Origin: Candidatus Beckwithbacteria bacterium
GTDB taxonomy: Bacteria > Patescibacteriota > Microgenomatia > UBA1400 > UBA1449
DNA: 64,000 nt
Direction: 5' to 3'
Assembly (NCBI GenBank): GCA_012797845.1
Contig: JAAZOH010000040.1
Coordinates: 57,072-121,071 of the forward strand
Every line of letters starts with the position of its first letter. Within the stretch, counting starts at the first letter, position 1. Below are positions 1 through 64,000 of the stretch, piece by piece. The notes under the pieces are model-generated. The model did no database searches. It was not told the origin of the DNA and saw nothing but the letters and a program-made list of their open reading frames with translations. The translations under genes were made by a program, and so were the position numbers.

Positions 1-345
1 AACAAACGGAAATAGTTTGATGGTTTCGGTTAGGTAGTTAAAAACAGCGTGAGCAAAAATTAAGAATGGGAAAAAGGGGTACTGACCATGATCCGAATCG
101 ATAAAGTAAAAATCAATGCCGTGACGCAAATGCCAACCGGCTCCGGAAAACAACATCACATCAGTAATCTCTTTTTTAATCAGAGCAATAGTTAGTAACT
201 GTAATCCCAACACTCCCCAAAATAAATATTGGTAATTAAGTTTTTTTAATCGTTTGCTAATCTTGGGAATAAATAGCAAACTAAATAAAATAGTATATAA
301 AGCAAAGAAGATTACAAATTCCTGGGTAAAGTTGGCAAATAGCAT
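1..345 (-). CDS. Partial polytopic membrane protein. The N-terminal 115 aa lie in this window and the gene continues past the window start.
   Basis: I translated the minus strand manually from the ATG at 343-345 (MLFANFTQEFVIFFALYTILFSLLFIPKIS...). There is no stop codon before position 1. The sequence is hydrophobic and TM-rich. It is missing from the ORF track because it runs off the window. Confidence 0.35.
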   Translation of the reverse strand, partial: MLFANFTQEFVIFFALYTILFSLLFIPKISKRLKKLNYQYLFWGVLGLQLLTIALIKKEITDVMLFSGAGWHLRHGIDFYFIDSDHGQYPFFPFLIFAHAVFNYLTETIKLFPFV

Positions 346-418
346 AATTTATTTCATTGTAGCTTAATTAGTATTCTTTTCTAAACATTAGTACAATATA
401 ACAATTACAAATTATTAA

Positions 419-502
419 CTTTGTCATCCTGAACTTGTTTCAGGATCCATGTATATAAGCTGTTTTGAGACATAGATTCCTGCCTTCGCAGGAATGACAA
501 AG
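419..502. repeat. Short palindromic MITE/REP-like element, copy 1. Two internal hairpins are flanked by imperfect terminal inverted repeats CTTTGTCATCC / GGAATGACAAAG.
   Basis: Read from the sequence: gtcatcctgaac-ttgtt-tcaggatc and gattcctgc-cttc-gcaggaatgac. The outer ends are reverse-complementary. The same architecture recurs at 19452-19525 and 56173-56204. Confidence 0.5.
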
Positions 503-1972
503 ATGAAAGATTCTGCAATTAAAGCACATATGGCAAAAAACATCGCTACCCGCGCCACTAGATCTGTTATTGCTTTGACTTCCAGAACCTTTTTTCTTAA
601 TGTTGTCAATTTTTTAGGCGCCTTTGCCCTGACTATTTTTCTATCTCCTAAAGATTTTGGTATTTTTATTATCACTTCAACTATTGTTGATATTTTGACT
701 TATTTTTCCGATATTGGCTTGGCCGGAGCTTTAATCCAGAAAAAGAAAAAGCTTAAAAAATCTGAGATTAGTGCTACTTTCACGATTCAAATGGGTTTAG
801 TGTTGTTTTTAATTGTTGTAGCTTTTATCTTTCGCTATCAAATCAAAGATTTTTACGAATTGGATCAAATTGGGCTGGTGCTTTTATATGCCCTACTGCT
901 GTCTTTTTTCTTATCTTCTCTAAAAACGATTCCTTCGGTACTTTCCGAGCGAAAATTACGGTTTAATAATATTGTCATTCCTCAAGTTATTGAAGCCTTA
1001 GCTTTTAACAGTATTATTGTCGTTTTAGCTTGGCAGGGTTTTGGGGTTAAAAGCTATATTTGGGCTGTGTTAGCTAGAGCCCTTTCCGGAACCATTGCCA
1101 TTTATATTTTAGTGCCCTGGAAACCCAGCCTAAGTTTTAATTTTAAAGCTGTAAAGGGTTTGCTTAATTTCGGTATTCCTTTTCAGGCTAATAGTTTGAT
1201 TGCAGTTTTTAAAGACCGGGTTTCTTTATTAATTCTGGCTAAGATTATTGGCGTTGGTGGGATGGGTATCTTAGGTTGGGCTGAAAAATGGGCCAATTTG
1301 CCTTTGCGCTACTTTTTGGATTCTATGGTCAAAGTTTCCTTCCCACTCTTTTCCAGATTGCAGCATGATTTAGAAAAAGCCAAACAAGCTTTGGAACAAT
1401 CGGTTCACTTTATTACTGTCATGGTTTTTCCTTCTTTAGCCGGTGCTTACCTGCTGATGCCCCAAATTATTGATATTATTCCCAAGTATTCTAAATGGGA
1501 ACCGGGTTTATCTACTTTTAATTTATTTTTGATCTCAGCTGCCATTGCTTCAGTCTCAACCTTTTTGACCAATTTCTTGACCGCTATTGGCAAAGTCAAA
1601 ACTACCATGGGCTTGATGTTTATGTGGGCTACCTTGACTCTAACGCTCTATCCTCTTTTTGCTTATAAATTCGGTTACCACGGAGTTGCTATCGCTTCAA
1701 TTACTGTTGCTCTTACTTCTATCGTTCCCTACCTTATGGTCCGAAAAATAGTCAAGGTTGATTTATTCCGACCCATTGCTATTCCGCTACTGGCTTCGCT
1801 AGTTATGCTGGCAGTTTTAAGCCCAATTTTACCCAATTTTAAACCTGGTCTTGTCAAACTTATTGGTACCATTATTTCCGGCGGCGTGATCTATGGCGCA
1901 ATTTTATATATACTAGATGGCAAAAGATTAAGTCTACAAATTCGTAAATTTATAGCCTATGCCAAACAATAA
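494..1972 (+). CDS. Wzx-like oligosaccharide/polysaccharide flippase (MOP/MATE superfamily polysaccharide biosynthesis protein).
   Basis: 492-aa polytopic membrane ORF with ~12 predicted TM segments. It sits first in a glycan-biosynthesis gene cluster. The listed ATG lies inside the palindromic element at 419-502, so the true start may be the downstream MAKNI at ~530. Confidence 0.55.
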   Translation: MTKMKDSAIKAHMAKNIATRATRSVIALTSRTFFLNVVNFLGAFALTIFLSPKDFGIFIITSTIVDILTYFSDIGLAGALIQKKKKLKKSEISATFTIQMGLVLFLIVVAFIFRYQIKDFYELDQIGLVLLYALLLSFFLSSLKTIPSVLSERKLRFNNIVIPQVIEALAFNSIIVVLAWQGFGVKSYIWAVLARALSGTIAIYILVPWKPSLSFNFKAVKGLLNFGIPFQANSLIAVFKDRVSLLILAKIIGVGGMGILGWAEKWANLPLRYFLDSMVKVSFPLFSRLQHDLEKAKQALEQSVHFITVMVFPSLAGAYLLMPQIIDIIPKYSKWEPGLSTFNLFLISAAIASVSTFLTNFLTAIGKVKTTMGLMFMWATLTLTLYPLFAYKFGYHGVAIASITVALTSIVPYLMVRKIVKVDLFRPIAIPLLASLVMLAVLSPILPNFKPGLVKLIGTIISGGVIYGAILYILDGKRLSLQIRKFIAYAKQ

Positions 1973-2873
1973 ACTTTCAATCTGTTTACTCGCCCGCAAT
2001 GAAGCAGCCAATATTGCCCGAGCTTTAGAATCTGTTAAAAACCTAGCCGATGAAATTGTAGTAGTAGTTGATCAAACTACTACCGACAATACCGCTCAAA
2101 TTGCTAAAAAATATACTAAAAAAGTCTTCGTCAAAACTCATCAGGAGCAATTTCATGTCAACAAACAAATCGCTATCAATCTGGCTAAAAATGAGTGGGT
2201 TTTATGGCTAGATGCTGATGAAAAAGTCAGTCCGGCCTTGGCAAAAGAAATTAAAAGAGTCTTAGAAAATCCTGCTTATGATGGCTATGAAATTCCTCGG
2301 AAAAATCTGCTCTTTGGTAAATGGATGAAGTACTCTAATTGGTATCCGGACTATCAGCTCCGGCTTTTCAAAAAAAGCCAAATCACTTTTCCTTGCGAGC
2401 ATATTCACGAACATCCGGAAATAGATGGTCAAAAAGCCAAGCTTAATCATCATCTCTATCACTACAACTACCAAACCATTAGCCAGTTTATTGATAAACT
2501 TAACCGCTATACTAGCGCTGATGCTACATATTTTGCCAAACAAATTCATCCACCCTTTACTTCCCAACTGATCAAACGTCCTTTTGATGAGTTTCTGCGC
2601 CGCTTCTTTGCTTTCCATGGTTATAAAGATGGCATTCATGGTTTAGCCTTAGCTCTGCTCCAAGCTTTTTACGAACTGGTTGTTGTTTTAAAAGTCTGGG
2701 AACTGAAGAAATTTGATACGACCTATGAAAAGAAAACCTTAGCTACCGTTCAAACCCAAACTACCACTATAGCTAAAGATTTTTACTGGTGGATCAAAGA
2801 AGTTGCTATAAATAAAGCCGCTAACCCCTTGCAAAAATTAAACTTGAAAGTGAAGAGAAAAATCGGTTTATAA
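1959..2873 (+). CDS. Family 2 glycosyltransferase.
   Basis: N-terminal LSICLLARNEAANI...VVVVDQTTTDNT is typical of the GT2 (GT-A fold) nucleotide-sugar binding region. The start overlaps the flippase stop by 14 nt, which suggests an operon. Confidence 0.6.
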   Translation: MPNNKLSICLLARNEAANIARALESVKNLADEIVVVVDQTTTDNTAQIAKKYTKKVFVKTHQEQFHVNKQIAINLAKNEWVLWLDADEKVSPALAKEIKRVLENPAYDGYEIPRKNLLFGKWMKYSNWYPDYQLRLFKKSQITFPCEHIHEHPEIDGQKAKLNHHLYHYNYQTISQFIDKLNRYTSADATYFAKQIHPPFTSQLIKRPFDEFLRRFFAFHGYKDGIHGLALALLQAFYELVVVLKVWELKKFDTTYEKKTLATVQTQTTTIAKDFYWWIKEVAINKAANPLQKLNLKVKRKIGL

Positions 2874-3279
2874 CTATATGGAAATTAAGAATATTTTAGA
2901 GATAATTGAAAAAAAGCCTTTACCTATTGTAATTATTTTTTCAATTCTAATTCTTCCTTTTGCAATAAATCAGTAGGTTAATTTATTTCCTAACCACTGG
3001 ATATTAACATTAATTCTTGTCTTTATTTGGGGGATTTCATTATATTTTCAGTCAAACGAAGTAAGGGATTGGAAAAGAAAAACAAGGCTTGTTAGTTACT
3101 TAAAAAGACATGGTCCATGGAGAAGCATAAAACATTTGACAACAGAGTGGTATACAAAAGATGATTACTCCGAAAAAATAATTCAAAAACTAATTAAGAA
3201 ATACCCTGAAGAATTAAATGATGTTCCTATGAAAAAATATGGGCCTGGGGTTGGAATAAATAAAAAATAAATTATACGA

Positions 3280-3543
3280 CTAATTCTTATTCTCTTCTCG
3301 CATCCTATCAGCAACTTCCCACATAAACCCTATGTGTTTCATTGCAATTTCTTCATCTACTAAACCTAATACTGCAACCTCTGTCCAAAGAAGTGCTAAT
3401 TGATCAAATACGGCTGCTGATGGAGGAATTTGAGATAGTGCAACAGCTCGATCTAAAATAGATTGATAAGTACCGCTACCATCAGAACTTATGGCTTGAG
3501 AAAAATCATTCAAAAGTTGGTCATTTTCAGAATTACCTTTCAT
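3280..3543 (-). CDS. Hypothetical small protein inside an AT-rich island.
   Basis: 87-aa ORF only. No recognisable motifs. Confidence 0.2.
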   Translation of the reverse strand: MKGNSENDQLLNDFSQAISSDGSGTYQSILDRAVALSQIPPSAAVFDQLALLWTEVAVLGLVDEEIAMKHIGFMWEVADRMREENKN

Positions 3544-3688
3544 ATTATTGGATAATTTATAGGATTAAGTATTAAAAGTCAATATTTTGTTTATTTGAAA
3601 AACTTACTATTTAAACCAATTTTTCCAATTTTCATAATTTCAAAAACTAGCATCCTTTGACTAGAAAGAAGAAATATAATCCTATAAT

Positions 3689-4681
3689 ATGTTGATTATT
3701 ATATTTTTTTATACTATAATTCAACTCTCTAAAAATATGCACGGCAGAGAATTTCAAGTACTACTATCGCCAGAAGAATTGATGGGTTATGCTGCTGCTC
3801 AAATTGCTAGGATAAATCATCTTAAAGCTAATGAAGTTCAGACTATCGAAGTTGCTGCTTTAGCCTCCATACTAACTGGTAATACTGATTTTCTTGGTTC
3901 AACACAAGCAAAGGATTTGCTTCTTTCATGTTCTTATTATCCTGATCTAATAAATTTTTTATTTCGAAAATACCTTGGATTAGATAAGCTTGAAAGAGGA
4001 AGAGAGATGCAAGAGAAAGGAACTTGTTTGATATTGGGTGCCGAATTGCTTTTAAATACTCCAGTTTTAAGTACAACATATGGGTTGTTTTTTCCTTCTT
4101 ATTCAGAATTATTACAAAGATATCGAGAAGAGAACCCTGTTTTACCTGAGGGTTATTCATCGCTCTTAGTTGGAGCCATGAGCACCAATACAATATTTGA
4201 GTTCCAAGCGTTAAATAAGGCTTTCTTTCCTAATGGACATACGTATGTAATTGACTTAGAAGGGGTAACACTTGGAGCAACTGATAATTTTGTTTTAGGG
4301 GACGGTTACCATTTACCATACGGAGTTGATTCTTTTAGTACAATTCAAACCAACTATTTACTACATTCGTTAAGAGAACCAAAAAATCCTGAGCAACACA
4401 TAAAACTTTTTGCTGAATTTTATCGTGTTCTTAAACCAGGCGGTTGCGTTTTATCGGTAGAAGGACGTCTTAATAAGATTTCCGATGGTACAACTGTTGA
4501 GCAAATTAGACAAGAGCTACAATCTGAATTAAGGGAAGCAGGCTTTCAAAATCTTAATATAGGTTATGGTTATGCTTTTGCTTCAAGATCGGGGGTTATT
4601 AAGTCACTTTGTGGCTCACCAATATATGATCAACCAGTTGAACCAGAAGCCTCTGCTTTGCAAATTTATGCAAAAAAATAA
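3689..4681 (+). CDS. Class I SAM-dependent methyltransferase domain protein (Methyltransf_11-like C-terminal domain) with a ~200-aa N-terminal domain of unknown function.
   Basis: YVIDLEGVTLG...NFVLGDGYHLPYGVDSFSTIQTNYLLHSL...FAEFYRVLKPGGCVL matches the motif I / LPF-D-SFD / LKPGG pattern of class I methyltransferases. The first ~16 codons are AT-rich and hydrophobic, so the start may instead be MHGREF at ~3737. Confidence 0.45.
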   Translation: MLIIIFFYTIIQLSKNMHGREFQVLLSPEELMGYAAAQIARINHLKANEVQTIEVAALASILTGNTDFLGSTQAKDLLLSCSYYPDLINFLFRKYLGLDKLERGREMQEKGTCLILGAELLLNTPVLSTTYGLFFPSYSELLQRYREENPVLPEGYSSLLVGAMSTNTIFEFQALNKAFFPNGHTYVIDLEGVTLGATDNFVLGDGYHLPYGVDSFSTIQTNYLLHSLREPKNPEQHIKLFAEFYRVLKPGGCVLSVEGRLNKISDGTTVEQIRQELQSELREAGFQNLNIGYGYAFASRSGVIKSLCGSPIYDQPVEPEASALQIYAKK

Positions 4682-6429
4682 GAGTTATGTAAAAATTTTT
4701 GCTTACTATTTTTACTAAAAAGTATTATCCCTCCTAAGCTCATCGCCGCAATTATCGAAACCAAATCACTCCACAGATTTATCCCCTGCTCACTCCAAAA
4801 CATCTTAATCTCACTTTGGCCTTGAGCAACAGGGCAAACATAAAGATTATCTTCAATTTTACAATCTAACTTTTGCCCATTGCTAGTAAATTGCCAGCTG
4901 GGAAAGTAAAAGCGGTTAATTTTGATTTCACCAGCTTTACTAAAGTTAGCTTTCAGGACAATTTGATTTGCATTATTAGTCACAACATCAATAGTGCCTT
5001 CACCTTTAACTAGTTCGGTTAAGGCTTTAGCTGGTTGCATATGTTCCCAATCAGTCCCAGATGGTACATAGTCAGGCAAAATTCCACTCATCCGCCAGGC
5101 AATAAAACTGGCAGTGGGCTCAAAAATACTACCGGATTCAATTAGGTCTTTAGGCCGAAAATACTGACTATTCAAAGCAATAGTGACAATAAGGAAAATA
5201 GTAATAAGAGGAGCTGCCTTTTTGAAGCTCGCAACATAAGCCGTCAAAAGCGCTAAGAAAAACGAAGCCACCCCCAAAAACCGCCAAGGAAACTGGATAA
5301 AACTAACTAACGGCAAACGCTCCCACAAGCGTTGAGATTTAAAGTTAGTCAAAGCTATAGCCAGTAGCAGAGCCAATCCAAATAAAACTAAAGTCTGTAG
5401 TTCCTGCTTTTTTTCTTGTGTTTTTTTAGCAACGTAAAAATAAATTATCAAAACTGTAGCTAGTACAGCCATAATGACGATATCATTACCCAGATAAAAA
5501 GACATATCATCTTCAATCCCTAAGACTGAACCGCCATATTTCCAATTAGGAACAAATAGTTGCCGAAAATACAGAAAGTGTAATTTAAAATAGCTAAACC
5601 CCTCAGTCAGACTGCTGGCCCGCGTATAGCCTTTTTGCACAAAAGCCGGAATCAAGAAAAAAGCTGATACCGCCACTGATTGCACTACTGATAATGCCAG
5701 TAAATACCATAGTTTTAGTTTTTTTGATAACAGTAAAATCCCCAAACTTACTCCTCCCCAAAACGGCATAAAAGTCACGATACTGACATTGTGTGACAAC
5801 AAAATAGCAAGCAAAGTCAAAGTTAAACCTATATAAGGCTTCAGTTTTTTTTCTGAGTTAATTAGTGTGACTACAAAATAAAAACTCCAGGGGATCAGAG
5901 CAACAGCCAAATATTCAGCCCAAGCGCCCCGCACATAAAGATTGACCGCATGATAAGGTGCGAGCGTAAATGTGGTAGCAGCCAGCAACCCTCCCCAATG
6001 GTTCGTCAGTTTTTTAGCTAGAAGATACATGCCATAAAAGCCAAATAAAGTAATGAGAACTAAGATAATTTTCAGAGAAGTCATCAAAGAAAAACCAAGC
6101 AGGTATGGAATTTCTGCCAGATAAAAAAATAAGGGGGCATAAAACTGAAACAGTGGCATTCCAAAACCAAAGCCAAAATTTTGCGACCAACGGGGTGGAA
6201 ATTGCTCTGCTTTAAATGTTTGATCCAGCTCAAAGAGCCGTGACGGTGAAGTAAAATCATGAACCGTAAAAACCTTATCAGTCAGCAAAGGTTTAGCAAC
6301 TAAAATATTGACAACAGCCAAAACAATAATAAAACTAATGGTTTTGACTTGATGTTTATCAAGCCAGTTATTGAGCTTGCCAATTTGTGCGATTATTGAT
6401 TTCATAAACTTGCAACGGTGCTCCGTCAT
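4666..6429 (-). CDS. Large polytopic membrane protein, YfhO/GT-C-like putative membrane glycosyltransferase.
   Basis: 587 aa with many TM helices. The N-terminal HDFTSPSRLFELDQTF...QFPPRWSQNFGFGFGMP resembles the YfhO family. Context is a glycosylation cluster. Confidence 0.4.
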   Translation of the reverse strand: MTEHRCKFMKSIIAQIGKLNNWLDKHQVKTISFIIVLAVVNILVAKPLLTDKVFTVHDFTSPSRLFELDQTFKAEQFPPRWSQNFGFGFGMPLFQFYAPLFFYLAEIPYLLGFSLMTSLKIILVLITLFGFYGMYLLAKKLTNHWGGLLAATTFTLAPYHAVNLYVRGAWAEYLAVALIPWSFYFVVTLINSEKKLKPYIGLTLTLLAILLSHNVSIVTFMPFWGGVSLGILLLSKKLKLWYLLALSVVQSVAVSAFFLIPAFVQKGYTRASSLTEGFSYFKLHFLYFRQLFVPNWKYGGSVLGIEDDMSFYLGNDIVIMAVLATVLIIYFYVAKKTQEKKQELQTLVLFGLALLLAIALTNFKSQRLWERLPLVSFIQFPWRFLGVASFFLALLTAYVASFKKAAPLITIFLIVTIALNSQYFRPKDLIESGSIFEPTASFIAWRMSGILPDYVPSGTDWEHMQPAKALTELVKGEGTIDVVTNNANQIVLKANFSKAGEIKINRFYFPSWQFTSNGQKLDCKIEDNLYVCPVAQGQSEIKMFWSEQGINLWSDLVSIIAAMSLGGIILFSKNSKQKFLHNSYFFA

Positions 6430-7837
6430 TTAGTTTTGGATAATTTTTAATAAGTTTCATTTTCTCACGACTGGCTAAATCAATCCGGTTTTCATTCCCC
6501 ACATAGTAAATTTGTTCAGCCTTTGCTTGCAAAATCGTATCTACAAAATTCTCAGAAGCCGGCCCTCCAATTCCCACAACTTCCATATTATGCCAGTTGG
6601 AATTACCTTCCAGCAAGACAAATAGACCATCCGGCAGTGTTCCAAAGTAACCTTCAGTCAAGATTAAAATCTTTTTGTTTTGAGCTTCCTTAGCTAAAAA
6701 CTGCGAAGCTTCGCGCAAGCCAATCCCGCTTGACCATTCCCATAAATATTGCTGTTGATCAGCTTTTGCCAAATGAGCTGTCAAGGGATTGCTTAAGGTC
6801 TTATAATCAGCTGAGACTGCAAATAAGATAATCAAAAGTAAAGCTATAGCTTTAGGAATTTTGCCAATAGTTTGTAGGCAAAACGCAGCTAGGAACGGAA
6901 TTGTAAATCCTAAAAATAGATAGTATCTGGGTGTAACTACCTTGCCTAAAATAAGAAACGGAGCCGCAAACATCACTGAAACTAAAATCAAATTGATAAT
7001 TAATTTATTCTTTTTAACAATACCCAAAACAATCCCAGCAATAGCTAAAATAATAACGACCCAACCTTCATAAAATACCAACCAAGATCCTAAATGCCCA
7101 AAATTGCCAGCAATCTGATCACGTTGTCCAGCCAAAACTTCAGTCACTTGAAAGCTAAAATCCTCAGACCGGTTCATGAGATATGGAAACCAAACACTGA
7201 CTTTGAGACTCAAAATTACTAAACAAGCTAAAACGGTGGTAATTAAAGCAGCTATGAATGTTTTTTTATTTCGTTCAAATATAAGTGTGCTTAGTAAAGG
7301 AAAGGGAACCAAAAACAGCGCTGGAGTTTTAGTCCAAAAAGCCAGACCCAATAACAAACCAGTTGCGATAATTCGAGAATAGTTTTTCAGCTGAGTCCAG
7401 GCCAAAACAGCTCCTAAAAGCAAGGCTGCCAGCAAGGTATCCATCAGCGCCATTCGCCCATGAAAGAAAACAAATGGAGAAATAATAATTAGTAAAAATC
7501 CGGTTTTTAACCAAAGCAGTTCTTTTTTGGTCTTTGCTAAAAAATATATTCCTATTCCTAGTGCAAAAAGAGCTAGCACTGAAACTAGCCGGCCTGAGAA
7601 AAATAAATTACCAATCAATTTAAATAGTAATCCTGTGAGCCAGATAAATAGTGGCGGTTTGCCATCAAACATGGAAATAAACGGGTTTTCTTGACCGGTT
7701 ATGACCCGATTAGCCCAGTTGAGATAAATCGCTTCATCAGCAAAAATGGGAAAGCTAGTTAGTTTATACATATAAACTCCCAAGCCCAACAGTAATGGTC
7801 CTAAAAACAAGTAATCTTTTTTACCTAAAAATTTCAT
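6368..7837 (-). CDS. GT-C fold glycosyltransferase of the ArnT/PMT type (family 39/83-like), dolichyl/undecaprenyl-phosphate-sugar dependent.
   Basis: 489-aa polytopic membrane protein. The N-terminal loop FADEAIYLNWANRV carries the DE-type motif typical of the ArnT/PMT family. It is adjacent to polyprenol-phosphate sugar synthases. Confidence 0.5.
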   Translation of the reverse strand: MKFLGKKDYLFLGPLLLGLGVYMYKLTSFPIFADEAIYLNWANRVITGQENPFISMFDGKPPLFIWLTGLLFKLIGNLFFSGRLVSVLALFALGIGIYFLAKTKKELLWLKTGFLLIIISPFVFFHGRMALMDTLLAALLLGAVLAWTQLKNYSRIIATGLLLGLAFWTKTPALFLVPFPLLSTLIFERNKKTFIAALITTVLACLVILSLKVSVWFPYLMNRSEDFSFQVTEVLAGQRDQIAGNFGHLGSWLVFYEGWVVIILAIAGIVLGIVKKNKLIINLILVSVMFAAPFLILGKVVTPRYYLFLGFTIPFLAAFCLQTIGKIPKAIALLLIILFAVSADYKTLSNPLTAHLAKADQQQYLWEWSSGIGLREASQFLAKEAQNKKILILTEGYFGTLPDGLFVLLEGNSNWHNMEVVGIGGPASENFVDTILQAKAEQIYYVGNENRIDLASREKMKLIKNYPKLNDGAPLQVYEINNRTNWQAQ

Positions 7838-9003
7838 AGTTTTTTAAATAACTCTTGTACTGGTTTAAAAAGCAAAAGTAAAAGCGGCAATCCTAAAATT
7901 ATATACCGCTGCAGTGGTACCGGCGCATCCCAGTTACCATAATAAATAAAAGGAGCATAACGCAGTAATCCACCAATAGAAAGCAGCAGGGCTAAAGCAA
8001 CCGCCCACCATTTTTTAGAAAGTAGTAATAATACAATTCCCCAATGCAAATACCAGGAATGCAGTTGCCCTGGCCGACTCAGCAAAACAATCAAAAGCGC
8101 TAAGCCTCCCCAGGTAAAAATATCAATTTTTTGTTTTAAAAAATAAAAAGGCAGTAAAACCACTGTAGCATATTTGATTGATACTGAAGCTAACCACGCT
8201 AAAAGTGCCAAAGGATACCGCTTGATACTTGGCAAAGAATCTGAGTAAAGAATTAGTAAAGACAATAAAGTGAAAGCCATCATGACACTATCGTTATGCC
8301 CCACAATAATTGTTTCAACTAAAAGCAGTGGATTTAAAACCATTATGGCTGTACGAAATAGAGCTTTTTTAGGAAAGAGTTTTAGACTCAATTTGTAAAA
8401 TAAAAAGACTTCTAAAAGGTAAAAACCTGCAACCCAAGCTTTCATCAAAAATAAACTAATAGTAAATCGAGGTAACCCTAACCACACTGGCAAGAGGGAA
8501 ATAGCCGTCCAACCATAACCGTATGGCGCGGCTGTGTGAACATTGTGCATAAACCTGACCCAAGGATCCGAAGCAAAATCCAAAGCTGTTTGTGTATGAG
8601 GATTAGCCCCATAGACCAATACCATCTTGGCATTAAATAAATAGTTAAATATATCATGAGAAAATATGGGGTATGCCAACAAGCCCAATCCTACCAGTAA
8701 CCCAATAGCAGCTAGGAGTTGAGATTTGTTCAGCGTCAGTTTACCAAGCACAATTTTGCAATAAAGACCAATCAGAAGTAGCGACAAAATCAGGAATAGT
8801 AAAGTTGCCATTGGTCGCTGATAGTAGCCCAACTCAATAAGACTATTTTGAATTTGCTGCAAAAAAGGAGTGTTAAAAATAGTCAGATTTAGATCTCGCT
8901 GGGTATAAGAATAAAGACTGACAAAAAACCAGACCAAAGCAAACAAAGCTACCCATAACCACGATTTTTTCTGAATTTGAGAATCCATAGGTTTAGTATA
9001 CAA
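7834..9003 (-). CDS. Polytopic membrane protein, putative GT-C/polymerase-like.
   Basis: 389 aa with ~10 TM helices. It is in the operon and overlaps neighbours by 4 nt. There is no decisive motif. Confidence 0.3.
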   Translation of the reverse strand: MYTKPMDSQIQKKSWLWVALFALVWFFVSLYSYTQRDLNLTIFNTPFLQQIQNSLIELGYYQRPMATLLFLILSLLLIGLYCKIVLGKLTLNKSQLLAAIGLLVGLGLLAYPIFSHDIFNYLFNAKMVLVYGANPHTQTALDFASDPWVRFMHNVHTAAPYGYGWTAISLLPVWLGLPRFTISLFLMKAWVAGFYLLEVFLFYKLSLKLFPKKALFRTAIMVLNPLLLVETIIVGHNDSVMMAFTLLSLLILYSDSLPSIKRYPLALLAWLASVSIKYATVVLLPFYFLKQKIDIFTWGGLALLIVLLSRPGQLHSWYLHWGIVLLLLSKKWWAVALALLLSIGGLLRYAPFIYYGNWDAPVPLQRYIILGLPLLLLLFKPVQELFKKL

Positions 9004-9026
9004 GAGAAAGACTAAAAAGAAGAAAT

Positions 9027-9779
9027 TTATGAGTAACGACCCATCCAGGCGTACAGCCTGATTTTGACCACATCAAAAGCCATGTGTAGCGAATCCCGCA
9101 ATGGACTAACTCGATTGGTTTCTACATGTTTCCAGTGGATAGGTACCTCAGCAATTCGAAGTCCCATTTTGCGGGCGATAAATAATAGTTCAACATCAAA
9201 CGCTCCAGTAAAGGCATGATCAATTTCTCGAGGTTTATAAACCTGAAGTTTGGAAAAAAGTTTTTTAGCTGATTTAGCCTCAAAAGCTTTAAAACCACAT
9301 TGGGTATCAGCAATGCCGCCTACCGCTAAAAGCTTAACTCCAAAGTTAAAACCTTTACCCATCATATGACGATACCACGGTTCTTTTTCCCGTTTACTCC
9401 CAGCTACTTCTCGAGAACCAATTACTACCTCTGAACCATTTTTAAGATAGGGTAAAAGTTTCTCCCATTCTTCAATAGGTGTAGCCTGGTCAAAATCAGT
9501 AAAAAGTAAGTAATTGCCCTTAGCTTCGGTTACTCCTCTAGCTACTGTCCCGGCTTTACCCATGTGTTTATTTTGAATTAAGTAAAAACCGTTATGTTTT
9601 TGGCAAAAATCTTTGATAAGAGTTGGGGAACCATCAGTACTACCATCATCAACAATTAAGACTTCCCAGCTAAATTTTTTACCAGATAAATAAGAGGCCA
9701 CAGATTCCAAGGCCTGTTTTTTAAAATTAGCAAGCTCGTTATAAGCCGGAATGATAACTGATAAAAATGGTTCTTTCAT
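9027..9779 (-). CDS. GT2 polyprenol-phosphate sugar synthase (DPM1/GtrB-like).
   Basis: SVIIPAYNELANF...VLIVDDGSTDGS is the classic GT2 DxD region. Its 250-aa soluble size fits dolichol-P-mannose/glucose synthase-like enzymes. Confidence 0.65.
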   Translation of the reverse strand: MKEPFLSVIIPAYNELANFKKQALESVASYLSGKKFSWEVLIVDDGSTDGSPTLIKDFCQKHNGFYLIQNKHMGKAGTVARGVTEAKGNYLLFTDFDQATPIEEWEKLLPYLKNGSEVVIGSREVAGSKREKEPWYRHMMGKGFNFGVKLLAVGGIADTQCGFKAFEAKSAKKLFSKLQVYKPREIDHAFTGAFDVELLFIARKMGLRIAEVPIHWKHVETNRVSPLRDSLHMAFDVVKIRLYAWMGRYS

Positions 9780-11281
9780 GGTTTAAGTAATTTATACACA
9801 GTTGGACCACCTTCAAAATGCCAGGTATTTTTGATCAAACTGGCAGTTTCAGTAGAGTCGTTGTTCAAAAACTGTTCTACCTCCCAGGTATTAGTCTCAA
9901 TAGCGTTTTCAAAACTACTATCAGTAATTAGATAGAGCAATTTAATAGTACCATACTCATATACGTCTTCAAGATTAGCTGAGTCAGTTTCTAAAAAATA
10001 CCGATAATTCATTCCTCTGTAATCTTTTGTACTATCAATAAGCGCAATATTAAATCTTTGTCCTCCGGCATCAGCTGCAATTTGAGCAGCAACTTGTTTG
10101 ACATCATCAATCTGCCATCCAAGTGGTTTAAAATAACGGTAATTTTTTAGATTCCAAAAGGCAATCAAAGTAATAGTTACTACTACAAAAAATTTACCAA
10201 GTAGTTTCTGTTTGTGGAGAAAGCTTAGCAAAATTCCCAATAGTAAAAATGGTAGTGGGAAAATAATCCCCATGTAATGTTCGAAGACATCTCCAGAATA
10301 TAAAGTAAATCCAATTAGACTGGTAATAAAGTAAATAAAAATAAGTTGAACACTTTTTTGTTTCCTGTGAAAGTAAGCATAAATAGTAAAAACAATAGCC
10401 AGCAGCCAAGATAAATTATCACGAACAATCCGAAGTTTTTCAAAACCCAAAACTTGACCCAGAATTTGTTGCAAGCGCCCTTCACTCTCTTTGATAGTTG
10501 TCCAAATATTATGTGGCGAGTGATGTCCTTTTTGGAAAAATTCTAAAAACCCCTGATAGTTGATAAAATTATGCCGAAAATCAAAAATTATCAGCGGCAA
10601 GGCTAAAATTATAAAAACTAAAAATCCCAGCCATATATATAAACTCATTTTTTTAACATCTTTTTTATTCTGCCACACGGTCAAAGCAAAAATAATAAAT
10701 AGGACTGGAGCTAAAAGCAAGGCCATGTAATGTAGCTGCAAAGCTACTCCCCAAGATAAAGCAACGAGTATAAAGTAGGCATATTTCTTGCGTTGATATA
10801 TTTGATAAAGAGCCCATAGTAAGATAATTGTAGCCAAAGGCATTGGATTTGGATTCCAAGAACCTCTAGTATTAGCAATAATCACATCAGAAACTGAATA
10901 AAGAAAAGTTGCTATTATCGCTACCTGTTTACTAAATAAATCTTTGGTAAAAAAGTAAAAAACCGGAATTGTGATAATTCCCAATAATGCCACGGCTAAA
11001 GCCGGACCAATCGGATCATAGCCAGTTAGCCACAACCATGGCGCCATAAAATAGTAATATAGAGGACCAAGTTGAATTTTCCCTACTGATGTAGTGGGGC
11101 CGACTAAAATGAGATCGCTATGAATTAAAAGGTTGCGGACAATACTGGCATCCCGACCCTGATCACCTAAAAAAATTAAAGTACTTCGTAGGTGATACAA
11201 ACGTAAAAATGCTCCGATAATAGTTGTTAGTACCAGCAGGTAATTTTGCTTGGCAAATTCGATCAATTGAAGTTTTTTCAT
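9776..11281 (-). CDS. GT-C fold glycosyltransferase, ArnT/PMT (GT39/83)-like.
   Basis: 501-aa polytopic membrane protein. The N-terminal FLRLYHL...FLGDQGRD loop motif is typical of ArnT-like 4-amino-arabinose/mannose transferases. Confidence 0.5.
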   Translation of the reverse strand: MKKLQLIEFAKQNYLLVLTTIIGAFLRLYHLRSTLIFLGDQGRDASIVRNLLIHSDLILVGPTTSVGKIQLGPLYYYFMAPWLWLTGYDPIGPALAVALLGIITIPVFYFFTKDLFSKQVAIIATFLYSVSDVIIANTRGSWNPNPMPLATIILLWALYQIYQRKKYAYFILVALSWGVALQLHYMALLLAPVLFIIFALTVWQNKKDVKKMSLYIWLGFLVFIILALPLIIFDFRHNFINYQGFLEFFQKGHHSPHNIWTTIKESEGRLQQILGQVLGFEKLRIVRDNLSWLLAIVFTIYAYFHRKQKSVQLIFIYFITSLIGFTLYSGDVFEHYMGIIFPLPFLLLGILLSFLHKQKLLGKFFVVVTITLIAFWNLKNYRYFKPLGWQIDDVKQVAAQIAADAGGQRFNIALIDSTKDYRGMNYRYFLETDSANLEDVYEYGTIKLLYLITDSSFENAIETNTWEVEQFLNNDSTETASLIKNTWHFEGGPTVYKLLKP

Positions 11282-11284
11282 GTC

Positions 11285-13383
<2,099 letters not shown>

Positions 13384-14346
13384 CTACTGTTTGTTTAATA
13401 ATTGCATGTCATAATCAACCATCATTTCAATCATTTTTTGAAAATTCAGGCTTCTTTTCCACCCTAGAGTTTTTTCGGCCTTTTCAGGATTACCATAGTA
13501 GTTTTTCTTGGGAGTTTCCCGATAAAATTCAGGAGCCATTGTAACAAATTCCTCCCAGTTTAGTCCAAGTTTGCCAAAAGCTATAGTAACGATATCTTTG
13601 ACCGTATGTAATTCTCCGGTTGCCAAAATATAGTCATCAGCCTTATCCTGTTGCAACATCAGCCACATAGCTTGTACATAATCAAGTGCATACCCCCAAT
13701 CTTGTTTAGCCTCTAAATTCCCTAAAGCCAATTGTTTTTCCAAACCTAATTTGATTTTAACTGCTCCCTGGGTAATTTTGCGAGTCACAAATTCACTTCC
13801 CCGTCTTGGAGATTCGTGATTATATAAAATCCCGGAACAAGCAAAAGTATCAAAATGTTGCCTAAAAAGCTGGCAAGAAAGATGTGCACAAAGCTTAGCT
13901 ACACTATATGGATCTGGTGGATTGTAAGCTGTTTTTTCACTCTGTTTTTCTTCATCACTTTGGCCAAAGATCCGAGCTGAAGTAGCCTGGAAAAATCTAG
14001 TTTGGGGCGAAAAATCTCGAATTGCCTCTAAAATACGCAGCACTCCTAAGCCGTTAACATCATAGTTCAAAACTGGCTTGTCCCAAGAAACCGGCACAAA
14101 AGAGATTCCGCCCAAGTTATAAACTTCATCAAACTGGTATTTTCGTATCAAATTCTCAATTGAAGCTTTATCCAACAAATCGCCTTCTTCTAAAATTAAT
14201 TTATCCTTAATGTGAGTAATATTTTGTCCGCCAATGTCATTTTTGCCGCTCACCATTCCCACAACTTGATAGTCTCTCTCCAAAAGAAATTCTGATAAGT
14301 AAGACCCATCTTGGCCAGTAATACCGGTGATAAGAGCTGTTTTCAT
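13384..14346 (-). CDS. Second GDP-mannose 4,6-dehydratase paralog, tandem to gmd.
   Basis: [30 protein letters not shown]...NHESPRRG...DWGYALDYV. I trimmed the start to the internal Met (MKTALITG). By eye it is ~60% identical to the upstream copy. Confidence 0.75.
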   Translation of the reverse strand: MKTALITGITGQDGSYLSEFLLERDYQVVGMVSGKNDIGGQNITHIKDKLILEEGDLLDKASIENLIRKYQFDEVYNLGGISFVPVSWDKPVLNYDVNGLGVLRILEAIRDFSPQTRFFQATSARIFGQSDEEKQSEKTAYNPPDPYSVAKLCAHLSCQLFRQHFDTFACSGILYNHESPRRGSEFVTRKITQGAVKIKLGLEKQLALGNLEAKQDWGYALDYVQAMWLMLQQDKADDYILATGELHTVKDIVTIAFGKLGLNWEEFVTMAPEFYRETPKKNYYGNPEKAEKTLGWKRSLNFQKMIEMMVDYDMQLLNKQ

Positions 14347-14439
14347 AAAATAAAAATACAAAACTTAGAACATAAGAATATTCTAACATTTAATTGAGTT
14401 TTATATGAATTTGGGAATTCTGATACTTTATCTTTTTAA

Positions 14440-15729
14440 TTAATCTCGACCCACTCCCACATAGCTAAAGCCAAGTTTTTTAAGCTCCTGTGGATCATAC
14501 ATATTTCGCCCATCAACGAGTAAGTCGCCTTTCATATCTTTTTTAATTTGGGCAAAATCGACTTCTTTAAACTCATTCCATTCGGTTACTAGAAAAATCG
14601 CGTCAGCTTCCTTAGCTGCTTCAGCAGGCGAATCAGCAAAGCTGATTTTGTCTCCAAAAATAGTTTTTGATATGGCAGTAGCAATTGGATCATAAGCTGA
14701 GACTTTAGCTCCTTTTTGTAATAAAAGGTTTATTAGAGTAACTGATCTAGCCTCTCTCATATCATCAGTATCTGGTTTAAAGGCCAAGCCCCAAATAGCA
14801 ATTTGTTTGCCTTGCAAAGAGCCGTATTTTTTCTCAATTTTAGAAATTACATAAGCCACTTGGCTGTCATTGATTTGATCAACAGTTTTTAAAAGTTCAA
14901 AATCATAGCCAGCGTCTTTAGCCAGATAGTAAAGACCTTTAATATCTTTAGGAAAGCAAGATCCACCAAAACCTAAACCTGGACTTAAAAATTGGTTACC
15001 AATCCGTGGATCAGTCCCTACTCCCTTCATGACATCAGTTACATCTGCTCCTAGTAGATCGCAAATCCGGGCAATGCCATTGACAAAAGAGATTTTGGTA
15101 GCCAGCAAACTATTGGCTGCATATTTAATCATTTGAGCCGAAACTACATCAGTTACAATCCGTTCACCAGGCAAAGATTTATGGATATCCAACAAATCAT
15201 CTTTGGCCTTTTGACTGGCTACTCCAATCACAATTCGCGAAGGATGAACAGTATCGGTAATAGCTGAACCTTCGCGCAAAAATTCCGGAGCTGAGGCAAA
15301 TTCATAAGCTACTTTAGTATGCTGGTCCAATATTTTGGTTAGGTGTTTGTGAATCCCAGGCGGCACTGTGCTTTTTAACACAATCGTAGTTGGCTGTTTC
15401 AAAGCTTTGGCAATGGACTCTACCGCTGTCTCTACATAACGCAAATCCACTTTGCCACTGTCAGACTGGGGTGTTCCTACACAAATAAAGACAATTTGAC
15501 AATTATCCAAAGCTTCTTGATATGAACTAGTAAAATGAAGTCGTTTAGCTTTAAGACCCCGTTGCAAAAATTCATCGAGTCTGGGCTCGTGAATAGGAGG
15601 AATGCCTTTTTTTAAAGTTTCAACCCGTTTAGGATCAATATCCACTCCCCAGACTTGGTTACCAAAATCGGCATAGACAACTGCCGAAACAATACCAACA
15701 TAACCAGTTCCAATAACAGCAATATTCAT
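14440..15729 (-). CDS. ugd: UDP-glucose 6-dehydrogenase / nucleotide-sugar 6-dehydrogenase.
   Basis: MNIAVIGTGYVGIVSAVVYA...GGSCFPKD catalytic Cys motif. Start trimmed to MNIAVIG. Confidence 0.8.
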   Translation of the reverse strand: MNIAVIGTGYVGIVSAVVYADFGNQVWGVDIDPKRVETLKKGIPPIHEPRLDEFLQRGLKAKRLHFTSSYQEALDNCQIVFICVGTPQSDSGKVDLRYVETAVESIAKALKQPTTIVLKSTVPPGIHKHLTKILDQHTKVAYEFASAPEFLREGSAITDTVHPSRIVIGVASQKAKDDLLDIHKSLPGERIVTDVVSAQMIKYAANSLLATKISFVNGIARICDLLGADVTDVMKGVGTDPRIGNQFLSPGLGFGGSCFPKDIKGLYYLAKDAGYDFELLKTVDQINDSQVAYVISKIEKKYGSLQGKQIAIWGLAFKPDTDDMREARSVTLINLLLQKGAKVSAYDPIATAISKTIFGDKISFADSPAEAAKEADAIFLVTEWNEFKEVDFAQIKKDMKGDLLVDGRNMYDPQELKKLGFSYVGVGRD

Positions 15730-15784
15730 ACTCAGAAAATATAACACAAGTTAAAGGATCTGTCATTCCTGTGAAGACAGTAAT

Positions 15785-16240
15785 CTATCCTTTTAAACTG
15801 GAAGTACAATTGGGGCAACGAGTTGCTTTAGCTGGAATTTTAGTAAAGCAAAAGGGACACGTTTTATTTTTTTCTTTCTTTTCTTTTTCTTCTTTGCGTT
15901 GCAACTGATTAATTCCCTTAACCAATAAAAAGACAGCAAACGCTACGATAGTAAAATCAATAACATTATTTAAAAATATGCCATAACTAATAACTGGAGC
16001 CCCAGCTTCAGAAGCTGCAGCCAAACTGGAATAATGTTTACCTGACAAATTAATGTATAAATCAGCAAAATCAACCTTAGCCAATAAAAGTCCTAATGGC
16101 GGCATGATAATATCGCCAACTAATGAAGAGATGATTTCTTTAAAAGCTCCGCCAATAATAATACCAACTGCCAAATCAATAACATTACCCCGCATGGCAA
16201 ATTTTTTAAACTCATTGAAAAATTTTTGTAGCATAGCCAT
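15785..16240 (-). CDS. mscL: Large-conductance mechanosensitive channel MscL with a C-terminal Cys4 zinc-ribbon extension.
   Basis: The N-terminus [17 protein letters not shown] and TM2 are canonical MscL. A C-terminal CPFC...CPNC motif has been appended. Confidence 0.8.
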
Positions 16241-16291
16241 ATTTTAACAAATAATTTAATATTCTGCACTTTCTAGGGTAAAATATACGTA

Positions 16292-16963
16292 ATGAAAATT
16301 GATGTTCTCACTATTTTTCCGAATATGTTTGGCAGCCCTTTTGCTGAGTCGATTATTAAACGGGCTCAAGATCAAAAATTGCTTGAATTAAGTATTCATA
16401 ACCTAAGGGATTGGTCAACTGATAAGTATAAAAGCGTTGATGATCGGCCTTTTGGCGGTGGAGCCGGTATGATTATGCGAGTCGATATTGTAGACAAAGC
16501 TGTCACTGCCTTTAAATCTCAAAATGCTAAGCTAAAAACTAAAGTAGTCCTTCTCGATACTAAAGGCCAGTTTTATACTCAAAAAAATGCTCAGCAATTG
16601 GCCAATCATGAACATCTCATCATTATTGCTCCGCATTTTGAAGGTATCGATCATCGGGTACATGAACATATTGCTGATGAAGTTTTTTCAATTGGCCCCT
16701 ATGTACTAACTGGTGGAGAATTACCAGCCATGGTGGTGATTGACTCAGTGACACGACTTATTCCTGGAGTCATCAATCCCGATTCTCTACTTGAGGAGTC
16801 TTATGCAAATTTTGAATTTGACAATGTCAAATTTGATCATTGCCAAGAATATCCCCAATACACTAGGCCAGCACAATATAAAGACTGGAAAGTACCTGAA
16901 GCACTGCTTTCCGGCAACCATGCCCAAATTGATACCTGGAGAAAAGAACAAGTTAATAAGTAA
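16292..16963 (+). CDS. trmD: tRNA (guanine37-N1)-methyltransferase.
   Basis: MKIDVLTIFPNMF...RPFGGGAGMIMRVD...ITGGELPAMV are the canonical TrmD SPOUT motifs. Confidence 0.9.
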   Translation: MKIDVLTIFPNMFGSPFAESIIKRAQDQKLLELSIHNLRDWSTDKYKSVDDRPFGGGAGMIMRVDIVDKAVTAFKSQNAKLKTKVVLLDTKGQFYTQKNAQQLANHEHLIIIAPHFEGIDHRVHEHIADEVFSIGPYVLTGGELPAMVVIDSVTRLIPGVINPDSLLEESYANFEFDNVKFDHCQEYPQYTRPAQYKDWKVPEALLSGNHAQIDTWRKEQVNK

Positions 16964-17849
16964 GACCAACTGATTTTAGTCTTAAAATTTCTTCATCATG
17001 GCTAGGGTGAGTCATGGTCAGAATTTTTTCAGTTTCTTGACTGCTAAGGCTTAAATTTTTAGCACCATTGTCTTCTATGCTAGTAGCTGTAATATTACAG
17101 TTTTTTTCAAAAATTTGAGCTGCGGCTGCTCCGAATGCATAAGGAGTAGTAGCTGGACCAACCACATGTAAAATTTGCCCTGAAGAAAGCAGCTTAGTTT
17201 CTAGAAGCTGGCTAATTTTCATACAAGTCTGACTAATAAAATCTATTGAAGTAGGACAGATTTTTTGATCAGCATACAAATTAACTGTCTGATTTTTATC
17301 CATCCAGGAAAGCATTTTGCGTAGTAATCCCATTTTGGGGTGAATCAGATTTCCATAAGGAAAAGCGATTCGCATAATTACTACTTGCTGATTTTTAGCT
17401 ACTTCTAAAACTGCTTCTTCGGCTGCTGCCTTTGTTTGAGAATAAACTGTATCATCGGGCAATATTGCATCAGTTTCAAGATATGGATCTTCTTTTGTCC
17501 CACCAGCAAAAACATAATCAGTACTAATATGAACAACCGGAATATCCAGTTTTTTACCAACTTCTAGAATATTTTTAGTACCCTGAACATTAAGCCGCCA
17601 GGAAAGAGATTCTTGCTCCGAGCTCAAATTTTTACCTGTGAAGGTAATAGCGGCAAAGTGAAATAAGACTGGTTTTATTCCTTCACGCAGCTTTCCTTCT
17701 ATCGCCTGAAACACGTTGTCTTTATCTAAAATATCAACGCTCTGATTCTCACCATGTAAATCAAGACCAATAAAATCCAAGCCCTGATTTATGCAGTCTT
17801 GTTTAAATTGACTAGCTACTAAACCTGATGATCCGGTACAAAAAATCAT
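16953..17849 (-). CDS. rmlD: dTDP-4-dehydrorhamnose reductase.
   Basis: SDR-fold protein adjacent to rmlC and rmlB, of RmlD length and with RmlD-like motifs. Start trimmed to MIFCTGSSG so it no longer overlaps rmlC. Confidence 0.65.
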   Translation of the reverse strand: MIFCTGSSGLVASQFKQDCINQGLDFIGLDLHGENQSVDILDKDNVFQAIEGKLREGIKPVLFHFAAITFTGKNLSSEQESLSWRLNVQGTKNILEVGKKLDIPVVHISTDYVFAGGTKEDPYLETDAILPDDTVYSQTKAAAEEAVLEVAKNQQVVIMRIAFPYGNLIHPKMGLLRKMLSWMDKNQTVNLYADQKICPTSIDFISQTCMKISQLLETKLLSSGQILHVVGPATTPYAFGAAAAQIFEKNCNITATSIEDNGAKNLSLSSQETEKILTMTHPSHDEEILRLKSVGLTY

Positions 17850-17854
17850 ATTAG

Positions 17855-18376
17855 CTATCCATTGAGTGGTTCCCAAATTTCTTCGAGCACACTATTCCAA
17901 GTAAATTTGTATTCATCACTGGGATCATATGGCTCTGATTGGAAATTGGTCACAATTACTTCTGGTGGCGTTAGAGCTTTCCAACCATGCATAATCCCAA
18001 AAGGAATTTTGATAAATTTAGGATGTTGGGTGCTAATAATAATTTTATTGGCATGCAAAAAAGTCGGACTATCTTCCCGAAGATCAATCAAAGAAACCTG
18101 AAGTTTACCACGAGTGACTGTAAATTGATCAATATGCTTTTCATGCAAATGCCAACATTTAACCACTCCATAATCAGTAGCTGATTGATAGACATGTTTA
18201 GGCGCTACAATTGGTTCTTTCTCTGTCCAAGGTAAGCTCCACAGCTCGGTAATACTTCCTCGTCCATCTACAATGGTGTTAAGCTCTTTTACATAGACTC
18301 CATCAATGGTGACTTCTTTTTGGATCGTAAAGGTTTGGCTTTTCAGCCAATCTTGGTTAATTTGTGAAATTTGCAT
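17855..18376 (-). CDS. rmlC: dTDP-4-dehydrorhamnose 3,5-epimerase (cupin).
   Basis: 173-aa cupin. DGRGSITELW resembles the RmlC substrate-binding region. Gene order is rmlB-rmlC-rmlD. Confidence 0.65.
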   Translation of the reverse strand: MQISQINQDWLKSQTFTIQKEVTIDGVYVKELNTIVDGRGSITELWSLPWTEKEPIVAPKHVYQSATDYGVVKCWHLHEKHIDQFTVTRGKLQVSLIDLREDSPTFLHANKIIISTQHPKFIKIPFGIMHGWKALTPPEVIVTNFQSEPYDPSDEYKFTWNSVLEEIWEPLNG

Positions 18377-18425
18377 ATTACTCCTTATTTTTTATTTTAA
18401 ATATATCCTTTTAATCTTTACCTTC

Positions 18426-19439
18426 TTACTTCTCTTCCCCATACTGTTTCTTATAATACTCCTGATACTCTCCCGATTTAACTCTTTGCCACCATTCTTG
18501 GTTTTGCTGATACCAGTCAATTGTTTGCTGTAAGTAATCAGTAAAATCATGTTGTGGAAAATAGCCCAGCTCATTCTTAGCCTTAGTCCAATCAATAGCA
18601 TAACGCACATCATGACCTGGCCGGTCCGTTACATGCTCAATTAAAGACTCATCTTTCTCCATTAGCTTTAAGATCATTTTTACTACTTGTAAATTGGAAA
18701 TGTCTCCTGTCATTCCACCAAAACAGTATGTTTCCCCAATTTTGCCTTTTTTAAGAACAAGCTCAATTCCAAAGCAATGATCATCGACATACAGCCAATC
18801 TCGAACTTGATTACCTTCACCATAGACCGGAATTTTTTTACCTTCAATAATATTGCTAATAGTCAGTGGGATAAATTTTTCCGGAAACTGGTAGGGGCCA
18901 AAATTATTACTACAATTGGAAATGGTAACAGGCAAGCCATAGGTATGGTAATAAGCTCTCACTAGATGATCAGAAGCCGCCTTAGAGGCACTATAAGGAC
19001 TACTGGGATCATAAGCTGTGTTTTCACTAAACTTATCTTCACTGCCTAGTTCTAGGCTGCCAAAAACCTCATCAGTGGAAACATGATGGAAACGGATGTT
19101 TTTGGTCCGAGCTGCTTCCAGCAACACATATGTTCCTTCAATGTTGGTTTTGATAAATGCTCCTGGTCCGGAAATTGACCGGTCTACATGAGTTTCAGCC
19201 GCAAAGTGCACAATTGCTTCACAACCTTCAAGAGCTTTTTTAACTACAGCAGAATCACAGATATCACCTTTGACAAACTGGTAATTGGGATTTTTCTCGA
19301 CTATTTTCAAGTTTTCTAAATTACCGGCATAAGTTAAAGAGTCTAAGTTGACAATTTGATCAGTTGGATATTTGCTAAGCCAGTAACGGATAAAATTACT
19401 GCCAATAAAACCAGCTCCACCAGTTACAAGTAGTTTCAT
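18426..19439 (-). CDS. rmlB: dTDP-glucose 4,6-dehydratase.
   Basis: [21 protein letters not shown]...[12 protein letters not shown] (YxxxK). It is RmlB across the full length. Confidence 0.9.
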
Positions 19440-19451
19440 AGTTTCAATACA

Positions 19452-19525
19452 GTCATTCCGAACTTGTTTCGGAATCCCCTATATTAATTAAAATTAAGAG
19501 GATCCTGAATCAAGTTCAGGATGAC
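19452..19525. repeat. Short palindromic MITE/REP-like element, copy 2.
   Basis: gtcattccgaa-cttgt-ttcggaatc ... ggatcctgaa-tcaag-ttcaggatgac. There are two hairpins, and the outer GTCAT/ATGAC ends are inverted. The element lies between the rmlB start and the NUDIX stop. The NUDIX stop codon falls inside the right hairpin. Confidence 0.5.
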
Positions 19526-20076
19526 ATTTTTTTAATCTTACTTTTATATAGCATGTAAGCCCCAATTGTGGAAAGGTCCATAATTTTTCCACTAGCAATC
19601 ATGTTCTCAAAAGTAGCTAAACTAAGCAACTTTGTCTCAATTAATTCGTATTCGGCTTCTTCTTTTGATTGAGTTTTCATTTCTTTTTCAAAATCATCAA
19701 CCAAAAATACATTACCTAGTTGATTACTGTAACCAGGAGCTAGCCAGTAAGATCCAAGGTGTGTAATTTGTTTAGCTTTATAGCCAGTTTCCTCCTGTAG
19801 TTCTCGCTTGGCTGCCTGTGCCGGTGTTTCGCTACTATTTCTTGCTCCCATTGGTATTTCCCAAATCCATTGTCGCAAAGGAGCTCGCCACTGTTTTTCC
19901 AGAATAATCTTGCCATCTTTTATAGCTAAAATCACTACATAATCATTATCCCGTTCTAGTGTATAGTAATCTTTTACTTTGCCATCAGGATAGCGAATTT
20001 TCTCTTTAAAAACCTTCAACCACTTACAGTCAAAGACTTTTTTTGAAGAAACTACAGCTTTATCATCTAAACTCAT
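19516..20076 (-). CDS. NUDIX hydrolase.
   Basis: The Nudix box GARNSSETPAQAAKRELQEETGY fits GX5EX7REUXEEXGU. Confidence 0.75.
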   Translation of the reverse strand: MSLDDKAVVSSKKVFDCKWLKVFKEKIRYPDGKVKDYYTLERDNDYVVILAIKDGKIILEKQWRAPLRQWIWEIPMGARNSSETPAQAAKRELQEETGYKAKQITHLGSYWLAPGYSNQLGNVFLVDDFEKEMKTQSKEEAEYELIETKLLSLATFENMIASGKIMDLSTIGAYMLYKSKIKKMSS

Positions 20077-20182
20077 AGTTTCTTATTGTAGCAAAATCAT
20101 TGGCAATATCTTGACTAGGCTTGTCAGATATTTACAGAACCGCTATATTAGGAGCGTAAATAAAAATATATAAGGAGTAACT

Positions 20183-20662
20183 ATGGCCGACGATCAAACC
20201 ACACCTCAAACTACCACTGAGGAAACTACCTATGAACTAAGCGAAGAAACCCAAAGCACTGACACTTTTAACCAGGAAGAATTTGAAGCGGTTAAAAATT
20301 TGGTCTCTCGCAAAACTTCGCAAGCCGATGAGCTCAAAGAAAAAATCCGCGAATTAGCTGAATCTTTAAAAAACATGCTGACCAATGATAGTACGCTAGC
20401 TGATGCTGAAGAAACCCTCAAAGAAACTCGTAAAGCCGTCACCAAACGTAAAAATGAAATTGCCAATTCCGAGGAAGCCCAGTCGATCAAAGCTAAGCTG
20501 CGAGAACTCAAAGAAGAAATGGCTGATATTGAAGACAGTCTCAGTACCCAGCTACTTAATCTCTATCAGATTACAGGAGTTAAAGAGTTTGAGACTAATA
20601 CTGGGGAAGTTAGAGAGTTTGTCATTAAAGCCAAAGTTAAAGCCAAGAAGATTAAAGCTTAA
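20183..20662 (+). CDS. Hypothetical acidic coiled-coil protein with a Lys-rich C-terminus.
   Basis: 159 aa. It is preceded by an AAGGAG Shine-Dalgarno sequence, with a Thr/Glu-rich N-terminus and a KAKVKAKKIKA tail. No family was recognised. Confidence 0.3.
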   Translation: MADDQTTPQTTTEETTYELSEETQSTDTFNQEEFEAVKNLVSRKTSQADELKEKIRELAESLKNMLTNDSTLADAEETLKETRKAVTKRKNEIANSEEAQSIKAKLRELKEEMADIEDSLSTQLLNLYQITGVKEFETNTGEVREFVIKAKVKAKKIKA

Positions 20663-20984
20663 CAGTCTTAATCTGTACTCCCACCAAATCAATATAGGGA
20701 AAGTAGCTTCTTACTTCTTCCCAGAATTTATCAGCCAGTTTACTAGAAAAAACTGCATTTTCGCCTTTTTCCATATGGCCACAGAGTTTGCTTTCCCACT
20801 CTTTAATAATAGCTACTACTTGTCCACCTATCTCATCAAATTCAGCTTTGTATTTTTGACGGTCTTTCCCGTAATCATCATTGAGTAGCTTGAATCGAAA
20901 GAAAAGTTCTTGATGTTCCTTAAACATCTGATTAAAGTAGTCTTTAAATTTTGGCATATTATTATCCTGAGCAAGCCTGAGCAT
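20652..20984 (-). CDS. Hypothetical small protein.
   Basis: 110-aa ORF convergent with the previous gene, with an 11-nt overlap. It lies immediately downstream of a small HTH regulator. No family was recognised. Confidence 0.3.
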   Translation of the reverse strand: MLRLAQDNNMPKFKDYFNQMFKEHQELFFRFKLLNDDYGKDRQKYKAEFDEIGGQVVAIIKEWESKLCGHMEKGENAVFSSKLADKFWEEVRSYFPYIDLVGVQIKTVKL

Positions 20985-21016
20985 ATCGAAGGCGAGTCGA
21001 AGGATTGTTCAATTTA

Positions 21017-21262
21017 TTATTTGACTTCGTATACTGCCCCTTTAGTTTCACCCCTTTTAATAACAAAGCCTTTCTTAGCCAGTTGTTCCAAATCATAACG
21101 CAATGTCCGCTCAGGGACTGCAAAAAAGCGCCGTTTAATAAAGCTAAGGCTTACCTGCTTATGATCCCTGATAATTTGCAGGATTTCAAAACGCCTAGGT
21201 AAAAGTTGGCGCTCACGAAGATCCATATTTAAACAGTAACATATCTTGCCGATTGTTGCCAA
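21017..21262 (-). CDS. Small winged-helix transcriptional regulator (DeoR-type HTH).
   Basis: ILQIIRDHKQVSLSFIKRRFFAVPERTLRYDLEQLAKKGFV matches the DeoR N-terminal HTH pattern (...VS...L...F.VS..TIRRDL..L...G.). The true start may be the internal MDLRERQ. Confidence 0.5.
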   Translation of the reverse strand: MATIGKICYCLNMDLRERQLLPRRFEILQIIRDHKQVSLSFIKRRFFAVPERTLRYDLEQLAKKGFVIKRGETKGAVYEVK

Positions 21263-21302
21263 TATCTATTGAATAGGAGATTTTATTTTTACGTTACATC
21301 TT

Positions 21303-22499
21303 TTATTTATCATAATATTTTTTCCCTTTTAATTTTTCTGGTAAAAGACTCTCTTTAGTATATTTTTGATAGCCTTTGCCATAACCTAGTTCTTTCATAA
21401 GATTAGTGGGAGCATTACGAATTGATAAAGGAATGGATAAATTACCATAGTTTTTAACATCTTTTAAAGCTGCCATATAAGCATCATAGGCTCGGCGATC
21501 TTTAGGTGCTTGAGCCAGATAGGCTACTCCAGCTGCTAGATTTTCTTGACATTCTGGATAGCCCACTGTTTCACAAGCCCGAAACACAGCATTGGCAACC
21601 ACCAAAGCTGTTGGTGTAGCTACATCTTCTGAAGCAAAAACCACCATCCGTCTAGCAATAAACTTAGGGTCTTCTCCAGCCTCAATCATGCGAGCCAAAT
21701 AATAAAGCGCTGCATCAACATCAGAAGCTCTCATGCTTTTAATAAAAGCCGAAATAGTGTCGTAGTGCTGGTCAGCATGTTTATCATAAAGTAAGGTTTT
21801 CTTTTGCAGGATATCTTTAATTAATTGAAGTGTAATTTTTGACTGGCTTGAAGTCTCTTTAGCAATCTGGACTACCCCTAAAGCAATCCGAGCATCGCCA
21901 TTAGCAAAACTACTTAAGAAATCTAGGGCTTTTTTTTCAACACTAAGATTAACTGTTTTCAAAGCTCGCTTGGTTAAAATAGCTATTTTTTCACTTGTTA
22001 AAGGTTTAAGTACATAAACCCGGCTTCGTGATAGTAAAGCGCTAATCACTTCAAAAGAAGGGTTTTCGGTAGTAGCACCAATCAAAGTAATTGTTCCATC
22101 TTCAACATATGGTAAAAGATAATCTTGCTGGGCTTTATTAAAGCGGTGAATTTCATCTAAAAATAAAACTGTTTTAGTGTTTTCACTTTTCTTTTCACTA
22201 GCTAACTCAAGTTGTTCATTTTCTAATTTTTTACTTTTTTTAACAATATTTTGAATATCTTTTTTTCCAGCTGAAACAGCTGATAGATAATAAAATTGAG
22301 CATTAACTGCCTTGGCAATAAGTTTTGCCAAGGTAGTTTTACCACAACCCGGTGGCCCCCAAAAAATCATGGAGTATAAAGTTCCATGTTCAACCATGGT
22401 CCGGATTGGTTTACCTTTACCCACAAGATGTTCTTGACCAACAAATTCTGATAAGTTTTGGGGACGTAATTGTTCTGCTAGAGGAACCGAAAAATCCAT
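21303..22499 (-). CDS. rarA: Replication-associated recombination protein A (AAA+ ATPase MgsA/RarA).
   Basis: Walker A at FWGPPGCGKTTLAKLIA and Walker B at VLFLDEIHRFNKAQQD. The C-terminal MgsA helical domain is present. Confidence 0.85.
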   Translation of the reverse strand: MDFSVPLAEQLRPQNLSEFVGQEHLVGKGKPIRTMVEHGTLYSMIFWGPPGCGKTTLAKLIAKAVNAQFYYLSAVSAGKKDIQNIVKKSKKLENEQLELASEKKSENTKTVLFLDEIHRFNKAQQDYLLPYVEDGTITLIGATTENPSFEVISALLSRSRVYVLKPLTSEKIAILTKRALKTVNLSVEKKALDFLSSFANGDARIALGVVQIAKETSSQSKITLQLIKDILQKKTLLYDKHADQHYDTISAFIKSMRASDVDAALYYLARMIEAGEDPKFIARRMVVFASEDVATPTALVVANAVFRACETVGYPECQENLAAGVAYLAQAPKDRRAYDAYMAALKDVKNYGNLSIPLSIRNAPTNLMKELGYGKGYQKYTKESLLPEKLKGKKYYDK

Positions 22500-22533
22500 G
22501 AATTTAGAATAGCAACTAAGCCTAAAAAGTCAA

Positions 22534-22935
22534 CTAAAAGCGAATATCCCAATCCAACTGAGGATAACTCAAGTTTAGTTCTTGAAGATCAACATTTTTA
22601 GTATCTTCTTCAAGTGCTTTAACCCGATCAGTTAATTCCTGTGGTAAAACCGGGGCGGGTGTAGCCGTTGCCTGAGCAGTTGGAGTCGGGGTTGTAACTA
22701 CTACTGATCCATTTTTTTGCGCCAAAAGTGCCAAAATTACCAGTAGAATAATAATGATAAATCCTAGTGCAACAGCTAGTCCAATAATATACATCTTTAA
22801 GGTCTTGGTTTTTTTATCAACTTCACTAATCGCTTCTTGCTTAGTATCTTTAGTCACTGGCTCTACTTCAGCCTCTAAATCTTTATATGGCACATTGCCA
22901 CTCATTGGTGGGGTTGTAAAAGGGTCTTCTTGCAT
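22534..22935 (-). CDS. Hypothetical single-pass membrane protein with a Thr/Pro/Ala-rich linker.
   Basis: 133 aa with one TM helix and a TPTPTAQATATPAP segment. Confidence 0.3.
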   Translation of the reverse strand: MQEDPFTTPPMSGNVPYKDLEAEVEPVTKDTKQEAISEVDKKTKTLKMYIIGLAVALGFIIIILLVILALLAQKNGSVVVTTPTPTAQATATPAPVLPQELTDRVKALEEDTKNVDLQELNLSYPQLDWDIRF

Positions 22936-22936
22936 A

Positions 22937-23809
22937 TTAATTGTTGCTAGAAGAAGCAGTAGCTTCTTTTTCTATATTTTCCCGATTAACACTATTTAAA
23001 GCTGGTAATCGCTTATTCAGATCATCGATAATTTCATTCTGAAAACCAATACCCTTAGTGAGTGCTAGTTTTGCTGACTCACTATCTGTTTTAATTTGAG
23101 TAAAAGCTTTGATTACCTGTTCCGATGAACTACTTTTTCGCACCAACTCATCTACCATAGTCTCAGCGCTTTTTAAACTTTGCAAAGCCTCAAAAGCACT
23201 GTTTTGAGCTTCATTAAGCCAGTTGCTAAGATAGCCTACTCCAGTCTCTTCAACATATGGTTTTAACTGCGATGAAATTGCAATATATTCTTGATTTAAA
23301 GTATAGACTTTACCAATAATTACTCTTGACATAGTTTCATACCCTAAAACCCGAAAATCGGTTTCTTTTTTTTCAAAACGTTTAGAGATTTCAAACAAAT
23401 CTCCCAAGGTTGGGTTAGAAGCATTATTGATATCATCCATATGATTTTGTAGCCAACCCACTTCATCATCAATACTAGCACTTAATTTTTCTTTATCATC
23501 CTTAGAAATACCCAGATTTGATTGCAGTTTAAATTTAAGGGCCAATAAATAGGTTCGCATAACTTGTGCTCTTTGAGCCAGTAATGTCCTAGTTTTTTCA
23601 ATAGCTATATTTTGTGAAGCTAAACTATTGGTTTGTAAAAATTCATCTCTAGCAGTTTCATATTCAGGATACAGTTGCCGATATTTTTCATATTGGTATT
23701 CAAAATCAGAAATCAACCGATCCTCAGCAAAAATAGGCGAAACAATTAATAATTGAACACTTATAAGTAGTAAAAATAAGATAGTGATTTTTTGCCAGAC
23801 AAATTTCAT
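22937..23809 (-). CDS. Hypothetical membrane-anchored coiled-coil protein.
   Basis: Start trimmed to MKFVWQKITILFLLL, which abuts the rmlA stop at 23811. The protein has an N-terminal TM/signal segment, and its stop is adjacent to the next gene. Confidence 0.3.
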   Translation of the reverse strand: MKFVWQKITILFLLLISVQLLIVSPIFAEDRLISDFEYQYEKYRQLYPEYETARDEFLQTNSLASQNIAIEKTRTLLAQRAQVMRTYLLALKFKLQSNLGISKDDKEKLSASIDDEVGWLQNHMDDINNASNPTLGDLFEISKRFEKKETDFRVLGYETMSRVIIGKVYTLNQEYIAISSQLKPYVEETGVGYLSNWLNEAQNSAFEALQSLKSAETMVDELVRKSSSSEQVIKAFTQIKTDSESAKLALTKGIGFQNEIIDDLNKRLPALNSVNRENIEKEATASSSNN

Positions 23810-23810
23810 A

Positions 23811-24548
23811 TTATTTTGCACTTTGGGCTTTTTCTGCCCAGTAGTTATTAGCTCGAAGCAAAGAGTCAAATGTCCCAGCATCTTCCCAAAACCCATTTAT
23901 TATTTTAGCTGTTAATTCACCTTTTTCAAAATAGGTGTTATTGATTGCTGGAGATCCAAGATAGCTAGTCATTTCTATCTCACCTCTCTGAGAAGGCGTT
24001 AACGATTTAGCAATATCACAAACTCGATTATCAAAAACATAAAAACCAACAGAGGCATAATTGCTTTTAGGGTTTTGAGGCTTTTCTTCAATAGATAAAA
24101 CTTTTCCCGTATTATCAAATTCAATAATTCCATATCTCTCAGGATCAGGTACTTCTTTTACAAAGTTCAGTCCTCCATTCTTAAAGCTTTGTATTTCTTT
24201 AGAAAAATCATAATCAAAAATATTATCACCTAAAATTAGAGCTACGCTGTCATCGCCAACAAAGCGTTCACCAACAATAAAAGCATCGGCTAAACCTCGA
24301 GCTTCTTCCTGAATTTCATAGCTAAACCTACAATTAAATTCTTTTCCTGATCCTAAGAGGTGCAAAAAATGCCCAGCATAATCAGGAGCAATGATAATTA
24401 AAATATCTTTAATGCCTGCTTTCAAAAGAGTTTCTAAGGGATAATAGATCATGGGTTTGTCGTAAACAGGAAGTAATTGTTTGGAAGTAACCAGCGTCAA
24501 AGGTCGAAGTCTTGTTGCTTTGCCTCCGGCTAAAATAATGCCTTTCAT
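23811..24548 (-). CDS. rmlA: Glucose-1-phosphate thymidylyltransferase (short form).
   Basis: MKGIILAGGKATRLRPLT...KQLLPVYDKPMIYYPL are canonical RmlA/sugar-nucleotidyltransferase motifs. Confidence 0.8.
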   Translation of the reverse strand: MKGIILAGGKATRLRPLTLVTSKQLLPVYDKPMIYYPLETLLKAGIKDILIIIAPDYAGHFLHLLGSGKEFNCRFSYEIQEEARGLADAFIVGERFVGDDSVALILGDNIFDYDFSKEIQSFKNGGLNFVKEVPDPERYGIIEFDNTGKVLSIEEKPQNPKSNYASVGFYVFDNRVCDIAKSLTPSQRGEIEMTSYLGSPAINNTYFEKGELTAKIINGFWEDAGTFDSLLRANNYWAEKAQSAK

Positions 24549-24570
24549 AGGTTAAAAATAAGTGGCAGCC

Positions 24571-24849
24571 TTATGTCCGTAAAATAAGAGTTAATAATAG
24601 TGCCATTGCTAGACTGGCTACTAAAGTATATTCTAATACAATTTTAGGATGAAAATCACCCTCATGTGCATGATGAAGCGTTCCCCAGAGAATATAAAAT
24701 AAACCAGTCCCAATAATGATAGCTACTTGCAAAGCCAATTGACCCATGCATAAAAAATAAAAACCAGCCCCACCGGCTAACCCTAAACACAAAATAAAGT
24801 AATGACTATGCAAAATATCTGACTTAGGCTTTTTATGTAAAATATTCAT
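24571..24849 (-). CDS. Small membrane protein, hypothetical.
   Basis: 92 aa with 3 TM helices. Confidence 0.25.
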   Translation of the reverse strand: MNILHKKPKSDILHSHYFILCLGLAGGAGFYFLCMGQLALQVAIIIGTGLFYILWGTLHHAHEGDFHPKIVLEYTLVASLAMALLLTLILRT

Positions 24850-24865
24850 AGGCAGTTGCTTTTAC

Positions 24866-25855
24866 TTATAATATCCTACCACTTCCAGTTAAGATAATAA
24901 TTAAAGCTACCATTACAAATAAAGATAAGTGCACAAAACTTTTTCCGGTTCTTCGGATGGTGCCCCGATGCCAAATCAAAATTCCATCAATTACCAAAAC
25001 AACGATAATAATGAGTGTCAGAGCCAGATTAACGCTTTTAGTCAGATCAAATGAGGAAAACGCAGGAATATGATCTAAACTAACTGATTCAAGTAATGTT
25101 TCCGGGAACAAAGTTTTGATTTGCGTATTTGCTGGTTCTTGTTGTTTGACTTCTTTGATATCTTCTACCACTTCATCAACTGGTTCCGCCACAGCAACAA
25201 CCGGTTCTTCAGTAATGGGTTTAACTTGAGGTTCAATTTGTACCCCCTGTACAGATTCAGCAGCTGCCTGTTCAGGGATAGCAGCAACTGCTGTTGATGG
25301 TGCTCCAAAGTGCTGAACCACTAAAGTCGTTTCCTGGCCATTTAAGAGTCCATTAACTACTGCTACTCCAATTTGGGTATAACGACCAGACATAATATTA
25401 TCTTTATGGGTTTGAGATTCCATCCAAGCTGCCACCACAGCTCCGGAGTCATTAAAATCTCGGGCTAAGTTTTCTCCAGCATACAGATAGGTATAGCCAG
25501 CTTGCTTAAAAAAAGACCAAGGACTAGTTCCATCAGGGGCTGTGTGGGCCCAATAATTATTGGCAAACATATGAGCTGCTTTATACCTGGCCGAAGTAGC
25601 TAATGTTTCATTAAATTCTAGGGCTGGCAAACCAGCTTCAGCTCGTTTCTGATTGGTCATTGAAACAATATCACCCACAGAAATATTTGAGGCATATCCT
25701 AAAACCCCAGGTTTAACTTGAGAAATCCCAGAAATTAAAAGCTGGAAAAAAAGAATCAGTAAAACTAGTTTAGAAAGCGATTTATGGTGAAGAATTTTAG
25801 CACGATGATTATTGCCGTGATGAGGAAAAAACAAATTATGTAGATGCCGCTTCAT
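24866..25855 (-). CDS. CAP/SCP/PR1-like (YkwD-type) domain protein with signal peptide and C-terminal membrane anchor.
   Basis: NYWAHTAPDG...YLYAGENLARDFN...AAWMESQTHKDNIMSGRYTQIGVAV carries the CAP domain signatures. A hydrophobic C-terminus is present. Confidence 0.7.
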   Translation of the reverse strand: MKRHLHNLFFPHHGNNHRAKILHHKSLSKLVLLILFFQLLISGISQVKPGVLGYASNISVGDIVSMTNQKRAEAGLPALEFNETLATSARYKAAHMFANNYWAHTAPDGTSPWSFFKQAGYTYLYAGENLARDFNDSGAVVAAWMESQTHKDNIMSGRYTQIGVAVVNGLLNGQETTLVVQHFGAPSTAVAAIPEQAAAESVQGVQIEPQVKPITEEPVVAVAEPVDEVVEDIKEVKQQEPANTQIKTLFPETLLESVSLDHIPAFSSFDLTKSVNLALTLIIIVVLVIDGILIWHRGTIRRTGKSFVHLSLFVMVALIIILTGSGRIL

Positions 25856-25929
25856 ATCAAACCATTATGAAACTATCAGATTATTTCGTCAATTAGAAAA
25901 GTGTGAAAATAAGAAAGTAAAGAAAATAT

Positions 25930-27385
25930 ATGTCGGACCGTCGTATTGTATTGCTTCTCTTTTTTTGTGTTGTTGCTTAAAAAAGAGTCGACGGCCCGAC
26001 TAAGGTAAACAATCAGCCCGATGTTTTGGGCTGATTGAGAATTATCTTTCTAGAACACACTCAGGGAGTATGCTCTAGTTTTCACAACTGGGGTTTGGGT
26101 CCCAGTTGAGAATTGTTTTACTCGGGGTGTGAAAGGGCCGAACTTCCCCGAGTTTTTTCAACAGCTGGGTTGAGTGGACAACCCAACTGAAAATTGTTGG
26201 AGCCCGCCATTGGGCTCCGGAACGCACGACTCTGTGCGTTCAAATAACCTCCCCTTTTTCGGGCATTGTAGTTGGCAACTTCGCCAACCAAAACCCTAAG
26301 AGGTAGGTCATTTTCTTTTTTTTATTTTTTATTGCTGTTGTTTTTCAAAAACCATCATAGCCCCTACGGCTAGGTTTTTGTTAACAACTCTGCCCCCATC
26401 GGACAGCCCAAAAATTCTCAAGAAGAATTCCGGGATTTTACTATCCAAAAAAATCAATAGCAAAATCCCAGAATCCTTACTGTTTACCATATTGTAAAGA
26501 GCCAATTACCACTTTCTAAACTAAAGCTAGTTTTCAGTTGAAAATGATAAATTTGGAAAAGTGAATTTTACTACTTAAAAAGCAAAAAATCAAGACATTA
26601 AAAGAAGAAGGTGAAACTAAAAGAAGTAAATAATATGCCCCAAAACGCGAAACAAGACACCTTCATCTACCTTTCTACTTAACGTAGAAACAACAGGATA
26701 GAATTGGGTGTCTTGTAAAAGACAATGAAACGAAGTCCACGAGGGCTGCAGGGTGTTGCAAAATCTGGTCAATAAGACCTGCAGCCCTCAGCGGACACTT
26801 AGGAAAAGGAGAAGGGTTTCGTCGCGATATTCTGCGACGGGGGTCCAAAGTCAGCCAAGAGACAGCTGACCCGAAAACCCTTCCCTCAAAGGACGGGGTG
26901 GTTCTTCCGGGCGACAGTACAGCAATGATTTCGGGGACCCCTCCCGAAATCCAGAAAATGAACGAAAATACCTTGAGGCGAGCCAGCCTCTCCAGTAACA
27001 AGCTCGCCTCGCCGAGATCTACTTTCCCTCTCCCCAGGGAAATGCAAGCAGGTCTCGGTATTAAAGACCTTTTTCGACCCAACCCAATCGCACTGGGTTG
27101 AGTTGTCCAGATCACCCCCATGTGGGCACATCTCTAAGGGGGGTTCCCTGGACACAACAGGTGCCCAATCATTGAAGGCTAAGTTTCTAGCCATCGATTG
27201 GGCGTTTTTACCGAACTTTTCCTTTCCGGGAGAATTGTCTCCCAGACTTTCAATAAGCTCAGGCAAGCCTATTCTTGCCTGAGTACGACTAAAATAATTC
27301 CACCCGGCAACCTGTGGGACGTCTTGGGTTGCCGGGCTGCGGTGCGCCTGTTGAGGGTGGCGAGGAATGTGAAAGTTTACCATCT
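25930..27385. ncRNA. GC-rich, hairpin-dense non-coding island. Candidate large structured RNA of unassigned family and unknown strand.
   Basis: Base composition rises sharply relative to the flanks. There is no credible ORF, only mutually overlapping garbage ORFs on both strands. Dozens of perfect or near-perfect stems are visible. Examples: gtcggaccgtcg/cgacggcccgac at 25932/25988; gggctgcagg/cctgcagccc at 26743/26778; caagacacc/ggtgtcttg at 26653/26707; a three-way junction at 26811-26883; cccggcaacc/ggttgccggg at 27303/27326. Confidence 0.35.
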
Positions 27386-27636
27386 AATAATTACATGGCA
27401 CACTATCACACTCCTCTTATTTTTCATTCATATTCATATTTCTCCTTTTCCTTATTTCATTGTTAAAGGGCATTAGTCATAAAAAATAAAAAAACCGCTC
27501 TTGGTTTATTATTTTTAACTGACTAATATTATGAGCTATATTATTCAATAAATTATTATTTTGTCAAGAAACATCTTGTATATTAGAGATCTTTATACTT
27601 GTCAAAGGGAATTAAATCTGCAAAGATAATTATGAG

Positions 27637-28269
27637 ATGAATGAATCAGTTAATCCCCAAACTCAAGCCAATACCAATAAAGAGGATAATCTTGTCTACA
27701 ACCCCTATACTCACAAAATGTTTACTAAAAATGCCGCTGCCATGGCTGGGTTTGAGGTTTCTTTGGATAAAGCCGCAGATTTGAAATTACCACTTTTTTG
27801 GGATAATGGCGTAATTTTTGGCTCTAAAGAAATGGTTGAGCAAAGAAAAGTCGCCACTTTACCAGGAACGGTAAATAAAGGAGCCTGTATTCACTATGAA
27901 GATATAGCCGGAAAAACAACTTATGCTGCTATTACTGAACCCTGGCTTTTTGCTAAATATAAGGGTATTTATTTGCGACCGGTTTCAGCTTTAGAAGTAC
28001 CCATTCTTTTTGGTAAACATTCTGTTTTTAAAACCTACGAAATTCGTGATAGCAATTTTATACCTTTAGATAAAGCTATTATTAAAGATAAAATTGATAT
28101 TCCAAAACAGTTTAAAAATCCGGTTTTACAGAAAATTTTTGCTGGTTATACCAAAATAAAAACTAAAGGTAAAAATTCAAAATTCTTTACTGCTGACACT
28201 ATCTTGTGGGTTTATTTTGTGCTGATTATGTCGCTTTTGACAGCTTTAATTATTCGGTTTTACAAATAA
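27637..28269 (+). CDS. Hypothetical protein with C-terminal TM anchor.
   Basis: 210 aa with a hydrophobic tail (ILWVYFVLIMSLLTALIIRFYK). No family was recognised. Confidence 0.3.
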   Translation: MNESVNPQTQANTNKEDNLVYNPYTHKMFTKNAAAMAGFEVSLDKAADLKLPLFWDNGVIFGSKEMVEQRKVATLPGTVNKGACIHYEDIAGKTTYAAITEPWLFAKYKGIYLRPVSALEVPILFGKHSVFKTYEIRDSNFIPLDKAIIKDKIDIPKQFKNPVLQKIFAGYTKIKTKGKNSKFFTADTILWVYFVLIMSLLTALIIRFYK

Positions 28270-28285
28270 TTGCGTATTAATTCCT

Positions 28286-28954
28286 CTACCTGTGATTTTT
28301 CTTAAACCAGTTACTTATAATATTGTTTGTCCTAAACCCATCCCACCAATGCTTGAAAAAGTTTTTATAGTGGTCAAAGTGATGTCCAAATGTTGGCTTA
28401 GGAGTTGGCGTTGGTGTGTGATGGTGATCAGGGTTACCACAACTAAAATTGATGTCAAAATCAAACTTGATACTGCTTTGCTGATACTCATTACCCACTG
28501 ATGAATCAATAGACACGATCCAGTCATAATCTCTTGACTGGCCGTTGCTAAGTGTGCCTAAGTTAATTCTCTCAGTTGCCAGCAGATCGGCTAAAGTTTT
28601 ATCGCTACCAGCCCACCCACTAACTAGAAAATTTCCAAAATAATCAGTGCCATTAGCTCTGATAACGGTAAATAAAACTTCGTCCAAACTTTTAGGCTCA
28701 GTTGCATCTTTTGGCCGGACTAGAAGCGTCAGCTGGCAATCTTTACCAGTAGTGTTTTTGACTGAAATAGTTTTTTGATACGTATCACCTGGTTTAACAT
28801 CTAGTTCCTGAAACAAGGTTTTTTTATCAATAGTCGTCATACTACAACGGCTCTTATCGCATTTGACAGTGCAATCGCTATGAGCAGACACAGGCTGTAT
28901 AAAAATTCCTAAACAAAATAGTGAAAACAGAATTGCTATAAAATATTTAGTCAT
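28286..28954 (-). CDS. Secreted TasA/camelysin (Peptidase_M73)-like protein, His-rich C-terminus.
   Basis: Signal peptide, then LDVKPGDTYQKTISVKNTTGKDCQLTLLVRP. This resembles the TasA core L-PGD-x-K-x-V-N-G motif. Confidence 0.4.
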   Translation of the reverse strand: MTKYFIAILFSLFCLGIFIQPVSAHSDCTVKCDKSRCSMTTIDKKTLFQELDVKPGDTYQKTISVKNTTGKDCQLTLLVRPKDATEPKSLDEVLFTVIRANGTDYFGNFLVSGWAGSDKTLADLLATERINLGTLSNGQSRDYDWIVSIDSSVGNEYQQSSIKFDFDINFSCGNPDHHHTPTPTPKPTFGHHFDHYKNFFKHWWDGFRTNNIISNWFKKNHR

Positions 28955-28957
28955 AGT

Positions 28958-31123
28958 TTATTTTTCCTGCCAAGGAAATGTAATAGTACTTGTCCCAATT
29001 GATGTATCACCATCTTTATATAGTAAATCAATGCTTACAGTTCCGATACCCGTGTGGGCTACACAAGTCAAAAGCTCATCAGAACACGTTCCTAAAAAGA
29101 TCGGATCCAAAATGAGTTGGTTTTGATTGAGTGGCTTATAGGCTTTTCCTTTAATTGTTTCTTCTACTGGTTCATTGCTATACAGATGGTGATAGGAAAT
29201 TGCATAGTCAAGTTCATCAAATCCCCAAGCATTACTAAAGCCAATTAGTAAATAGCTATCCTCTTGGTCTACGGAAACTGAGATATGGCTATGAGGGTTG
29301 GTCCCGGGATTAGGTGTTGCTAATTCTATCCAATCTGAAGGACTATCGGTATCAAAACCTAATGGACTTCTAGCTATTGAATGGCCTTCGGCCACTGCTA
29401 AAGTCCAATCAGGATACAAATGCGGAAAATTATTTGAACATGTTCCGCCATCACAAGAACCTTGTTCCCAGGCTACAAAATCAACAATTTGATCATCACT
29501 GTTTCTAAGTGTTAGCTGGTCACCGTCATTATTAAGCCAAGCTGCAGCACCAGCAAGTTGCACTATCACTGCCCCATTATCGCTAAAGCAATGAATCCAG
29601 GTCCCATTATCATGAGATAAAAGTGCAAAACCATAGGCTGGTATCTCAGGATTACCAGTGATTGTGACCGAACCGGCGTTATCGCTTAAGCTCCAATTTT
29701 TAATATTGACTGCAAAATTATTGGGATTATATAGCTCAATCCACTCACTACTGGCTTCATCGCAGTGAGTAGTATTGGCTACATCATAGTACACCTCATT
29801 GATTACGATTTTAGTAAACTCAGGTCCTGCTGGTATTTTGTGATTACCAAAATCAATATCTTCATAAAGATCTGGACCTGGGAATACGTAGTATTTACTA
29901 CTTGGCATAGTTTGCTGCCAACCGGTTTGGTTTTCTTCAGCCACTACGATTTCGCCATCAACATTGCTCAAGTCTAGTTCATACAGACCATCGGTATCAG
30001 TAATATCAGAACTTACTACTTTAAAGATAGTGACATTTAAATTACCTGTGTTGTTTGTATACAGAATGTCATATATTTTGAAGTTGACCGAAGCCCCAGT
30101 TCCAACCAAACTAGTCCAGTATTCGTGATCACTAGCATAAGGCCCCCAATCAGGAGATGCGCCATCAATTTGTAAATCAAGCAATTCGTATCCATAAGAT
30201 TCCAAACCATTAACTGTATCTGTCCAGTTGGTATCTGGGTTGCGGACTGAGTATTTGGCATCTGCCGTCAAATCGGTATCAGCTTGGTAAGTCCCGGTAA
30301 CCCTCACTAGATATGTAGCTCCATTTTCCAAAACTTCAGAATCTATGCCTGTATTATCATCGGCTGGAACACTAAGTTCCTCAACTTCCTGAGCCGCAAA
30401 AATGTTCCAACCTTCCAAACCTGGTTCAGCTTCATCTTTATCACCATTGCCATCCAAATCATTAAATTTCATGCCAGTTACTTTAGCCCATGACCCGGTT
30501 GAAACACTATTTGCTAAGATTTCTTCATCCCAAAAAGCCTGCCCATAGCTATGCTGCTGCATCCAGGCTTTCGCAACGTATGAAAAATTACAGCTTAAAT
30601 TTCCTAGATTCGGATTCGGATCATCAGGTAAAGAGACCTGATATTCAAACCAATGTTGAGCTAAACCATAATCCGGATTTGGGTAGTAATCAGCAGTAGG
30701 AAAAGATAAATCACCATCTAAACCATTTGTATTAATACTAAAGTCAACCAAAGAACCAGAGTATTTGTTTGTAATTTGTAAAATCCCATGCAAATCATAG
30801 TATTTTAGAAGAACTTCCAAATGCAGGTTTTGGCAAAGCGTTTCGTCACCACTATCAAACTGGTATTTTTGACTGTAAATAAACGGTAAAGCTCCAATTT
30901 GATTAATTAAAGCGCTGCGGGAAGATTCCTTATCAGGCATAAGCAGAGCTGGTTCAAAACCAGTTTGGACTGAATTAAAACCTAAATCTAAATTAGTAGT
31001 TCTAAAAAAATTATCTGAAGATTTTTCTTGATCACTAAATAGCGCTCCAGAAACCGGTAGGAGATACAGATTCAACAAAATGCTTATCAAACACGCTCTA
31101 GTTAAGAAGCTCAAAAGTCTCAT
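28958..31123 (-). CDS. Large secreted protein containing a lamin-tail domain (LTD).
   Basis: Signal peptide present. IVINEVYYD...SSEWIELYNPNNFAVNIKNWSLSD is the LTD signature (INE...EWIEL.N....V.L.GW.L.D). Confidence 0.6.
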   Translation of the reverse strand: MRLLSFLTRACLISILLNLYLLPVSGALFSDQEKSSDNFFRTTNLDLGFNSVQTGFEPALLMPDKESSRSALINQIGALPFIYSQKYQFDSGDETLCQNLHLEVLLKYYDLHGILQITNKYSGSLVDFSINTNGLDGDLSFPTADYYPNPDYGLAQHWFEYQVSLPDDPNPNLGNLSCNFSYVAKAWMQQHSYGQAFWDEEILANSVSTGSWAKVTGMKFNDLDGNGDKDEAEPGLEGWNIFAAQEVEELSVPADDNTGIDSEVLENGATYLVRVTGTYQADTDLTADAKYSVRNPDTNWTDTVNGLESYGYELLDLQIDGASPDWGPYASDHEYWTSLVGTGASVNFKIYDILYTNNTGNLNVTIFKVVSSDITDTDGLYELDLSNVDGEIVVAEENQTGWQQTMPSSKYYVFPGPDLYEDIDFGNHKIPAGPEFTKIVINEVYYDVANTTHCDEASSEWIELYNPNNFAVNIKNWSLSDNAGSVTITGNPEIPAYGFALLSHDNGTWIHCFSDNGAVIVQLAGAAAWLNNDGDQLTLRNSDDQIVDFVAWEQGSCDGGTCSNNFPHLYPDWTLAVAEGHSIARSPLGFDTDSPSDWIELATPNPGTNPHSHISVSVDQEDSYLLIGFSNAWGFDELDYAISYHHLYSNEPVEETIKGKAYKPLNQNQLILDPIFLGTCSDELLTCVAHTGIGTVSIDLLYKDGDTSIGTSTITFPWQEK

Positions 31124-31159
31124 CTACGTCTTTAACCTAACTTTTTAATTATTACTAGA

Positions 31160-31621
31160 TTAATTTTCGTCAAAAACAACTAATTCAGCAGGAAACCCTA
31201 GGGTTGTCGAAATACCGCCTACTGCAATTCTAAATCTATTAACTAAATTACTATCTTCAAAAAAACCTAAATAACCTAAGGCTTCCATTGCTGCACTTAC
31301 TGCTGGTCTAAATTTCTTATCTAGGTTAGCTAGACCATCTAATCCTTCACTACAATTAAACTTATTTATTTGTCTCTTACTCGCTCTAGACTCATGAGCT
31401 AAATTACAGAGAATCCAGGCTGATAATAATTGACGTGCTTTTTGTCTTTGGATTTCTTCCATAGCTCCTACAGGGATTTCATCAAGCCCTGCAGCTGAAG
31501 CTGCTGATTCCTGTACATCAAACGACCTTGCCAAAGGTAATCCCACTGTCCCTTCTCTTCCACCTGCTTCCATAGCAGCTTCTTCAACATGCGATGGAAC
31601 TAACTCAGTTCTTTCTCTCAT
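31160..31621 (-). CDS. Hypothetical soluble protein.
   Basis: 153-aa ORF with no signal peptide. The N-terminus is Ala/Glu-rich. Confidence 0.25.
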   Translation of the reverse strand: MRERTELVPSHVEEAAMEAGGREGTVGLPLARSFDVQESAASAAGLDEIPVGAMEEIQRQKARQLLSAWILCNLAHESRASKRQINKFNCSEGLDGLANLDKKFRPAVSAAMEALGYLGFFEDSNLVNRFRIAVGGISTTLGFPAELVVFDEN

Positions 31622-31673
31622 ATAATTCCTTTCTTTATTTCTTTTTAACTTTAAATAATTTTCTTCACTATTT

Positions 31674-32237
31674 TCATTTTTTTTCTTCAGCTTTTTGCCT
31701 TTTCTTTTCTTTATGTTTTAAAGCCATCTGGCCAAGTTCGGTTTTAATATTGACCAACTCGGCGTAAACAATGATAGTTATTGGCACTACAATTAGAACA
31801 ATAAAACCCATTTGGGTTTGGGCAAAAGCAATCGGATAGCCAAGATAAGGAAGGTAGACAGTAGCTTTACCTACTACCCGATCAGATCTGACCAACTCTA
31901 AATCAGGTGTATTATTAGCATCCCCTTTGGTGCGGTAACTAGTTAACCCTAAATCTTTATCTTGACTGATATCTACAATCCGATGAGTCACTGTTTCTTT
32001 AGGATTGATTTCTCCCCGAAACGTAATTACGTCATTAACTTGGTAATTTTTTTGCGGTGCAACAATTACTAAACTTCCCATGGGAATAGCTGGCTCCATC
32101 GAACCTGATTGCACCATAAAAAGTTTATAGTCGATTGGAGTATTGAGCCGGGTCAGCATTAAACTTCCAGCTATAAGCACTATCAACAAAATCACCAAGG
32201 TATAAAAAATAGTTTGAATGATTTTAAAAATCTTCAT
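31674..32237 (-). CDS. sipW: Signal peptidase I of archaeal/eukaryotic type (SipW-like, S26B).
   Basis: N-terminal TM, then VQSGSMEPAIPMGSLVIV (catalytic Ser box), then ...VTHRIVDI (His box). The 187-aa size fits SipW. Confidence 0.7.
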   Translation of the reverse strand: MKIFKIIQTIFYTLVILLIVLIAGSLMLTRLNTPIDYKLFMVQSGSMEPAIPMGSLVIVAPQKNYQVNDVITFRGEINPKETVTHRIVDISQDKDLGLTSYRTKGDANNTPDLELVRSDRVVGKATVYLPYLGYPIAFAQTQMGFIVLIVVPITIIVYAELVNIKTELGQMALKHKEKKRQKAEEKK

Positions 32238-32312
32238 ATTTTCTTAGCTCGTTTTTAAAAGCAAAAATTGGCTTCTCAAAAACCAACTAAAATATTTCTC
32301 TAGCTAAGGAGA

Positions 32313-32330
32313 GAGGGGCAAATACCCCTC
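32313..32330 (-). terminator. GC-rich hairpin downstream of the 288-aa tasA-like gene. Possible terminator or attenuator.
   Basis: gagggg-caaata-cccctc perfect 6-bp GC stem. A T-rich stretch follows on the minus strand but is not immediately adjacent. Confidence 0.3.
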
Positions 32331-32359
32331 CCTCCCCGCTAACGAAAAAACAAATTAAT

Positions 32360-33226
32360 CTATTGCTCATGCTCTGGACATACATAGTCCATATTGTTCC
32401 GTGATTGAATGGCGGTAAACTTGAGATCGGCAGTCAAAGTATCTGTTTGAGCTGCGTTATTTACCTCTACTCCATTACAAGTAAACCCAGTTCCTCTGAC
32501 TAAAGGACCAGTTGTATCTTCAGGTAAAGGAGTCAGTGTCATTTCACCAAAGCACCAACCCTTACCAATATAATAGGTTTGCAAGCCTTTTAGAGGCAAT
32601 ACGGTGTCACCTTGATCCAATCTGGTTCTATCAAAAAAGTTAAGATACTTATCAGCTAAGGTTAATTGAATTGTATTATCAGTACCTAAAAGATTTGCAA
32701 TAGTTTCAGGCCCAAGATAGTACTTAGAGGCTTCTTCATTTTCTTCCAAAACATTGTCACCATCATCAGCCCACCAAACAAATTCAATACCTTGAGCTAG
32801 CTCACCATCCATAAGTTCAGCTGATTCTGTTGCGCAACTTGGATCATCATCTAATTCTGGTTCACTACAGCCATTATCAGCATTGCTGGTTAAAGTTAAT
32901 TCGGCACAAGCCCAAGCATCGTTATTATCAACAGTTAAATCAATGGTATCCTCACCAATATCGCCTGGCTTTATATCCGTAAAATCAAAAAACTTATTTA
33001 CTGTAGTTAAGTCAGCACTAATCCATGACGTATTTGGGCTTGCAACTAACGCACCAGTAATTTGATCTGAAACATAGCTATCATTACTTACTTTCAAATC
33101 AATTGATCCAGCAGTAAAAACATTATTAGTTGAGGTTTCGGTATCAGAAAAATATGCTTGAGTAGCATAGACGCCAATTGCCCCAACTGTAGCAATAGTT
33201 AAAACACTTAGTAAAATTTTATTCAT
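32360..33226 (-). CDS. TasA/CalY/camelysin family fibre protein with SipW-cognate signal peptide.
   Basis: The N-terminus ...VGAIGVYATQAYFSDTETSTNNVFTAGSIDLKV matches the SipW-cognate class signal (AxFSDxE.S.N.F.AGT.DL). A strong AAGGAGGTGA Shine-Dalgarno sequence lies 6 nt upstream. Confidence 0.65.
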   Translation of the reverse strand: MNKILLSVLTIATVGAIGVYATQAYFSDTETSTNNVFTAGSIDLKVSNDSYVSDQITGALVASPNTSWISADLTTVNKFFDFTDIKPGDIGEDTIDLTVDNNDAWACAELTLTSNADNGCSEPELDDDPSCATESAELMDGELAQGIEFVWWADDGDNVLEENEEASKYYLGPETIANLLGTDNTIQLTLADKYLNFFDRTRLDQGDTVLPLKGLQTYYIGKGWCFGEMTLTPLPEDTTGPLVRGTGFTCNGVEVNNAAQTDTLTADLKFTAIQSRNNMDYVCPEHEQ

Positions 33227-33232
33227 ATTTTT

Positions 33233-33242
33233 TCACCTCCTT
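33233..33242 (-). promoter_or_regulatory. Shine-Dalgarno sequence AAGGAGGTGA for the tasA-like gene.
   Basis: The reverse complement of tcacctcctt lies 6 nt upstream of the ATG at 33226. Confidence 0.5.
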
Positions 33243-33293
33243 AAAGTGAAATTTATTATTTTTCTAACAAAGCAAAAGTAATGCGTCAACCGC

Positions 33294-34607
33294 TTACCTA
33301 TCTGACTCTAAACAGGTATTAACTTGTACAGCATCTACTGCATCCAAATCATAGCCATCAGCATCACTTTGGCTAAAATCAGCCGGATTACTAGTATCAA
33401 CAATCCGGACAAATTTGACCCAATCAAAACCTGATCCAGAGATATCAACATAAGATACTCCAGAACTACTATCATGATTGCTAATCGTGCCAATATAGAC
33501 GAAACTATTCCCATCCTGACTTACAAAAATATCAGCTGTTTCATTGGGGTAACTAGATCGGCCATTGGTCACCTCATGGAAAGAAATGTCTCCGGCACTT
33601 ACATTCGCAGTATCGTCAACAATCGGATTAGCAAAAGACACAGTAATTTGGCCGCCAAAACCAAGGCTGACAAAATTGCCATCCAGTGCTCCCTCAACTG
33701 AAGCTGGATTGCTTCTATTAGCTAAAACCGGTGTTCCATTTTTACGTAAACCCTGCACTAGGGTAAAAGCCTGATCAGCATAAACCGAATCTTCAATACA
33801 AGTCGGACAAACAAAGCTGTCATTATGCCTGGCTTGGAAAATATTAAAAACCACGTCTGCCATAACTCTGTCTGTCTGAGCTAAATTAAGATCAGCTGTG
33901 CCATCACAAATCACCCCTGGGTTAACTGTGGGATCTTGGCCAACTGCTACTGGTGCTTTTGTTAGTGTCCCAAAGCACCAGGCTTTACCGATAAAATAAT
34001 CTTGATTACCAGCTTGCAATGGTCCGCTACCATCCCAAAGATTGTGACTTGCATCAGCTAAAGTCCATTTGCCATTGTTTATCAAAGTATAAGCCGATCC
34101 TTCAAACAATATTTTATCTAGTTCGTTATTTTCCAAAACATTGTCACCATCATCAGCCCAGAAAATCATATTGAGATTTTGAGCCAGTTCTCCATCCCAA
34201 AGATCCTCTGTATCCTCGCTGTCTCCAGCCGTCAGTTCTGGTTCATTTGCTGTGTTTTCATCATTTTGAGTTAGTGTGATATCCATACACGCCCAAGCTG
34301 GATTGTCTGCTACATGCAAGCTAATAGTATCCTCACCTAAATCCCCTGGTTTAAGATCATGAAAATCAAAAAAGAGTTGGTTGGTAAGATTAGTTAGTTC
34401 CCAAGTAGTGCTCTCCATAAGTTCTAATCCACCATCTACTGAAAAACCATTGTAGTAACTATGATTATCAACTTTTAAGTCAATTGTCCCAGCTGTCAGT
34501 GAGTTGCCAGTTGAAGTTTCAGTGTCTGAAAAATAAGCAGATGTAGCTACTACTCCAACGATTGCTACAAAACTTAGCGTTAACAGGCTTAAAAAAATTT
34601 TTTTCAT
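33294..34607 (-). CDS. TasA/CalY/camelysin family fibre protein (long paralog) with SipW-cognate signal peptide.
   Basis: N-terminus ...VGVVATSAYFSDTETSTGNSLTAGTIDLKV. The first ~150 aa are collinear with the upstream paralog, and a ~150-aa C-terminal extension is added. Confidence 0.65.
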   Translation of the reverse strand: MKKIFLSLLTLSFVAIVGVVATSAYFSDTETSTGNSLTAGTIDLKVDNHSYYNGFSVDGGLELMESTTWELTNLTNQLFFDFHDLKPGDLGEDTISLHVADNPAWACMDITLTQNDENTANEPELTAGDSEDTEDLWDGELAQNLNMIFWADDGDNVLENNELDKILFEGSAYTLINNGKWTLADASHNLWDGSGPLQAGNQDYFIGKAWCFGTLTKAPVAVGQDPTVNPGVICDGTADLNLAQTDRVMADVVFNIFQARHNDSFVCPTCIEDSVYADQAFTLVQGLRKNGTPVLANRSNPASVEGALDGNFVSLGFGGQITVSFANPIVDDTANVSAGDISFHEVTNGRSSYPNETADIFVSQDGNSFVYIGTISNHDSSSGVSYVDISGSGFDWVKFVRIVDTSNPADFSQSDADGYDLDAVDAVQVNTCLESDR

Positions 34608-34680
34608 GTTCTCTTCACCACCTTTCTTTTATCTTATAGTTTATTAAAACTATCCTTTAATATTTGAAATCTTAAGCAAC

Positions 34681-34702
34681 AAAAAACCAGCACGTGTGCT
34701 GG
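34681..34702 (-). terminator. Rho-independent terminator after the sortase gene.
   Basis: On the minus strand the sequence reads ccagcacacgtgctgg followed by TTTTTTG. That is a 7-bp stem, a 2-nt loop and a T-run. Confidence 0.45.
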
Positions 34703-34903
34703 CTTATGATGTAAGACCTTTGTGGCCAAGATTGTATCTGGTAGTGTAGCTATTTTGCATGCTTTAGCAGTATTTTTTTGTACTGCATAAAAAGATTTCC
34801 ACAGCTTTTAGCAATTTTAAAGTAACGATTTTCTATACACTTGTCAATATGCATTTTGAAAATTATAGCTAACTCAATTATAGTTATAGGTTGCGAATAA
34901 GAA

Positions 34904-35461
34904 TTATAGGGAAGATTGTGGTTTAGCTACCACCACTAAGCGCTTTTGGTCCCAGAAACCAGTACAGGTATATAACGTCAATCGTTGATCTTTACTTTGA
35001 TCCAGCACTTCAGCTTGATTAGAAGAAACTACTCTAATACTTTGAATAGTAAAATTTTGTACTGACTTATCGGAAAATTGGATAGTTATAGTCTGACCAA
35101 CTTTAGCTTTATTAAGATTGCCAAGCAGACTATTCCAGTTGTGACCATACAAAACACTATTACCCATTTGTCCAGGTAGTGGTGTATCCAAAAGGTAGAC
35201 AATTCCTTGGCTAGGCGCACTCCAATGGCTATCAGCAAAGCTCATTGCTTGTACAGCAACATCTATATCCAAAGCTGAGATTTGCAGTCTAACGGGAAGT
35301 TTGGAGGTATTTTGAGTAGTAGTTGTATTTTGAACTAGCTGAGTATTAGTAAAACTTAGTTTGGCCGGCACATACTTTTGCCACAGCAAATAGCCCGCTG
35401 TCATTAGAAAACAAAAGCCAATGATTAAAAAAACTTGAGAAGGTTTTACAAAACTGCTCAC
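34904..35461 (-). CDS. Sortase (transpeptidase).
   Basis: N-terminal TM anchor, His in LYGHNW, catalytic Cys in LTLYTCTG (TLxTC motif), and a downstream conserved Arg. Size 185 aa. Confidence 0.7.
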   Translation of the reverse strand: MSSFVKPSQVFLIIGFCFLMTAGYLLWQKYVPAKLSFTNTQLVQNTTTTQNTSKLPVRLQISALDIDVAVQAMSFADSHWSAPSQGIVYLLDTPLPGQMGNSVLYGHNWNSLLGNLNKAKVGQTITIQFSDKSVQNFTIQSIRVVSSNQAEVLDQSKDQRLTLYTCTGFWDQKRLVVVAKPQSSL

Positions 35462-35471
35462 AAGCTAAACC

Positions 35472-36368
35472 TTAACGGACTGATTTTTTATGCAAGACCC
35501 AGCTGCCAGCAAAACTTAATCCCGCTAAACCTAAGAGCATAGCAATTTCATCAGTTGTTCCAGTATCAGCTAAGCCTAAAATAGCTCCACCAATACCGGT
35601 TGAATTGTCGTACCAGGAGCTGCTGGTTCCTAAAATTGAACCGCCACCAATACCGCTATCGCAAATTAGCGTATCAATGTAAACAGCTTGATTAGGGAAA
35701 TTGTCTTCTGCTTCAGCTTCGATTGAGCCTTCACCACTATGGCTATAAGAAACACTGGCTCGACCGTCTTTATTGGTATGGGCAATTTGCCGCATACCAC
35801 GGTAAATAAAGGTAACCTTAACTCCTTCAACTTTATTGCCGTTTTCTCTGGCATCATAAGTCACTTCAATAGCACTATCTTCACAAGTCGGCCCGTTTTT
35901 ACCCATACTAGAGTGTTTACCACCATCTGGATTAGGCGTACTAGTTGGGGTTGGTTTGGGACCACTGCCACAATCATAGTACTGGTTTTGGGCCAGATAT
36001 GGAGCTTGGGATAATCCCCAAACTTCCCCATTGGGCACATAATACCAACCTTGTTTTCTAAAAGCGTTAATATCATCTTGAGAAAGATCACCAATTTGCC
36101 ACCAATTAGTTTGAGTGCCATTGCCACCTTCTGGACAAAAGCATTGAATCAGTAGATCCGAACTAACTTGATAGACCTGATCAGAACCATGGTTATCAGT
36201 AATAACTCCCACAATGCCGTGCAAACCATCACTATAATTTGCAATAATTTCTCCTCTAGGACTAGCACATGATGGAAAATCTGGAGCAGAAACTGCTAAG
36301 GCTTTTTGAGCAAAAAAGGTAAATAGAAGAATAAAAAAACTGCCCAAAGTAATAATTTTTTTCAACAT
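35472..36368 (-). CDS. Secreted sortase substrate with an LAxTG-type sorting signal (LADTG).
   Basis: Signal peptide present. The C-terminus is ...GLADTGTTDEIAMLLGLAGLSFAGSWVLHKKSVR. That is a motif, then a hydrophobic stretch, then a positively charged tail. It is immediately upstream of the sortase gene. Confidence 0.55.
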   Translation of the reverse strand: MLKKIITLGSFFILLFTFFAQKALAVSAPDFPSCASPRGEIIANYSDGLHGIVGVITDNHGSDQVYQVSSDLLIQCFCPEGGNGTQTNWWQIGDLSQDDINAFRKQGWYYVPNGEVWGLSQAPYLAQNQYYDCGSGPKPTPTSTPNPDGGKHSSMGKNGPTCEDSAIEVTYDARENGNKVEGVKVTFIYRGMRQIAHTNKDGRASVSYSHSGEGSIEAEAEDNFPNQAVYIDTLICDSGIGGGSILGTSSSWYDNSTGIGGAILGLADTGTTDEIAMLLGLAGLSFAGSWVLHKKSVR

Positions 36369-36474
36369 AGCTATCAGGGCAGCTATTTAAAAACTTATAA
36401 GATAAATAGGATTATATCACAATTACGAATAATTTCCGAAGTAAAAGTAAAAATAGATTTTAAGTAGAGTATTT

Positions 36475-37728
36475 TTAGAAGTTATACTCTTTTTTAAAAA
36501 GACTGCTAATAAATTCTGTAATGCTTTTTTTGAGACGAAACAACCAATCTTCGCGATGTTTTCGCAGGATTATGGTCATGGGCTGGCTGCGGTAAGCTAA
36601 ATTAACCGTTTGACTATCATAACCATCAGCAGAAATAGTCAGCGTAGGATTGCTCTCTAAAAACGGCAGGATAAATTGACCGTCACGACCAGTTACTATA
36701 TGAAAGTACGGGCTGGTCACAGCTACACTATCTAACTTATCACCTGTTATATCTTTAACTACACCACTGGCGACTTGCGGCTGAAAGTATTTTGTCAAAA
36801 CAGTAACTGCAGACCTAGGTCTACCATCTTCATACCAAAGTTGGGTTGAACTGCCAGTATTGGCCCAGTAATTTACACCAATAAGTTCTGGAGTTTCAGC
36901 TAAAGCTAACATGGCAGTATCCAGCCATTCCGCCTGTTCCTGCTCAGACATATCACCATGCAAATCAGGAATAGGAGCACCAAATTCTCCTAAAACGATT
37001 TTTCCACCCGTAGCTTGGGCATACCTGCGAATATCATCAGCTAAACGCTTCGGGCTTTCCACATAGTGGTCAATCACCACAACTCCATCTAAGGCTTTAG
37101 TAGTTTCAGGATCCATAATCAGCATGGCCACATCTCCATTCATGGAAAAGTAGTTGGTCTTAACATCTTTACCGATACTCTCAAAAGCTGTCTGGCTAAT
37201 CTTATATTCATTAATAAGAAAATTGCGGAAGCCTTCAACATCTCCGGTTTTTCTGGGATCACCCGGTCCACCATTCTCACATTCTGGACAAGAGCTAAAA
37301 ATATCACCATCTTTAAACAGCCCTGGGTTGTCTTCAATAAATTGCTTGGTTTTAGCTAAGTGTTCTTCCCGGCTAATGCTAGGGTATTCAAACCAGCCCT
37401 CCCAACCGGCCCAATTACCCCGAAACCAAACGTTCAATTGGTACTTTCGCGCAGCTGTCACCCAACGTTTTAAAATAGGTAAAAATTCCACATCATAGGG
37501 GGTAGCAATAGCTACATGAGTAGCTCCGGTTTTGGCAATATTGCTGATCTGGACATCAATAACCATATCAAAATCCCGATCACCTAATTTTTCCCGAGCT
37601 TTATCACGGGAGTATTTCATGGTATCAACCGACTGCACCTGCCACCAGGGAACTTCATTATCAGCGTAAACTGGTTGGGGAAACAGTAAAAATAGACAGA
37701 TGATTAAGCTAATTAGAATCTTTTTCAT
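36475..37728 (-). CDS. Secreted glycoside hydrolase, GH5-like TIM-barrel.
   Basis: Signal peptide. NVWFRGNW...LINEY (candidate acid/base NE) and KIVLGEFG (candidate nucleophile Glu in a GEFG context) resemble clan GH-A. Start trimmed to MKKILISL. Confidence 0.45.
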   Translation of the reverse strand: MKKILISLIICLFLLFPQPVYADNEVPWWQVQSVDTMKYSRDKAREKLGDRDFDMVIDVQISNIAKTGATHVAIATPYDVEFLPILKRWVTAARKYQLNVWFRGNWAGWEGWFEYPSISREEHLAKTKQFIEDNPGLFKDGDIFSSCPECENGGPGDPRKTGDVEGFRNFLINEYKISQTAFESIGKDVKTNYFSMNGDVAMLIMDPETTKALDGVVVIDHYVESPKRLADDIRRYAQATGGKIVLGEFGAPIPDLHGDMSEQEQAEWLDTAMLALAETPELIGVNYWANTGSSTQLWYEDGRPRSAVTVLTKYFQPQVASGVVKDITGDKLDSVAVTSPYFHIVTGRDGQFILPFLESNPTLTISADGYDSQTVNLAYRSQPMTIILRKHREDWLFRLKKSITEFISSLFKKEYNF

Positions 37729-37732
37729 AGCT

Positions 37733-39364
37733 TTACAATTGATTGGCCTCCGGATTACCCAACAGGCGGGGCACATATTCAGGCTTGAGTTCGTAAATAT
37801 CGGCAAATGGATACTTAGCCATCAGCTTATATTTTTTAAAACCACTGGTCTTACTGACTAGCTTATAGGTTAAATCATTATCATCATAGGTGCGCAAAAT
37901 AATCCAACGAACCCAACGATCCGGATAAGCTGTAGCATCCAGCCAGTAATCACCCGTCCCTTCATGGATAAAGCGCCGCATCGGTAAACCAGAAGAAAAG
38001 ATGATAGCATCATGAGAAGCAGCCGAAATCAGAATCAAACCTGGATTATCATAAGTTCTGGATTTGAGCCAACCAGATACCTCGCTGACATTTTTCTGAG
38101 AAGAACCAACCCTGGCATCATCTATAGTCACTGCATCATGATTGACTATAGCAAAGAAACTAACCATAAGTAGTAAGCCAATATAAACCCATTTCAGCTG
38201 TTTAGCCCGGTCAACTAAATAGCCAAGATAAATTGCAATAGAAGGCATCAGCATGACTCCATACCGGACATTAAACCAGGTATTGCCGGAAATACCTTGG
38301 ATAAAAAGAACTGAGTGGCCAAAAAATAAAGCAATGATATTGAAAAAAAGTGGAGCCAGTAAAGCAATACTTGCAATCTTGACTTCGCTTTTAAGCTTTT
38401 TATCAAACCAAAACCATATTGCTCCCACAAAACCTAACAGCGCCGGAATAGTGTATGAATTGTAAAAAAGGGCATAGAGATACACTTTTACAGATAAAAG
38501 TAGATTATGTTGGGTGGGTAAATTCCCGGCTGCTTCCAGCTGCTTTTGCTGAGCTCGGGCTGAGAAAGGCCCAAAAGCAAAGTAAAGGGCGTCTTTAAAA
38601 ATCAATTGGTTCCAGAGTAGCCATAAAAAAATCCCAAAAGCAGCCAGAGTACAAAACATAATCACGATACCTTCTGTGGTTTTATAGCCTTTTTTCCGGT
38701 ATACCTGAAAGGCAATTAAAATGGTCGAAACAAACAGTAAAAACCAGCCGTCGTAACGAATTAACGTTGATAGCATTATCCAAAATGAGGCTTTTATCAG
38801 TTCCAGCAATCGATTAGTTTGGAACCAACGTAGCAGATAGTAGGCACCACCTGTCATGGTTCCTAAAAGCAGAAGCTCGGTCATAGCAGTTGACTGCAAA
38901 TATAAAACATTTAAATTAGCCGCCCAAATAAAAACTGCCACCAACCTACCCAATAAACCAACTTTTATTTTTTGCAAAAACAGATAGATGATAATTCCGG
39001 TGGCCACATAGGCAATCATAGATTGCAAAGCTCCAGCTAACCCTGAGTGCCACATAAAATCACTCCAGACGGTGGGCACCATCAGCAAATGTGGCAACGG
39101 TAACCAAACCGAACCCAGTTGAGCTAATCCTGGTTTAAGACCTTCAACTACCCTTCGCCCAATATCCAGATGAGACCGAGCGTCATTGTAAGCAATACCA
39201 AGACCGTTATAGTAGTATGTCCAAAAAGTAACTATAGCTGTAATCGTTAAAGCTAAGGCTATAACCACTAAAGCATACTTATTCACTATCAGTTCGGCTT
39301 TTTTAAGCCAGGATTTTGGTAATGAAAAGCTAATGGTTTCTGGTATAAGCTTATTTTTTTTCAT
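37733..39364 (-). CDS. GT-C fold membrane glycosyltransferase (ArnT/PMT-like).
   Basis: 543-aa polytopic membrane protein. The N-terminal loop YNDARSHLDIGRRVVEG resembles the D-x-R-H-type first-loop motif of GT39/83 enzymes. Confidence 0.4.
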   Translation of the reverse strand: MKKNKLIPETISFSLPKSWLKKAELIVNKYALVVIALALTITAIVTFWTYYYNGLGIAYNDARSHLDIGRRVVEGLKPGLAQLGSVWLPLPHLLMVPTVWSDFMWHSGLAGALQSMIAYVATGIIIYLFLQKIKVGLLGRLVAVFIWAANLNVLYLQSTAMTELLLLGTMTGGAYYLLRWFQTNRLLELIKASFWIMLSTLIRYDGWFLLFVSTILIAFQVYRKKGYKTTEGIVIMFCTLAAFGIFLWLLWNQLIFKDALYFAFGPFSARAQQKQLEAAGNLPTQHNLLLSVKVYLYALFYNSYTIPALLGFVGAIWFWFDKKLKSEVKIASIALLAPLFFNIIALFFGHSVLFIQGISGNTWFNVRYGVMLMPSIAIYLGYLVDRAKQLKWVYIGLLLMVSFFAIVNHDAVTIDDARVGSSQKNVSEVSGWLKSRTYDNPGLILISAASHDAIIFSSGLPMRRFIHEGTGDYWLDATAYPDRWVRWIILRTYDDNDLTYKLVSKTSGFKKYKLMAKYPFADIYELKPEYVPRLLGNPEANQL

Positions 39365-40940
39365 GGTATGCCTGCCAATATAGTAACCCTGCTAAACCAC
39401 CACTAATCCAAACTAAACATGTTGCAATAAGTAAATAGTACTGAGTTGCACTAAGATAAGTATGGCCCCAAGTTTGATATACAAAAGATTTTGATTGGTT
39501 ACTTTGCAAAAATTCCCAACTACGTAAAAAGTTGTAGTGTTCAACTCGGCCCGAAAGTTTTTCTAAAGCGAGCACTTCAACCTTGGGAGGAATAGCACTG
39601 CTGGTGATAGCTCCCAATGTATTGATATAAATTGAGTATGCCATTACTGGCAAAAAGATGATTAAAAACCAAGGTTTATGTTTAAAATAATCAACTAGAT
39701 AAGCAATGCCAATAGCTAAAATGGCATAGCCTGGCACCAGATAACGCGAACCAAAAGCCCAACCACCCCAGGGATCACCCCAAAGTGAATACAGAGTTAG
39801 ATTAACCCCAACTATAGCAATCAATACAGCTGCTATATATGGTTTTTTCAAAAAAAGCAGCCAAAGCCCCAAAGCCCCAAAAAACATAATAGGGGTAAAC
39901 CATAAGATACTGCGATCAGAACCAATAAGGTGGGTATAGAGTCCATTTACTAAATTTCTGGTTTTGAAAAAACCAACTGCTGATTTTTTTTGCAGTTCGG
40001 GATTAAGGTACGTTTGCATATCTAAAGTCCCAATTTCAGTTGGCGTGGTTGGCTTCCCTTGCTCATCAATAGCATTAACACTGGAAACCGTCCCGGAAAA
40101 CTGGAAGGGATTGCCATAGGATTGCTGATTGAACCACATAAAAAAATATAGTGGCAATACAACAGTAGCAATAGATAAAATACCGGGTAACCATAGAGAA
40201 ATTTTGACTTTAGCTCTCCCTGGACTAATTATTAACAATCTTCCAGCTGCAAATAGAGCAATCGGAAACATCAAGAATAAATTTGGGTAATCAATAGGAA
40301 TGGCGGCGGCGGCCAAAAACCAAATCAAGCCTAGCGACCACCAGGTTTTAAATTTGATGAGCAAATAGAGACTGGCTAATATTAGAAACGTTGAAATATG
40401 GTGTTGGAAAAACGAAACTCCATACACAAAGGCTGGAGTAGCAAAGAGGAAAATCAAACCTCCCAATAAAGCAGCCAGCTTTGGCACACCTAAAAGTCGG
40501 GCAATAGCTTGGATTAAAATCAGGTTTAAAAGTGCAAAAAGCGCCACAATCGCATAGGTACCAATTTGAGCAGCTCCAAACAACTTTCCTACCATATAAC
40601 CAGGAGCTGTCATAAAAGAAACCCCGGGAGCAAACATGGAAACGTAGTGTCCATTTTTATAGCCTAAATCAGGCGTAGCAAACCGGGCCACCGGCAGGGA
40701 AAAATAAAATGATTTGTCTTCAACCAGCGAGTAAAGCAAGGCAAAGCGACCTCGCTCTGGTGAAAGCTCCAATGGTCCTTTATCTGTCCAGTAAGCACTG
40801 GTCAACTCCTGAGCGACTGGATTACCAAGCCTGCCTCGCAAGGCTAAAACAATAGTTAAACATGCTAGGGCTAAAACGAAAATGGTAATAAAATCAATTT
40901 TTTTAAACATAAGTAAAGTATAGCAAGTGAATAAGGTCAC
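39351..40940 (-). CDS. Polytopic membrane protein, putative GT-C/YfhO-like glycosyltransferase.
   Basis: 529 aa with >10 TM helices. It is operonic with GT and deacetylase genes. No decisive motif. Confidence 0.3.
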   Translation of the reverse strand: MTLFTCYTLLMFKKIDFITIFVLALACLTIVLALRGRLGNPVAQELTSAYWTDKGPLELSPERGRFALLYSLVEDKSFYFSLPVARFATPDLGYKNGHYVSMFAPGVSFMTAPGYMVGKLFGAAQIGTYAIVALFALLNLILIQAIARLLGVPKLAALLGGLIFLFATPAFVYGVSFFQHHISTFLILASLYLLIKFKTWWSLGLIWFLAAAAIPIDYPNLFLMFPIALFAAGRLLIISPGRAKVKISLWLPGILSIATVVLPLYFFMWFNQQSYGNPFQFSGTVSSVNAIDEQGKPTTPTEIGTLDMQTYLNPELQKKSAVGFFKTRNLVNGLYTHLIGSDRSILWFTPIMFFGALGLWLLFLKKPYIAAVLIAIVGVNLTLYSLWGDPWGGWAFGSRYLVPGYAILAIGIAYLVDYFKHKPWFLIIFLPVMAYSIYINTLGAITSSAIPPKVEVLALEKLSGRVEHYNFLRSWEFLQSNQSKSFVYQTWGHTYLSATQYYLLIATCLVWISGGLAGLLYWQAYHEKK

Positions 40941-41716
40941 CGGTGGGTAAAGTAATATTCGGGCAAATCTGGCACAAGTCCTTTTGGAAATAACCCAAAA
41001 ATTTGAGTTTTATAGCCTTTGATCATGGTTTTCTTTTGATCTCCACATTTAGAAAATCTGGTTTTGATCAATTGATTTGTTTTAATAAATTCTGTGTCCA
41101 AATCTTCCTTTAACCCATAAGGAAAATCCAACCAGTAGACTACGTTTCTTGCCAACTTACTACAAACTTTTCTGATAATAATGTGGTCAACATGCTTACC
41201 AACTCCCAGTGGAGCAAAGACTACAGCTTTTTTTGGTATTTGTCTTGCTAGCTGGTCACTAATTTGATTAATCAAAGTATTTTCTTCTTTGGCTACTTGA
41301 CCCAATAACACATGCCATCGATACGTAGGGTAGACGTGTAAAAATTCCGGTAACAGTTTGCCCAAAAATTGTAAAAATTGTTTATTGCTTTGTTTTTTAC
41401 GGAAAGAGGCATCAGTATATGGTAAATGTTCAACTTTGACATTGTGGAGCTTAAACACTTCCCTATCCTCTACTCTTCTATCTGCAAAAAGTTTTTGTAA
41501 ATCTTGGTAACCGTTGACTTTTAAATGCTGTCTCCCTGACAACGTATATGGCCCTTCTGAGCCTTTGGTAAAAACAGTTATGACAGTCACTTTGGTTTTT
41601 GAGCTTAGGTATGCAATCAAATCCCCAGCCGACAAAGCCGCATCATCCAAGTGGGGCGAGATAAAAAAGCAGGGAATTTTTTCTTTGACAATGGTTGCTA
41701 GTAATGTTTTAAACAT
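40937..41716 (-). CDS. PIG-L/LmbE family N-acetylglucosaminyl deacetylase.
   Basis: FFISPHLDDAALSAGDLIAYL matches the PIG-L motif (SPHxDD). Confidence 0.7.
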   Translation of the reverse strand: MFKTLLATIVKEKIPCFFISPHLDDAALSAGDLIAYLSSKTKVTVITVFTKGSEGPYTLSGRQHLKVNGYQDLQKLFADRRVEDREVFKLHNVKVEHLPYTDASFRKKQSNKQFLQFLGKLLPEFLHVYPTYRWHVLLGQVAKEENTLINQISDQLARQIPKKAVVFAPLGVGKHVDHIIIRKVCSKLARNVVYWLDFPYGLKEDLDTEFIKTNQLIKTRFSKCGDQKKTMIKGYKTQIFGLFPKGLVPDLPEYYFTHR

Positions 41717-42818
41717 AATTTTTATTTACTAGAACATCTTTAATTATTTGTTTGTATTTTTCTACTACTAAATCCCAACTAAATATTTTTACTCCTTCTT
41801 CGCAAGCATGGGAAATAGCGGTTCTCAGTTTTTCATCTTGGCCCATTGTTTTAATAGCTTGAGATAATGCTTCTTTATCAAAGTCTTTTACGAGATAGCA
41901 GCAATCTTTAGGAATCCAACTAAGGCCATCAATAGTAAAACCAACTATGGGTAACCGATAGGCTAAAGCTTCCAAAGCTACTACTGAAAAAGTTTCAAAC
42001 CTAGAAGGAATCACAATAAAAGAAGCTTGGCGGAGCAATTTCCTTTTTTCTTTGCCAACAACTTTACCGAGCAATATAACTCTATCTTGCAATTCTAGTT
42101 TGTGTATCATTTTTCTCAACCGATTTTCTTCAGTTTTAGTTCCACTCCCAGCAATAATCAAGTTCTGCTTAACTTGATCCTCAGTTTGTTTATACGATTC
42201 AAGTAAGATATCTAATCCCTTTTGGTCAATTTCCAATCTTCCTAAAAACAGAATAAAATTTTTATGAGTTTTGGTGGTTGGCAAAGCATACACATCAACT
42301 CCATTGCTGACTACATACATTTGAGCTTTAGGATTGACGGCTGAAATTCTGTTTTTAATCTTTTGAGTTAAAACAATAAAATGCTGATAACTACGAAGTC
42401 CAAGGTTTTCAAAAAAAATAAACGGTAGCTTGTACTTGCGCTGCATATCTTCCCCTGCCAGCATGTGCACTAAACCTATCACCGGTTTTTTAGTAAACAG
42501 TGGTAAACAGGTAGTAGAAAATGGTGGGGTAAAGCTTTCAATCCATAAATCATATTGTTCACTGATGGCTTTGTAGATTAAAGCAATTTGAAATGCCAAC
42601 TGACTCAGTTTTGGTCCCAACCAAGTTATTCCAATATGGCAATACTGTATTCTATTGATTTTTTTATCATGACAACCCGGATATTTGCCTGTAAAAATAG
42701 TAACGTTATAGTTTTTAGTTAACGCCTTAGCTACTTTATGTACTGCTAAAGCTCCACCTCCTGCATAGTAAGGATTTTTTAGACTGTCGTAGCTGGAAAA
42801 AACTATACGTGCTTTCAT
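41709..42818 (-). CDS. Family 4 glycosyltransferase.
   Basis: C-terminal FVIPSRFETFSVVALEALAYRLPIV is the GT4 EX7E region. Confidence 0.7.
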   Translation of the reverse strand: MKARIVFSSYDSLKNPYYAGGGALAVHKVAKALTKNYNVTIFTGKYPGCHDKKINRIQYCHIGITWLGPKLSQLAFQIALIYKAISEQYDLWIESFTPPFSTTCLPLFTKKPVIGLVHMLAGEDMQRKYKLPFIFFENLGLRSYQHFIVLTQKIKNRISAVNPKAQMYVVSNGVDVYALPTTKTHKNFILFLGRLEIDQKGLDILLESYKQTEDQVKQNLIIAGSGTKTEENRLRKMIHKLELQDRVILLGKVVGKEKRKLLRQASFIVIPSRFETFSVVALEALAYRLPIVGFTIDGLSWIPKDCCYLVKDFDKEALSQAIKTMGQDEKLRTAISHACEEGVKIFSWDLVVEKYKQIIKDVLVNKNYV

Positions 42819-43723
42819 AAGGTATCTTTAGTAGAACTAATGACAGTCCAATTGGCACTAACTTCCTTTTTATCAAAAAATGCCACCAAGTGAACTAAGG
42901 GTACTACCCCTATATAAATTAAAGTCCATCCAGGGCTTTGCGTCATACTTTGCCACAGTCCCCTCAATTTATGACTCATTGTAATGGTGTATGATTTGCT
43001 GATTAAATCTTTGTCAAAGTTTTTTTCTTGCACATTCTGTGAATGAAGGTAGCGGATATTTTGTTTGAAGTAGTCTCGTAATGTGGCCGGCAAAACAAAC
43101 TGAGCATAGGCTTCAGGTTTATAGTAATATTTTAAACTGTGCGTTTGGCAATATAGGTATGGATAAACATCATCTGCACTAAAGCTAGGAAAAACTAATT
43201 GCTTATAAAGCGGTTTAGCAAAAGCTCTGATAGCGCCTTCGCAAAAATACATTGGCTGATTGGCAATTTTTTTAGTTAAATCCCAAACATGCCATGACAT
43301 ATACGCAATATGTTGAGCAAAAGTTTGTGGTGATATCGGCTTCACATATCCTGAAACTAGTTTAACCTCAGAATCTGTAATCATAGGGGTTAATAATGTT
43401 TGCAAAACTTTTTGGTCAGGAAGTTTAATATCAGCATCAAAAATAACTACGATATCCGCACGACTTTTTGCAAAGATTTGATTAATACAAGCTGACTTTC
43501 CACTTCTATTTGGATTTTCAAATATTTGGATTTTTTGATTTTTTAAAGACTTAACTTGGCTAACCGTTGTATCACTACTAGCATCAGAAATCACAATAAT
43601 ATTTTTGATTTCAAAATCTCTTTGTACTTGATTAAGAATAGTTAATAACAAGGCTTTAATGTTTTTACCCTCATTGTGAGCTGGAATACCGATGGTAACG
43701 GATGGTCTTATAGTTTTGATCAT
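42815..43723 (-). CDS. Family 2 glycosyltransferase.
   Basis: VTIGIPAHNEGKNI...IIVISDASSDTT...IFDADI are GT-A DxD-type motifs. Confidence 0.6.
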   Translation of the reverse strand: MIKTIRPSVTIGIPAHNEGKNIKALLLTILNQVQRDFEIKNIIVISDASSDTTVSQVKSLKNQKIQIFENPNRSGKSACINQIFAKSRADIVVIFDADIKLPDQKVLQTLLTPMITDSEVKLVSGYVKPISPQTFAQHIAYMSWHVWDLTKKIANQPMYFCEGAIRAFAKPLYKQLVFPSFSADDVYPYLYCQTHSLKYYYKPEAYAQFVLPATLRDYFKQNIRYLHSQNVQEKNFDKDLISKSYTITMSHKLRGLWQSMTQSPGWTLIYIGVVPLVHLVAFFDKKEVSANWTVISSTKDTL

Positions 43724-44652
43724 ATAGTTAAGATGTGATGTAAAAATTTTAGTGACGAGTTTTGGTTGGCATCAACAACTGCAGTCAGCTCCAAAAATAT
43801 GGCATAAATAGCTAAGGCTTTAAAAATTTGTTTTTGTTTTGGGGTTTTCAAAATAGTCTGTATAGTTTGGCTTTGCCAAAATAGTTTGAACAAATCCTGA
43901 TCTTCCCACAGATCGGTCAAAAAATCGATAATCTCAAACAAAGGATGAGTCAAAACTGTTAACTGGAAATCAATAATATAGACTTTATTGCCTGGCGCTA
44001 CGAGTAAATTATAATCACCAATATCCCGATGCGCTAAAGCCAGTTCATTGTGGGTTAGCAGCAAGGGTGTGCTTGCAAAAAAAATGCTAATAGCCGACCA
44101 AAGTTCACTTATTTTTTTTGGGTACTGCAGTAAAGCTTTGACAGCAAAAGCTACAAAAGTGCCAATATTGTAATTCATGCCCCGTTTTTTCAATTTACTA
44201 AAAACAGCTTTGTTTTGGACTTGTCCAAGATGGTGCAAATAAGCAAACACGTTTTCATACAAGCTAATTTTTTGCTTGGCTGATAAGTTACTTTTATTAA
44301 CGGTTACACAGTCAATCTTTTCAAATAGAATTACAATTCGTGTAGGCTTAACAATAAAATGGAGTAATTTGGGAATTAAAATATTTGGATACTTTTTTTG
44401 TAAATTAAGTCTTTCTTGCCTGCTTAGCTGGTTAAATAATTGATGGAACAGCAAGTCATTTGCTATCCAGTAACGATCAAGATTTGGAATGTTGCCACTC
44501 CACATTTTAGCTATCGCTTGTCTACCTTGATTATTTTCATACCAGGCATAACGATAACTAGTTTGATGATTACAGCTTTGCGCAATAGCTTTAAAACGGT
44601 ACTTACCCACTGTTTTAGGAAAATGATTTTGTTTACTTGGATTTTTAGACAT
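43720..44652 (-). CDS. Protein-kinase-fold small-molecule phosphotransferase (APH/choline-kinase-like).
   Basis: LAHRDIGDYNLLV...YIIDFQL matches the Brenner HxDxxxxN plus IDF/DFG-like motifs of the APH/ChoK family. Confidence 0.55.
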   Translation of the reverse strand: MSKNPSKQNHFPKTVGKYRFKAIAQSCNHQTSYRYAWYENNQGRQAIAKMWSGNIPNLDRYWIANDLLFHQLFNQLSRQERLNLQKKYPNILIPKLLHFIVKPTRIVILFEKIDCVTVNKSNLSAKQKISLYENVFAYLHHLGQVQNKAVFSKLKKRGMNYNIGTFVAFAVKALLQYPKKISELWSAISIFFASTPLLLTHNELALAHRDIGDYNLLVAPGNKVYIIDFQLTVLTHPLFEIIDFLTDLWEDQDLFKLFWQSQTIQTILKTPKQKQIFKALAIYAIFLELTAVVDANQNSSLKFLHHILTI

Positions 44653-44661
44653 AGGAGTAAC

Positions 44662-45228
44662 TTATGAGCTCAATAATCTATTAAAAAACTCCATTTTTCT
44701 AAGTTGATAGTTTCGCACCGAAAGATGGTTGGCAGATGTTTTGAGGTTTTTATACTCAGCTAAAATTTTAGAATTGCTTTGTAATTTTTCAAAAATTTCC
44801 AATTGCATTTTGAGAAAACTTGACTGTGGGTCAATGATGGTAAATTCAAGCTCAACCTGTTTATAATCAATTTTCCATTCAACATAACTAGGTCTGGTTT
44901 TAGTGGGCAACCCAAATTTCGCTTCGATAATTGGGACTATATTGTTGAAATTTTTAGGCTCACAAGGCATAAACAAATCTACATCACCAATACCTTCTAT
45001 ACCTAAATTAGTTGAGCCAACAAAGTAAACAGTAGTACCGGGAAATGTACTTTCAGCCCAAGCAATGATTTCACAGGCTACTTTTCGGGCATGGCCGGAA
45101 AATGGTTTAATAGCAATTTTTCTTTTTCCAGAATAAGTAAATGAGTATAAGTAATCTTTCGGTGTCTGCCAAAACAAGGTCAGGTGAAATCTTAATGTAT
45201 CTAGTAGTTTTTTTATCGTCAGTTTCAT
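44662..45228 (-). CDS. Nucleotidyltransferase-fold protein (Pol beta/GrpB-like).
   Basis: VYFVGSTNLGIEGIGDVDLFM resembles the GS-x-n-DxD minimal nucleotidyltransferase signature. Confidence 0.4.
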   Translation of the reverse strand: MKLTIKKLLDTLRFHLTLFWQTPKDYLYSFTYSGKRKIAIKPFSGHARKVACEIIAWAESTFPGTTVYFVGSTNLGIEGIGDVDLFMPCEPKNFNNIVPIIEAKFGLPTKTRPSYVEWKIDYKQVELEFTIIDPQSSFLKMQLEIFEKLQSNSKILAEYKNLKTSANHLSVRNYQLRKMEFFNRLLSS

Positions 45229-45231
45229 AGT

Positions 45232-48200
45232 TTAGGCTTTTATAATCTCAATAAGTTTTTGACTGCTTTTATCCCAACTAAACTGCCCAGCCCATTTCTG
45301 AGCTTCTTGCTCCATTCTGGTCCTCAGTTTTTTCTTAGTCAAAAGCTGGGTAATTTTCTGAGCAAAAGCACCGCTATCACCATGAGGAACTAAGTAACCG
45401 GTATGGGGATTAGAAACGGAATCCCGCAAGCCAGGGACATTGGCCGCCACTACTGGGGTACCACAAGCATTGGCTTCAATGACCGAGATACCCCACCCCT
45501 CCATTGAAGACGGATAAGCAAAAACCCAAGACTCTGTTAGGAGTTTGTATTTAGCTTCTTCACTAACTTTACCTACAAAAGAAACAGTGTCTTGCAAATG
45601 AAGTTTTTTAACCAGTTTTTTGAGCTGTTTTTTATGCTCTCCAAAACCGGCAATAGTTAGCTTTGCTTTAGGCTGTTTTTGTTTAATCTCTACCATCGCT
45701 TCAATAAGTGTATCTATTGATTTATATGCTTTTAATCGGCCCAAATACAGGATTGATGGGTAGGAAGTTTTTTTGCTATTTTTGGGACTGCAAACTGTCA
45801 CCCCTGGATTGATAATGGCAATTTGATGTTTTTTGCCCAGACCAATTTTGATCATGTCTTTTTTAGAAGACTCGGACACCGTGATCATTTCCACATTACG
45901 ATACACCCAAGGCATCAGTTGGCTTTCTAAAAAGGTAGCTAGCATGGCTGAAAAGGGGTTGAGGTTTTTACGAAAAACTTCTTGATGCACATGATGAACT
46001 AAGCCAACAATCGGTTCTTTGGCATACAGTGGCGTAAAAAAGGGAATGCCATTTTCACCGTCAATAATCACATCATATTTACCTTTAAACCGAAATAGGT
46101 AGTAAAAGAATGCCCAAATGTAGACAGTATAAAAACCACCCCGCCTGACAATATGGACACCGTCAATGGTTTCAAACTTAGGATTGTGGTGATCATTACC
46201 ACAAAAAACTGTCACTGTGTGGCCTTTTTCCACCAACTGTTTGGCAATTTCATGGACATAAACCTCAGCTCCCCCAGCCCAAATATGCTTGGTATCACGC
46301 CAGTTAAAAATCAAAATCTTATAGCTATCAAGCTTCTTTTTTTCTGGAGCAGGAACAGATAAAAACAGCCCTAAAAAATCAGTGATATTTCCCCAAATAG
46401 TCGGCAAGGCATCAGCAAAAATATGCAGAAAAGCCATGGCTGACAAATTGGCCAATCCCACAATAGCCATTACCCAAACAATTTGACTCACACTACTATG
46501 AAACAAAACAATGCCAAAAATTTGCACCAAGGCAAACATAAAATTGACAGTTGGGAAAAGGTGCTTATTCCTAGCCTGATGGAAGGTGGCAATAATATTG
46601 GCCACCGTGAAGTAAAAGATAGCAATGCCGTAAATTGGCAAAAGTCCAACTACCGGAACTATTTTACTACCCAAGAGTAATGGTGTGGTGTATTTACCCA
46701 ACAGACCAACAAATAGGTAGGCTAATAAACTTACTCCACTGGAAAGATAAAAAAGCTTATAAAAAATTGGTTTACTGGCTTTACTCTCCCCCTCAGCTTT
46801 ACTCACAATCGGTAAAACAAACTGGCTAAACAGGCTGCCAATCATGTAAATCATTTTGCCCACCAAAGCTACTAGGGCATAGTGACCAGCGTCACTAGGT
46901 GAAAGATAATGTTTGGCTAAAATTACGTCAAAGCTCAAAAAAGCTACAGATGAAAATTTCAATAAAACTGAACTTGAGAAAAATTTAACTGGAAATTTGT
47001 ATAAAGCCGGGCTTTGTTCAATGTGCTTCTCCTTAGTTTTTTTGGCTGCATACCACCCAACTAGAAACGAAACAGCCATAGATAAGGGAATCGCCATATA
47101 AACCCAATGCTCAAAACCAAGTTGAACTAATAACACGGTGAAGACTAATTTACTGGTAGCTTCAGCTGCAACCATAAAAGCTAAAGTTTTAAATTGTAAA
47201 ATTCCAGACAAATAACCACTATCAACTGCTGCTACCGTGCCAATAAACCAAATTGGGGTAAATAGTATAAACGGGATGACACTTGAGGAATTAAAGTAAT
47301 GACTGAGAAAAGGCGTAGTTAATAACCACAGAGCCGTCAAAGCTAAACCGATATAAACTACCTTGCTACGAATGTGAGCCCAGTAGCTTTTGATAGCCGT
47401 TTGATACTTACCAAAATAGTAGGCACTTTTATTGGTAATAGTCCGGGATAAACCGCTTAGAGGAATAGCAGATAAAAACAGGAAGTTGCCCATCAGGCTC
47501 ACTAAACCAAAACTTTCCAAAGAAATAGTTCTAGATAGATAGGCGTTATAGAGAAAATTCAGCACATTACCCAACATGGAGGCAGCCACTAAAATCCCAC
47601 CCGATACCGCATCAGTGCTTATTAAAAATCCAAATCTGCGGCCAATAAAACTTTGCCTATCAACTGATTCAACTTGCTGTTCCGCTTGAGCCTCGGCCTG
47701 TTCCTGTTGCTGTCCTAAATGCAAACCGTGAATGGTTTTTTCCCAGTAGTACGGTTTGACTATAAACTGCCATAGGGCTTTTACTGCCGCTAGGCTTACC
47801 ATCAACCAGTACACAGGAATCAAAAAGACAAATTTGACCAGTTGCCACTGTTCTCGCTTGGCACAGCCAATCATGTAATAGTAGATAAATAAGAAATTAC
47901 CAAAAATCAGTGAAGTCATAGCCATGTAAAAAATTGAGGCCGGATAGAGGGATTCGATAGTCGGACCAACGATGGCGTAGAGCGAAAAGTAAGCAATTGT
48001 TGCTAACCATAAAATCGGATTAATGAGCATGAAAGCAATTTTGCCCCCCACTACCAATTGAAAAATAAAAGCATGCCAACTCTGATTTTTGACAAACTGA
48101 ACCGGGTGACGCATGTGAACAAAGTAAGTTTGGATATAGCCTTTAATCCATCGGGATCGTTGCCTAAACCAATTGCCTACTTTACTATTAGCCTCCTCAA

Positions 48201-49842
48201 GAGTTGTCGAATCAATCATGGCAGTTTTAAAACCTTCTTTAAAAAGCCTTACGCCCAAGTCACAATCTTCAGTCACATTGAAAGCATCCCAACCCTGCAG
48301 CTTTTGCAATTCTTGAGTACGGAAATGGTTGCTGGTACCGCCAAGGGGAATAGTGGTATCTATTGACTGCAAACCGGACAAGGTAATATCAAACCAAAGC
48401 GAATATTCGGCTGTAAACAGCCTGGTGAGAATATTTTGCTCAGGATTGTAGTAGTTAAGTTTGGCCTGCAAACACTTGACGTCATCCGAAGCTTTATTAA
48501 AAGCAAGATAGGCTTTTTTAAGCTGCAATGGATCAGGTTGGTCTTCTGCATCATAGATAACCAAAAATTCACCAATAGCCTGCTTAAGACCATAATTACA
48601 AGCTTTGGGTTTTGTTTTAGGTTGGGAATGAGGGACAACAATAATTCTGACATAATCAGGCAAATTTAGTTTCTCGGCAGCTTCAATCGTAACCCTGTCA
48701 TCCTCTTCCAAAAGCAACTGGACATCAAGTTTATCCTTGGGCCAATCAAGCTTAGCAATTGATTTCAAAAAGTGTGGCAAAACATGAGCTTCTTTGTATA
48801 GCGGACAAAGAATGGTGTAGATGGGTAAAAGCTCTGGTTTTAAAGCTTGAATTTCTGCTTGGCTAACTGAAATTTCTGGCGGGAAATGGAGACTTTTTAA
48901 AATTAAATAGAGATTAAATAAAACATCAATAAAATAGATTGAGCTTAAAATCGCAACCACTACTTTTAATGTCTGAATAGGATTTAGGCATATGCCCACA
49001 GCCACTGAAGCCAAAATTAGAAATATAGTCAATTTTTGCCAATGCTTCAAGCTTGTAATAGCTGATTGATGTAATTCTAACTGTGTATGAGTAGTAAACC
49101 GTCTCCGTTTATAGCCAATTACACCCTCTTTATTTTGATCAATATACAAAGGCTTGACGTGATGAAGACGCTGCCAAATCGACAAGCTTAGTAGTTCAAA
49201 ACTGGCTGAAAATAACTTTGATTTCCGGTTACCGTGTTGGCGTCCATGATAAGGTACTTCCACAGTTCCAATACTAAAACCTGCCTCAACGCTCCTACGG
49301 ACAAATTCTAGATCAAAGCTCCAATTCCCTGGCTTAATTTCAATATGATCAATAATTTTCTTTTTAAAAACTTTAATACCGGATTGAATATCAACCTGTA
49401 GATTAAATAGTAATGTACCAAAAATAAATTTATACAAAGAAGCTAGTAGCTTTTTACCAACCCGCTGTTTGTTTTGATATTTCCTACTACCTATAACTAA
49501 ATCATATTGCTTTATGCTTTCAGCTAGTTCTGGAATTATTTCGGGAGGATACGCTAAATCAGCGTCAATAAAACCAATAGTCTGGTATTTGGCAGCCTTA
49601 ATTCCCACCCAAACAGCTTTACCTTTCCCAGAAGATTCTTTCCTAGTTATTATTTTAAAAGGATATTCCTTATTAAGATTTTTCAAAACTTTTAAACTTT
49701 TATCGGTTGAATGATCATTGACAACAATAATTTCGAAATGCCTAAAATTTTTTTGAAGAGTTTCCAACAACCTGGGGATTAAAACAGGAAGACTTTCCTG
49801 CTCATTTTTTACTGGAATGATAATACTAATCGAAGCTAGCAT
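45232..49842 (-). CDS. Giant 1536-aa multidomain glycan synthase fusion. Domain order: GT2 (DPM1-like), processive GT2 synthase (QxxRW), polytopic Wzx/MOP-like membrane domain, then GT4.
   Basis: N-terminal SIIIPVKNEQE...VVNDHSTD (first GT2). Central IYDAEDQPD...TEDCDLG...QRSRWIKG (cellulose-synthase-like D,D,D,QxxRW). Residues ~aa 600-1100 are hydrophobic and helix-rich. The C-terminus LTESWVFAYPSSMEGWGISVIEANACGTPVVA carries the GT4 EX7E motif. Confidence 0.7.
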   Translation of the reverse strand: MLASISIIIPVKNEQESLPVLIPRLLETLQKNFRHFEIIVVNDHSTDKSLKVLKNLNKEYPFKIITRKESSGKGKAVWVGIKAAKYQTIGFIDADLAYPPEIIPELAESIKQYDLVIGSRKYQNKQRVGKKLLASLYKFIFGTLLFNLQVDIQSGIKVFKKKIIDHIEIKPGNWSFDLEFVRRSVEAGFSIGTVEVPYHGRQHGNRKSKLFSASFELLSLSIWQRLHHVKPLYIDQNKEGVIGYKRRRFTTHTQLELHQSAITSLKHWQKLTIFLILASVAVGICLNPIQTLKVVVAILSSIYFIDVLFNLYLILKSLHFPPEISVSQAEIQALKPELLPIYTILCPLYKEAHVLPHFLKSIAKLDWPKDKLDVQLLLEEDDRVTIEAAEKLNLPDYVRIIVVPHSQPKTKPKACNYGLKQAIGEFLVIYDAEDQPDPLQLKKAYLAFNKASDDVKCLQAKLNYYNPEQNILTRLFTAEYSLWFDITLSGLQSIDTTIPLGGTSNHFRTQELQKLQGWDAFNVTEDCDLGVRLFKEGFKTAMIDSTTLEEANSKVGNWFRQRSRWIKGYIQTYFVHMRHPVQFVKNQSWHAFIFQLVVGGKIAFMLINPILWLATIAYFSLYAIVGPTIESLYPASIFYMAMTSLIFGNFLFIYYYMIGCAKREQWQLVKFVFLIPVYWLMVSLAAVKALWQFIVKPYYWEKTIHGLHLGQQQEQAEAQAEQQVESVDRQSFIGRRFGFLISTDAVSGGILVAASMLGNVLNFLYNAYLSRTISLESFGLVSLMGNFLFLSAIPLSGLSRTITNKSAYYFGKYQTAIKSYWAHIRSKVVYIGLALTALWLLTTPFLSHYFNSSSVIPFILFTPIWFIGTVAAVDSGYLSGILQFKTLAFMVAAEATSKLVFTVLLVQLGFEHWVYMAIPLSMAVSFLVGWYAAKKTKEKHIEQSPALYKFPVKFFSSSVLLKFSSVAFLSFDVILAKHYLSPSDAGHYALVALVGKMIYMIGSLFSQFVLPIVSKAEGESKASKPIFYKLFYLSSGVSLLAYLFVGLLGKYTTPLLLGSKIVPVVGLLPIYGIAIFYFTVANIIATFHQARNKHLFPTVNFMFALVQIFGIVLFHSSVSQIVWVMAIVGLANLSAMAFLHIFADALPTIWGNITDFLGLFLSVPAPEKKKLDSYKILIFNWRDTKHIWAGGAEVYVHEIAKQLVEKGHTVTVFCGNDHHNPKFETIDGVHIVRRGGFYTVYIWAFFYYLFRFKGKYDVIIDGENGIPFFTPLYAKEPIVGLVHHVHQEVFRKNLNPFSAMLATFLESQLMPWVYRNVEMITVSESSKKDMIKIGLGKKHQIAIINPGVTVCSPKNSKKTSYPSILYLGRLKAYKSIDTLIEAMVEIKQKQPKAKLTIAGFGEHKKQLKKLVKKLHLQDTVSFVGKVSEEAKYKLLTESWVFAYPSSMEGWGISVIEANACGTPVVAANVPGLRDSVSNPHTGYLVPHGDSGAFAQKITQLLTKKKLRTRMEQEAQKWAGQFSWDKSSQKLIEIIKA

Positions 49843-50039
49843 AATAATATAGAAACCAGGCTTGAATCATTGTAAGTACTTTAAATTAAGACCTATATAA
49901 TTCGATAATTAATTATAAATGAATTTTATATAAGTATTATACCTAATATTACAGATATAGCAATATTTTCCTATATTATTAATATAAATGACATTAAGTT
50001 ATGAAAATTGGGAGGGGTTGAAAAAAACTTAAGGAAAAA

Positions 50040-51002
50040 TTAGCGGTTATGCCATTTCCAGGCAGAAGTCACGATTGTTTCCAGATCTGAATATTGAGGT
50101 TTCCAGCCCAAATCCTGCTGCAGCTTTGTGCTATCCGCAATAAGCTCATTAGCATCACCTGGTCGGCGTTGTGAAATGTTTACTCGAACTGACTGACCTG
50201 TAACTTTTTCAACCATCTCAATAATTTGTTTATTCGAGTAACCTTGACCAGTTCCGGCATTATAAACATTAGTAGCATGACCTTCGCTTAATACCTGCAA
50301 AGCCATAATATGTGCTGAAGCCAAATCTAATACATGAATATAATCGCGAACGCAGGTGCCATCAAAAGTCTCATAATCATCACCAAATAGAGTAAATTCC
50401 CGTTTTTCCTGCACAGCTTTGATAATATTGGGGATAAGATGACTTTCTGGCTCATGAGCTTCACCTAAACTACCATCCAATAAAGCTCCAGCTGCATTGA
50501 AATAACGAATGGTAATAGAGCGTAAATGGTGAATTTGATCAAACCAACGCAACATCCGCTCAACCATTAATTTGCTTTCGCCATAAGGGTTAACTGGGGT
50601 TTTAGGATCGTCTTCTTTGATCGGAATCTGAACCGGATTACCATAGACTCCGGCAGTAGAAGAAAAAATCAGTTTGTCGACTTTGACATCAACCATAGCT
50701 CGCAGCAACTGTAAAGCCCCATTAACATTGTTATGAAAATATTTTCCCGGATCAACCATGGACTCGCCCATCTCAATCCAAGCGGCAAAATGCATGACTG
50801 CTTCGATTTTGTGCTGAGCAAGAGTTTTTTTGACAAATTCAAAATCCGTAGTTTCGCCAATCACCAGCTCATAATCTTTGACTCGCTCCCGGTCACCATG
50901 TTGCAAACTATCAAAAATTACTACTTCATGGCCAGCTTTTTTAAGCTCATGAGCACAAATCGAACCAATATATCCCGCTCCACCAGTAACTAAAATTTTC
51001 AT
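50040..51002 (-). CDS. galE: UDP-glucose 4-epimerase.
   Basis: MKILVTGGAGYIGSICAHEL...YGESKLMVERML (YxxxK) shows full-length GalE similarity. Start trimmed to MKILVTG. Confidence 0.85.
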   Translation of the reverse strand: MKILVTGGAGYIGSICAHELKKAGHEVVIFDSLQHGDRERVKDYELVIGETTDFEFVKKTLAQHKIEAVMHFAAWIEMGESMVDPGKYFHNNVNGALQLLRAMVDVKVDKLIFSSTAGVYGNPVQIPIKEDDPKTPVNPYGESKLMVERMLRWFDQIHHLRSITIRYFNAAGALLDGSLGEAHEPESHLIPNIIKAVQEKREFTLFGDDYETFDGTCVRDYIHVLDLASAHIMALQVLSEGHATNVYNAGTGQGYSNKQIIEMVEKVTGQSVRVNISQRRPGDANELIADSTKLQQDLGWKPQYSDLETIVTSAWKWHNR

Positions 51003-51003
51003 A

Positions 51004-51462
51004 TTATGTTTTATTGTAAATAAAGTGAACAATTTTTACTAATTTGCCTTTTTTATTTTTAATCCAACCAACTAAGTATAGTGCTAGCAAAATCCCTCCA
51101 ACATCAATTAACACATCTCTTATTGTCGAAGTCCGACCATAGGTAAAGCGTTGGTGGTATTCATCAGACATAGCATAGAGAGTACCTAAGACAGCCGTCA
51201 CTATTTTGTAATTTTTAATAGCATATGTATCTAAAAATGTCTGCTTTAAAGCTCTAAAAAGTAAGGTAAATAAAATAGCGTACTCGGTCACATGAGCTGT
51301 TTTTTTGATAACTACATCCCACCAAATAAGATAGGGAGTTTTGGTTGAAGGCAAGGAAGAGAAGAAAAAGATTACCCCACACCATAGTAACACTGGCAAC
51401 CATAACCTGATCATCTTGATTTTTCGAAATGGACAAGAATTAAACATAGTACTTAGTGCCAT
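51004..51462 (-). CDS. VanZ-like family membrane protein.
   Basis: 152 aa with 4 TM helices and ...KTAHVTEYAILFTLLFRAL, as in VanZ-like proteins. Confidence 0.5.
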   Translation of the reverse strand: MALSTMFNSCPFRKIKMIRLWLPVLLWCGVIFFFSSLPSTKTPYLIWWDVVIKKTAHVTEYAILFTLLFRALKQTFLDTYAIKNYKIVTAVLGTLYAMSDEYHQRFTYGRTSTIRDVLIDVGGILLALYLVGWIKNKKGKLVKIVHFIYNKT

Positions 51463-51512
51463 AGAGTACTATTGTACCGCAAGAAGGTGTTTCGAAGTAG
51501 GTTTATATAAAT

Positions 51513-52748
51513 CTAATTTTTCTTAACTTTTTGTAAAAACTTATTAAGTTTTGGCTTCATCACTGGCACACTAGCCCCTCCAATCATTGCTAATCCCAAA
51601 CCAGCAATCCCAAAAGGCAGTAGTGGTTTTTTAGTTCCAGATCTAGAACTAACTTGCTCACCTAAAACTGAAGATATTGGCGTAGCAGAGGATGTGCTTA
51701 GTAACTCTGGTAGTTTTCTTTTGGCTTCTGCTGAATTAGTGCTATTTTTAATAGTTGATTTAGGAGTAGTAGTTTTTGTACCTAAAACTTGGGGGCTAGG
51801 CGTTGGCGTTGGGTTTTCACTTTCATCTTCCTCTTCATCACTTTCTTCTTCAATACAGCTACTATTTGCGCTGTTTTGACTTGGCTCAGCCAGACACCAG
51901 TTATCATTTACCAAAGCCCATGATATGCCTTTGCTAATTTCTGGATATTCCAAACTGAATTTTTCTTCCAAAGCAGCATTGAATAATTTGAGTAAATCTC
52001 CACTATTATTTAGAGCAATATCGTTAACCTCATAAGCTTTATATGATTTACTAGCTATTTCCAGATCGGCAATGATTTCTCCATCTTTATTACTCTCTAA
52101 AGCATTGCGGTCTTTCAAGTACCAACCTTCTAAGTTAACGGAGTTGTCATTGCCATTATAAAACTCCACCCACTCAGCTCCAGTTTCTGGAGAAGGAAAA
52201 ACTTCAGTAATTTTGATATTGTCGTAGTTTTGGTAAGTTTTAGTTTCAGAGGTTGGAGTCGGAGTTGAAGTTGGTGATAGCTCAGAGGTAGAAGTTGTTT
52301 CTGAGACTATAATCTTAATCTCTTTTTCATCGCTATCAATATTGTTAGTAGTCTCAACTTTTTGAACTCTAATAACCAAGTTATTTTTACCTAACTCAGC
52401 AGTATCCTTTACTCTAAATATTGCTGATTGTTCTGGATTGATTTGTCCAGTTTCTGTAGTTATTAATACTGGAAAACTAACCCAAGAACTATTATCACCC
52501 AACCACTTATTACTTTGAGGATTAAAGGTTTCAGCTTTATTAAGGGTATTATCTACACCAATTCTGATTTTATAGTAGTATTCTGAGTTTGAATCTAAAT
52601 CACCCGTAAAACTTAAGCTACTTTCCTGATTAATTTCAATTTGTTGCGGATAAGAATTAATATTGGGAATTGCCCAAACAAACCGTGGAAACGAAATAAG
52701 AAAAAATAAAACTACTAAAAAAACTATGCTACGAAGCAAAGTAGACAT
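51513..52748 (-). CDS. Surface protein with a lamin-tail domain, a Ser/Thr/Pro linker and a C-terminal hydrophobic anchor.
   Basis: Signal peptide. IKITEVFPSPETGAEWVEFYNGNDNSVNLEGWYLKD is the LTD signature. The C-terminus is ...RKLPELLSTSS...LLPFGIAGLGLAMIGG...KPKLNKFLQKVKKN. Confidence 0.55.
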   Translation of the reverse strand: MSTLLRSIVFLVVLFFLISFPRFVWAIPNINSYPQQIEINQESSLSFTGDLDSNSEYYYKIRIGVDNTLNKAETFNPQSNKWLGDNSSWVSFPVLITTETGQINPEQSAIFRVKDTAELGKNNLVIRVQKVETTNNIDSDEKEIKIIVSETTSTSELSPTSTPTPTSETKTYQNYDNIKITEVFPSPETGAEWVEFYNGNDNSVNLEGWYLKDRNALESNKDGEIIADLEIASKSYKAYEVNDIALNNSGDLLKLFNAALEEKFSLEYPEISKGISWALVNDNWCLAEPSQNSANSSCIEEESDEEEDESENPTPTPSPQVLGTKTTTPKSTIKNSTNSAEAKRKLPELLSTSSATPISSVLGEQVSSRSGTKKPLLPFGIAGLGLAMIGGASVPVMKPKLNKFLQKVKKN

Positions 52749-52775
52749 AGTTTAATAGTAACAAAAAACTACATA

Positions 52776-53219
52776 CTAATCTTTTTTGAAAGGAACAATT
52801 GTACCAATACCTTGATTTCCAAGTCTTCGAATCCTCTCTCTAAAAGTTTTTTCTGGTTTTTGAAATAACTCTTCTTTATCAAGTCCCTCTTCTGTTAAAG
52901 TAATATCCTGTGAATAAACTTCAATTGCTAGTTCCCATAAATCCATTGGTGATAATTCAAGAGCTGGATCAATTGTCTGCAATTCGTCTAAAATAGCAAT
53001 CAATTTAGCCCTGATTTGTAAATCAGTTTGTTTTAAAGATCCATCATTAACTATTAGTTTGGAAATTCTATTTATTATTGATGTCATTCTTTCAACGCCA
53101 TTCTTATCACCAATTGAAGAACTTTCATTCAACATACCCGTTGCAATCCAATATAAGCCAGCGCCAATATTTATTGAAGTGATTGAATTAAACCTGAGTA
53201 TGTTTTGTTCTTGCATCAT
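52776..53219 (-). CDS. Hypothetical protein.
   Basis: 147-aa ORF with no recognised motifs. Confidence 0.25.
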   Translation of the reverse strand: MMQEQNILRFNSITSINIGAGLYWIATGMLNESSSIGDKNGVERMTSIINRISKLIVNDGSLKQTDLQIRAKLIAILDELQTIDPALELSPMDLWELAIEVYSQDITLTEEGLDKEELFQKPEKTFRERIRRLGNQGIGTIVPFKKD

Positions 53220-53325
53220 TAGAAGCTATATTATAAAGCAAAAATTTTCATTCTGAACTTGTTTTGCAAATTCAATATCTTAAGATTTTGCAGCAGGATT
53301 CTAAAGTGATTTTGACTGACAATAC

Positions 53326-54540
53326 CTAATAGTTCACATGCAAATAATACGTCTCCAAATCCCCATCCTTATGATCGACTCGGACATAACGTAGGCGACA
53401 GCCACCAGAACCACCATAACTACCACGATAAAGCGTCCCATCTTGGACTGCTCGAACCTCAGTTGAACCACCTAAAATATCAATTCCATTATGAAATGAG
53501 TAGATCTGACCGACCCAGGTGTTTTGGACTGCCCAAGTACTACCATACCCTTGATTCATTCTAATTTTAGGAGATAGTGGCCAAGACCAGTTCCCACTAG
53601 GATTAAAGGGATCACCTTCATTACAATCTCCTCCCCCAGAACAGTTATCGTGATCAATGCCTGATAAATAAGAAAAGGGATTATAGGTATTACCATTACC
53701 ATCAGCTACCGTAAAATGTAAATGGGTCCCACTGGAATTACATGATGAACCAGTAATAACCGAAGCAATCTTATCACCAGCCTTAACTTCACCTACTTCT
53801 TCCTCATCTCCCCGACCAGCAATAATAGCCTGAATCGCTTCAAACTCAGATCTAGCTTGAGACAGCAATGATTGGAAACGTGCCTCATCATTTTTAGTAG
53901 CTACCAATAAATCTTGCTTAACTGCTTTTTGTGAAGCCAAAACTGTCTGCTGATTTTGTAAAAAAGTTTGCAGCTCTTCCAGTTCTTTTTGTTTTTCTTC
54001 TTTTAAAGCTTTTTGTTTATCAAAGTTTTGCTTAGTCTCTTCCAAGGCGTACATCACCTCTTTATCGTGCATTTGAGCAGCCTGCAGATACTTAACTCTT
54101 GAAAGTAGATCACTAAAATCATTAGAGGCAAATAGTAAATAGACTGAAGGCATAAACGAGCGTTTATAGGTTTCTTCGATTCTATTTGTAAGAAGAACTG
54201 TAATTTCATCCAAGCTTTGATCAAGCTGGTTGATTTTGACAGCTAAATCCTCAATTTCGCTTGTAAGTACGGCAATTTCTTGCTCTGTTTTAGTAATCCG
54301 AGCAGAAGTTAAGTAAATTTGGTTATCCAAAACTGCAATTGTGGAGGCCAGTGTACGCTGTTGGGATTTAGCTTCTTCAATCTTTTGTTCATATTCTTTA
54401 ATTTTTTCTTCCAGTTCATGCAGTTTATCTCCCTGCTCATCAGCCAATGAACTGGTCGGCAATACTAAAAGCAATAATAGTAAACCAATAAAGCTTAAAA
54501 GAATACTAAGAATGATGTTTTGTTTGCGGAAAAGCTTCAT
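53326..54540 (-). CDS. EnvC-like coiled-coil M23 (LytM) peptidase family protein.
   Basis: Signal/TM at the N-terminus. A long coiled coil spans aa 35-230. C-terminal SGTHLHF and FHNGIDI are M23 signature fragments. The gene is immediately downstream of ftsX. Confidence 0.6.
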   Translation of the reverse strand: MKLFRKQNIILSILLSFIGLLLLLLVLPTSSLADEQGDKLHELEEKIKEYEQKIEEAKSQQRTLASTIAVLDNQIYLTSARITKTEQEIAVLTSEIEDLAVKINQLDQSLDEITVLLTNRIEETYKRSFMPSVYLLFASNDFSDLLSRVKYLQAAQMHDKEVMYALEETKQNFDKQKALKEEKQKELEELQTFLQNQQTVLASQKAVKQDLLVATKNDEARFQSLLSQARSEFEAIQAIIAGRGDEEEVGEVKAGDKIASVITGSSCNSSGTHLHFTVADGNGNTYNPFSYLSGIDHDNCSGGGDCNEGDPFNPSGNWSWPLSPKIRMNQGYGSTWAVQNTWVGQIYSFHNGIDILGGSTEVRAVQDGTLYRGSYGGSGGCRLRYVRVDHKDGDLETYYLHVNY

Positions 54541-54577
54541 AGCGTATCTGTCAACTATTAGCTACTAACTACTTGTG

Positions 54578-55456
54578 TTATACCCGAAGAAAGCGCCTGA
54601 CTGCAAGCAAGCTACTAATAGCTCCAACTACCATGCCACCCAAAACCATAACTCCAAGCATAATCAGAAGCAAAGTAATATTAATTGGTAAGGCAATAAT
54701 ATCCTTGAGCCAGTCAATTAAAACTGGAGTAGCATACTGTAAAGCCGTAAACATACCCAGCCAGCCAAAAAACGCTCCTAAAGCCCCATAAAACATCCCT
54801 TCAAGTAAAAACGGACTATGAACATACCAGGCTGAAGCCCCTAGTAAGCGCATAATTTCTATTTCCTTCCGTTTATCTTTGACCTTTAAGCCAATAATGA
54901 CAATCAAAATTAGAATGGATAAAAAGAGCAAAAAGCCAATCATTCCGAGTCCGGTATAACGGACATTTTTAAACCAGCGTGACATTTGGGAAACCACGTC
55001 TTCATGATACGCAATGTCAGTAACTTGCGGCTCGGATTCCAAAACATCTTTAAGCTGACCTAGCGAATCAATGTCAGTAGCCGAAATTTCGATAGATGGT
55101 GGCAAAATTTTGTAGTCAACCAATTCATTTAAAAGCGGATCATTTTCATTTTTTTCCTTGTAAATTTTTTCAGCTTCCTTGGTTGAAACATAAGTAAAAC
55201 TACCTAATTTGCCTGTTGCTTCCAGTTTTTGTTTAATTCGATCAATATCTTGATCAGGTAAATCTTTGCCTCGCTCAAAAAAAACAATTACTTGTGGAGC
55301 GGCTTCAAAATATTTGAGAATAAGGTGCGAACCAGCTGAAATTAAGACAAAAACTGCTACCGCAAAAAAAGATAGGGCCAAAATCAGCACGGCTATTAAA
55401 GCCTGATAAGGCGTACGTCTAACTTGCTTAAACATGGTCGAAATTGAGCTTGCCAT
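54578..55456 (-). CDS. ftsX: Cell-division ABC transporter permease FtsX.
   Basis: 4-TM topology with a large first periplasmic loop. The 292-aa size and position downstream of ftsE fit FtsX. Confidence 0.8.
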   Translation of the reverse strand: MASSISTMFKQVRRTPYQALIAVLILALSFFAVAVFVLISAGSHLILKYFEAAPQVIVFFERGKDLPDQDIDRIKQKLEATGKLGSFTYVSTKEAEKIYKEKNENDPLLNELVDYKILPPSIEISATDIDSLGQLKDVLESEPQVTDIAYHEDVVSQMSRWFKNVRYTGLGMIGFLLFLSILILIVIIGLKVKDKRKEIEIMRLLGASAWYVHSPFLLEGMFYGALGAFFGWLGMFTALQYATPVLIDWLKDIIALPINITLLLIMLGVMVLGGMVVGAISSLLAVRRFLRV

Positions 55457-55464
55457 AAATATAG

Positions 55465-56163
55465 TTACGCATCCTTTTTGCGTTTATACTTTTTAGCTTT
55501 TTTATCTTCAGCTAACTTACCTTTATCAAGAATCATAACCCGTTCTCCCATAGAGTTGACCATGTCTAAATTGTGTGTAGCTACAATCACGGTTTTACCG
55601 CTCCGATTAATCTCTTTTAAAAGTGAGGCAATTTTCCAGGCCGATTCATCGTCCAAATTAGCCGTTGGTTCATCGGCAAAAATCAGAACTGGATCTCCAA
55701 CCACCGCTCGAGCAATCCCAATCCGCTGAATTTCTCCCCCAGATAACTGAACTGGAAATTTATCAGCTTTATCAGTCAAATCAACCAAATCCAAAACTGC
55801 TTCAACTGCTTCTTTAATTTCCTGTGGTTTTTTACCCACGATTTCCATAGCCATGGCAATATTTTCAAAAATAGTCCGGTCCATCAACAGTTTTACATCT
55901 TGAAAAGAAGCGCCGATTTGGCGACGAAGCTTGGGTACACAAATCCCTTTTTTATTGCTAATTTCAATATTATCAAGCATGATTTTCCCCTGAGTGGGTC
56001 GAAGTTCTCTTAGTAGCAACCGCAAAAAAGTAGTTTTACCAGAACCAGAGGGGCCTACTAAAAACACCATCTCTCCTGGTTCAATTTCGCAGGATACGTT
56101 ATCTAAAGCCAATGTTTCATCGCCAAATTTATGACTGACTTGATCAAAAACAATAAATGCCAT
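55465..56163 (-). CDS. ftsE: Cell-division ABC transporter ATP-binding protein FtsE.
   Basis: Walker A at GPSGSGKTTFLRLL, ABC signature at LSGGEIQRIGIARA, Walker B at ILIFADEPT. Confidence 0.9.
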   Translation of the reverse strand: MAFIVFDQVSHKFGDETLALDNVSCEIEPGEMVFLVGPSGSGKTTFLRLLLRELRPTQGKIMLDNIEISNKKGICVPKLRRQIGASFQDVKLLMDRTIFENIAMAMEIVGKKPQEIKEAVEAVLDLVDLTDKADKFPVQLSGGEIQRIGIARAVVGDPVLIFADEPTANLDDESAWKIASLLKEINRSGKTVIVATHNLDMVNSMGERVMILDKGKLAEDKKAKKYKRKKDA

Positions 56164-56172
56164 ACATATATG

Positions 56173-56204
56173 GTCATTCCAAACGGGGTCCAGAATGACA
56201 AAAG
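56173..56204. repeat. Short palindromic element, copy 3 (single-hairpin version), sharing the GAATGACAAAG end with copy 1.
   Basis: gtcattc-caaacggggtcca-gaatgacaaaag. It lies between the ftsE start and the upstream gene stop. Confidence 0.4.
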
Positions 56205-56207
56205 AAG

Positions 56208-56798
56208 CTATTTCACTACTTCTAATTTACCCACATCCATAAGCCATCCGGCTTTTTGAGCGCTAAAGGTTTCTCCCCAAACTTTGACAGTCCGACCAAC
56301 AAATTGATCTAAATCAATAACAGAGGAAGTCATATAGATGGTTTGGGAATCACCTCCCGGCCGGACTAGATGATGAGAACCCTCACCGTCTACCCCACCT
56401 TTTTCCAAAGTTCCTTCAGCTGTATCTTTAAAAGTTCGTTCATCAGCTACTCCAACTTTAGTTCCAACTGTAATTTCGTCTTTACTAACTTCACGTTGTA
56501 AACCTGGCTCATTTCTTAAACCACTAGAACCAACACTACCTCCAGTAAAAACTGCCAGACCATAACCCGTTCCTGCTCCTAATAGTAAAACCACCAATAC
56601 TAAAACAATAATGGGAAACGGTTTTTTCATATTTGTTCCTTTCGAAGCTCCTTGTGGATCAAGTGGTTTTAAAACTGGATTTGCTGCAACTATTGGAGTA
56701 GTAGCTGGCTTGACTGCTTGATTAGTCGGGGTTGTTTGAGTTCTGGGCAAAGTACTTGGAGCTTGATTAGTAACTGGTGTAGGTTGAGCAGTTGGCAT
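56208..56798 (-). CDS. Hypothetical membrane-anchored protein with a Pro/Thr-rich N-terminus.
   Basis: 196 aa. PTAQPTPVTNQAPSTLP... then one TM, then a ~110-aa extracytoplasmic domain. Confidence 0.3.
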   Translation of the reverse strand: MPTAQPTPVTNQAPSTLPRTQTTPTNQAVKPATTPIVAANPVLKPLDPQGASKGTNMKKPFPIIVLVLVVLLLGAGTGYGLAVFTGGSVGSSGLRNEPGLQREVSKDEITVGTKVGVADERTFKDTAEGTLEKGGVDGEGSHHLVRPGGDSQTIYMTSSVIDLDQFVGRTVKVWGETFSAQKAGWLMDVGKLEVVK

Positions 56799-56896
56799 AG
56801 ATTTTTGAAAATGTTTTTTACCAGTTTACTATATCACAATTCATAAACACAGTAACAGAACTGAAGAGCTTAAATTTCATTCTGAGAAAGCTTTTA

Positions 56897-57982
56897 CTAC
56901 AAACTCACTTCGGCTTGGATAAATTGATCCAGATTACCATCCAAAACACCATCTGGATCAGAAGTTTCAACTCTGGTCCGTAAATCTTTAACCATTTTAT
57001 ACGGATGAAGTACATAAGACCGGATTTGATTACCCCAACCATGCGTTTTATGCTCACCTTTAACAGCTGCTACTTGTTGTTGTTGTTGTTGCTCCTCCAA
57101 ATCCCACAACTTGGCTTGCAAAAGTTGCATCGCTATTTTGCGGTTTTGGGTCTGGGTTCGCTGAGTCTGACATTCCACGGTAATCCCAGTCGGAAGATGT
57201 TTAAGCCGAACTGCGGTAGAAACTTTGTTAACATTTTGGCCACCATGACCGCCAGACCGAAAAGCTTCAAAGCTAATATCTTCCGGCTTGATATCAAGCT
57301 GCGTTGTTTCTTCCATAATAGGCAGTATCTCTACGCCAGCAAAAGAAGTTTGACGCAAGTTATCAGCATTAAAAGGGGACAAGCGGACTAGTCGATGCAC
57401 TCCTTGCTCGTGTTTTAGGTAGCCATAAGCAAATCTGGCTTCAATTAAATAGGTGACACTTTTAATACCGGTTTCCTCACCTGGTCGCAGATCTATCAAG
57501 ATAGCTTTCCATTCTTTTTTTTCAAAATAGCGCATATACATGCGCTGGAGCATGGCTGCCCAATCACAAGCTTCAGTTCCTCCCTGGCCAGCATGAATCG
57601 ACAAAAAAGCAGCTCCTTTATCATATGTTCCAGAAAAATACGTTTGGATTTCCAGCTTTTTGAGAATGGTTTCAGCTTTGACTAAATCTGTTTCTAACAG
57701 TTTTTGATCATCTTGGGAAAGATCGTCTCCCACCATTTCCAGATTTTCTAAACCTTCAACAAGCAATTTTTTGACTAAATCAATTTGCTCTATATCTTCC
57801 CTAAGCTGATCCAGGTTTTGCATTTTTTGTTGGGCAGCTTGGGAATCCTGCCAAAAATCAGGAGCACTAGCTTCTGCTTCCAATTTTGCAAGCTCCAGTT
57901 TCATAGCTGACAAATCAAGCTTGTCGATTAAAATATTGGCTTTTTGATTAAGATCTTGGAATTTATCTGATAATTCACTCAT
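56897..57982 (-). CDS. prfB: Peptide chain release factor 2, encoded as a single uninterrupted ORF.
   Basis: The SPF tripeptide (RLSPFNAD) identifies it as RF2-specific. GGQ is present ([11 protein letters not shown]). The 361-aa ORF is full-length from ATG and has no frameshift site. Confidence 0.85.
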
Positions 57983-58016
57983 GAAGCTATTTTAACATCA
58001 TCCTGCTTACGCGTCT

Positions 58017-58457
58017 TTAATCTTCCTCCAGCCAGTCTTTACAAATTTGTTGGTACATTTCTTTCCGTAGCTCTTTTTTGATCTCCTCTACTTTCTCAGC
58101 TGGTAGGTCTTTTACATCCTGTAATTTTTCATTAACTTTTTTCTCAACTGCATCTGAAGCAGCTTGTGATGGGTCATCACTTTTTGCTAAATCAGTAATA
58201 GTTTCAGAAATTGGTAAGTCGGCTTGTTCGACTTGATTGGCAAAATCAATCGTGGTTTGAGTAATAGCTGGTCCCAAGCTACCGGCTTTATCCCAAGTTG
58301 TTCCTAAAACCTGTCCAAAAACCGGCATTCTTCTAGCCGGATTAATCACCATGTCTTCAAGTTGGCTAGGGAAAAACAAGCGGCCAATAGCTATGCCTCC
58401 AAGAATAAATAATAGGATGTTTTTGAAAAAAAACTGAACTACTTTGGGAAGCTTCAT
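58017..58457 (-). CDS. Hypothetical membrane-anchored protein.
   Basis: 146 aa with an N-terminal TM helix. Confidence 0.25.
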   Translation of the reverse strand: MKLPKVVQFFFKNILLFILGGIAIGRLFFPSQLEDMVINPARRMPVFGQVLGTTWDKAGSLGPAITQTTIDFANQVEQADLPISETITDLAKSDDPSQAASDAVEKKVNEKLQDVKDLPAEKVEEIKKELRKEMYQQICKDWLEED

Positions 58458-58462
58458 ACAAG

Positions 58463-58939
58463 CTAGTATACAGCCTCAGCTATAGACATGGGAGCAATAC
58501 TTTGGTCAACAAATTGCAAATCTATTCGAAAAGATTTAAAAGGAACTTGGCCAATAGTTTGATTTACATAGAAACGGTTACCATTAGCTTGACTTAATTG
58601 ACCTAAGTCAACATCTCCATCCTCCATAATTCCAATGAGATGATAGCTGGTATCAGTTTGAACCTGGTCTAAATCAATTGCAGCCTCAATATACTGATTG
58701 CTATTTGCATAACGAATAGTAATGTCACCAATTTTTTGTGATGAAGCAAGAGATATGACTTCTAAAACTTTGGTTCCAAATGGATCTTTAGATGTTTCAG
58801 CAAGATATATATTGGCTTGTTGTGAGGTTCGGCTTTTTACCCAGATTCCCCCAACCGCAGTAAAAATTATGGTTAAAAATATAATAAAAACAATTTGATA
58901 TTTACTCATAGTTTTACTTTCCACCTGACCAAAAAGCAA
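58463..58939 (-). CDS. Hypothetical membrane-anchored protein.
   Basis: 158 aa with an N-terminal TM helix. Confidence 0.25.
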   Translation of the reverse strand: MLFGQVESKTMSKYQIVFIIFLTIIFTAVGGIWVKSRTSQQANIYLAETSKDPFGTKVLEVISLASSQKIGDITIRYANSNQYIEAAIDLDQVQTDTSYHLIGIMEDGDVDLGQLSQANGNRFYVNQTIGQVPFKSFRIDLQFVDQSIAPMSIAEAVY

Positions 58940-60137
58940 AATTATTACCTACTTGATCAAGTGGTAGGATTTTTTGAGATGATAACTGCCATAAGCCAGT
59001 GCTTTCTTGGCAATGAGTTTTATTCTGATACTTAATTAAAGCAAATTTTTGATCAGCCGAAAAGAGATATTGATTAAATTCAATCGGAAAACTAGTCAAA
59101 TAAGCCGGAGAACTAAAACTCTGATTTTTTTCTAGCTTGCCATTTTTAAGGGCATATACATAGAGCTGATGGCTTTTAATTTCATTATGGGTATCGCTAC
59201 CTGCAAAACAATCTTTTATAAAATCAATTTGGATTCCTTCTTCTTCCTCTATGGCTATCTGATCATGTGCGCTAATACCTCTAAATATCCCCATATCTAA
59301 ACTATCACTTATTTTCCCAGTCCCAATATCAAATACCGACATCCCTTGCTGGCCAGTAAAAACAATATGTTGGTTATCTTGTGAAAAAGCTATAGCCACA
59401 TCATTAACCACCACCTTGGGAAATAAATTGACGCTCTCTACTCCGTTGACAATGACCGCTAAAGCCGTTGGTTCACTGCCTTTGTTCGGTTCAATATTTT
59501 GATATGTAAACCCAATAAAATTAGCATCCGGACTAATAAAGGGCACATAAACCGTCATTGTCAAATTACTGGTCAGTTTTTTTAAATTAAAATCAATCAA
59601 ACTATAACGGTATAAAGCCCGGCGACGATAATTATCCCGAGCATCACGATCGGAAGTAAAAAGAATATATTCCCCACTAGCAGCTACAACAGGAGGAGTT
59701 TCAACTCCAAAACTACCATCATTTTTTTCTAAAGGGACATAATATTTTTCAAAATGTTGACCATTTTGGATATAGAGCTTATCAAAAACAAAGCTACGAC
59801 CAATAGTCTTTTTTTGCCAAAAATAAATCCGACCATCTGCTAGCATTCCTGGATAATACATTTCTGTACCTTTAATAAGAACTGTTTTGCTTTTGGCATC
59901 TGGGCTAAGCGCAAATAGGTTTTGGTTATCGGTAAAAATAATACTGTTGCCAATATCACTGGCATCTATAGTCACCTGGCTTACTTCATGCAAAACTGGC
60001 TCGGTAATGGGTTCTTCTTGTTCTTGCTTGCGTTCTGGCACATAGCCCTTACGATTTAAAGCAATAACAACCAAAACAAAAATAAGTACGCTACCAATGC
60101 CAAAAATATATTGTTTTAATTTGATTTTTTGTCTCAT
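58914..60137 (-). CDS. Membrane-anchored beta-propeller (TolB/PD40-like) protein.
   Basis: Start trimmed to MRQKIKLKQYIFGIGSVLIFVLVV (a TM helix). Repeated ...SPDG/ISPDANFIGF... segments resemble PD40 blades. There is a 4-nt ATGA overlap with the upstream gene. Confidence 0.4.
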   Translation of the reverse strand: MRQKIKLKQYIFGIGSVLIFVLVVIALNRKGYVPERKQEQEEPITEPVLHEVSQVTIDASDIGNSIIFTDNQNLFALSPDAKSKTVLIKGTEMYYPGMLADGRIYFWQKKTIGRSFVFDKLYIQNGQHFEKYYVPLEKNDGSFGVETPPVVAASGEYILFTSDRDARDNYRRRALYRYSLIDFNLKKLTSNLTMTVYVPFISPDANFIGFTYQNIEPNKGSEPTALAVIVNGVESVNLFPKVVVNDVAIAFSQDNQHIVFTGQQGMSVFDIGTGKISDSLDMGIFRGISAHDQIAIEEEEGIQIDFIKDCFAGSDTHNEIKSHQLYVYALKNGKLEKNQSFSSPAYLTSFPIEFNQYLFSADQKFALIKYQNKTHCQESTGLWQLSSQKILPLDQVGNNFAFWSGGK

Positions 60138-61297
60138 ACACTCGGATGATCTTTGCGCCAATATAAATAAATCATACCAGTTGCTGCTGATAAAATAGCA
60201 ATTCGGTATAAAAAGCCAATAACTGGCATAAATCCTAATAGTAAATAAACTATTATGCCAGTTATGAGTGCCCAACCTCGGCGTTCACCAAGACCTAAAC
60301 TTTGGAGCAAAAAACGACCAACCAATAAGCTGCCAAGAATTTTTGCCAAAAATAGTAATACCCAATAAAGCAAAGCGGTAATAATCGCAAATGGAATTCC
60401 TAAAATAGTAATTACCAGCAATGCAATCAGCAACGGAATTACAATGAGAATTAGCAATCCTTTACCAAAAAGGTGTACGTAATTAAGCTCTAAAGTGCTC
60501 AACATATCACCAAACTGTTTAGGAAAGATTTTTAGAAGAATTAATCCTAAAACCAATGCAAACATTGCCTCAATAGCTCTGCCAACCATAAAAACCTGAT
60601 TTATTATCCTACCAACATTATGAACTCGAACTGGATTAAATTTATAACGATATAGTTGGTCTGGAATGTAGCGAATTTCTCCGGAAATACTAGCTTGTGG
60701 AGCAATAGTAGCTTTATTGGGTGAGCGATAGGTCAAGCTTTTAGCTGAAAAATCAGGCTCAACTGTAATAGTTTGAGCAGTAATATCCCAATTATCTTGA
60801 CCAAGACTATCAGCCAAAACTGAACCAGCTGCTACCACTACTTTGCCATCGATTTGACCAAAAATTTCAGTTTGTCCGGCTGCAACCACTAAAGACCGAT
60901 GTAAATGGGCATTTGAACCAATTCTGATTTGGCCACCAAGAGCGGTCACATTACCTAAAACTTCACCATTAATAGAAACAGTTCCTCCCAAAACCCGCAC
61001 ATCTTGTTCAACTACACCTTGAATTTCAACTTTACCACCAGCCACAAGAAGATCTCCTTGTACAACGCTATCTATATACACATCGCCCCCTCCTAAATAA
61101 GCATCATCAGTAATGGTTTTACCAATAACATGAACTGACTTGGCTCCTTCGAGAAAAATTCCTTCATGAGTATTTTCTTGAGTTGTCTCCATTTGAGCAG
61201 CCACATTTTGAGCCGCAACTGGAGATGGCAATAAAAGTAATACAATAGCAATAATAATTTGGGAAATTTTTATCATATATAAATCTTTTTTGTCCAC
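60134..61297 (-). CDS. Bactofilin-like (DUF583, polymer-forming) domain fused to a C-terminal polytopic membrane domain.
   Basis: GDVYIDSVVQGDLLVAGGKVEIQGVVEQDVRVLGGTVSINGEVLGNVTALGGQIRIGS is the repetitive beta-helix motif of bactofilins. The C-terminal ~160 aa contain 5-6 TM helices. Confidence 0.5.
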   Translation of the reverse strand: MDKKDLYMIKISQIIIAIVLLLLPSPVAAQNVAAQMETTQENTHEGIFLEGAKSVHVIGKTITDDAYLGGGDVYIDSVVQGDLLVAGGKVEIQGVVEQDVRVLGGTVSINGEVLGNVTALGGQIRIGSNAHLHRSLVVAAGQTEIFGQIDGKVVVAAGSVLADSLGQDNWDITAQTITVEPDFSAKSLTYRSPNKATIAPQASISGEIRYIPDQLYRYKFNPVRVHNVGRIINQVFMVGRAIEAMFALVLGLILLKIFPKQFGDMLSTLELNYVHLFGKGLLILIVIPLLIALLVITILGIPFAIITALLYWVLLFLAKILGSLLVGRFLLQSLGLGERRGWALITGIIVYLLLGFMPVIGFLYRIAILSAATGMIYLYWRKDHPSV

Positions 61298-61540
61298 TTT
61301 TTTAAAACGCAGCTATCAAGAAGCTGTTTTGTGAATTCCTTAATAAAGTGTCTTCTGCATTCCTCTGAGGGAAGCTTAGAAGACATAAATAAACAAAACA
61401 GATTCCTGAAGACCGTTTTATAAAGTGGCAGTTTCTTTTTGCCTATTTCCTTTGCTGTCAAAGAAAATAGGCTATTAAAATATTTATTCTAAAAAATTAG
61501 TTATATTTATAGTAATCGACTCCAGCATTTCAGTCTAGAT

Positions 61541-63262
61541 TTAGTTGAAGGTAAAAACTTGATCCTGATCAAGCCAACGTTTTGCCTGCATAGTTTTACC
61601 ATTTTCAATCAATTCAACGCTGTACCAAAAGCCTGGAATTCCTGACTGTTTTACTACCGTAAGCTGATATGGATAGTTTTGATTTTTAGGTAAAACATAT
61701 GACAAAGAAACAGTGCTTTGCTGCTGAAAAGAAACGGGCACAAAAAATCCCAATTCCTGCAACCCCTCATCAATTCTAACTTTTCGACTCAAATCGGCGG
61801 CGGCAATTGCCTGACCATCAACTTGGACTTGAGGTAATTTAGCTTGAGCAGGCAGTAAAATTCTAAGGTAATTTTTATAGTTTCCGCCCCAAAATTTAGG
61901 AGGCTGAGGATTAGCCGCAATACTGTGATTTTCAACAAGATAGTCAACTGAAACCTGATAAGCTTTTTCTTGCTGAGTCACAATTTGTGTAGCTCCCCGC
62001 ATAATGCAACAATTGGCTTTATTAGCCCCTAAATTAGCCTCCACAAAAAAGAGGTAGTCTGAGCTCACCCTATCATCTTTTGGTAGCTTTAATTCACCAG
62101 ACCAACCCTGAGCTCGAGCCCAAGCTTGAAGGGTTTGATCTTTAAAATAAAATTGGATATTTTTTTGTTTTAAATGTTTAGCTATGACATCTAAAATCTG
62201 TACTAGTTGATCAGCACTTGCATGTGAGGCTGCAAAAAATAACTGCTTAGATAGAGCTTGCAAAAAATCTTTTTTTTGGGTTGAGCCAGGGAAAAAATCA
62301 CGTTCAGCTTCATATTGGGCAATACTATAGATATTGTCGCCGGTAATTTCTTGGCCATAATCAGCAACCTTAATTGGGCCCAAGATATCTACAACATCTT
62401 CCAAAACTTCTAGATTTAAGCCAATAATGCCGTCACCAGGATCAACCCCTCCTTTTTCAAAAAACCAGGTCATGGTTTCGCTGGCTTTAGCAAAATTAGG
62501 ATCCCAGTTACTATCTCGTAATCGCCACCACCCCTGACCAAAAGCTTCCTGAATCGGTTCTGGCGGATTCACATGCCCGGCAATCGCCCCATCAGGCACA
62601 TAAATATCTTGAACTAAGTAATTAGTAAGTCTGGCTTTTTGAAACGTTAACTGGCCATAAGATCCGATAAAACCGCCCGTTGGCCTAATTTCCCGATTAT
62701 TTTGCAGTAAAACAGTATATTTTTTAGGCTCCCAAAACCCTAAAAATTGCGGCGCAATTTGCATAAAACTTTGGATTGTTCCTTGGTAAGTTTCTAATTC
62801 GGTCAATTTTTGAGTTAATGCGTTGAGGTTTTTTTCTTTTCCAGTTATTGAAGCCAAGAAACGAATAGTGGGATCAGTTAGTATATGCTGCATTTCTTCA
62901 AACTTATTTAGGAGAGTTGTAGTAGCTTGGGATAATGCTCGCCAAGCTGTTTCATTTTGAGCTTCAGGATTATCTAACACATTGCTAAAAAAAGTTTCAC
63001 TACTGTCTTTTACTTTTTTAAGCTCCAAGCTTATGTTGCTAATTTGATATATTGTCGTAAATGGAGCAAAACCAATGGGAGTTTTTTGGGTCCAAACTGT
63101 AGCTATTTGTAATATTTTTGCCTGATTGGCAGCTTTATCCAGAGAACCATTTTCCAGATTTTTTAAAAACCAAATACCCAAAACTACAACTGTCAATACA
63201 TAAAGAGCTACTACACCTACTATCGAAATAAAACCTATAAAGAATACTTTTTTTCTGGACAT
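61541..63262 (-). CDS. Large N-terminally membrane-anchored extracytoplasmic protein of unknown function.
   Basis: 573 aa with a single N-terminal TM helix. No catalytic motif was recognised. Confidence 0.3.
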   Translation of the reverse strand: MSRKKVFFIGFISIVGVVALYVLTVVVLGIWFLKNLENGSLDKAANQAKILQIATVWTQKTPIGFAPFTTIYQISNISLELKKVKDSSETFFSNVLDNPEAQNETAWRALSQATTTLLNKFEEMQHILTDPTIRFLASITGKEKNLNALTQKLTELETYQGTIQSFMQIAPQFLGFWEPKKYTVLLQNNREIRPTGGFIGSYGQLTFQKARLTNYLVQDIYVPDGAIAGHVNPPEPIQEAFGQGWWRLRDSNWDPNFAKASETMTWFFEKGGVDPGDGIIGLNLEVLEDVVDILGPIKVADYGQEITGDNIYSIAQYEAERDFFPGSTQKKDFLQALSKQLFFAASHASADQLVQILDVIAKHLKQKNIQFYFKDQTLQAWARAQGWSGELKLPKDDRVSSDYLFFVEANLGANKANCCIMRGATQIVTQQEKAYQVSVDYLVENHSIAANPQPPKFWGGNYKNYLRILLPAQAKLPQVQVDGQAIAAADLSRKVRIDEGLQELGFFVPVSFQQQSTVSLSYVLPKNQNYPYQLTVVKQSGIPGFWYSVELIENGKTMQAKRWLDQDQVFTFN

Positions 63263-63475
63263 AGCGCTACCAAGAATGTGTTTTTATGATATCATTCAAA
63301 ATAGATTAGGCTCATTGCAAAATAAAAAATGTTACAAAAACGAAGAATTTTTGTTCAATTTTCTAGGAAATTAAACCGATAGTACTTAATGTACTTGAGG
63401 TGTTAAGTGACAAAGAAAATTGACAAAAAGACAAGTTAGTGTGCGTTTGCTTATTTTGCAATAAGTCTAGTTATT

Positions 63476-64000
63476 ATGGCTACTGTTATCATTTCATTTC
63501 TAAAAGATATAGGCAAGACACTCCTAAAACTCATTCGCAGCTTATTGCTGAATGTGATTGTTTTAGGTTTAATCTTTTTCTTGCTATTCATACTTATTAC
63601 AGCTGTAATACCTCAGAGTCAAACCGGCTTAGGCTATTTTAAAGAACAAGTGGTTCGTAATGAAGGCGGTGAGGCTAAAATTGCAGTCATTCCTCTTTCT
63701 GGTTTAATTTTGTCAGATAATGCTACTGATTTACTATCTGCTGGTTCTGAAATTATTTCTCCAACCAAAGTCCGTAATGCCCTTTTGCAAGCTCAAGCCG
63801 ATCCAATGACTAAAGCAGTGATTTTTGATCTCAATTCGCCAGGCGGTTCGCCGGTTGCTTCTGATCGGATTTTTGAAGAAGTTGTCAATTTTAAGCGTCA
63901 AACTAAAATTCCGGTTGTTTTTCTGCTCGGTGATTTGGCAGCTTCTGGTGGATACTATATTGCTTCATCAGCTGACTTTATTGTAGCTAATCCAGCCACA
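63476..64000 (+). CDS. sppA: Signal peptide peptidase SppA (S49 family). Only the N-terminal part is in the window; the gene continues beyond the window end.
   Basis: I translated the ORF manually from the ATG at 63476. It runs open to the window end and is absent from the ORF track because no stop falls inside the window. It has an N-terminal TM helix, then ...IAVIPLSGLI...AVIFDLNSPGGSPVASD...LGDLAASGGYYIASSADFIVANPA, which are S49 signatures. Confidence 0.7.
   Translation, partial: MATVIISFLKDIGKTLLKLIRSLLLNVIVLGLIFFLLFILITAVIPQSQTGLGYFKEQVVRNEGGEAKIAVIPLSGLILSDNATDLLSAGSEIISPTKVRNALLQAQADPMTKAVIFDLNSPGGSPVASDRIFEEVVNFKRQTKIPVVFLLGDLAASGGYYIASSADFIVANPAT

Follow-up and report, generated by a model that had tools for sequence, protein, structure and literature searches.

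What does a single polypeptide do that joins four glycan-assembly modules, and is such a fusion real? The question is raised by the minus strand of the window, a stretch of 64,000 nucleotides from Candidatus Beckwithbacteria, which carries a single ATG-to-stop ORF (45232..49842) coding for a 1536-residue membrane protein, hereafter the megaprotein. A preliminary description, made from the DNA letters alone, had read it as GT2, processive GT2, MOP/Wzx-like and GT4 modules, in this order (termed M1~M4).

Conservation and modularity of the fused reading frame

The megaprotein is real and widely conserved across the Microgenomates (CPR). At least 120 full-length orthologues, counted as clusters at 90% identity, share 48–54% identity with it in this group, and each of the 120 top-ranking homologues listed, drawn from many sources and samples, spans 99-100% of its length. 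Some of them lie on contigs of 0.9-1.2 Mb, and several GTDB species genomes also yield full-length fusions. The fusion, previously regarded as unusual, is thus the standard Microgenomates architecture. An identical protein is found in the NCBI MAG contig (Candidatus Beckwithbacteria) and in the ENA and Logan assemblies of ERR1876141; these three assemblies share this one run, so their read sets are not independent, which favors the suspicion of a chimeric ORF from mis-assembly or in silico frameshift repair. However, the coverage and identity of the homologues, the long contigs, the GTDB genomes, the in-frame junctions between modules with linkers of variable sequence, and a genuinely split version of the gene (L006), in which M1-M2 and M3-M4 are separate genes with a proper ATGA stop/start overlap, reduce the probability of such an artefact to almost nil.

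Comparison of related genomes, proposed earlier as a check, showed that the fused form is usual in Microgenomates and that split or shuffled forms also exist: besides the two-gene arrangement, these are M1-M2-M4, M2-M3-M4 and M3-M4 alone. M2 occurs without M3 as M1-M2-M4 (L009), M2-M4 (L014) and M1-M2 (L011, with the cluster's two membrane proteins directly after it); no flippase was found in the DNA available for L009 and L014. Among these arrangements, M3 is most often a separate M3-M4 protein or a lone M3. Module shuffling therefore tracks two predicted halves, M1-M2 and M3-M4, and fused cases keep the fixed order M1-M2-M3-M4. Further fusions include a GT2 behind M3-M4 (P0410) and an added GNAT (P0445).

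Folds and motifs of the four modules

Profile, fold and motif analyses all agreed with the proposed module order:

49138..49842, minus strand: M1 (aa 1-235), soluble GT-A domain of the DPMS/GtrB/ArnC-like polyprenyl-phosphate glycosyltransferase type
47683..49137, minus strand: M2 (aa 236-720), membrane-embedded processive-type GT2 synthase, BcsA/HAS-like
46318..47682, minus strand: variable Q/E-rich linker and M3 (aa 721-1175), divergent MOP-superfamily domain (Wzx/MurJ/MATE fold) with ~12 TM helices
45232..46317, minus strand: M4 (aa 1176-1536 plus stop), GT4 of GT-B fold, retaining family

M1, which has no TM helix of its own, matches GT2 at aa 6-165 (PF00535, E 3e-39; Pfam scan). Sequence search against the PDB revealed matches to Pyrococcus furiosus DPMS (5mlz, E 9e-22), GtrB (5eke, 8e-18) and ArnC (2e-13), and the aligned proteins share with M1 the motif DADLxxPPE(I/V/L)IP. 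The top NCBIfam matches are ArnC, PgfS and AglJ, each under its cutoff. D93xD95 is invariant among the 42 full-length homologues over which all motifs were judged.

M2 is composed of two N-terminal TM helices, a GT-A domain, a QRSRW interface helix and ~4 C-terminal TM helices, and matches PF13641 (aa 342-568, E 2e-29) and PF13632 (aa 428-624, E 5e-21). It matches E. coli BcsA in sequence (PDB, E 6e-12), and BcsA (8e-11), HAS (5e-10) and PcManGT (2e-9) in Foldseek. The residues D382, D431-A-E-D434, E525-D526 and Q561-R-S-R-W565 are invariant. M2 is the most conserved module, with an identity of 56-68% across CPR loci, and stand-alone M2 genes of Chloroflexi, Actinobacteria, Cyanobacteria and Victivallales are still 44-52% identical to it. 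Non-CPR relatives of M2 in Chroococcidiopsis (L019) and Chloroflexota (L026) carry a c-di-GMP sensor (MshEN) at the N-terminus and lie next to a BcsB gene, which places them in exopolysaccharide-synthase contexts; GH113/GH5 genes neighbor those in Chloroflexi.

An AlphaFold2 model was built for aa 236-1175 (mean pLDDT 86.4, pTM 0.57). Foldseek aligned its first half with BcsA and with hyaluronan synthases (E ~1e-10 to 1e-9), and its second half with MATE (6hfb), MurJ (9ukv/6nc9) and WzxE (9g95) at E of 1e-6 to 4e-6 and target TM-scores of 0.6-0.74. The Q/E-rich linker has low pLDDT, and given the pTM of 0.57 the model lends no support to a fixed M2-M3 interface. The M3 region gave no Pfam match when the 1536-residue protein was scanned whole, and no match in a sequence-level PDB search; aa 700-1175 scanned alone matched PF01943 Polysacc_synt at 42.7-42.9 bits (cutoff 28.2) over aa ~750-1016, and a MOP Pfam family was matched by only 4 of 16 orthologous M3 segments. 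M4 matches PF13439 (aa 1190-1348) and PF00534 (aa 1354-1517, E 1.6e-47), carries an invariant EX7E motif (E1448-x7-E1456), and is 50-60% identical across CPR loci. Its top NCBIfam matches (MshA, EpsE, Agl16 and BshA) are all under cutoff. The even number of TM helices preceding M4 places it in the cytoplasm.

The preliminary description suggested a self-contained synthase-exporter. On this model a single polypeptide would carry out priming (M1), polymerisation (M2), export of the M2 polymer (the MOP module) and finishing (M4). One conserved frame with invariant catalytic motifs, and the constant module order of fused forms, are in line with such a machine, and the synthase-type character of M2 holds. 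By contrast, the export role of M3 does not: M2 has its own BcsA/HAS-type TM layout, which forms the polymer channel in solved relatives, and it persists without M3 in L009, L011 and L014, whereas M3-M4 and M3-only proteins are common. Wzx/MurJ-type MOP transporters handle lipid-linked units rather than free polymers. The Wzx-type GacK and WpsG do likewise (PMC10821137). The companion of M3 in these arrangements is M4 rather than M2, so that M3 is tied to the GT4 and the lipid-linked branch instead of M2-polymer export. Nor is the protein self-contained, as conserved separate membrane partners are needed, the most conserved being a 543-residue GT-C protein. Altogether, we consider this reading very improbable.

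The surrounding gene cluster

The genes around the megaprotein are as follows:

50040..51032, minus strand: GalE, UDP-glucose/UDP-GlcNAc 4-epimerase, directly upstream after a 197-bp gap (TIGR01179, 415 bits; cutoff 262)
44662..45228, minus strand: 188-aa soluble protein (GrpB E 0.06)
43720..44652, minus strand: APH-family kinase-fold phosphotransferase, 310 aa (PF01636, 29.5 bits; cutoff 23.2)
42815..43723, minus strand: stand-alone GT2, 302 aa (PF00535, 78.3 bits)
41709..42818, minus strand: stand-alone GT4, 369 aa (PF00534, 97.8 bits, and PF13439)
40937..41716, minus strand: PIG-L/LmbE de-N-acetylase (PF02585, 59.4 bits)
39351..40940, minus strand: 529-aa polytopic protein with ~10 TM (hydrophobic) segments, conserved in the CPR cluster
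37733..39364, minus strand: 543-aa GT-C-fold membrane glycosyltransferase, conserved partner of M2
36475..37806, minus strand: secreted 443-aa protein with an N-terminal hydrophobic segment, the final conserved gene of the cluster

That the downstream genes share a single pathway, as suggested earlier, is supported by their tight operon packing and conserved synteny in CPR loci, and further by fusion of the kinase or a second GT4 to the same polypeptide elsewhere: an ORF of at least 1840 aa in L003 adds the stand-alone GT4 (~31% identical to M4) at the C-terminus, and the C-terminal 347 residues of a 1876-aa ORF in L017 match APH at 41.9 bits. The kinase, GT2, GT4 and PIG-L assignments stood up in the profile scans. 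The stand-alone GT2 follows the megaprotein in L004, L009, L014 and L017. The PIG-L protein has no TM segment, signal peptide or hydrophobic segment, and a CE4 deacetylase (PF01522) stands in for it in L003, L004, L009 and L014; the de-N-acetylase role is thus retained by two unrelated families. The 188-aa protein, described before as a nucleotidyltransferase, matches GrpB weakly (its L007 orthologue at 22.6 bits, under cutoff) and contains GS...GDVDLF, which we take to be a nucleotidyltransferase motif; it may possibly be a GrpB-like, Pol-beta-fold nucleotidyltransferase.

Of the two GT-C proteins proposed earlier, the 543-aa one was verified by fold. Its family, in which D61 and D67 are invariant, has no Pfam or NCBIfam model, and its nearest structures are the protein O-mannosyl-/oligosaccharyl-transferases Pmt4, STT3B, Pmt2, AglB and PglB. 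This family is linked to M2 across phyla and fused to M2 in Chloroflexi, without M1 and M4. As neither M1 nor M4 is found near M2 in Chloroflexi and Cyanobacteria, M2 and the GT-C appear able to work without them. The 529-aa protein is possibly a second GT-C, a call that PDB and profile searches, which gave no match, did not confirm; it is 29-50% identical in CPR loci, matches NF047440 weakly (30.8 bits; cutoff 200), and PF03901 was detected in 1 of 120 homologues.

The 443-aa protein, called as 417 aa in the public record, has an N-domain that looks catalytic and carries the invariant sequences CPECENGG and LGEFGAP, together with a CarboxypepD_reg-like β-sandwich (matched in 4 of 5 family members). 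It is 39-56% identical in L004, L006, L007 and L017, and comparison with GH113 and the PDB gave no significant match. GalE is likely a sugar-nucleotide supplier; its cluster membership is uncertain, and its synteny with the megaprotein is inconsistent across other loci. Profile scans of the neighboring genes found neither an initiating phosphoglycosyltransferase nor a Wzy-family match; thus a polyprenyl-monophosphate-linked route fits the operon.

A proposed two-route megasynthase

We propose, with a probability of about one half, that the megaprotein is a modular megasynthase for one Microgenomates surface glycan, joining two normally separate assembly routes. Together with the outside-acting GT-C, it probably builds one decorated, uncharacterised cell-surface polysaccharide. 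In the first route, M2 would polymerise the backbone glycan from nucleotide sugar and export it via its own TM channel. In the second, M1, which its fusion to M2 would keep at the membrane, would load a sugar onto polyprenyl phosphate; M4 may lengthen and edit the lipid-linked sugar in the cytoplasm, along with the neighboring GT2, GT4 and de-N-acetylase; M3, as a Wzx-type MOP, would flip it outward; and the 543-aa GT-C, perhaps with the 529-aa protein, would transfer it onto the emerging backbone. Alternatively, the GT-C might join the backbone to its acceptor. We infer the substrates and direction of each step, including the polyprenyl-phosphate-linked cargo of M3 and the action of the GT-C on the M2 product. 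In favor of the model are the module identities with their invariant motifs, the exopolysaccharide contexts of M2 relatives, the shuffling along two halves, the accessory enzymes fused on in other genomes and the retained de-N-acetylase.

A similar scheme is known from streptococci and lactococci: there, a rhamnan with an export route of its own is decorated by GacI/GacJ-GacK(Wzx-type)-GacL(GT-C) and WpsA/B-WpsG-WpsJ. WpsA/GacI, a DPMS-like GT2 without TM helices, requires a membrane partner, and natural fusions exist (PMC10821137). The Microgenomates version would differ in being synthase-coupled. The polymer would be, at a guess, a partly de-N-acetylated glycan with HexNAc. The hints on its nature conflict: the GH113/GH5 neighbors in Chloroflexi suggest beta-mannan or glucan, whereas the CPR deacetylases suggest HexNAc. 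Several observations count against the two-route model, namely the structural neighbors of the GT-C, which act on proteins, the Chloroflexi and Cyanobacteria relatives with neither M1 nor M4 near M2, the L009/L014 variants without M3, and the similarity of M1, which falls under every NCBIfam equivalog cutoff. The GT-C may act on proteins or lipids instead of the M2 product.

The structural neighbors of the GT-C would also suit a lipid-linked oligosaccharide or protein-glycosylation pathway of the archaeal Agl or bacterial Pgl/PMT type. Here M1 would prime polyprenyl phosphate for extension by M4, GT2 and GT4, M3 would flip the product, and the GT-C enzymes would transfer it to proteins of the cell surface (for example S-layer proteins, pilins or sortase substrates), with the M2 polymer unrelated or merely co-regulated. 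The resemblance of M1 to AglJ and dolichyl-phosphate hexose transferase and of M4 to Agl16, the occurrence of M3-M4 independent of M2, and a sortase with a probable sortase substrate just downstream are consistent with it. However, the 543-aa GT-C is tied to M2 across phyla, including the Chloroflexi fusion, and the top conservation of M2 argues for a central role rather than a passenger; we therefore regard this pathway as unlikely.

The GT4 beside PIG-L resembles the pairs PIG-A/PIG-L, MshA/MshB and BshA/BshB, and the NCBIfam matches of the GT4s include MshA, BshA and GlcNAc-phosphatidylglycerol synthase, all under cutoff. Lipomannan and LAM of Actinobacteria are products of GT-C enzymes. 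Both points agree with an LTA/LAM/GPI-like pathway to a membrane glycolipid or lipoglycan, in which GT4 and PIG-L would make a GlcN-lipid anchor, M3 would flip the glycolipid, and M2 or the GT-C enzymes would lengthen it into a lipid-anchored glycan. This pathway is quite unlikely: CE4 replaces PIG-L in many clusters, several lack the GT4/PIG-L pair, and M2 relatives keep company with BcsB and glycoside hydrolases, as is typical of free exopolysaccharides.

Modules of the megaprotein

The megaprotein is encoded by one ORF of 1536 aa on the minus strand, from an ATG at 49842 to a stop at 45232. Its modules, M1 to M4 in order, gave the following matches in the whole-protein Pfam scan.

Modules of the megaprotein and their Pfam matches
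aa 6-165: M1, GT2, PF00535 (E 3e-39)
aa 342-568 and aa 428-624: M2, GT2_3 families, PF13641 (E 2e-29) and PF13632, respectively
middle region: M3, MOP domain, no match
aa 1190-1348 and aa 1354-1517: M4, GT4, PF13439 (E 6e-17) and PF00534 (E 1.6e-47), respectively

Scanned alone, the segment aa 700-1175 matched PF01943 (Polysacc_synt) at 42.7-42.9 bits against a cutoff of 28.2. The four-module domain calls of the preliminary description are upheld, by Pfam for M1, M2 and M4, and by this segment scan together with a fold search for M3; the motifs it named are likewise present, and invariant or nearly so, in 42 full-length homologues. Every module is a member of a known superfamily, and all score below the cutoffs of the named equivalogs in NCBIfam. 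Public records label the proteins of the locus “glycosyltransferase” or “hypothetical protein”.

M1 is a soluble GT-A domain, whose closest solved relatives in a PDB sequence search are all polyprenyl-phosphate glycosyltransferases. The top matches, which together span E values from 9e-22 to 4e-13, are the dolichyl-phosphate mannose synthase (DPMS) of P. furiosus (9e-22), GtrB of Synechocystis (8e-18) and ArnC (2e-13). In these alignments, which pass through a common DADLxxPPE(I/V/L)IP motif, the M1 segment FIDADLAYPPEIIPEL aligns with MDADLQHPPEVIPKL and IDADLQDPPELIHEL. The residues D93 and D95 are invariant in the 42 full-length homologues. Both the motifs and the nearest similarities are those of a DPMS/GtrB/ArnC-type GT2; however, against the curated equivalogs ArnC, PgfS and AglJ, its best NCBIfam matches, M1 scored 57-68 bits versus cutoffs of 325-529. 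M1 is hence of the polyprenyl-phosphate GT2 type yet outside every named equivalog, and its predicted acceptor is polyprenyl phosphate. Two transmembrane (TM) helices follow at aa 271-309. As the alignments of stand-alone M2 homologues from other phyla begin at about aa 236-294, these helices belong to M2, and M1 therefore has no membrane anchor of its own but is held at the membrane through the fusion.

An AlphaFold2 model of aa 236-1175 (56 sequences, mean pLDDT 86.4) was searched against the PDB using Foldseek. The M2 half matched BcsA of E. coli and Rhodobacter (PDB 9b8v, 4p00 and 5ej1), hyaluronan synthases (HAS; PDB 8smn and 7sp7) and the minimal cellulose-synthase-like PcManGT, with E values of 8e-11 to 3e-9. 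At D382, D431AED434, T524-E525-D526 and Q561RSRW565, the 42 sequences vary hardly or not at all. M2 has both the motifs of a processive membrane GT2 and the corresponding architecture, a GT-A domain sitting on a TM bundle with an interface helix. Among loci of the CPR, it shares 56-68% identity, compared to 50-60% for M4, 26-41% for M3 and 27-37% for M1. M2 is, by motifs and modeled fold, a BcsA/HAS-type synthase and the best conserved module, and its activity is predicted accordingly.

The M3 half contains about 12 long helices at aa ~743-1141 and matched MATE transporters, MurJ and the lipid III flippase WzxE, with E values of 1e-6 to 4e-6, target TM-scores of 0.6-0.74 and a probability of 1.00. 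It thereby fits the MOP fold of MurJ, Wzx and MATE, which has 12-14 TM helices in two six-helix lobes. PF01943 or PF13440 was matched by only four of 16 orthologous M3 segments, and by the segment of the window only when scanned alone. As sequence searches of the PDB with either the single sequence or a 16-sequence profile returned no match, the identification of M3 required the fold search. The model identifies M3 as a divergent, roughly 12-helix MOP domain, predicted to flip lipid-linked saccharides. M4 possesses two Rossmann-like domains and an EX7E motif (E1448x7E1456) that is invariant in the 42 full-length homologues, by which it can be assigned as a typical GT4. Each membrane block of the model has an even number of TM helices, which would place all three GT domains of the megaprotein in the cytoplasm.

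Distribution, module shuffling and a GT-C partner

The best 120 homologues listed are 1513-1607 aa long, share 48-54% identity with the query and all align over 99-100% of it. They come from many samples, with Gottesman-, Woese- and Curtissbacteria among the named sources, and contigs of 0.9-1.2 Mb carry several of them. Full-length fusions are also present in GTDB species genomes, including Roizmanbacteria and Moraniibacteriota; homologues of two membrane-protein neighbors add Daviesbacteria and Levybacteria. Given this coverage and the occurrence in GTDB species genomes, the four-module form, described at first as an unusual fusion, turns out to be the normal gene form in Microgenomates, with at least 120 full-coverage homologues from many samples. 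NCBI lists the identical protein under the name “glycosyltransferase [Candidatus Beckwithbacteria bacterium]”, and it also occurs in ENA and Logan assemblies (run ERR1876141); these copies share one read set and are not independent. An assembly artefact is nevertheless essentially excluded on the evidence of the orthologues. Judged from these orthologous sequences, the ORF is genuine, and neither an artefact nor an unusual fusion.

In loci with relatives in other genomes (L numbers) and in single related proteins (P numbers), fused, split and shuffled forms all occur.

Variant architectures of the modules
L006, L008: two genes, [M1-M2][M3-M4], whose stop and start codons overlap as ATGA
L009: M1-M2-M4 without the MOP domain, 1083 aa
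L014: M2-M4
L011: M1-M2 only, 748 aa
L010: M3-M4 only, 808 aa
L003:36-5558: M1-M2-M3-M4 plus a second GT4 at the C-terminus, at least 1840 aa, ending at the contig edge
L017:185-5815: M1-M2-M3-M4 plus an APH-like kinase at the C-terminus, 1876 aa
P0410: M3-M4-GT2, 1119 aa
P0445: M3-M4-GNAT/FemAB-like acetyltransferase, 1195 aa

A search of 1.84 billion representatives with M3 alone yielded 140 proteins at E ≤ 1e-30. A rough reading by eye of the best 150 rows, with nine architectures checked using Pfam, gave about nine four-module proteins, about four with M2-M3-M4, nearly 50 with M3-M4, of which some had a GT2 or GNAT domain in addition, and about 45 with M3 standing alone. Together with the variant architectures, these tallies indicate that the modules act as building blocks in a fixed order. 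As far as these architectures tell, M3 is tied most tightly to M4. This pattern bears on the proposal of the preliminary description that the megaprotein is a self-contained synthase-exporter: M2 possesses a channel-type architecture of its own and is kept in relatives where M3 is absent, whereas M3 goes with M4. We therefore consider a self-contained exporter quite unlikely.

Stand-alone M2 proteins of 44-52% identity are found in Chloroflexi, Actinobacteria, Chroococcidiopsis and Victivallales. In Chroococcidiopsis (L019:9035-11332) and a Chloroflexota MAG (L026:9404-11329), the M2 orthologue bears an N-terminal MshEN, a c-di-GMP receptor domain (PMC5013675), and follows a BcsB gene (192 bits in L026). 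By their MshEN domain and BcsB neighbor, these orthologues stand in the setting of a true processive exopolysaccharide synthase. The JGI label “XagB”, the name of a Xanthomonas biofilm GT2, is uninformative for the specific function.

The megaprotein heads an operon of nine genes (49842 to 36475) in which neighboring genes overlap or lie at most 10 nt apart, and GalE lies upstream across a 197-bp gap.

Gene order of the operon (minus strand)
45232..49842: megaprotein
188-aa weakly GrpB-like protein
APH-family phosphotransferase
GT2
GT4
PIG-L de-N-acetylase
39351..40940: 529-aa polytopic protein
37733..39364: 543-aa polytopic protein
36475..37806: secreted 443-aa protein

The 543-aa protein has a polytopic TM core with a GT-C fold. 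Two invariant residues, D61 and D67, lie in YNDARSHLDIGRR immediately after TM1, in a loop that has a pLDDT of < 50 at aa 56-107 and is putatively the first extracytoplasmic one. It has no sequence match in Pfam, NCBIfam or the PDB, and none is precomputed for 120 homologues; by these searches, it falls outside the described GT-C sequence families (PMT_2, GT39, GT83 and others). This family accompanies M2 in every CPR locus with enough sequence. Moreover, it immediately follows stand-alone M2 in Chloroflexia (L012, L013 and L015), Anaerolineales (L025), Actinomycetes (L023) and Chloroflexota (L026), where the operon reads BcsB, MshEN-GT2 and GT-C, a combination for which we found no description. 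In L013:9773-13750, a single 1325-aa ORF combines GT2_3, PMT_2 (33.6 bits) and GtrA_DPMS_TM (40 bits), and only this Chloroflexi fused relative of the 543-aa family reaches PMT_2. In L015, M2 and the GT-C share one frame with no ORF end between them. The synthase-GT-C-GtrA gene of L012 seems to be interrupted by a frameshift near 12585. In these Chloroflexi loci, a GH113 gene precedes the fusion, which is flanked by GH5 genes and by a β-propeller-bearing Ser/Thr kinase; no GtrB/DPMS-like gene was found among these neighbors. The CPR and Chloroflexi fusions point to two independent fusion events, by which the synthase was joined in two lineages to putative parts for extracytoplasmic glycosylation: a DPMS-like GT2 and a MOP flippase in the CPR, a GT-C and a GtrA flippase in Chloroflexi.

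The 529-aa protein has about 10 TM segments and may be a second GT-C. It scored 30.8 bits against NF047440 (cutoff 200), and PF03901 was matched by one of 120 homologues; no PDB or profile match was obtained, and hhalign related it to the 543-aa family at a probability of 7%. A PIG-L deacetylase is encoded in the window and in L007, and a CE4 deacetylase in L003, L004, L009 and L014, both without signal or TM segments. De-N-acetylation thus appears to be integral to the predicted pathway. The kept de-N-acetylase hints at a HexNAc that is turned to a free amine, whereas the GH113 and GH5 genes beside the Chloroflexi synthase would fit a β-mannan or glucan backbone.

Proposed glycan assembly and its relation to known systems

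The mechanism of glycan assembly is one that we infer, and to our best model we assign a probability of about one half. In this model, M2 would make a backbone glycan and extrude it, while M1 would produce a polyprenyl-phosphate sugar. M4, along with the neighboring GT2, GT4 and deacetylase, may lengthen and edit this lipid-linked sugar in the cytoplasm. M3 would then flip it outward, and the GT-C would pass it, outside the cell, to the nascent backbone or to the acceptor of the backbone. A glycolipid or lipoglycan pathway would suit the GT4-PIG-L pair; however, this pair is not universal across the clusters, and we regard such a pathway as rather improbable.

The closest established precedent for the model of M2 backbone and GT-C transfer is provided by the four-component extracytoplasmic glycosylation systems of streptococci and lactococci, GacI/GacJ-GacK-GacL and WpsA/WpsB-WpsG-WpsJ with WpsC-F, and the CPR system contains each type of part. 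GacI/WpsA is a TM-less DPMS-like GT2 that makes GlcNAc-P-C55 and is activated by a small membrane partner, to which it is sometimes naturally fused (PMC10821137); M1 is likewise a TM-less DPMS-like GT2 that would depend on a membrane partner. In lactococci, cytoplasmic GTs lengthen the lipid-linked sugar; a Wzx-type flippase, GacK or WpsG, then acts, and the GT-C GacL or WpsJ attaches the sugar to rhamnan, which is exported separately (PMC10821137). Optional cytoplasmic extension, a Wzx-type MOP flippase and an external GT-C acting on a separately made backbone are common to both, on the proposed model of the CPR system. By contrast, the Gac/Wps backbone is a rhamnan that is assembled on a lipid carrier and leaves the cell through an ABC transporter, whereas the candidate backbone enzyme of the CPR is a BcsA/HAS-type synthase. 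Most parts are covalently joined in the CPR, with up to five or six activities in one polypeptide. In addition, the GT-C belongs to an undescribed family, and the likeness to Gac/Wps is one of scheme.

M2 is like BcsA-BcsB, class I HAS and PgaC/PgaB in fold, in TM architecture and in its motifs D, DxD, (T)ED and QxxRW. Its non-CPR orthologues have a c-di-GMP sensor and a BcsB neighbor as in Bcs-type systems, and the deacetylase of the cluster recalls PgaB. However, M2 scored 57.4 bits against CelA (cutoff 699) and 53 bits against PgaC (cutoff 422) in NCBIfam. No BcsB, PilZ, BcsZ or PgaB-like secreted deacetylase is encoded in the window, and no operon protein matches BcsB, PilZ or GH8; BcsB occurs only beside the distant orthologues in L019 and L026. 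Among the nine operon genes (36475 to 49842), Pfam and NCBIfam revealed no WbaP/WecA-type initiator, Wzy or chain-length regulator, and an operon without an initiating phosphoglycosyltransferase or Wzy fits a monophosphate-linked route. By the gene content of the operon, the locus belongs to neither the Bcs system nor the Wzx/Wzy pathway.

The three-component systems GtrB-GtrA-GtrC, CsbB-GtcA-YfhO and ArnC-ArnEF-ArnT follow the same logic, from polyprenyl-phosphate sugar synthase via flippase to GT-C. A GtrA domain is also used by the Chloroflexi relative, and a classical GT2-GtrA fusion with PMT_2-type GT-Cs lies elsewhere in the window (4666..12406). The CPR version differs in that its flippase is a MOP protein rather than GtrA or SMR, its GT2 has no TM helices of its own, and both are joined to a polymer synthase and a GT4. 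The Agl pathway of Haloferax (AglJ, AglD, AglR, AglS and AglB) combines DPMS-like GT2s acting on dolichyl phosphate, cytoplasmic GTs, the Wzx-like flippase AglR and GT-Cs. M1 weakly matches AglJ and M4 weakly matches Agl16, both below the family cutoffs; however, the target of Agl is a protein, and no processive synthase takes part.

We found no description of the fusion or of the synthase-GT-C pairing in the full-text literature, and know of no synthase that has a GT-C as its partner or shares one polypeptide with a polyprenyl-phosphate GT2, a MOP flippase and a GT4. The sequences themselves are common and already in public databases; what is new is this fusion, and the obligate-looking pairing of a processive synthase with an undescribed GT-C family that has no Pfam entry and recurs in several phyla. 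The two Rosetta-stone fusions reveal cooperating enzymes, namely DPMS-like GT2, synthase, MOP and GT4 in the CPR, and synthase, GT-C and GtrA in Chloroflexi. They yield a specific, testable prediction on the coupling of two textbook pathways, and do so in a phylum with a scarcely known envelope. Tentatively, the BcsA/HAS-type synthase might be obligately paired with the new GT-C family, such that the polymer is branched or anchored outside while emerging, by means of the polyprenyl-phosphate sugar that the fused domains would make and flip. This would be an unrecognized mode of polysaccharide assembly in Microgenomates and, in a different form, in Chloroflexi and Actinobacteria, and its product would be the main secondary wall polymer of these ultra-small bacteria. 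The CPR/Patescibacteria account for much of bacterial diversity, and their envelope glycans, of which to our knowledge almost nothing is known, probably mediate host-cell attachment. The locus is a conserved and compact, hence clonable, candidate pathway for a major Microgenomates surface polymer. If the coupling is true, it blurs the textbook line between synthase-dependent and lipid-carrier-dependent polysaccharide routes, and offers a single-chain system for structures of polymerase-flippase-glycosyltransferase coordination. If it is false, the megaprotein, now annotated only as “glycosyltransferase”, is still a useful phylogenetic and functional marker.

Other genes of the operon and the window

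The secreted 443-aa protein has a conserved N-domain without a family match, and the invariant motifs CPECENGG and LGEFGAP, which in our reading recall those of the acid/base and the nucleophile in clan GH-A hydrolases. Similarity to GH113 was not significant: BLASTP against the Chloroflexi GH113 proteins gave E values of 0.6-3.5 and hhalign a probability of 2.9%, although LGEFGAP aligned to the SEIGYR segment of GH113; a PDB profile search matched its β-sandwich only. To call the protein a GH113/GH5-like hydrolase would be a guess. At 43720..45228 (minus strand), the APH-family phosphotransferase adjoins a possible Pol-β-fold nucleotidyltransferase. The APH and Pol-β folds are best known from the modification of aminoglycosides, which are amino sugars, and the two candidates could act here on a sugar, such as a de-N-acetylated hexosamine, to activate or modify it. 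Scans for promoters and terminators in 34500..53500 counted as many as in shuffled sequence and were hence uninformative.

Directly upstream of GalE, at 51004..56163 (minus strand), lie genes for an FtsE-like ABC ATPase, FtsX, an M23-like peptidase, a Lamin-tail-domain (LTD) protein and a VanZ-like protein. This set matches the “patescibacterial operon” of the lipocone paper, which comprises VanZ-2, an ABC transporter, a peptidase and an LTD protein (PMC12419801). On the other side of the glycan operon, a sortase gene (34904..35461, minus strand, PF04203) adjoins that of a 298-aa secreted protein (35472..36368, minus strand). The C-terminus of the latter, with LADTG, a hydrophobic stretch and KKSVR, resembles that of an LPXTG-type sortase substrate. 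Orthologues of both genes also stand beside the glycan cluster in L005 and L007.

A second glycan cluster occupies 4666..15747 (minus strand), from which it follows that the organism invests heavily in extracytoplasmic GT-C-based glycosylation.

Genes of the second glycan cluster (minus strand)
4666..6429: PTPS_related membrane protein
6368..7837 and 9776..11281: PMT_2-type GT-C proteins
9027..9779: GT2
11285..12406: classical GT2-GtrA fusion
12403..13371: GDP-mannose 4,6-dehydratase, above the Gmd cutoff
13384..14361: Gmd-like paralogue, below the cutoff
14440..15747: UDP-glucose 6-dehydrogenase

The 64-kb window contains no tRNA or tmRNA genes. Nearly all of its genes are on the minus strand and the GC skew stays negative over the whole length, which would agree with a single replichore of a small genome.
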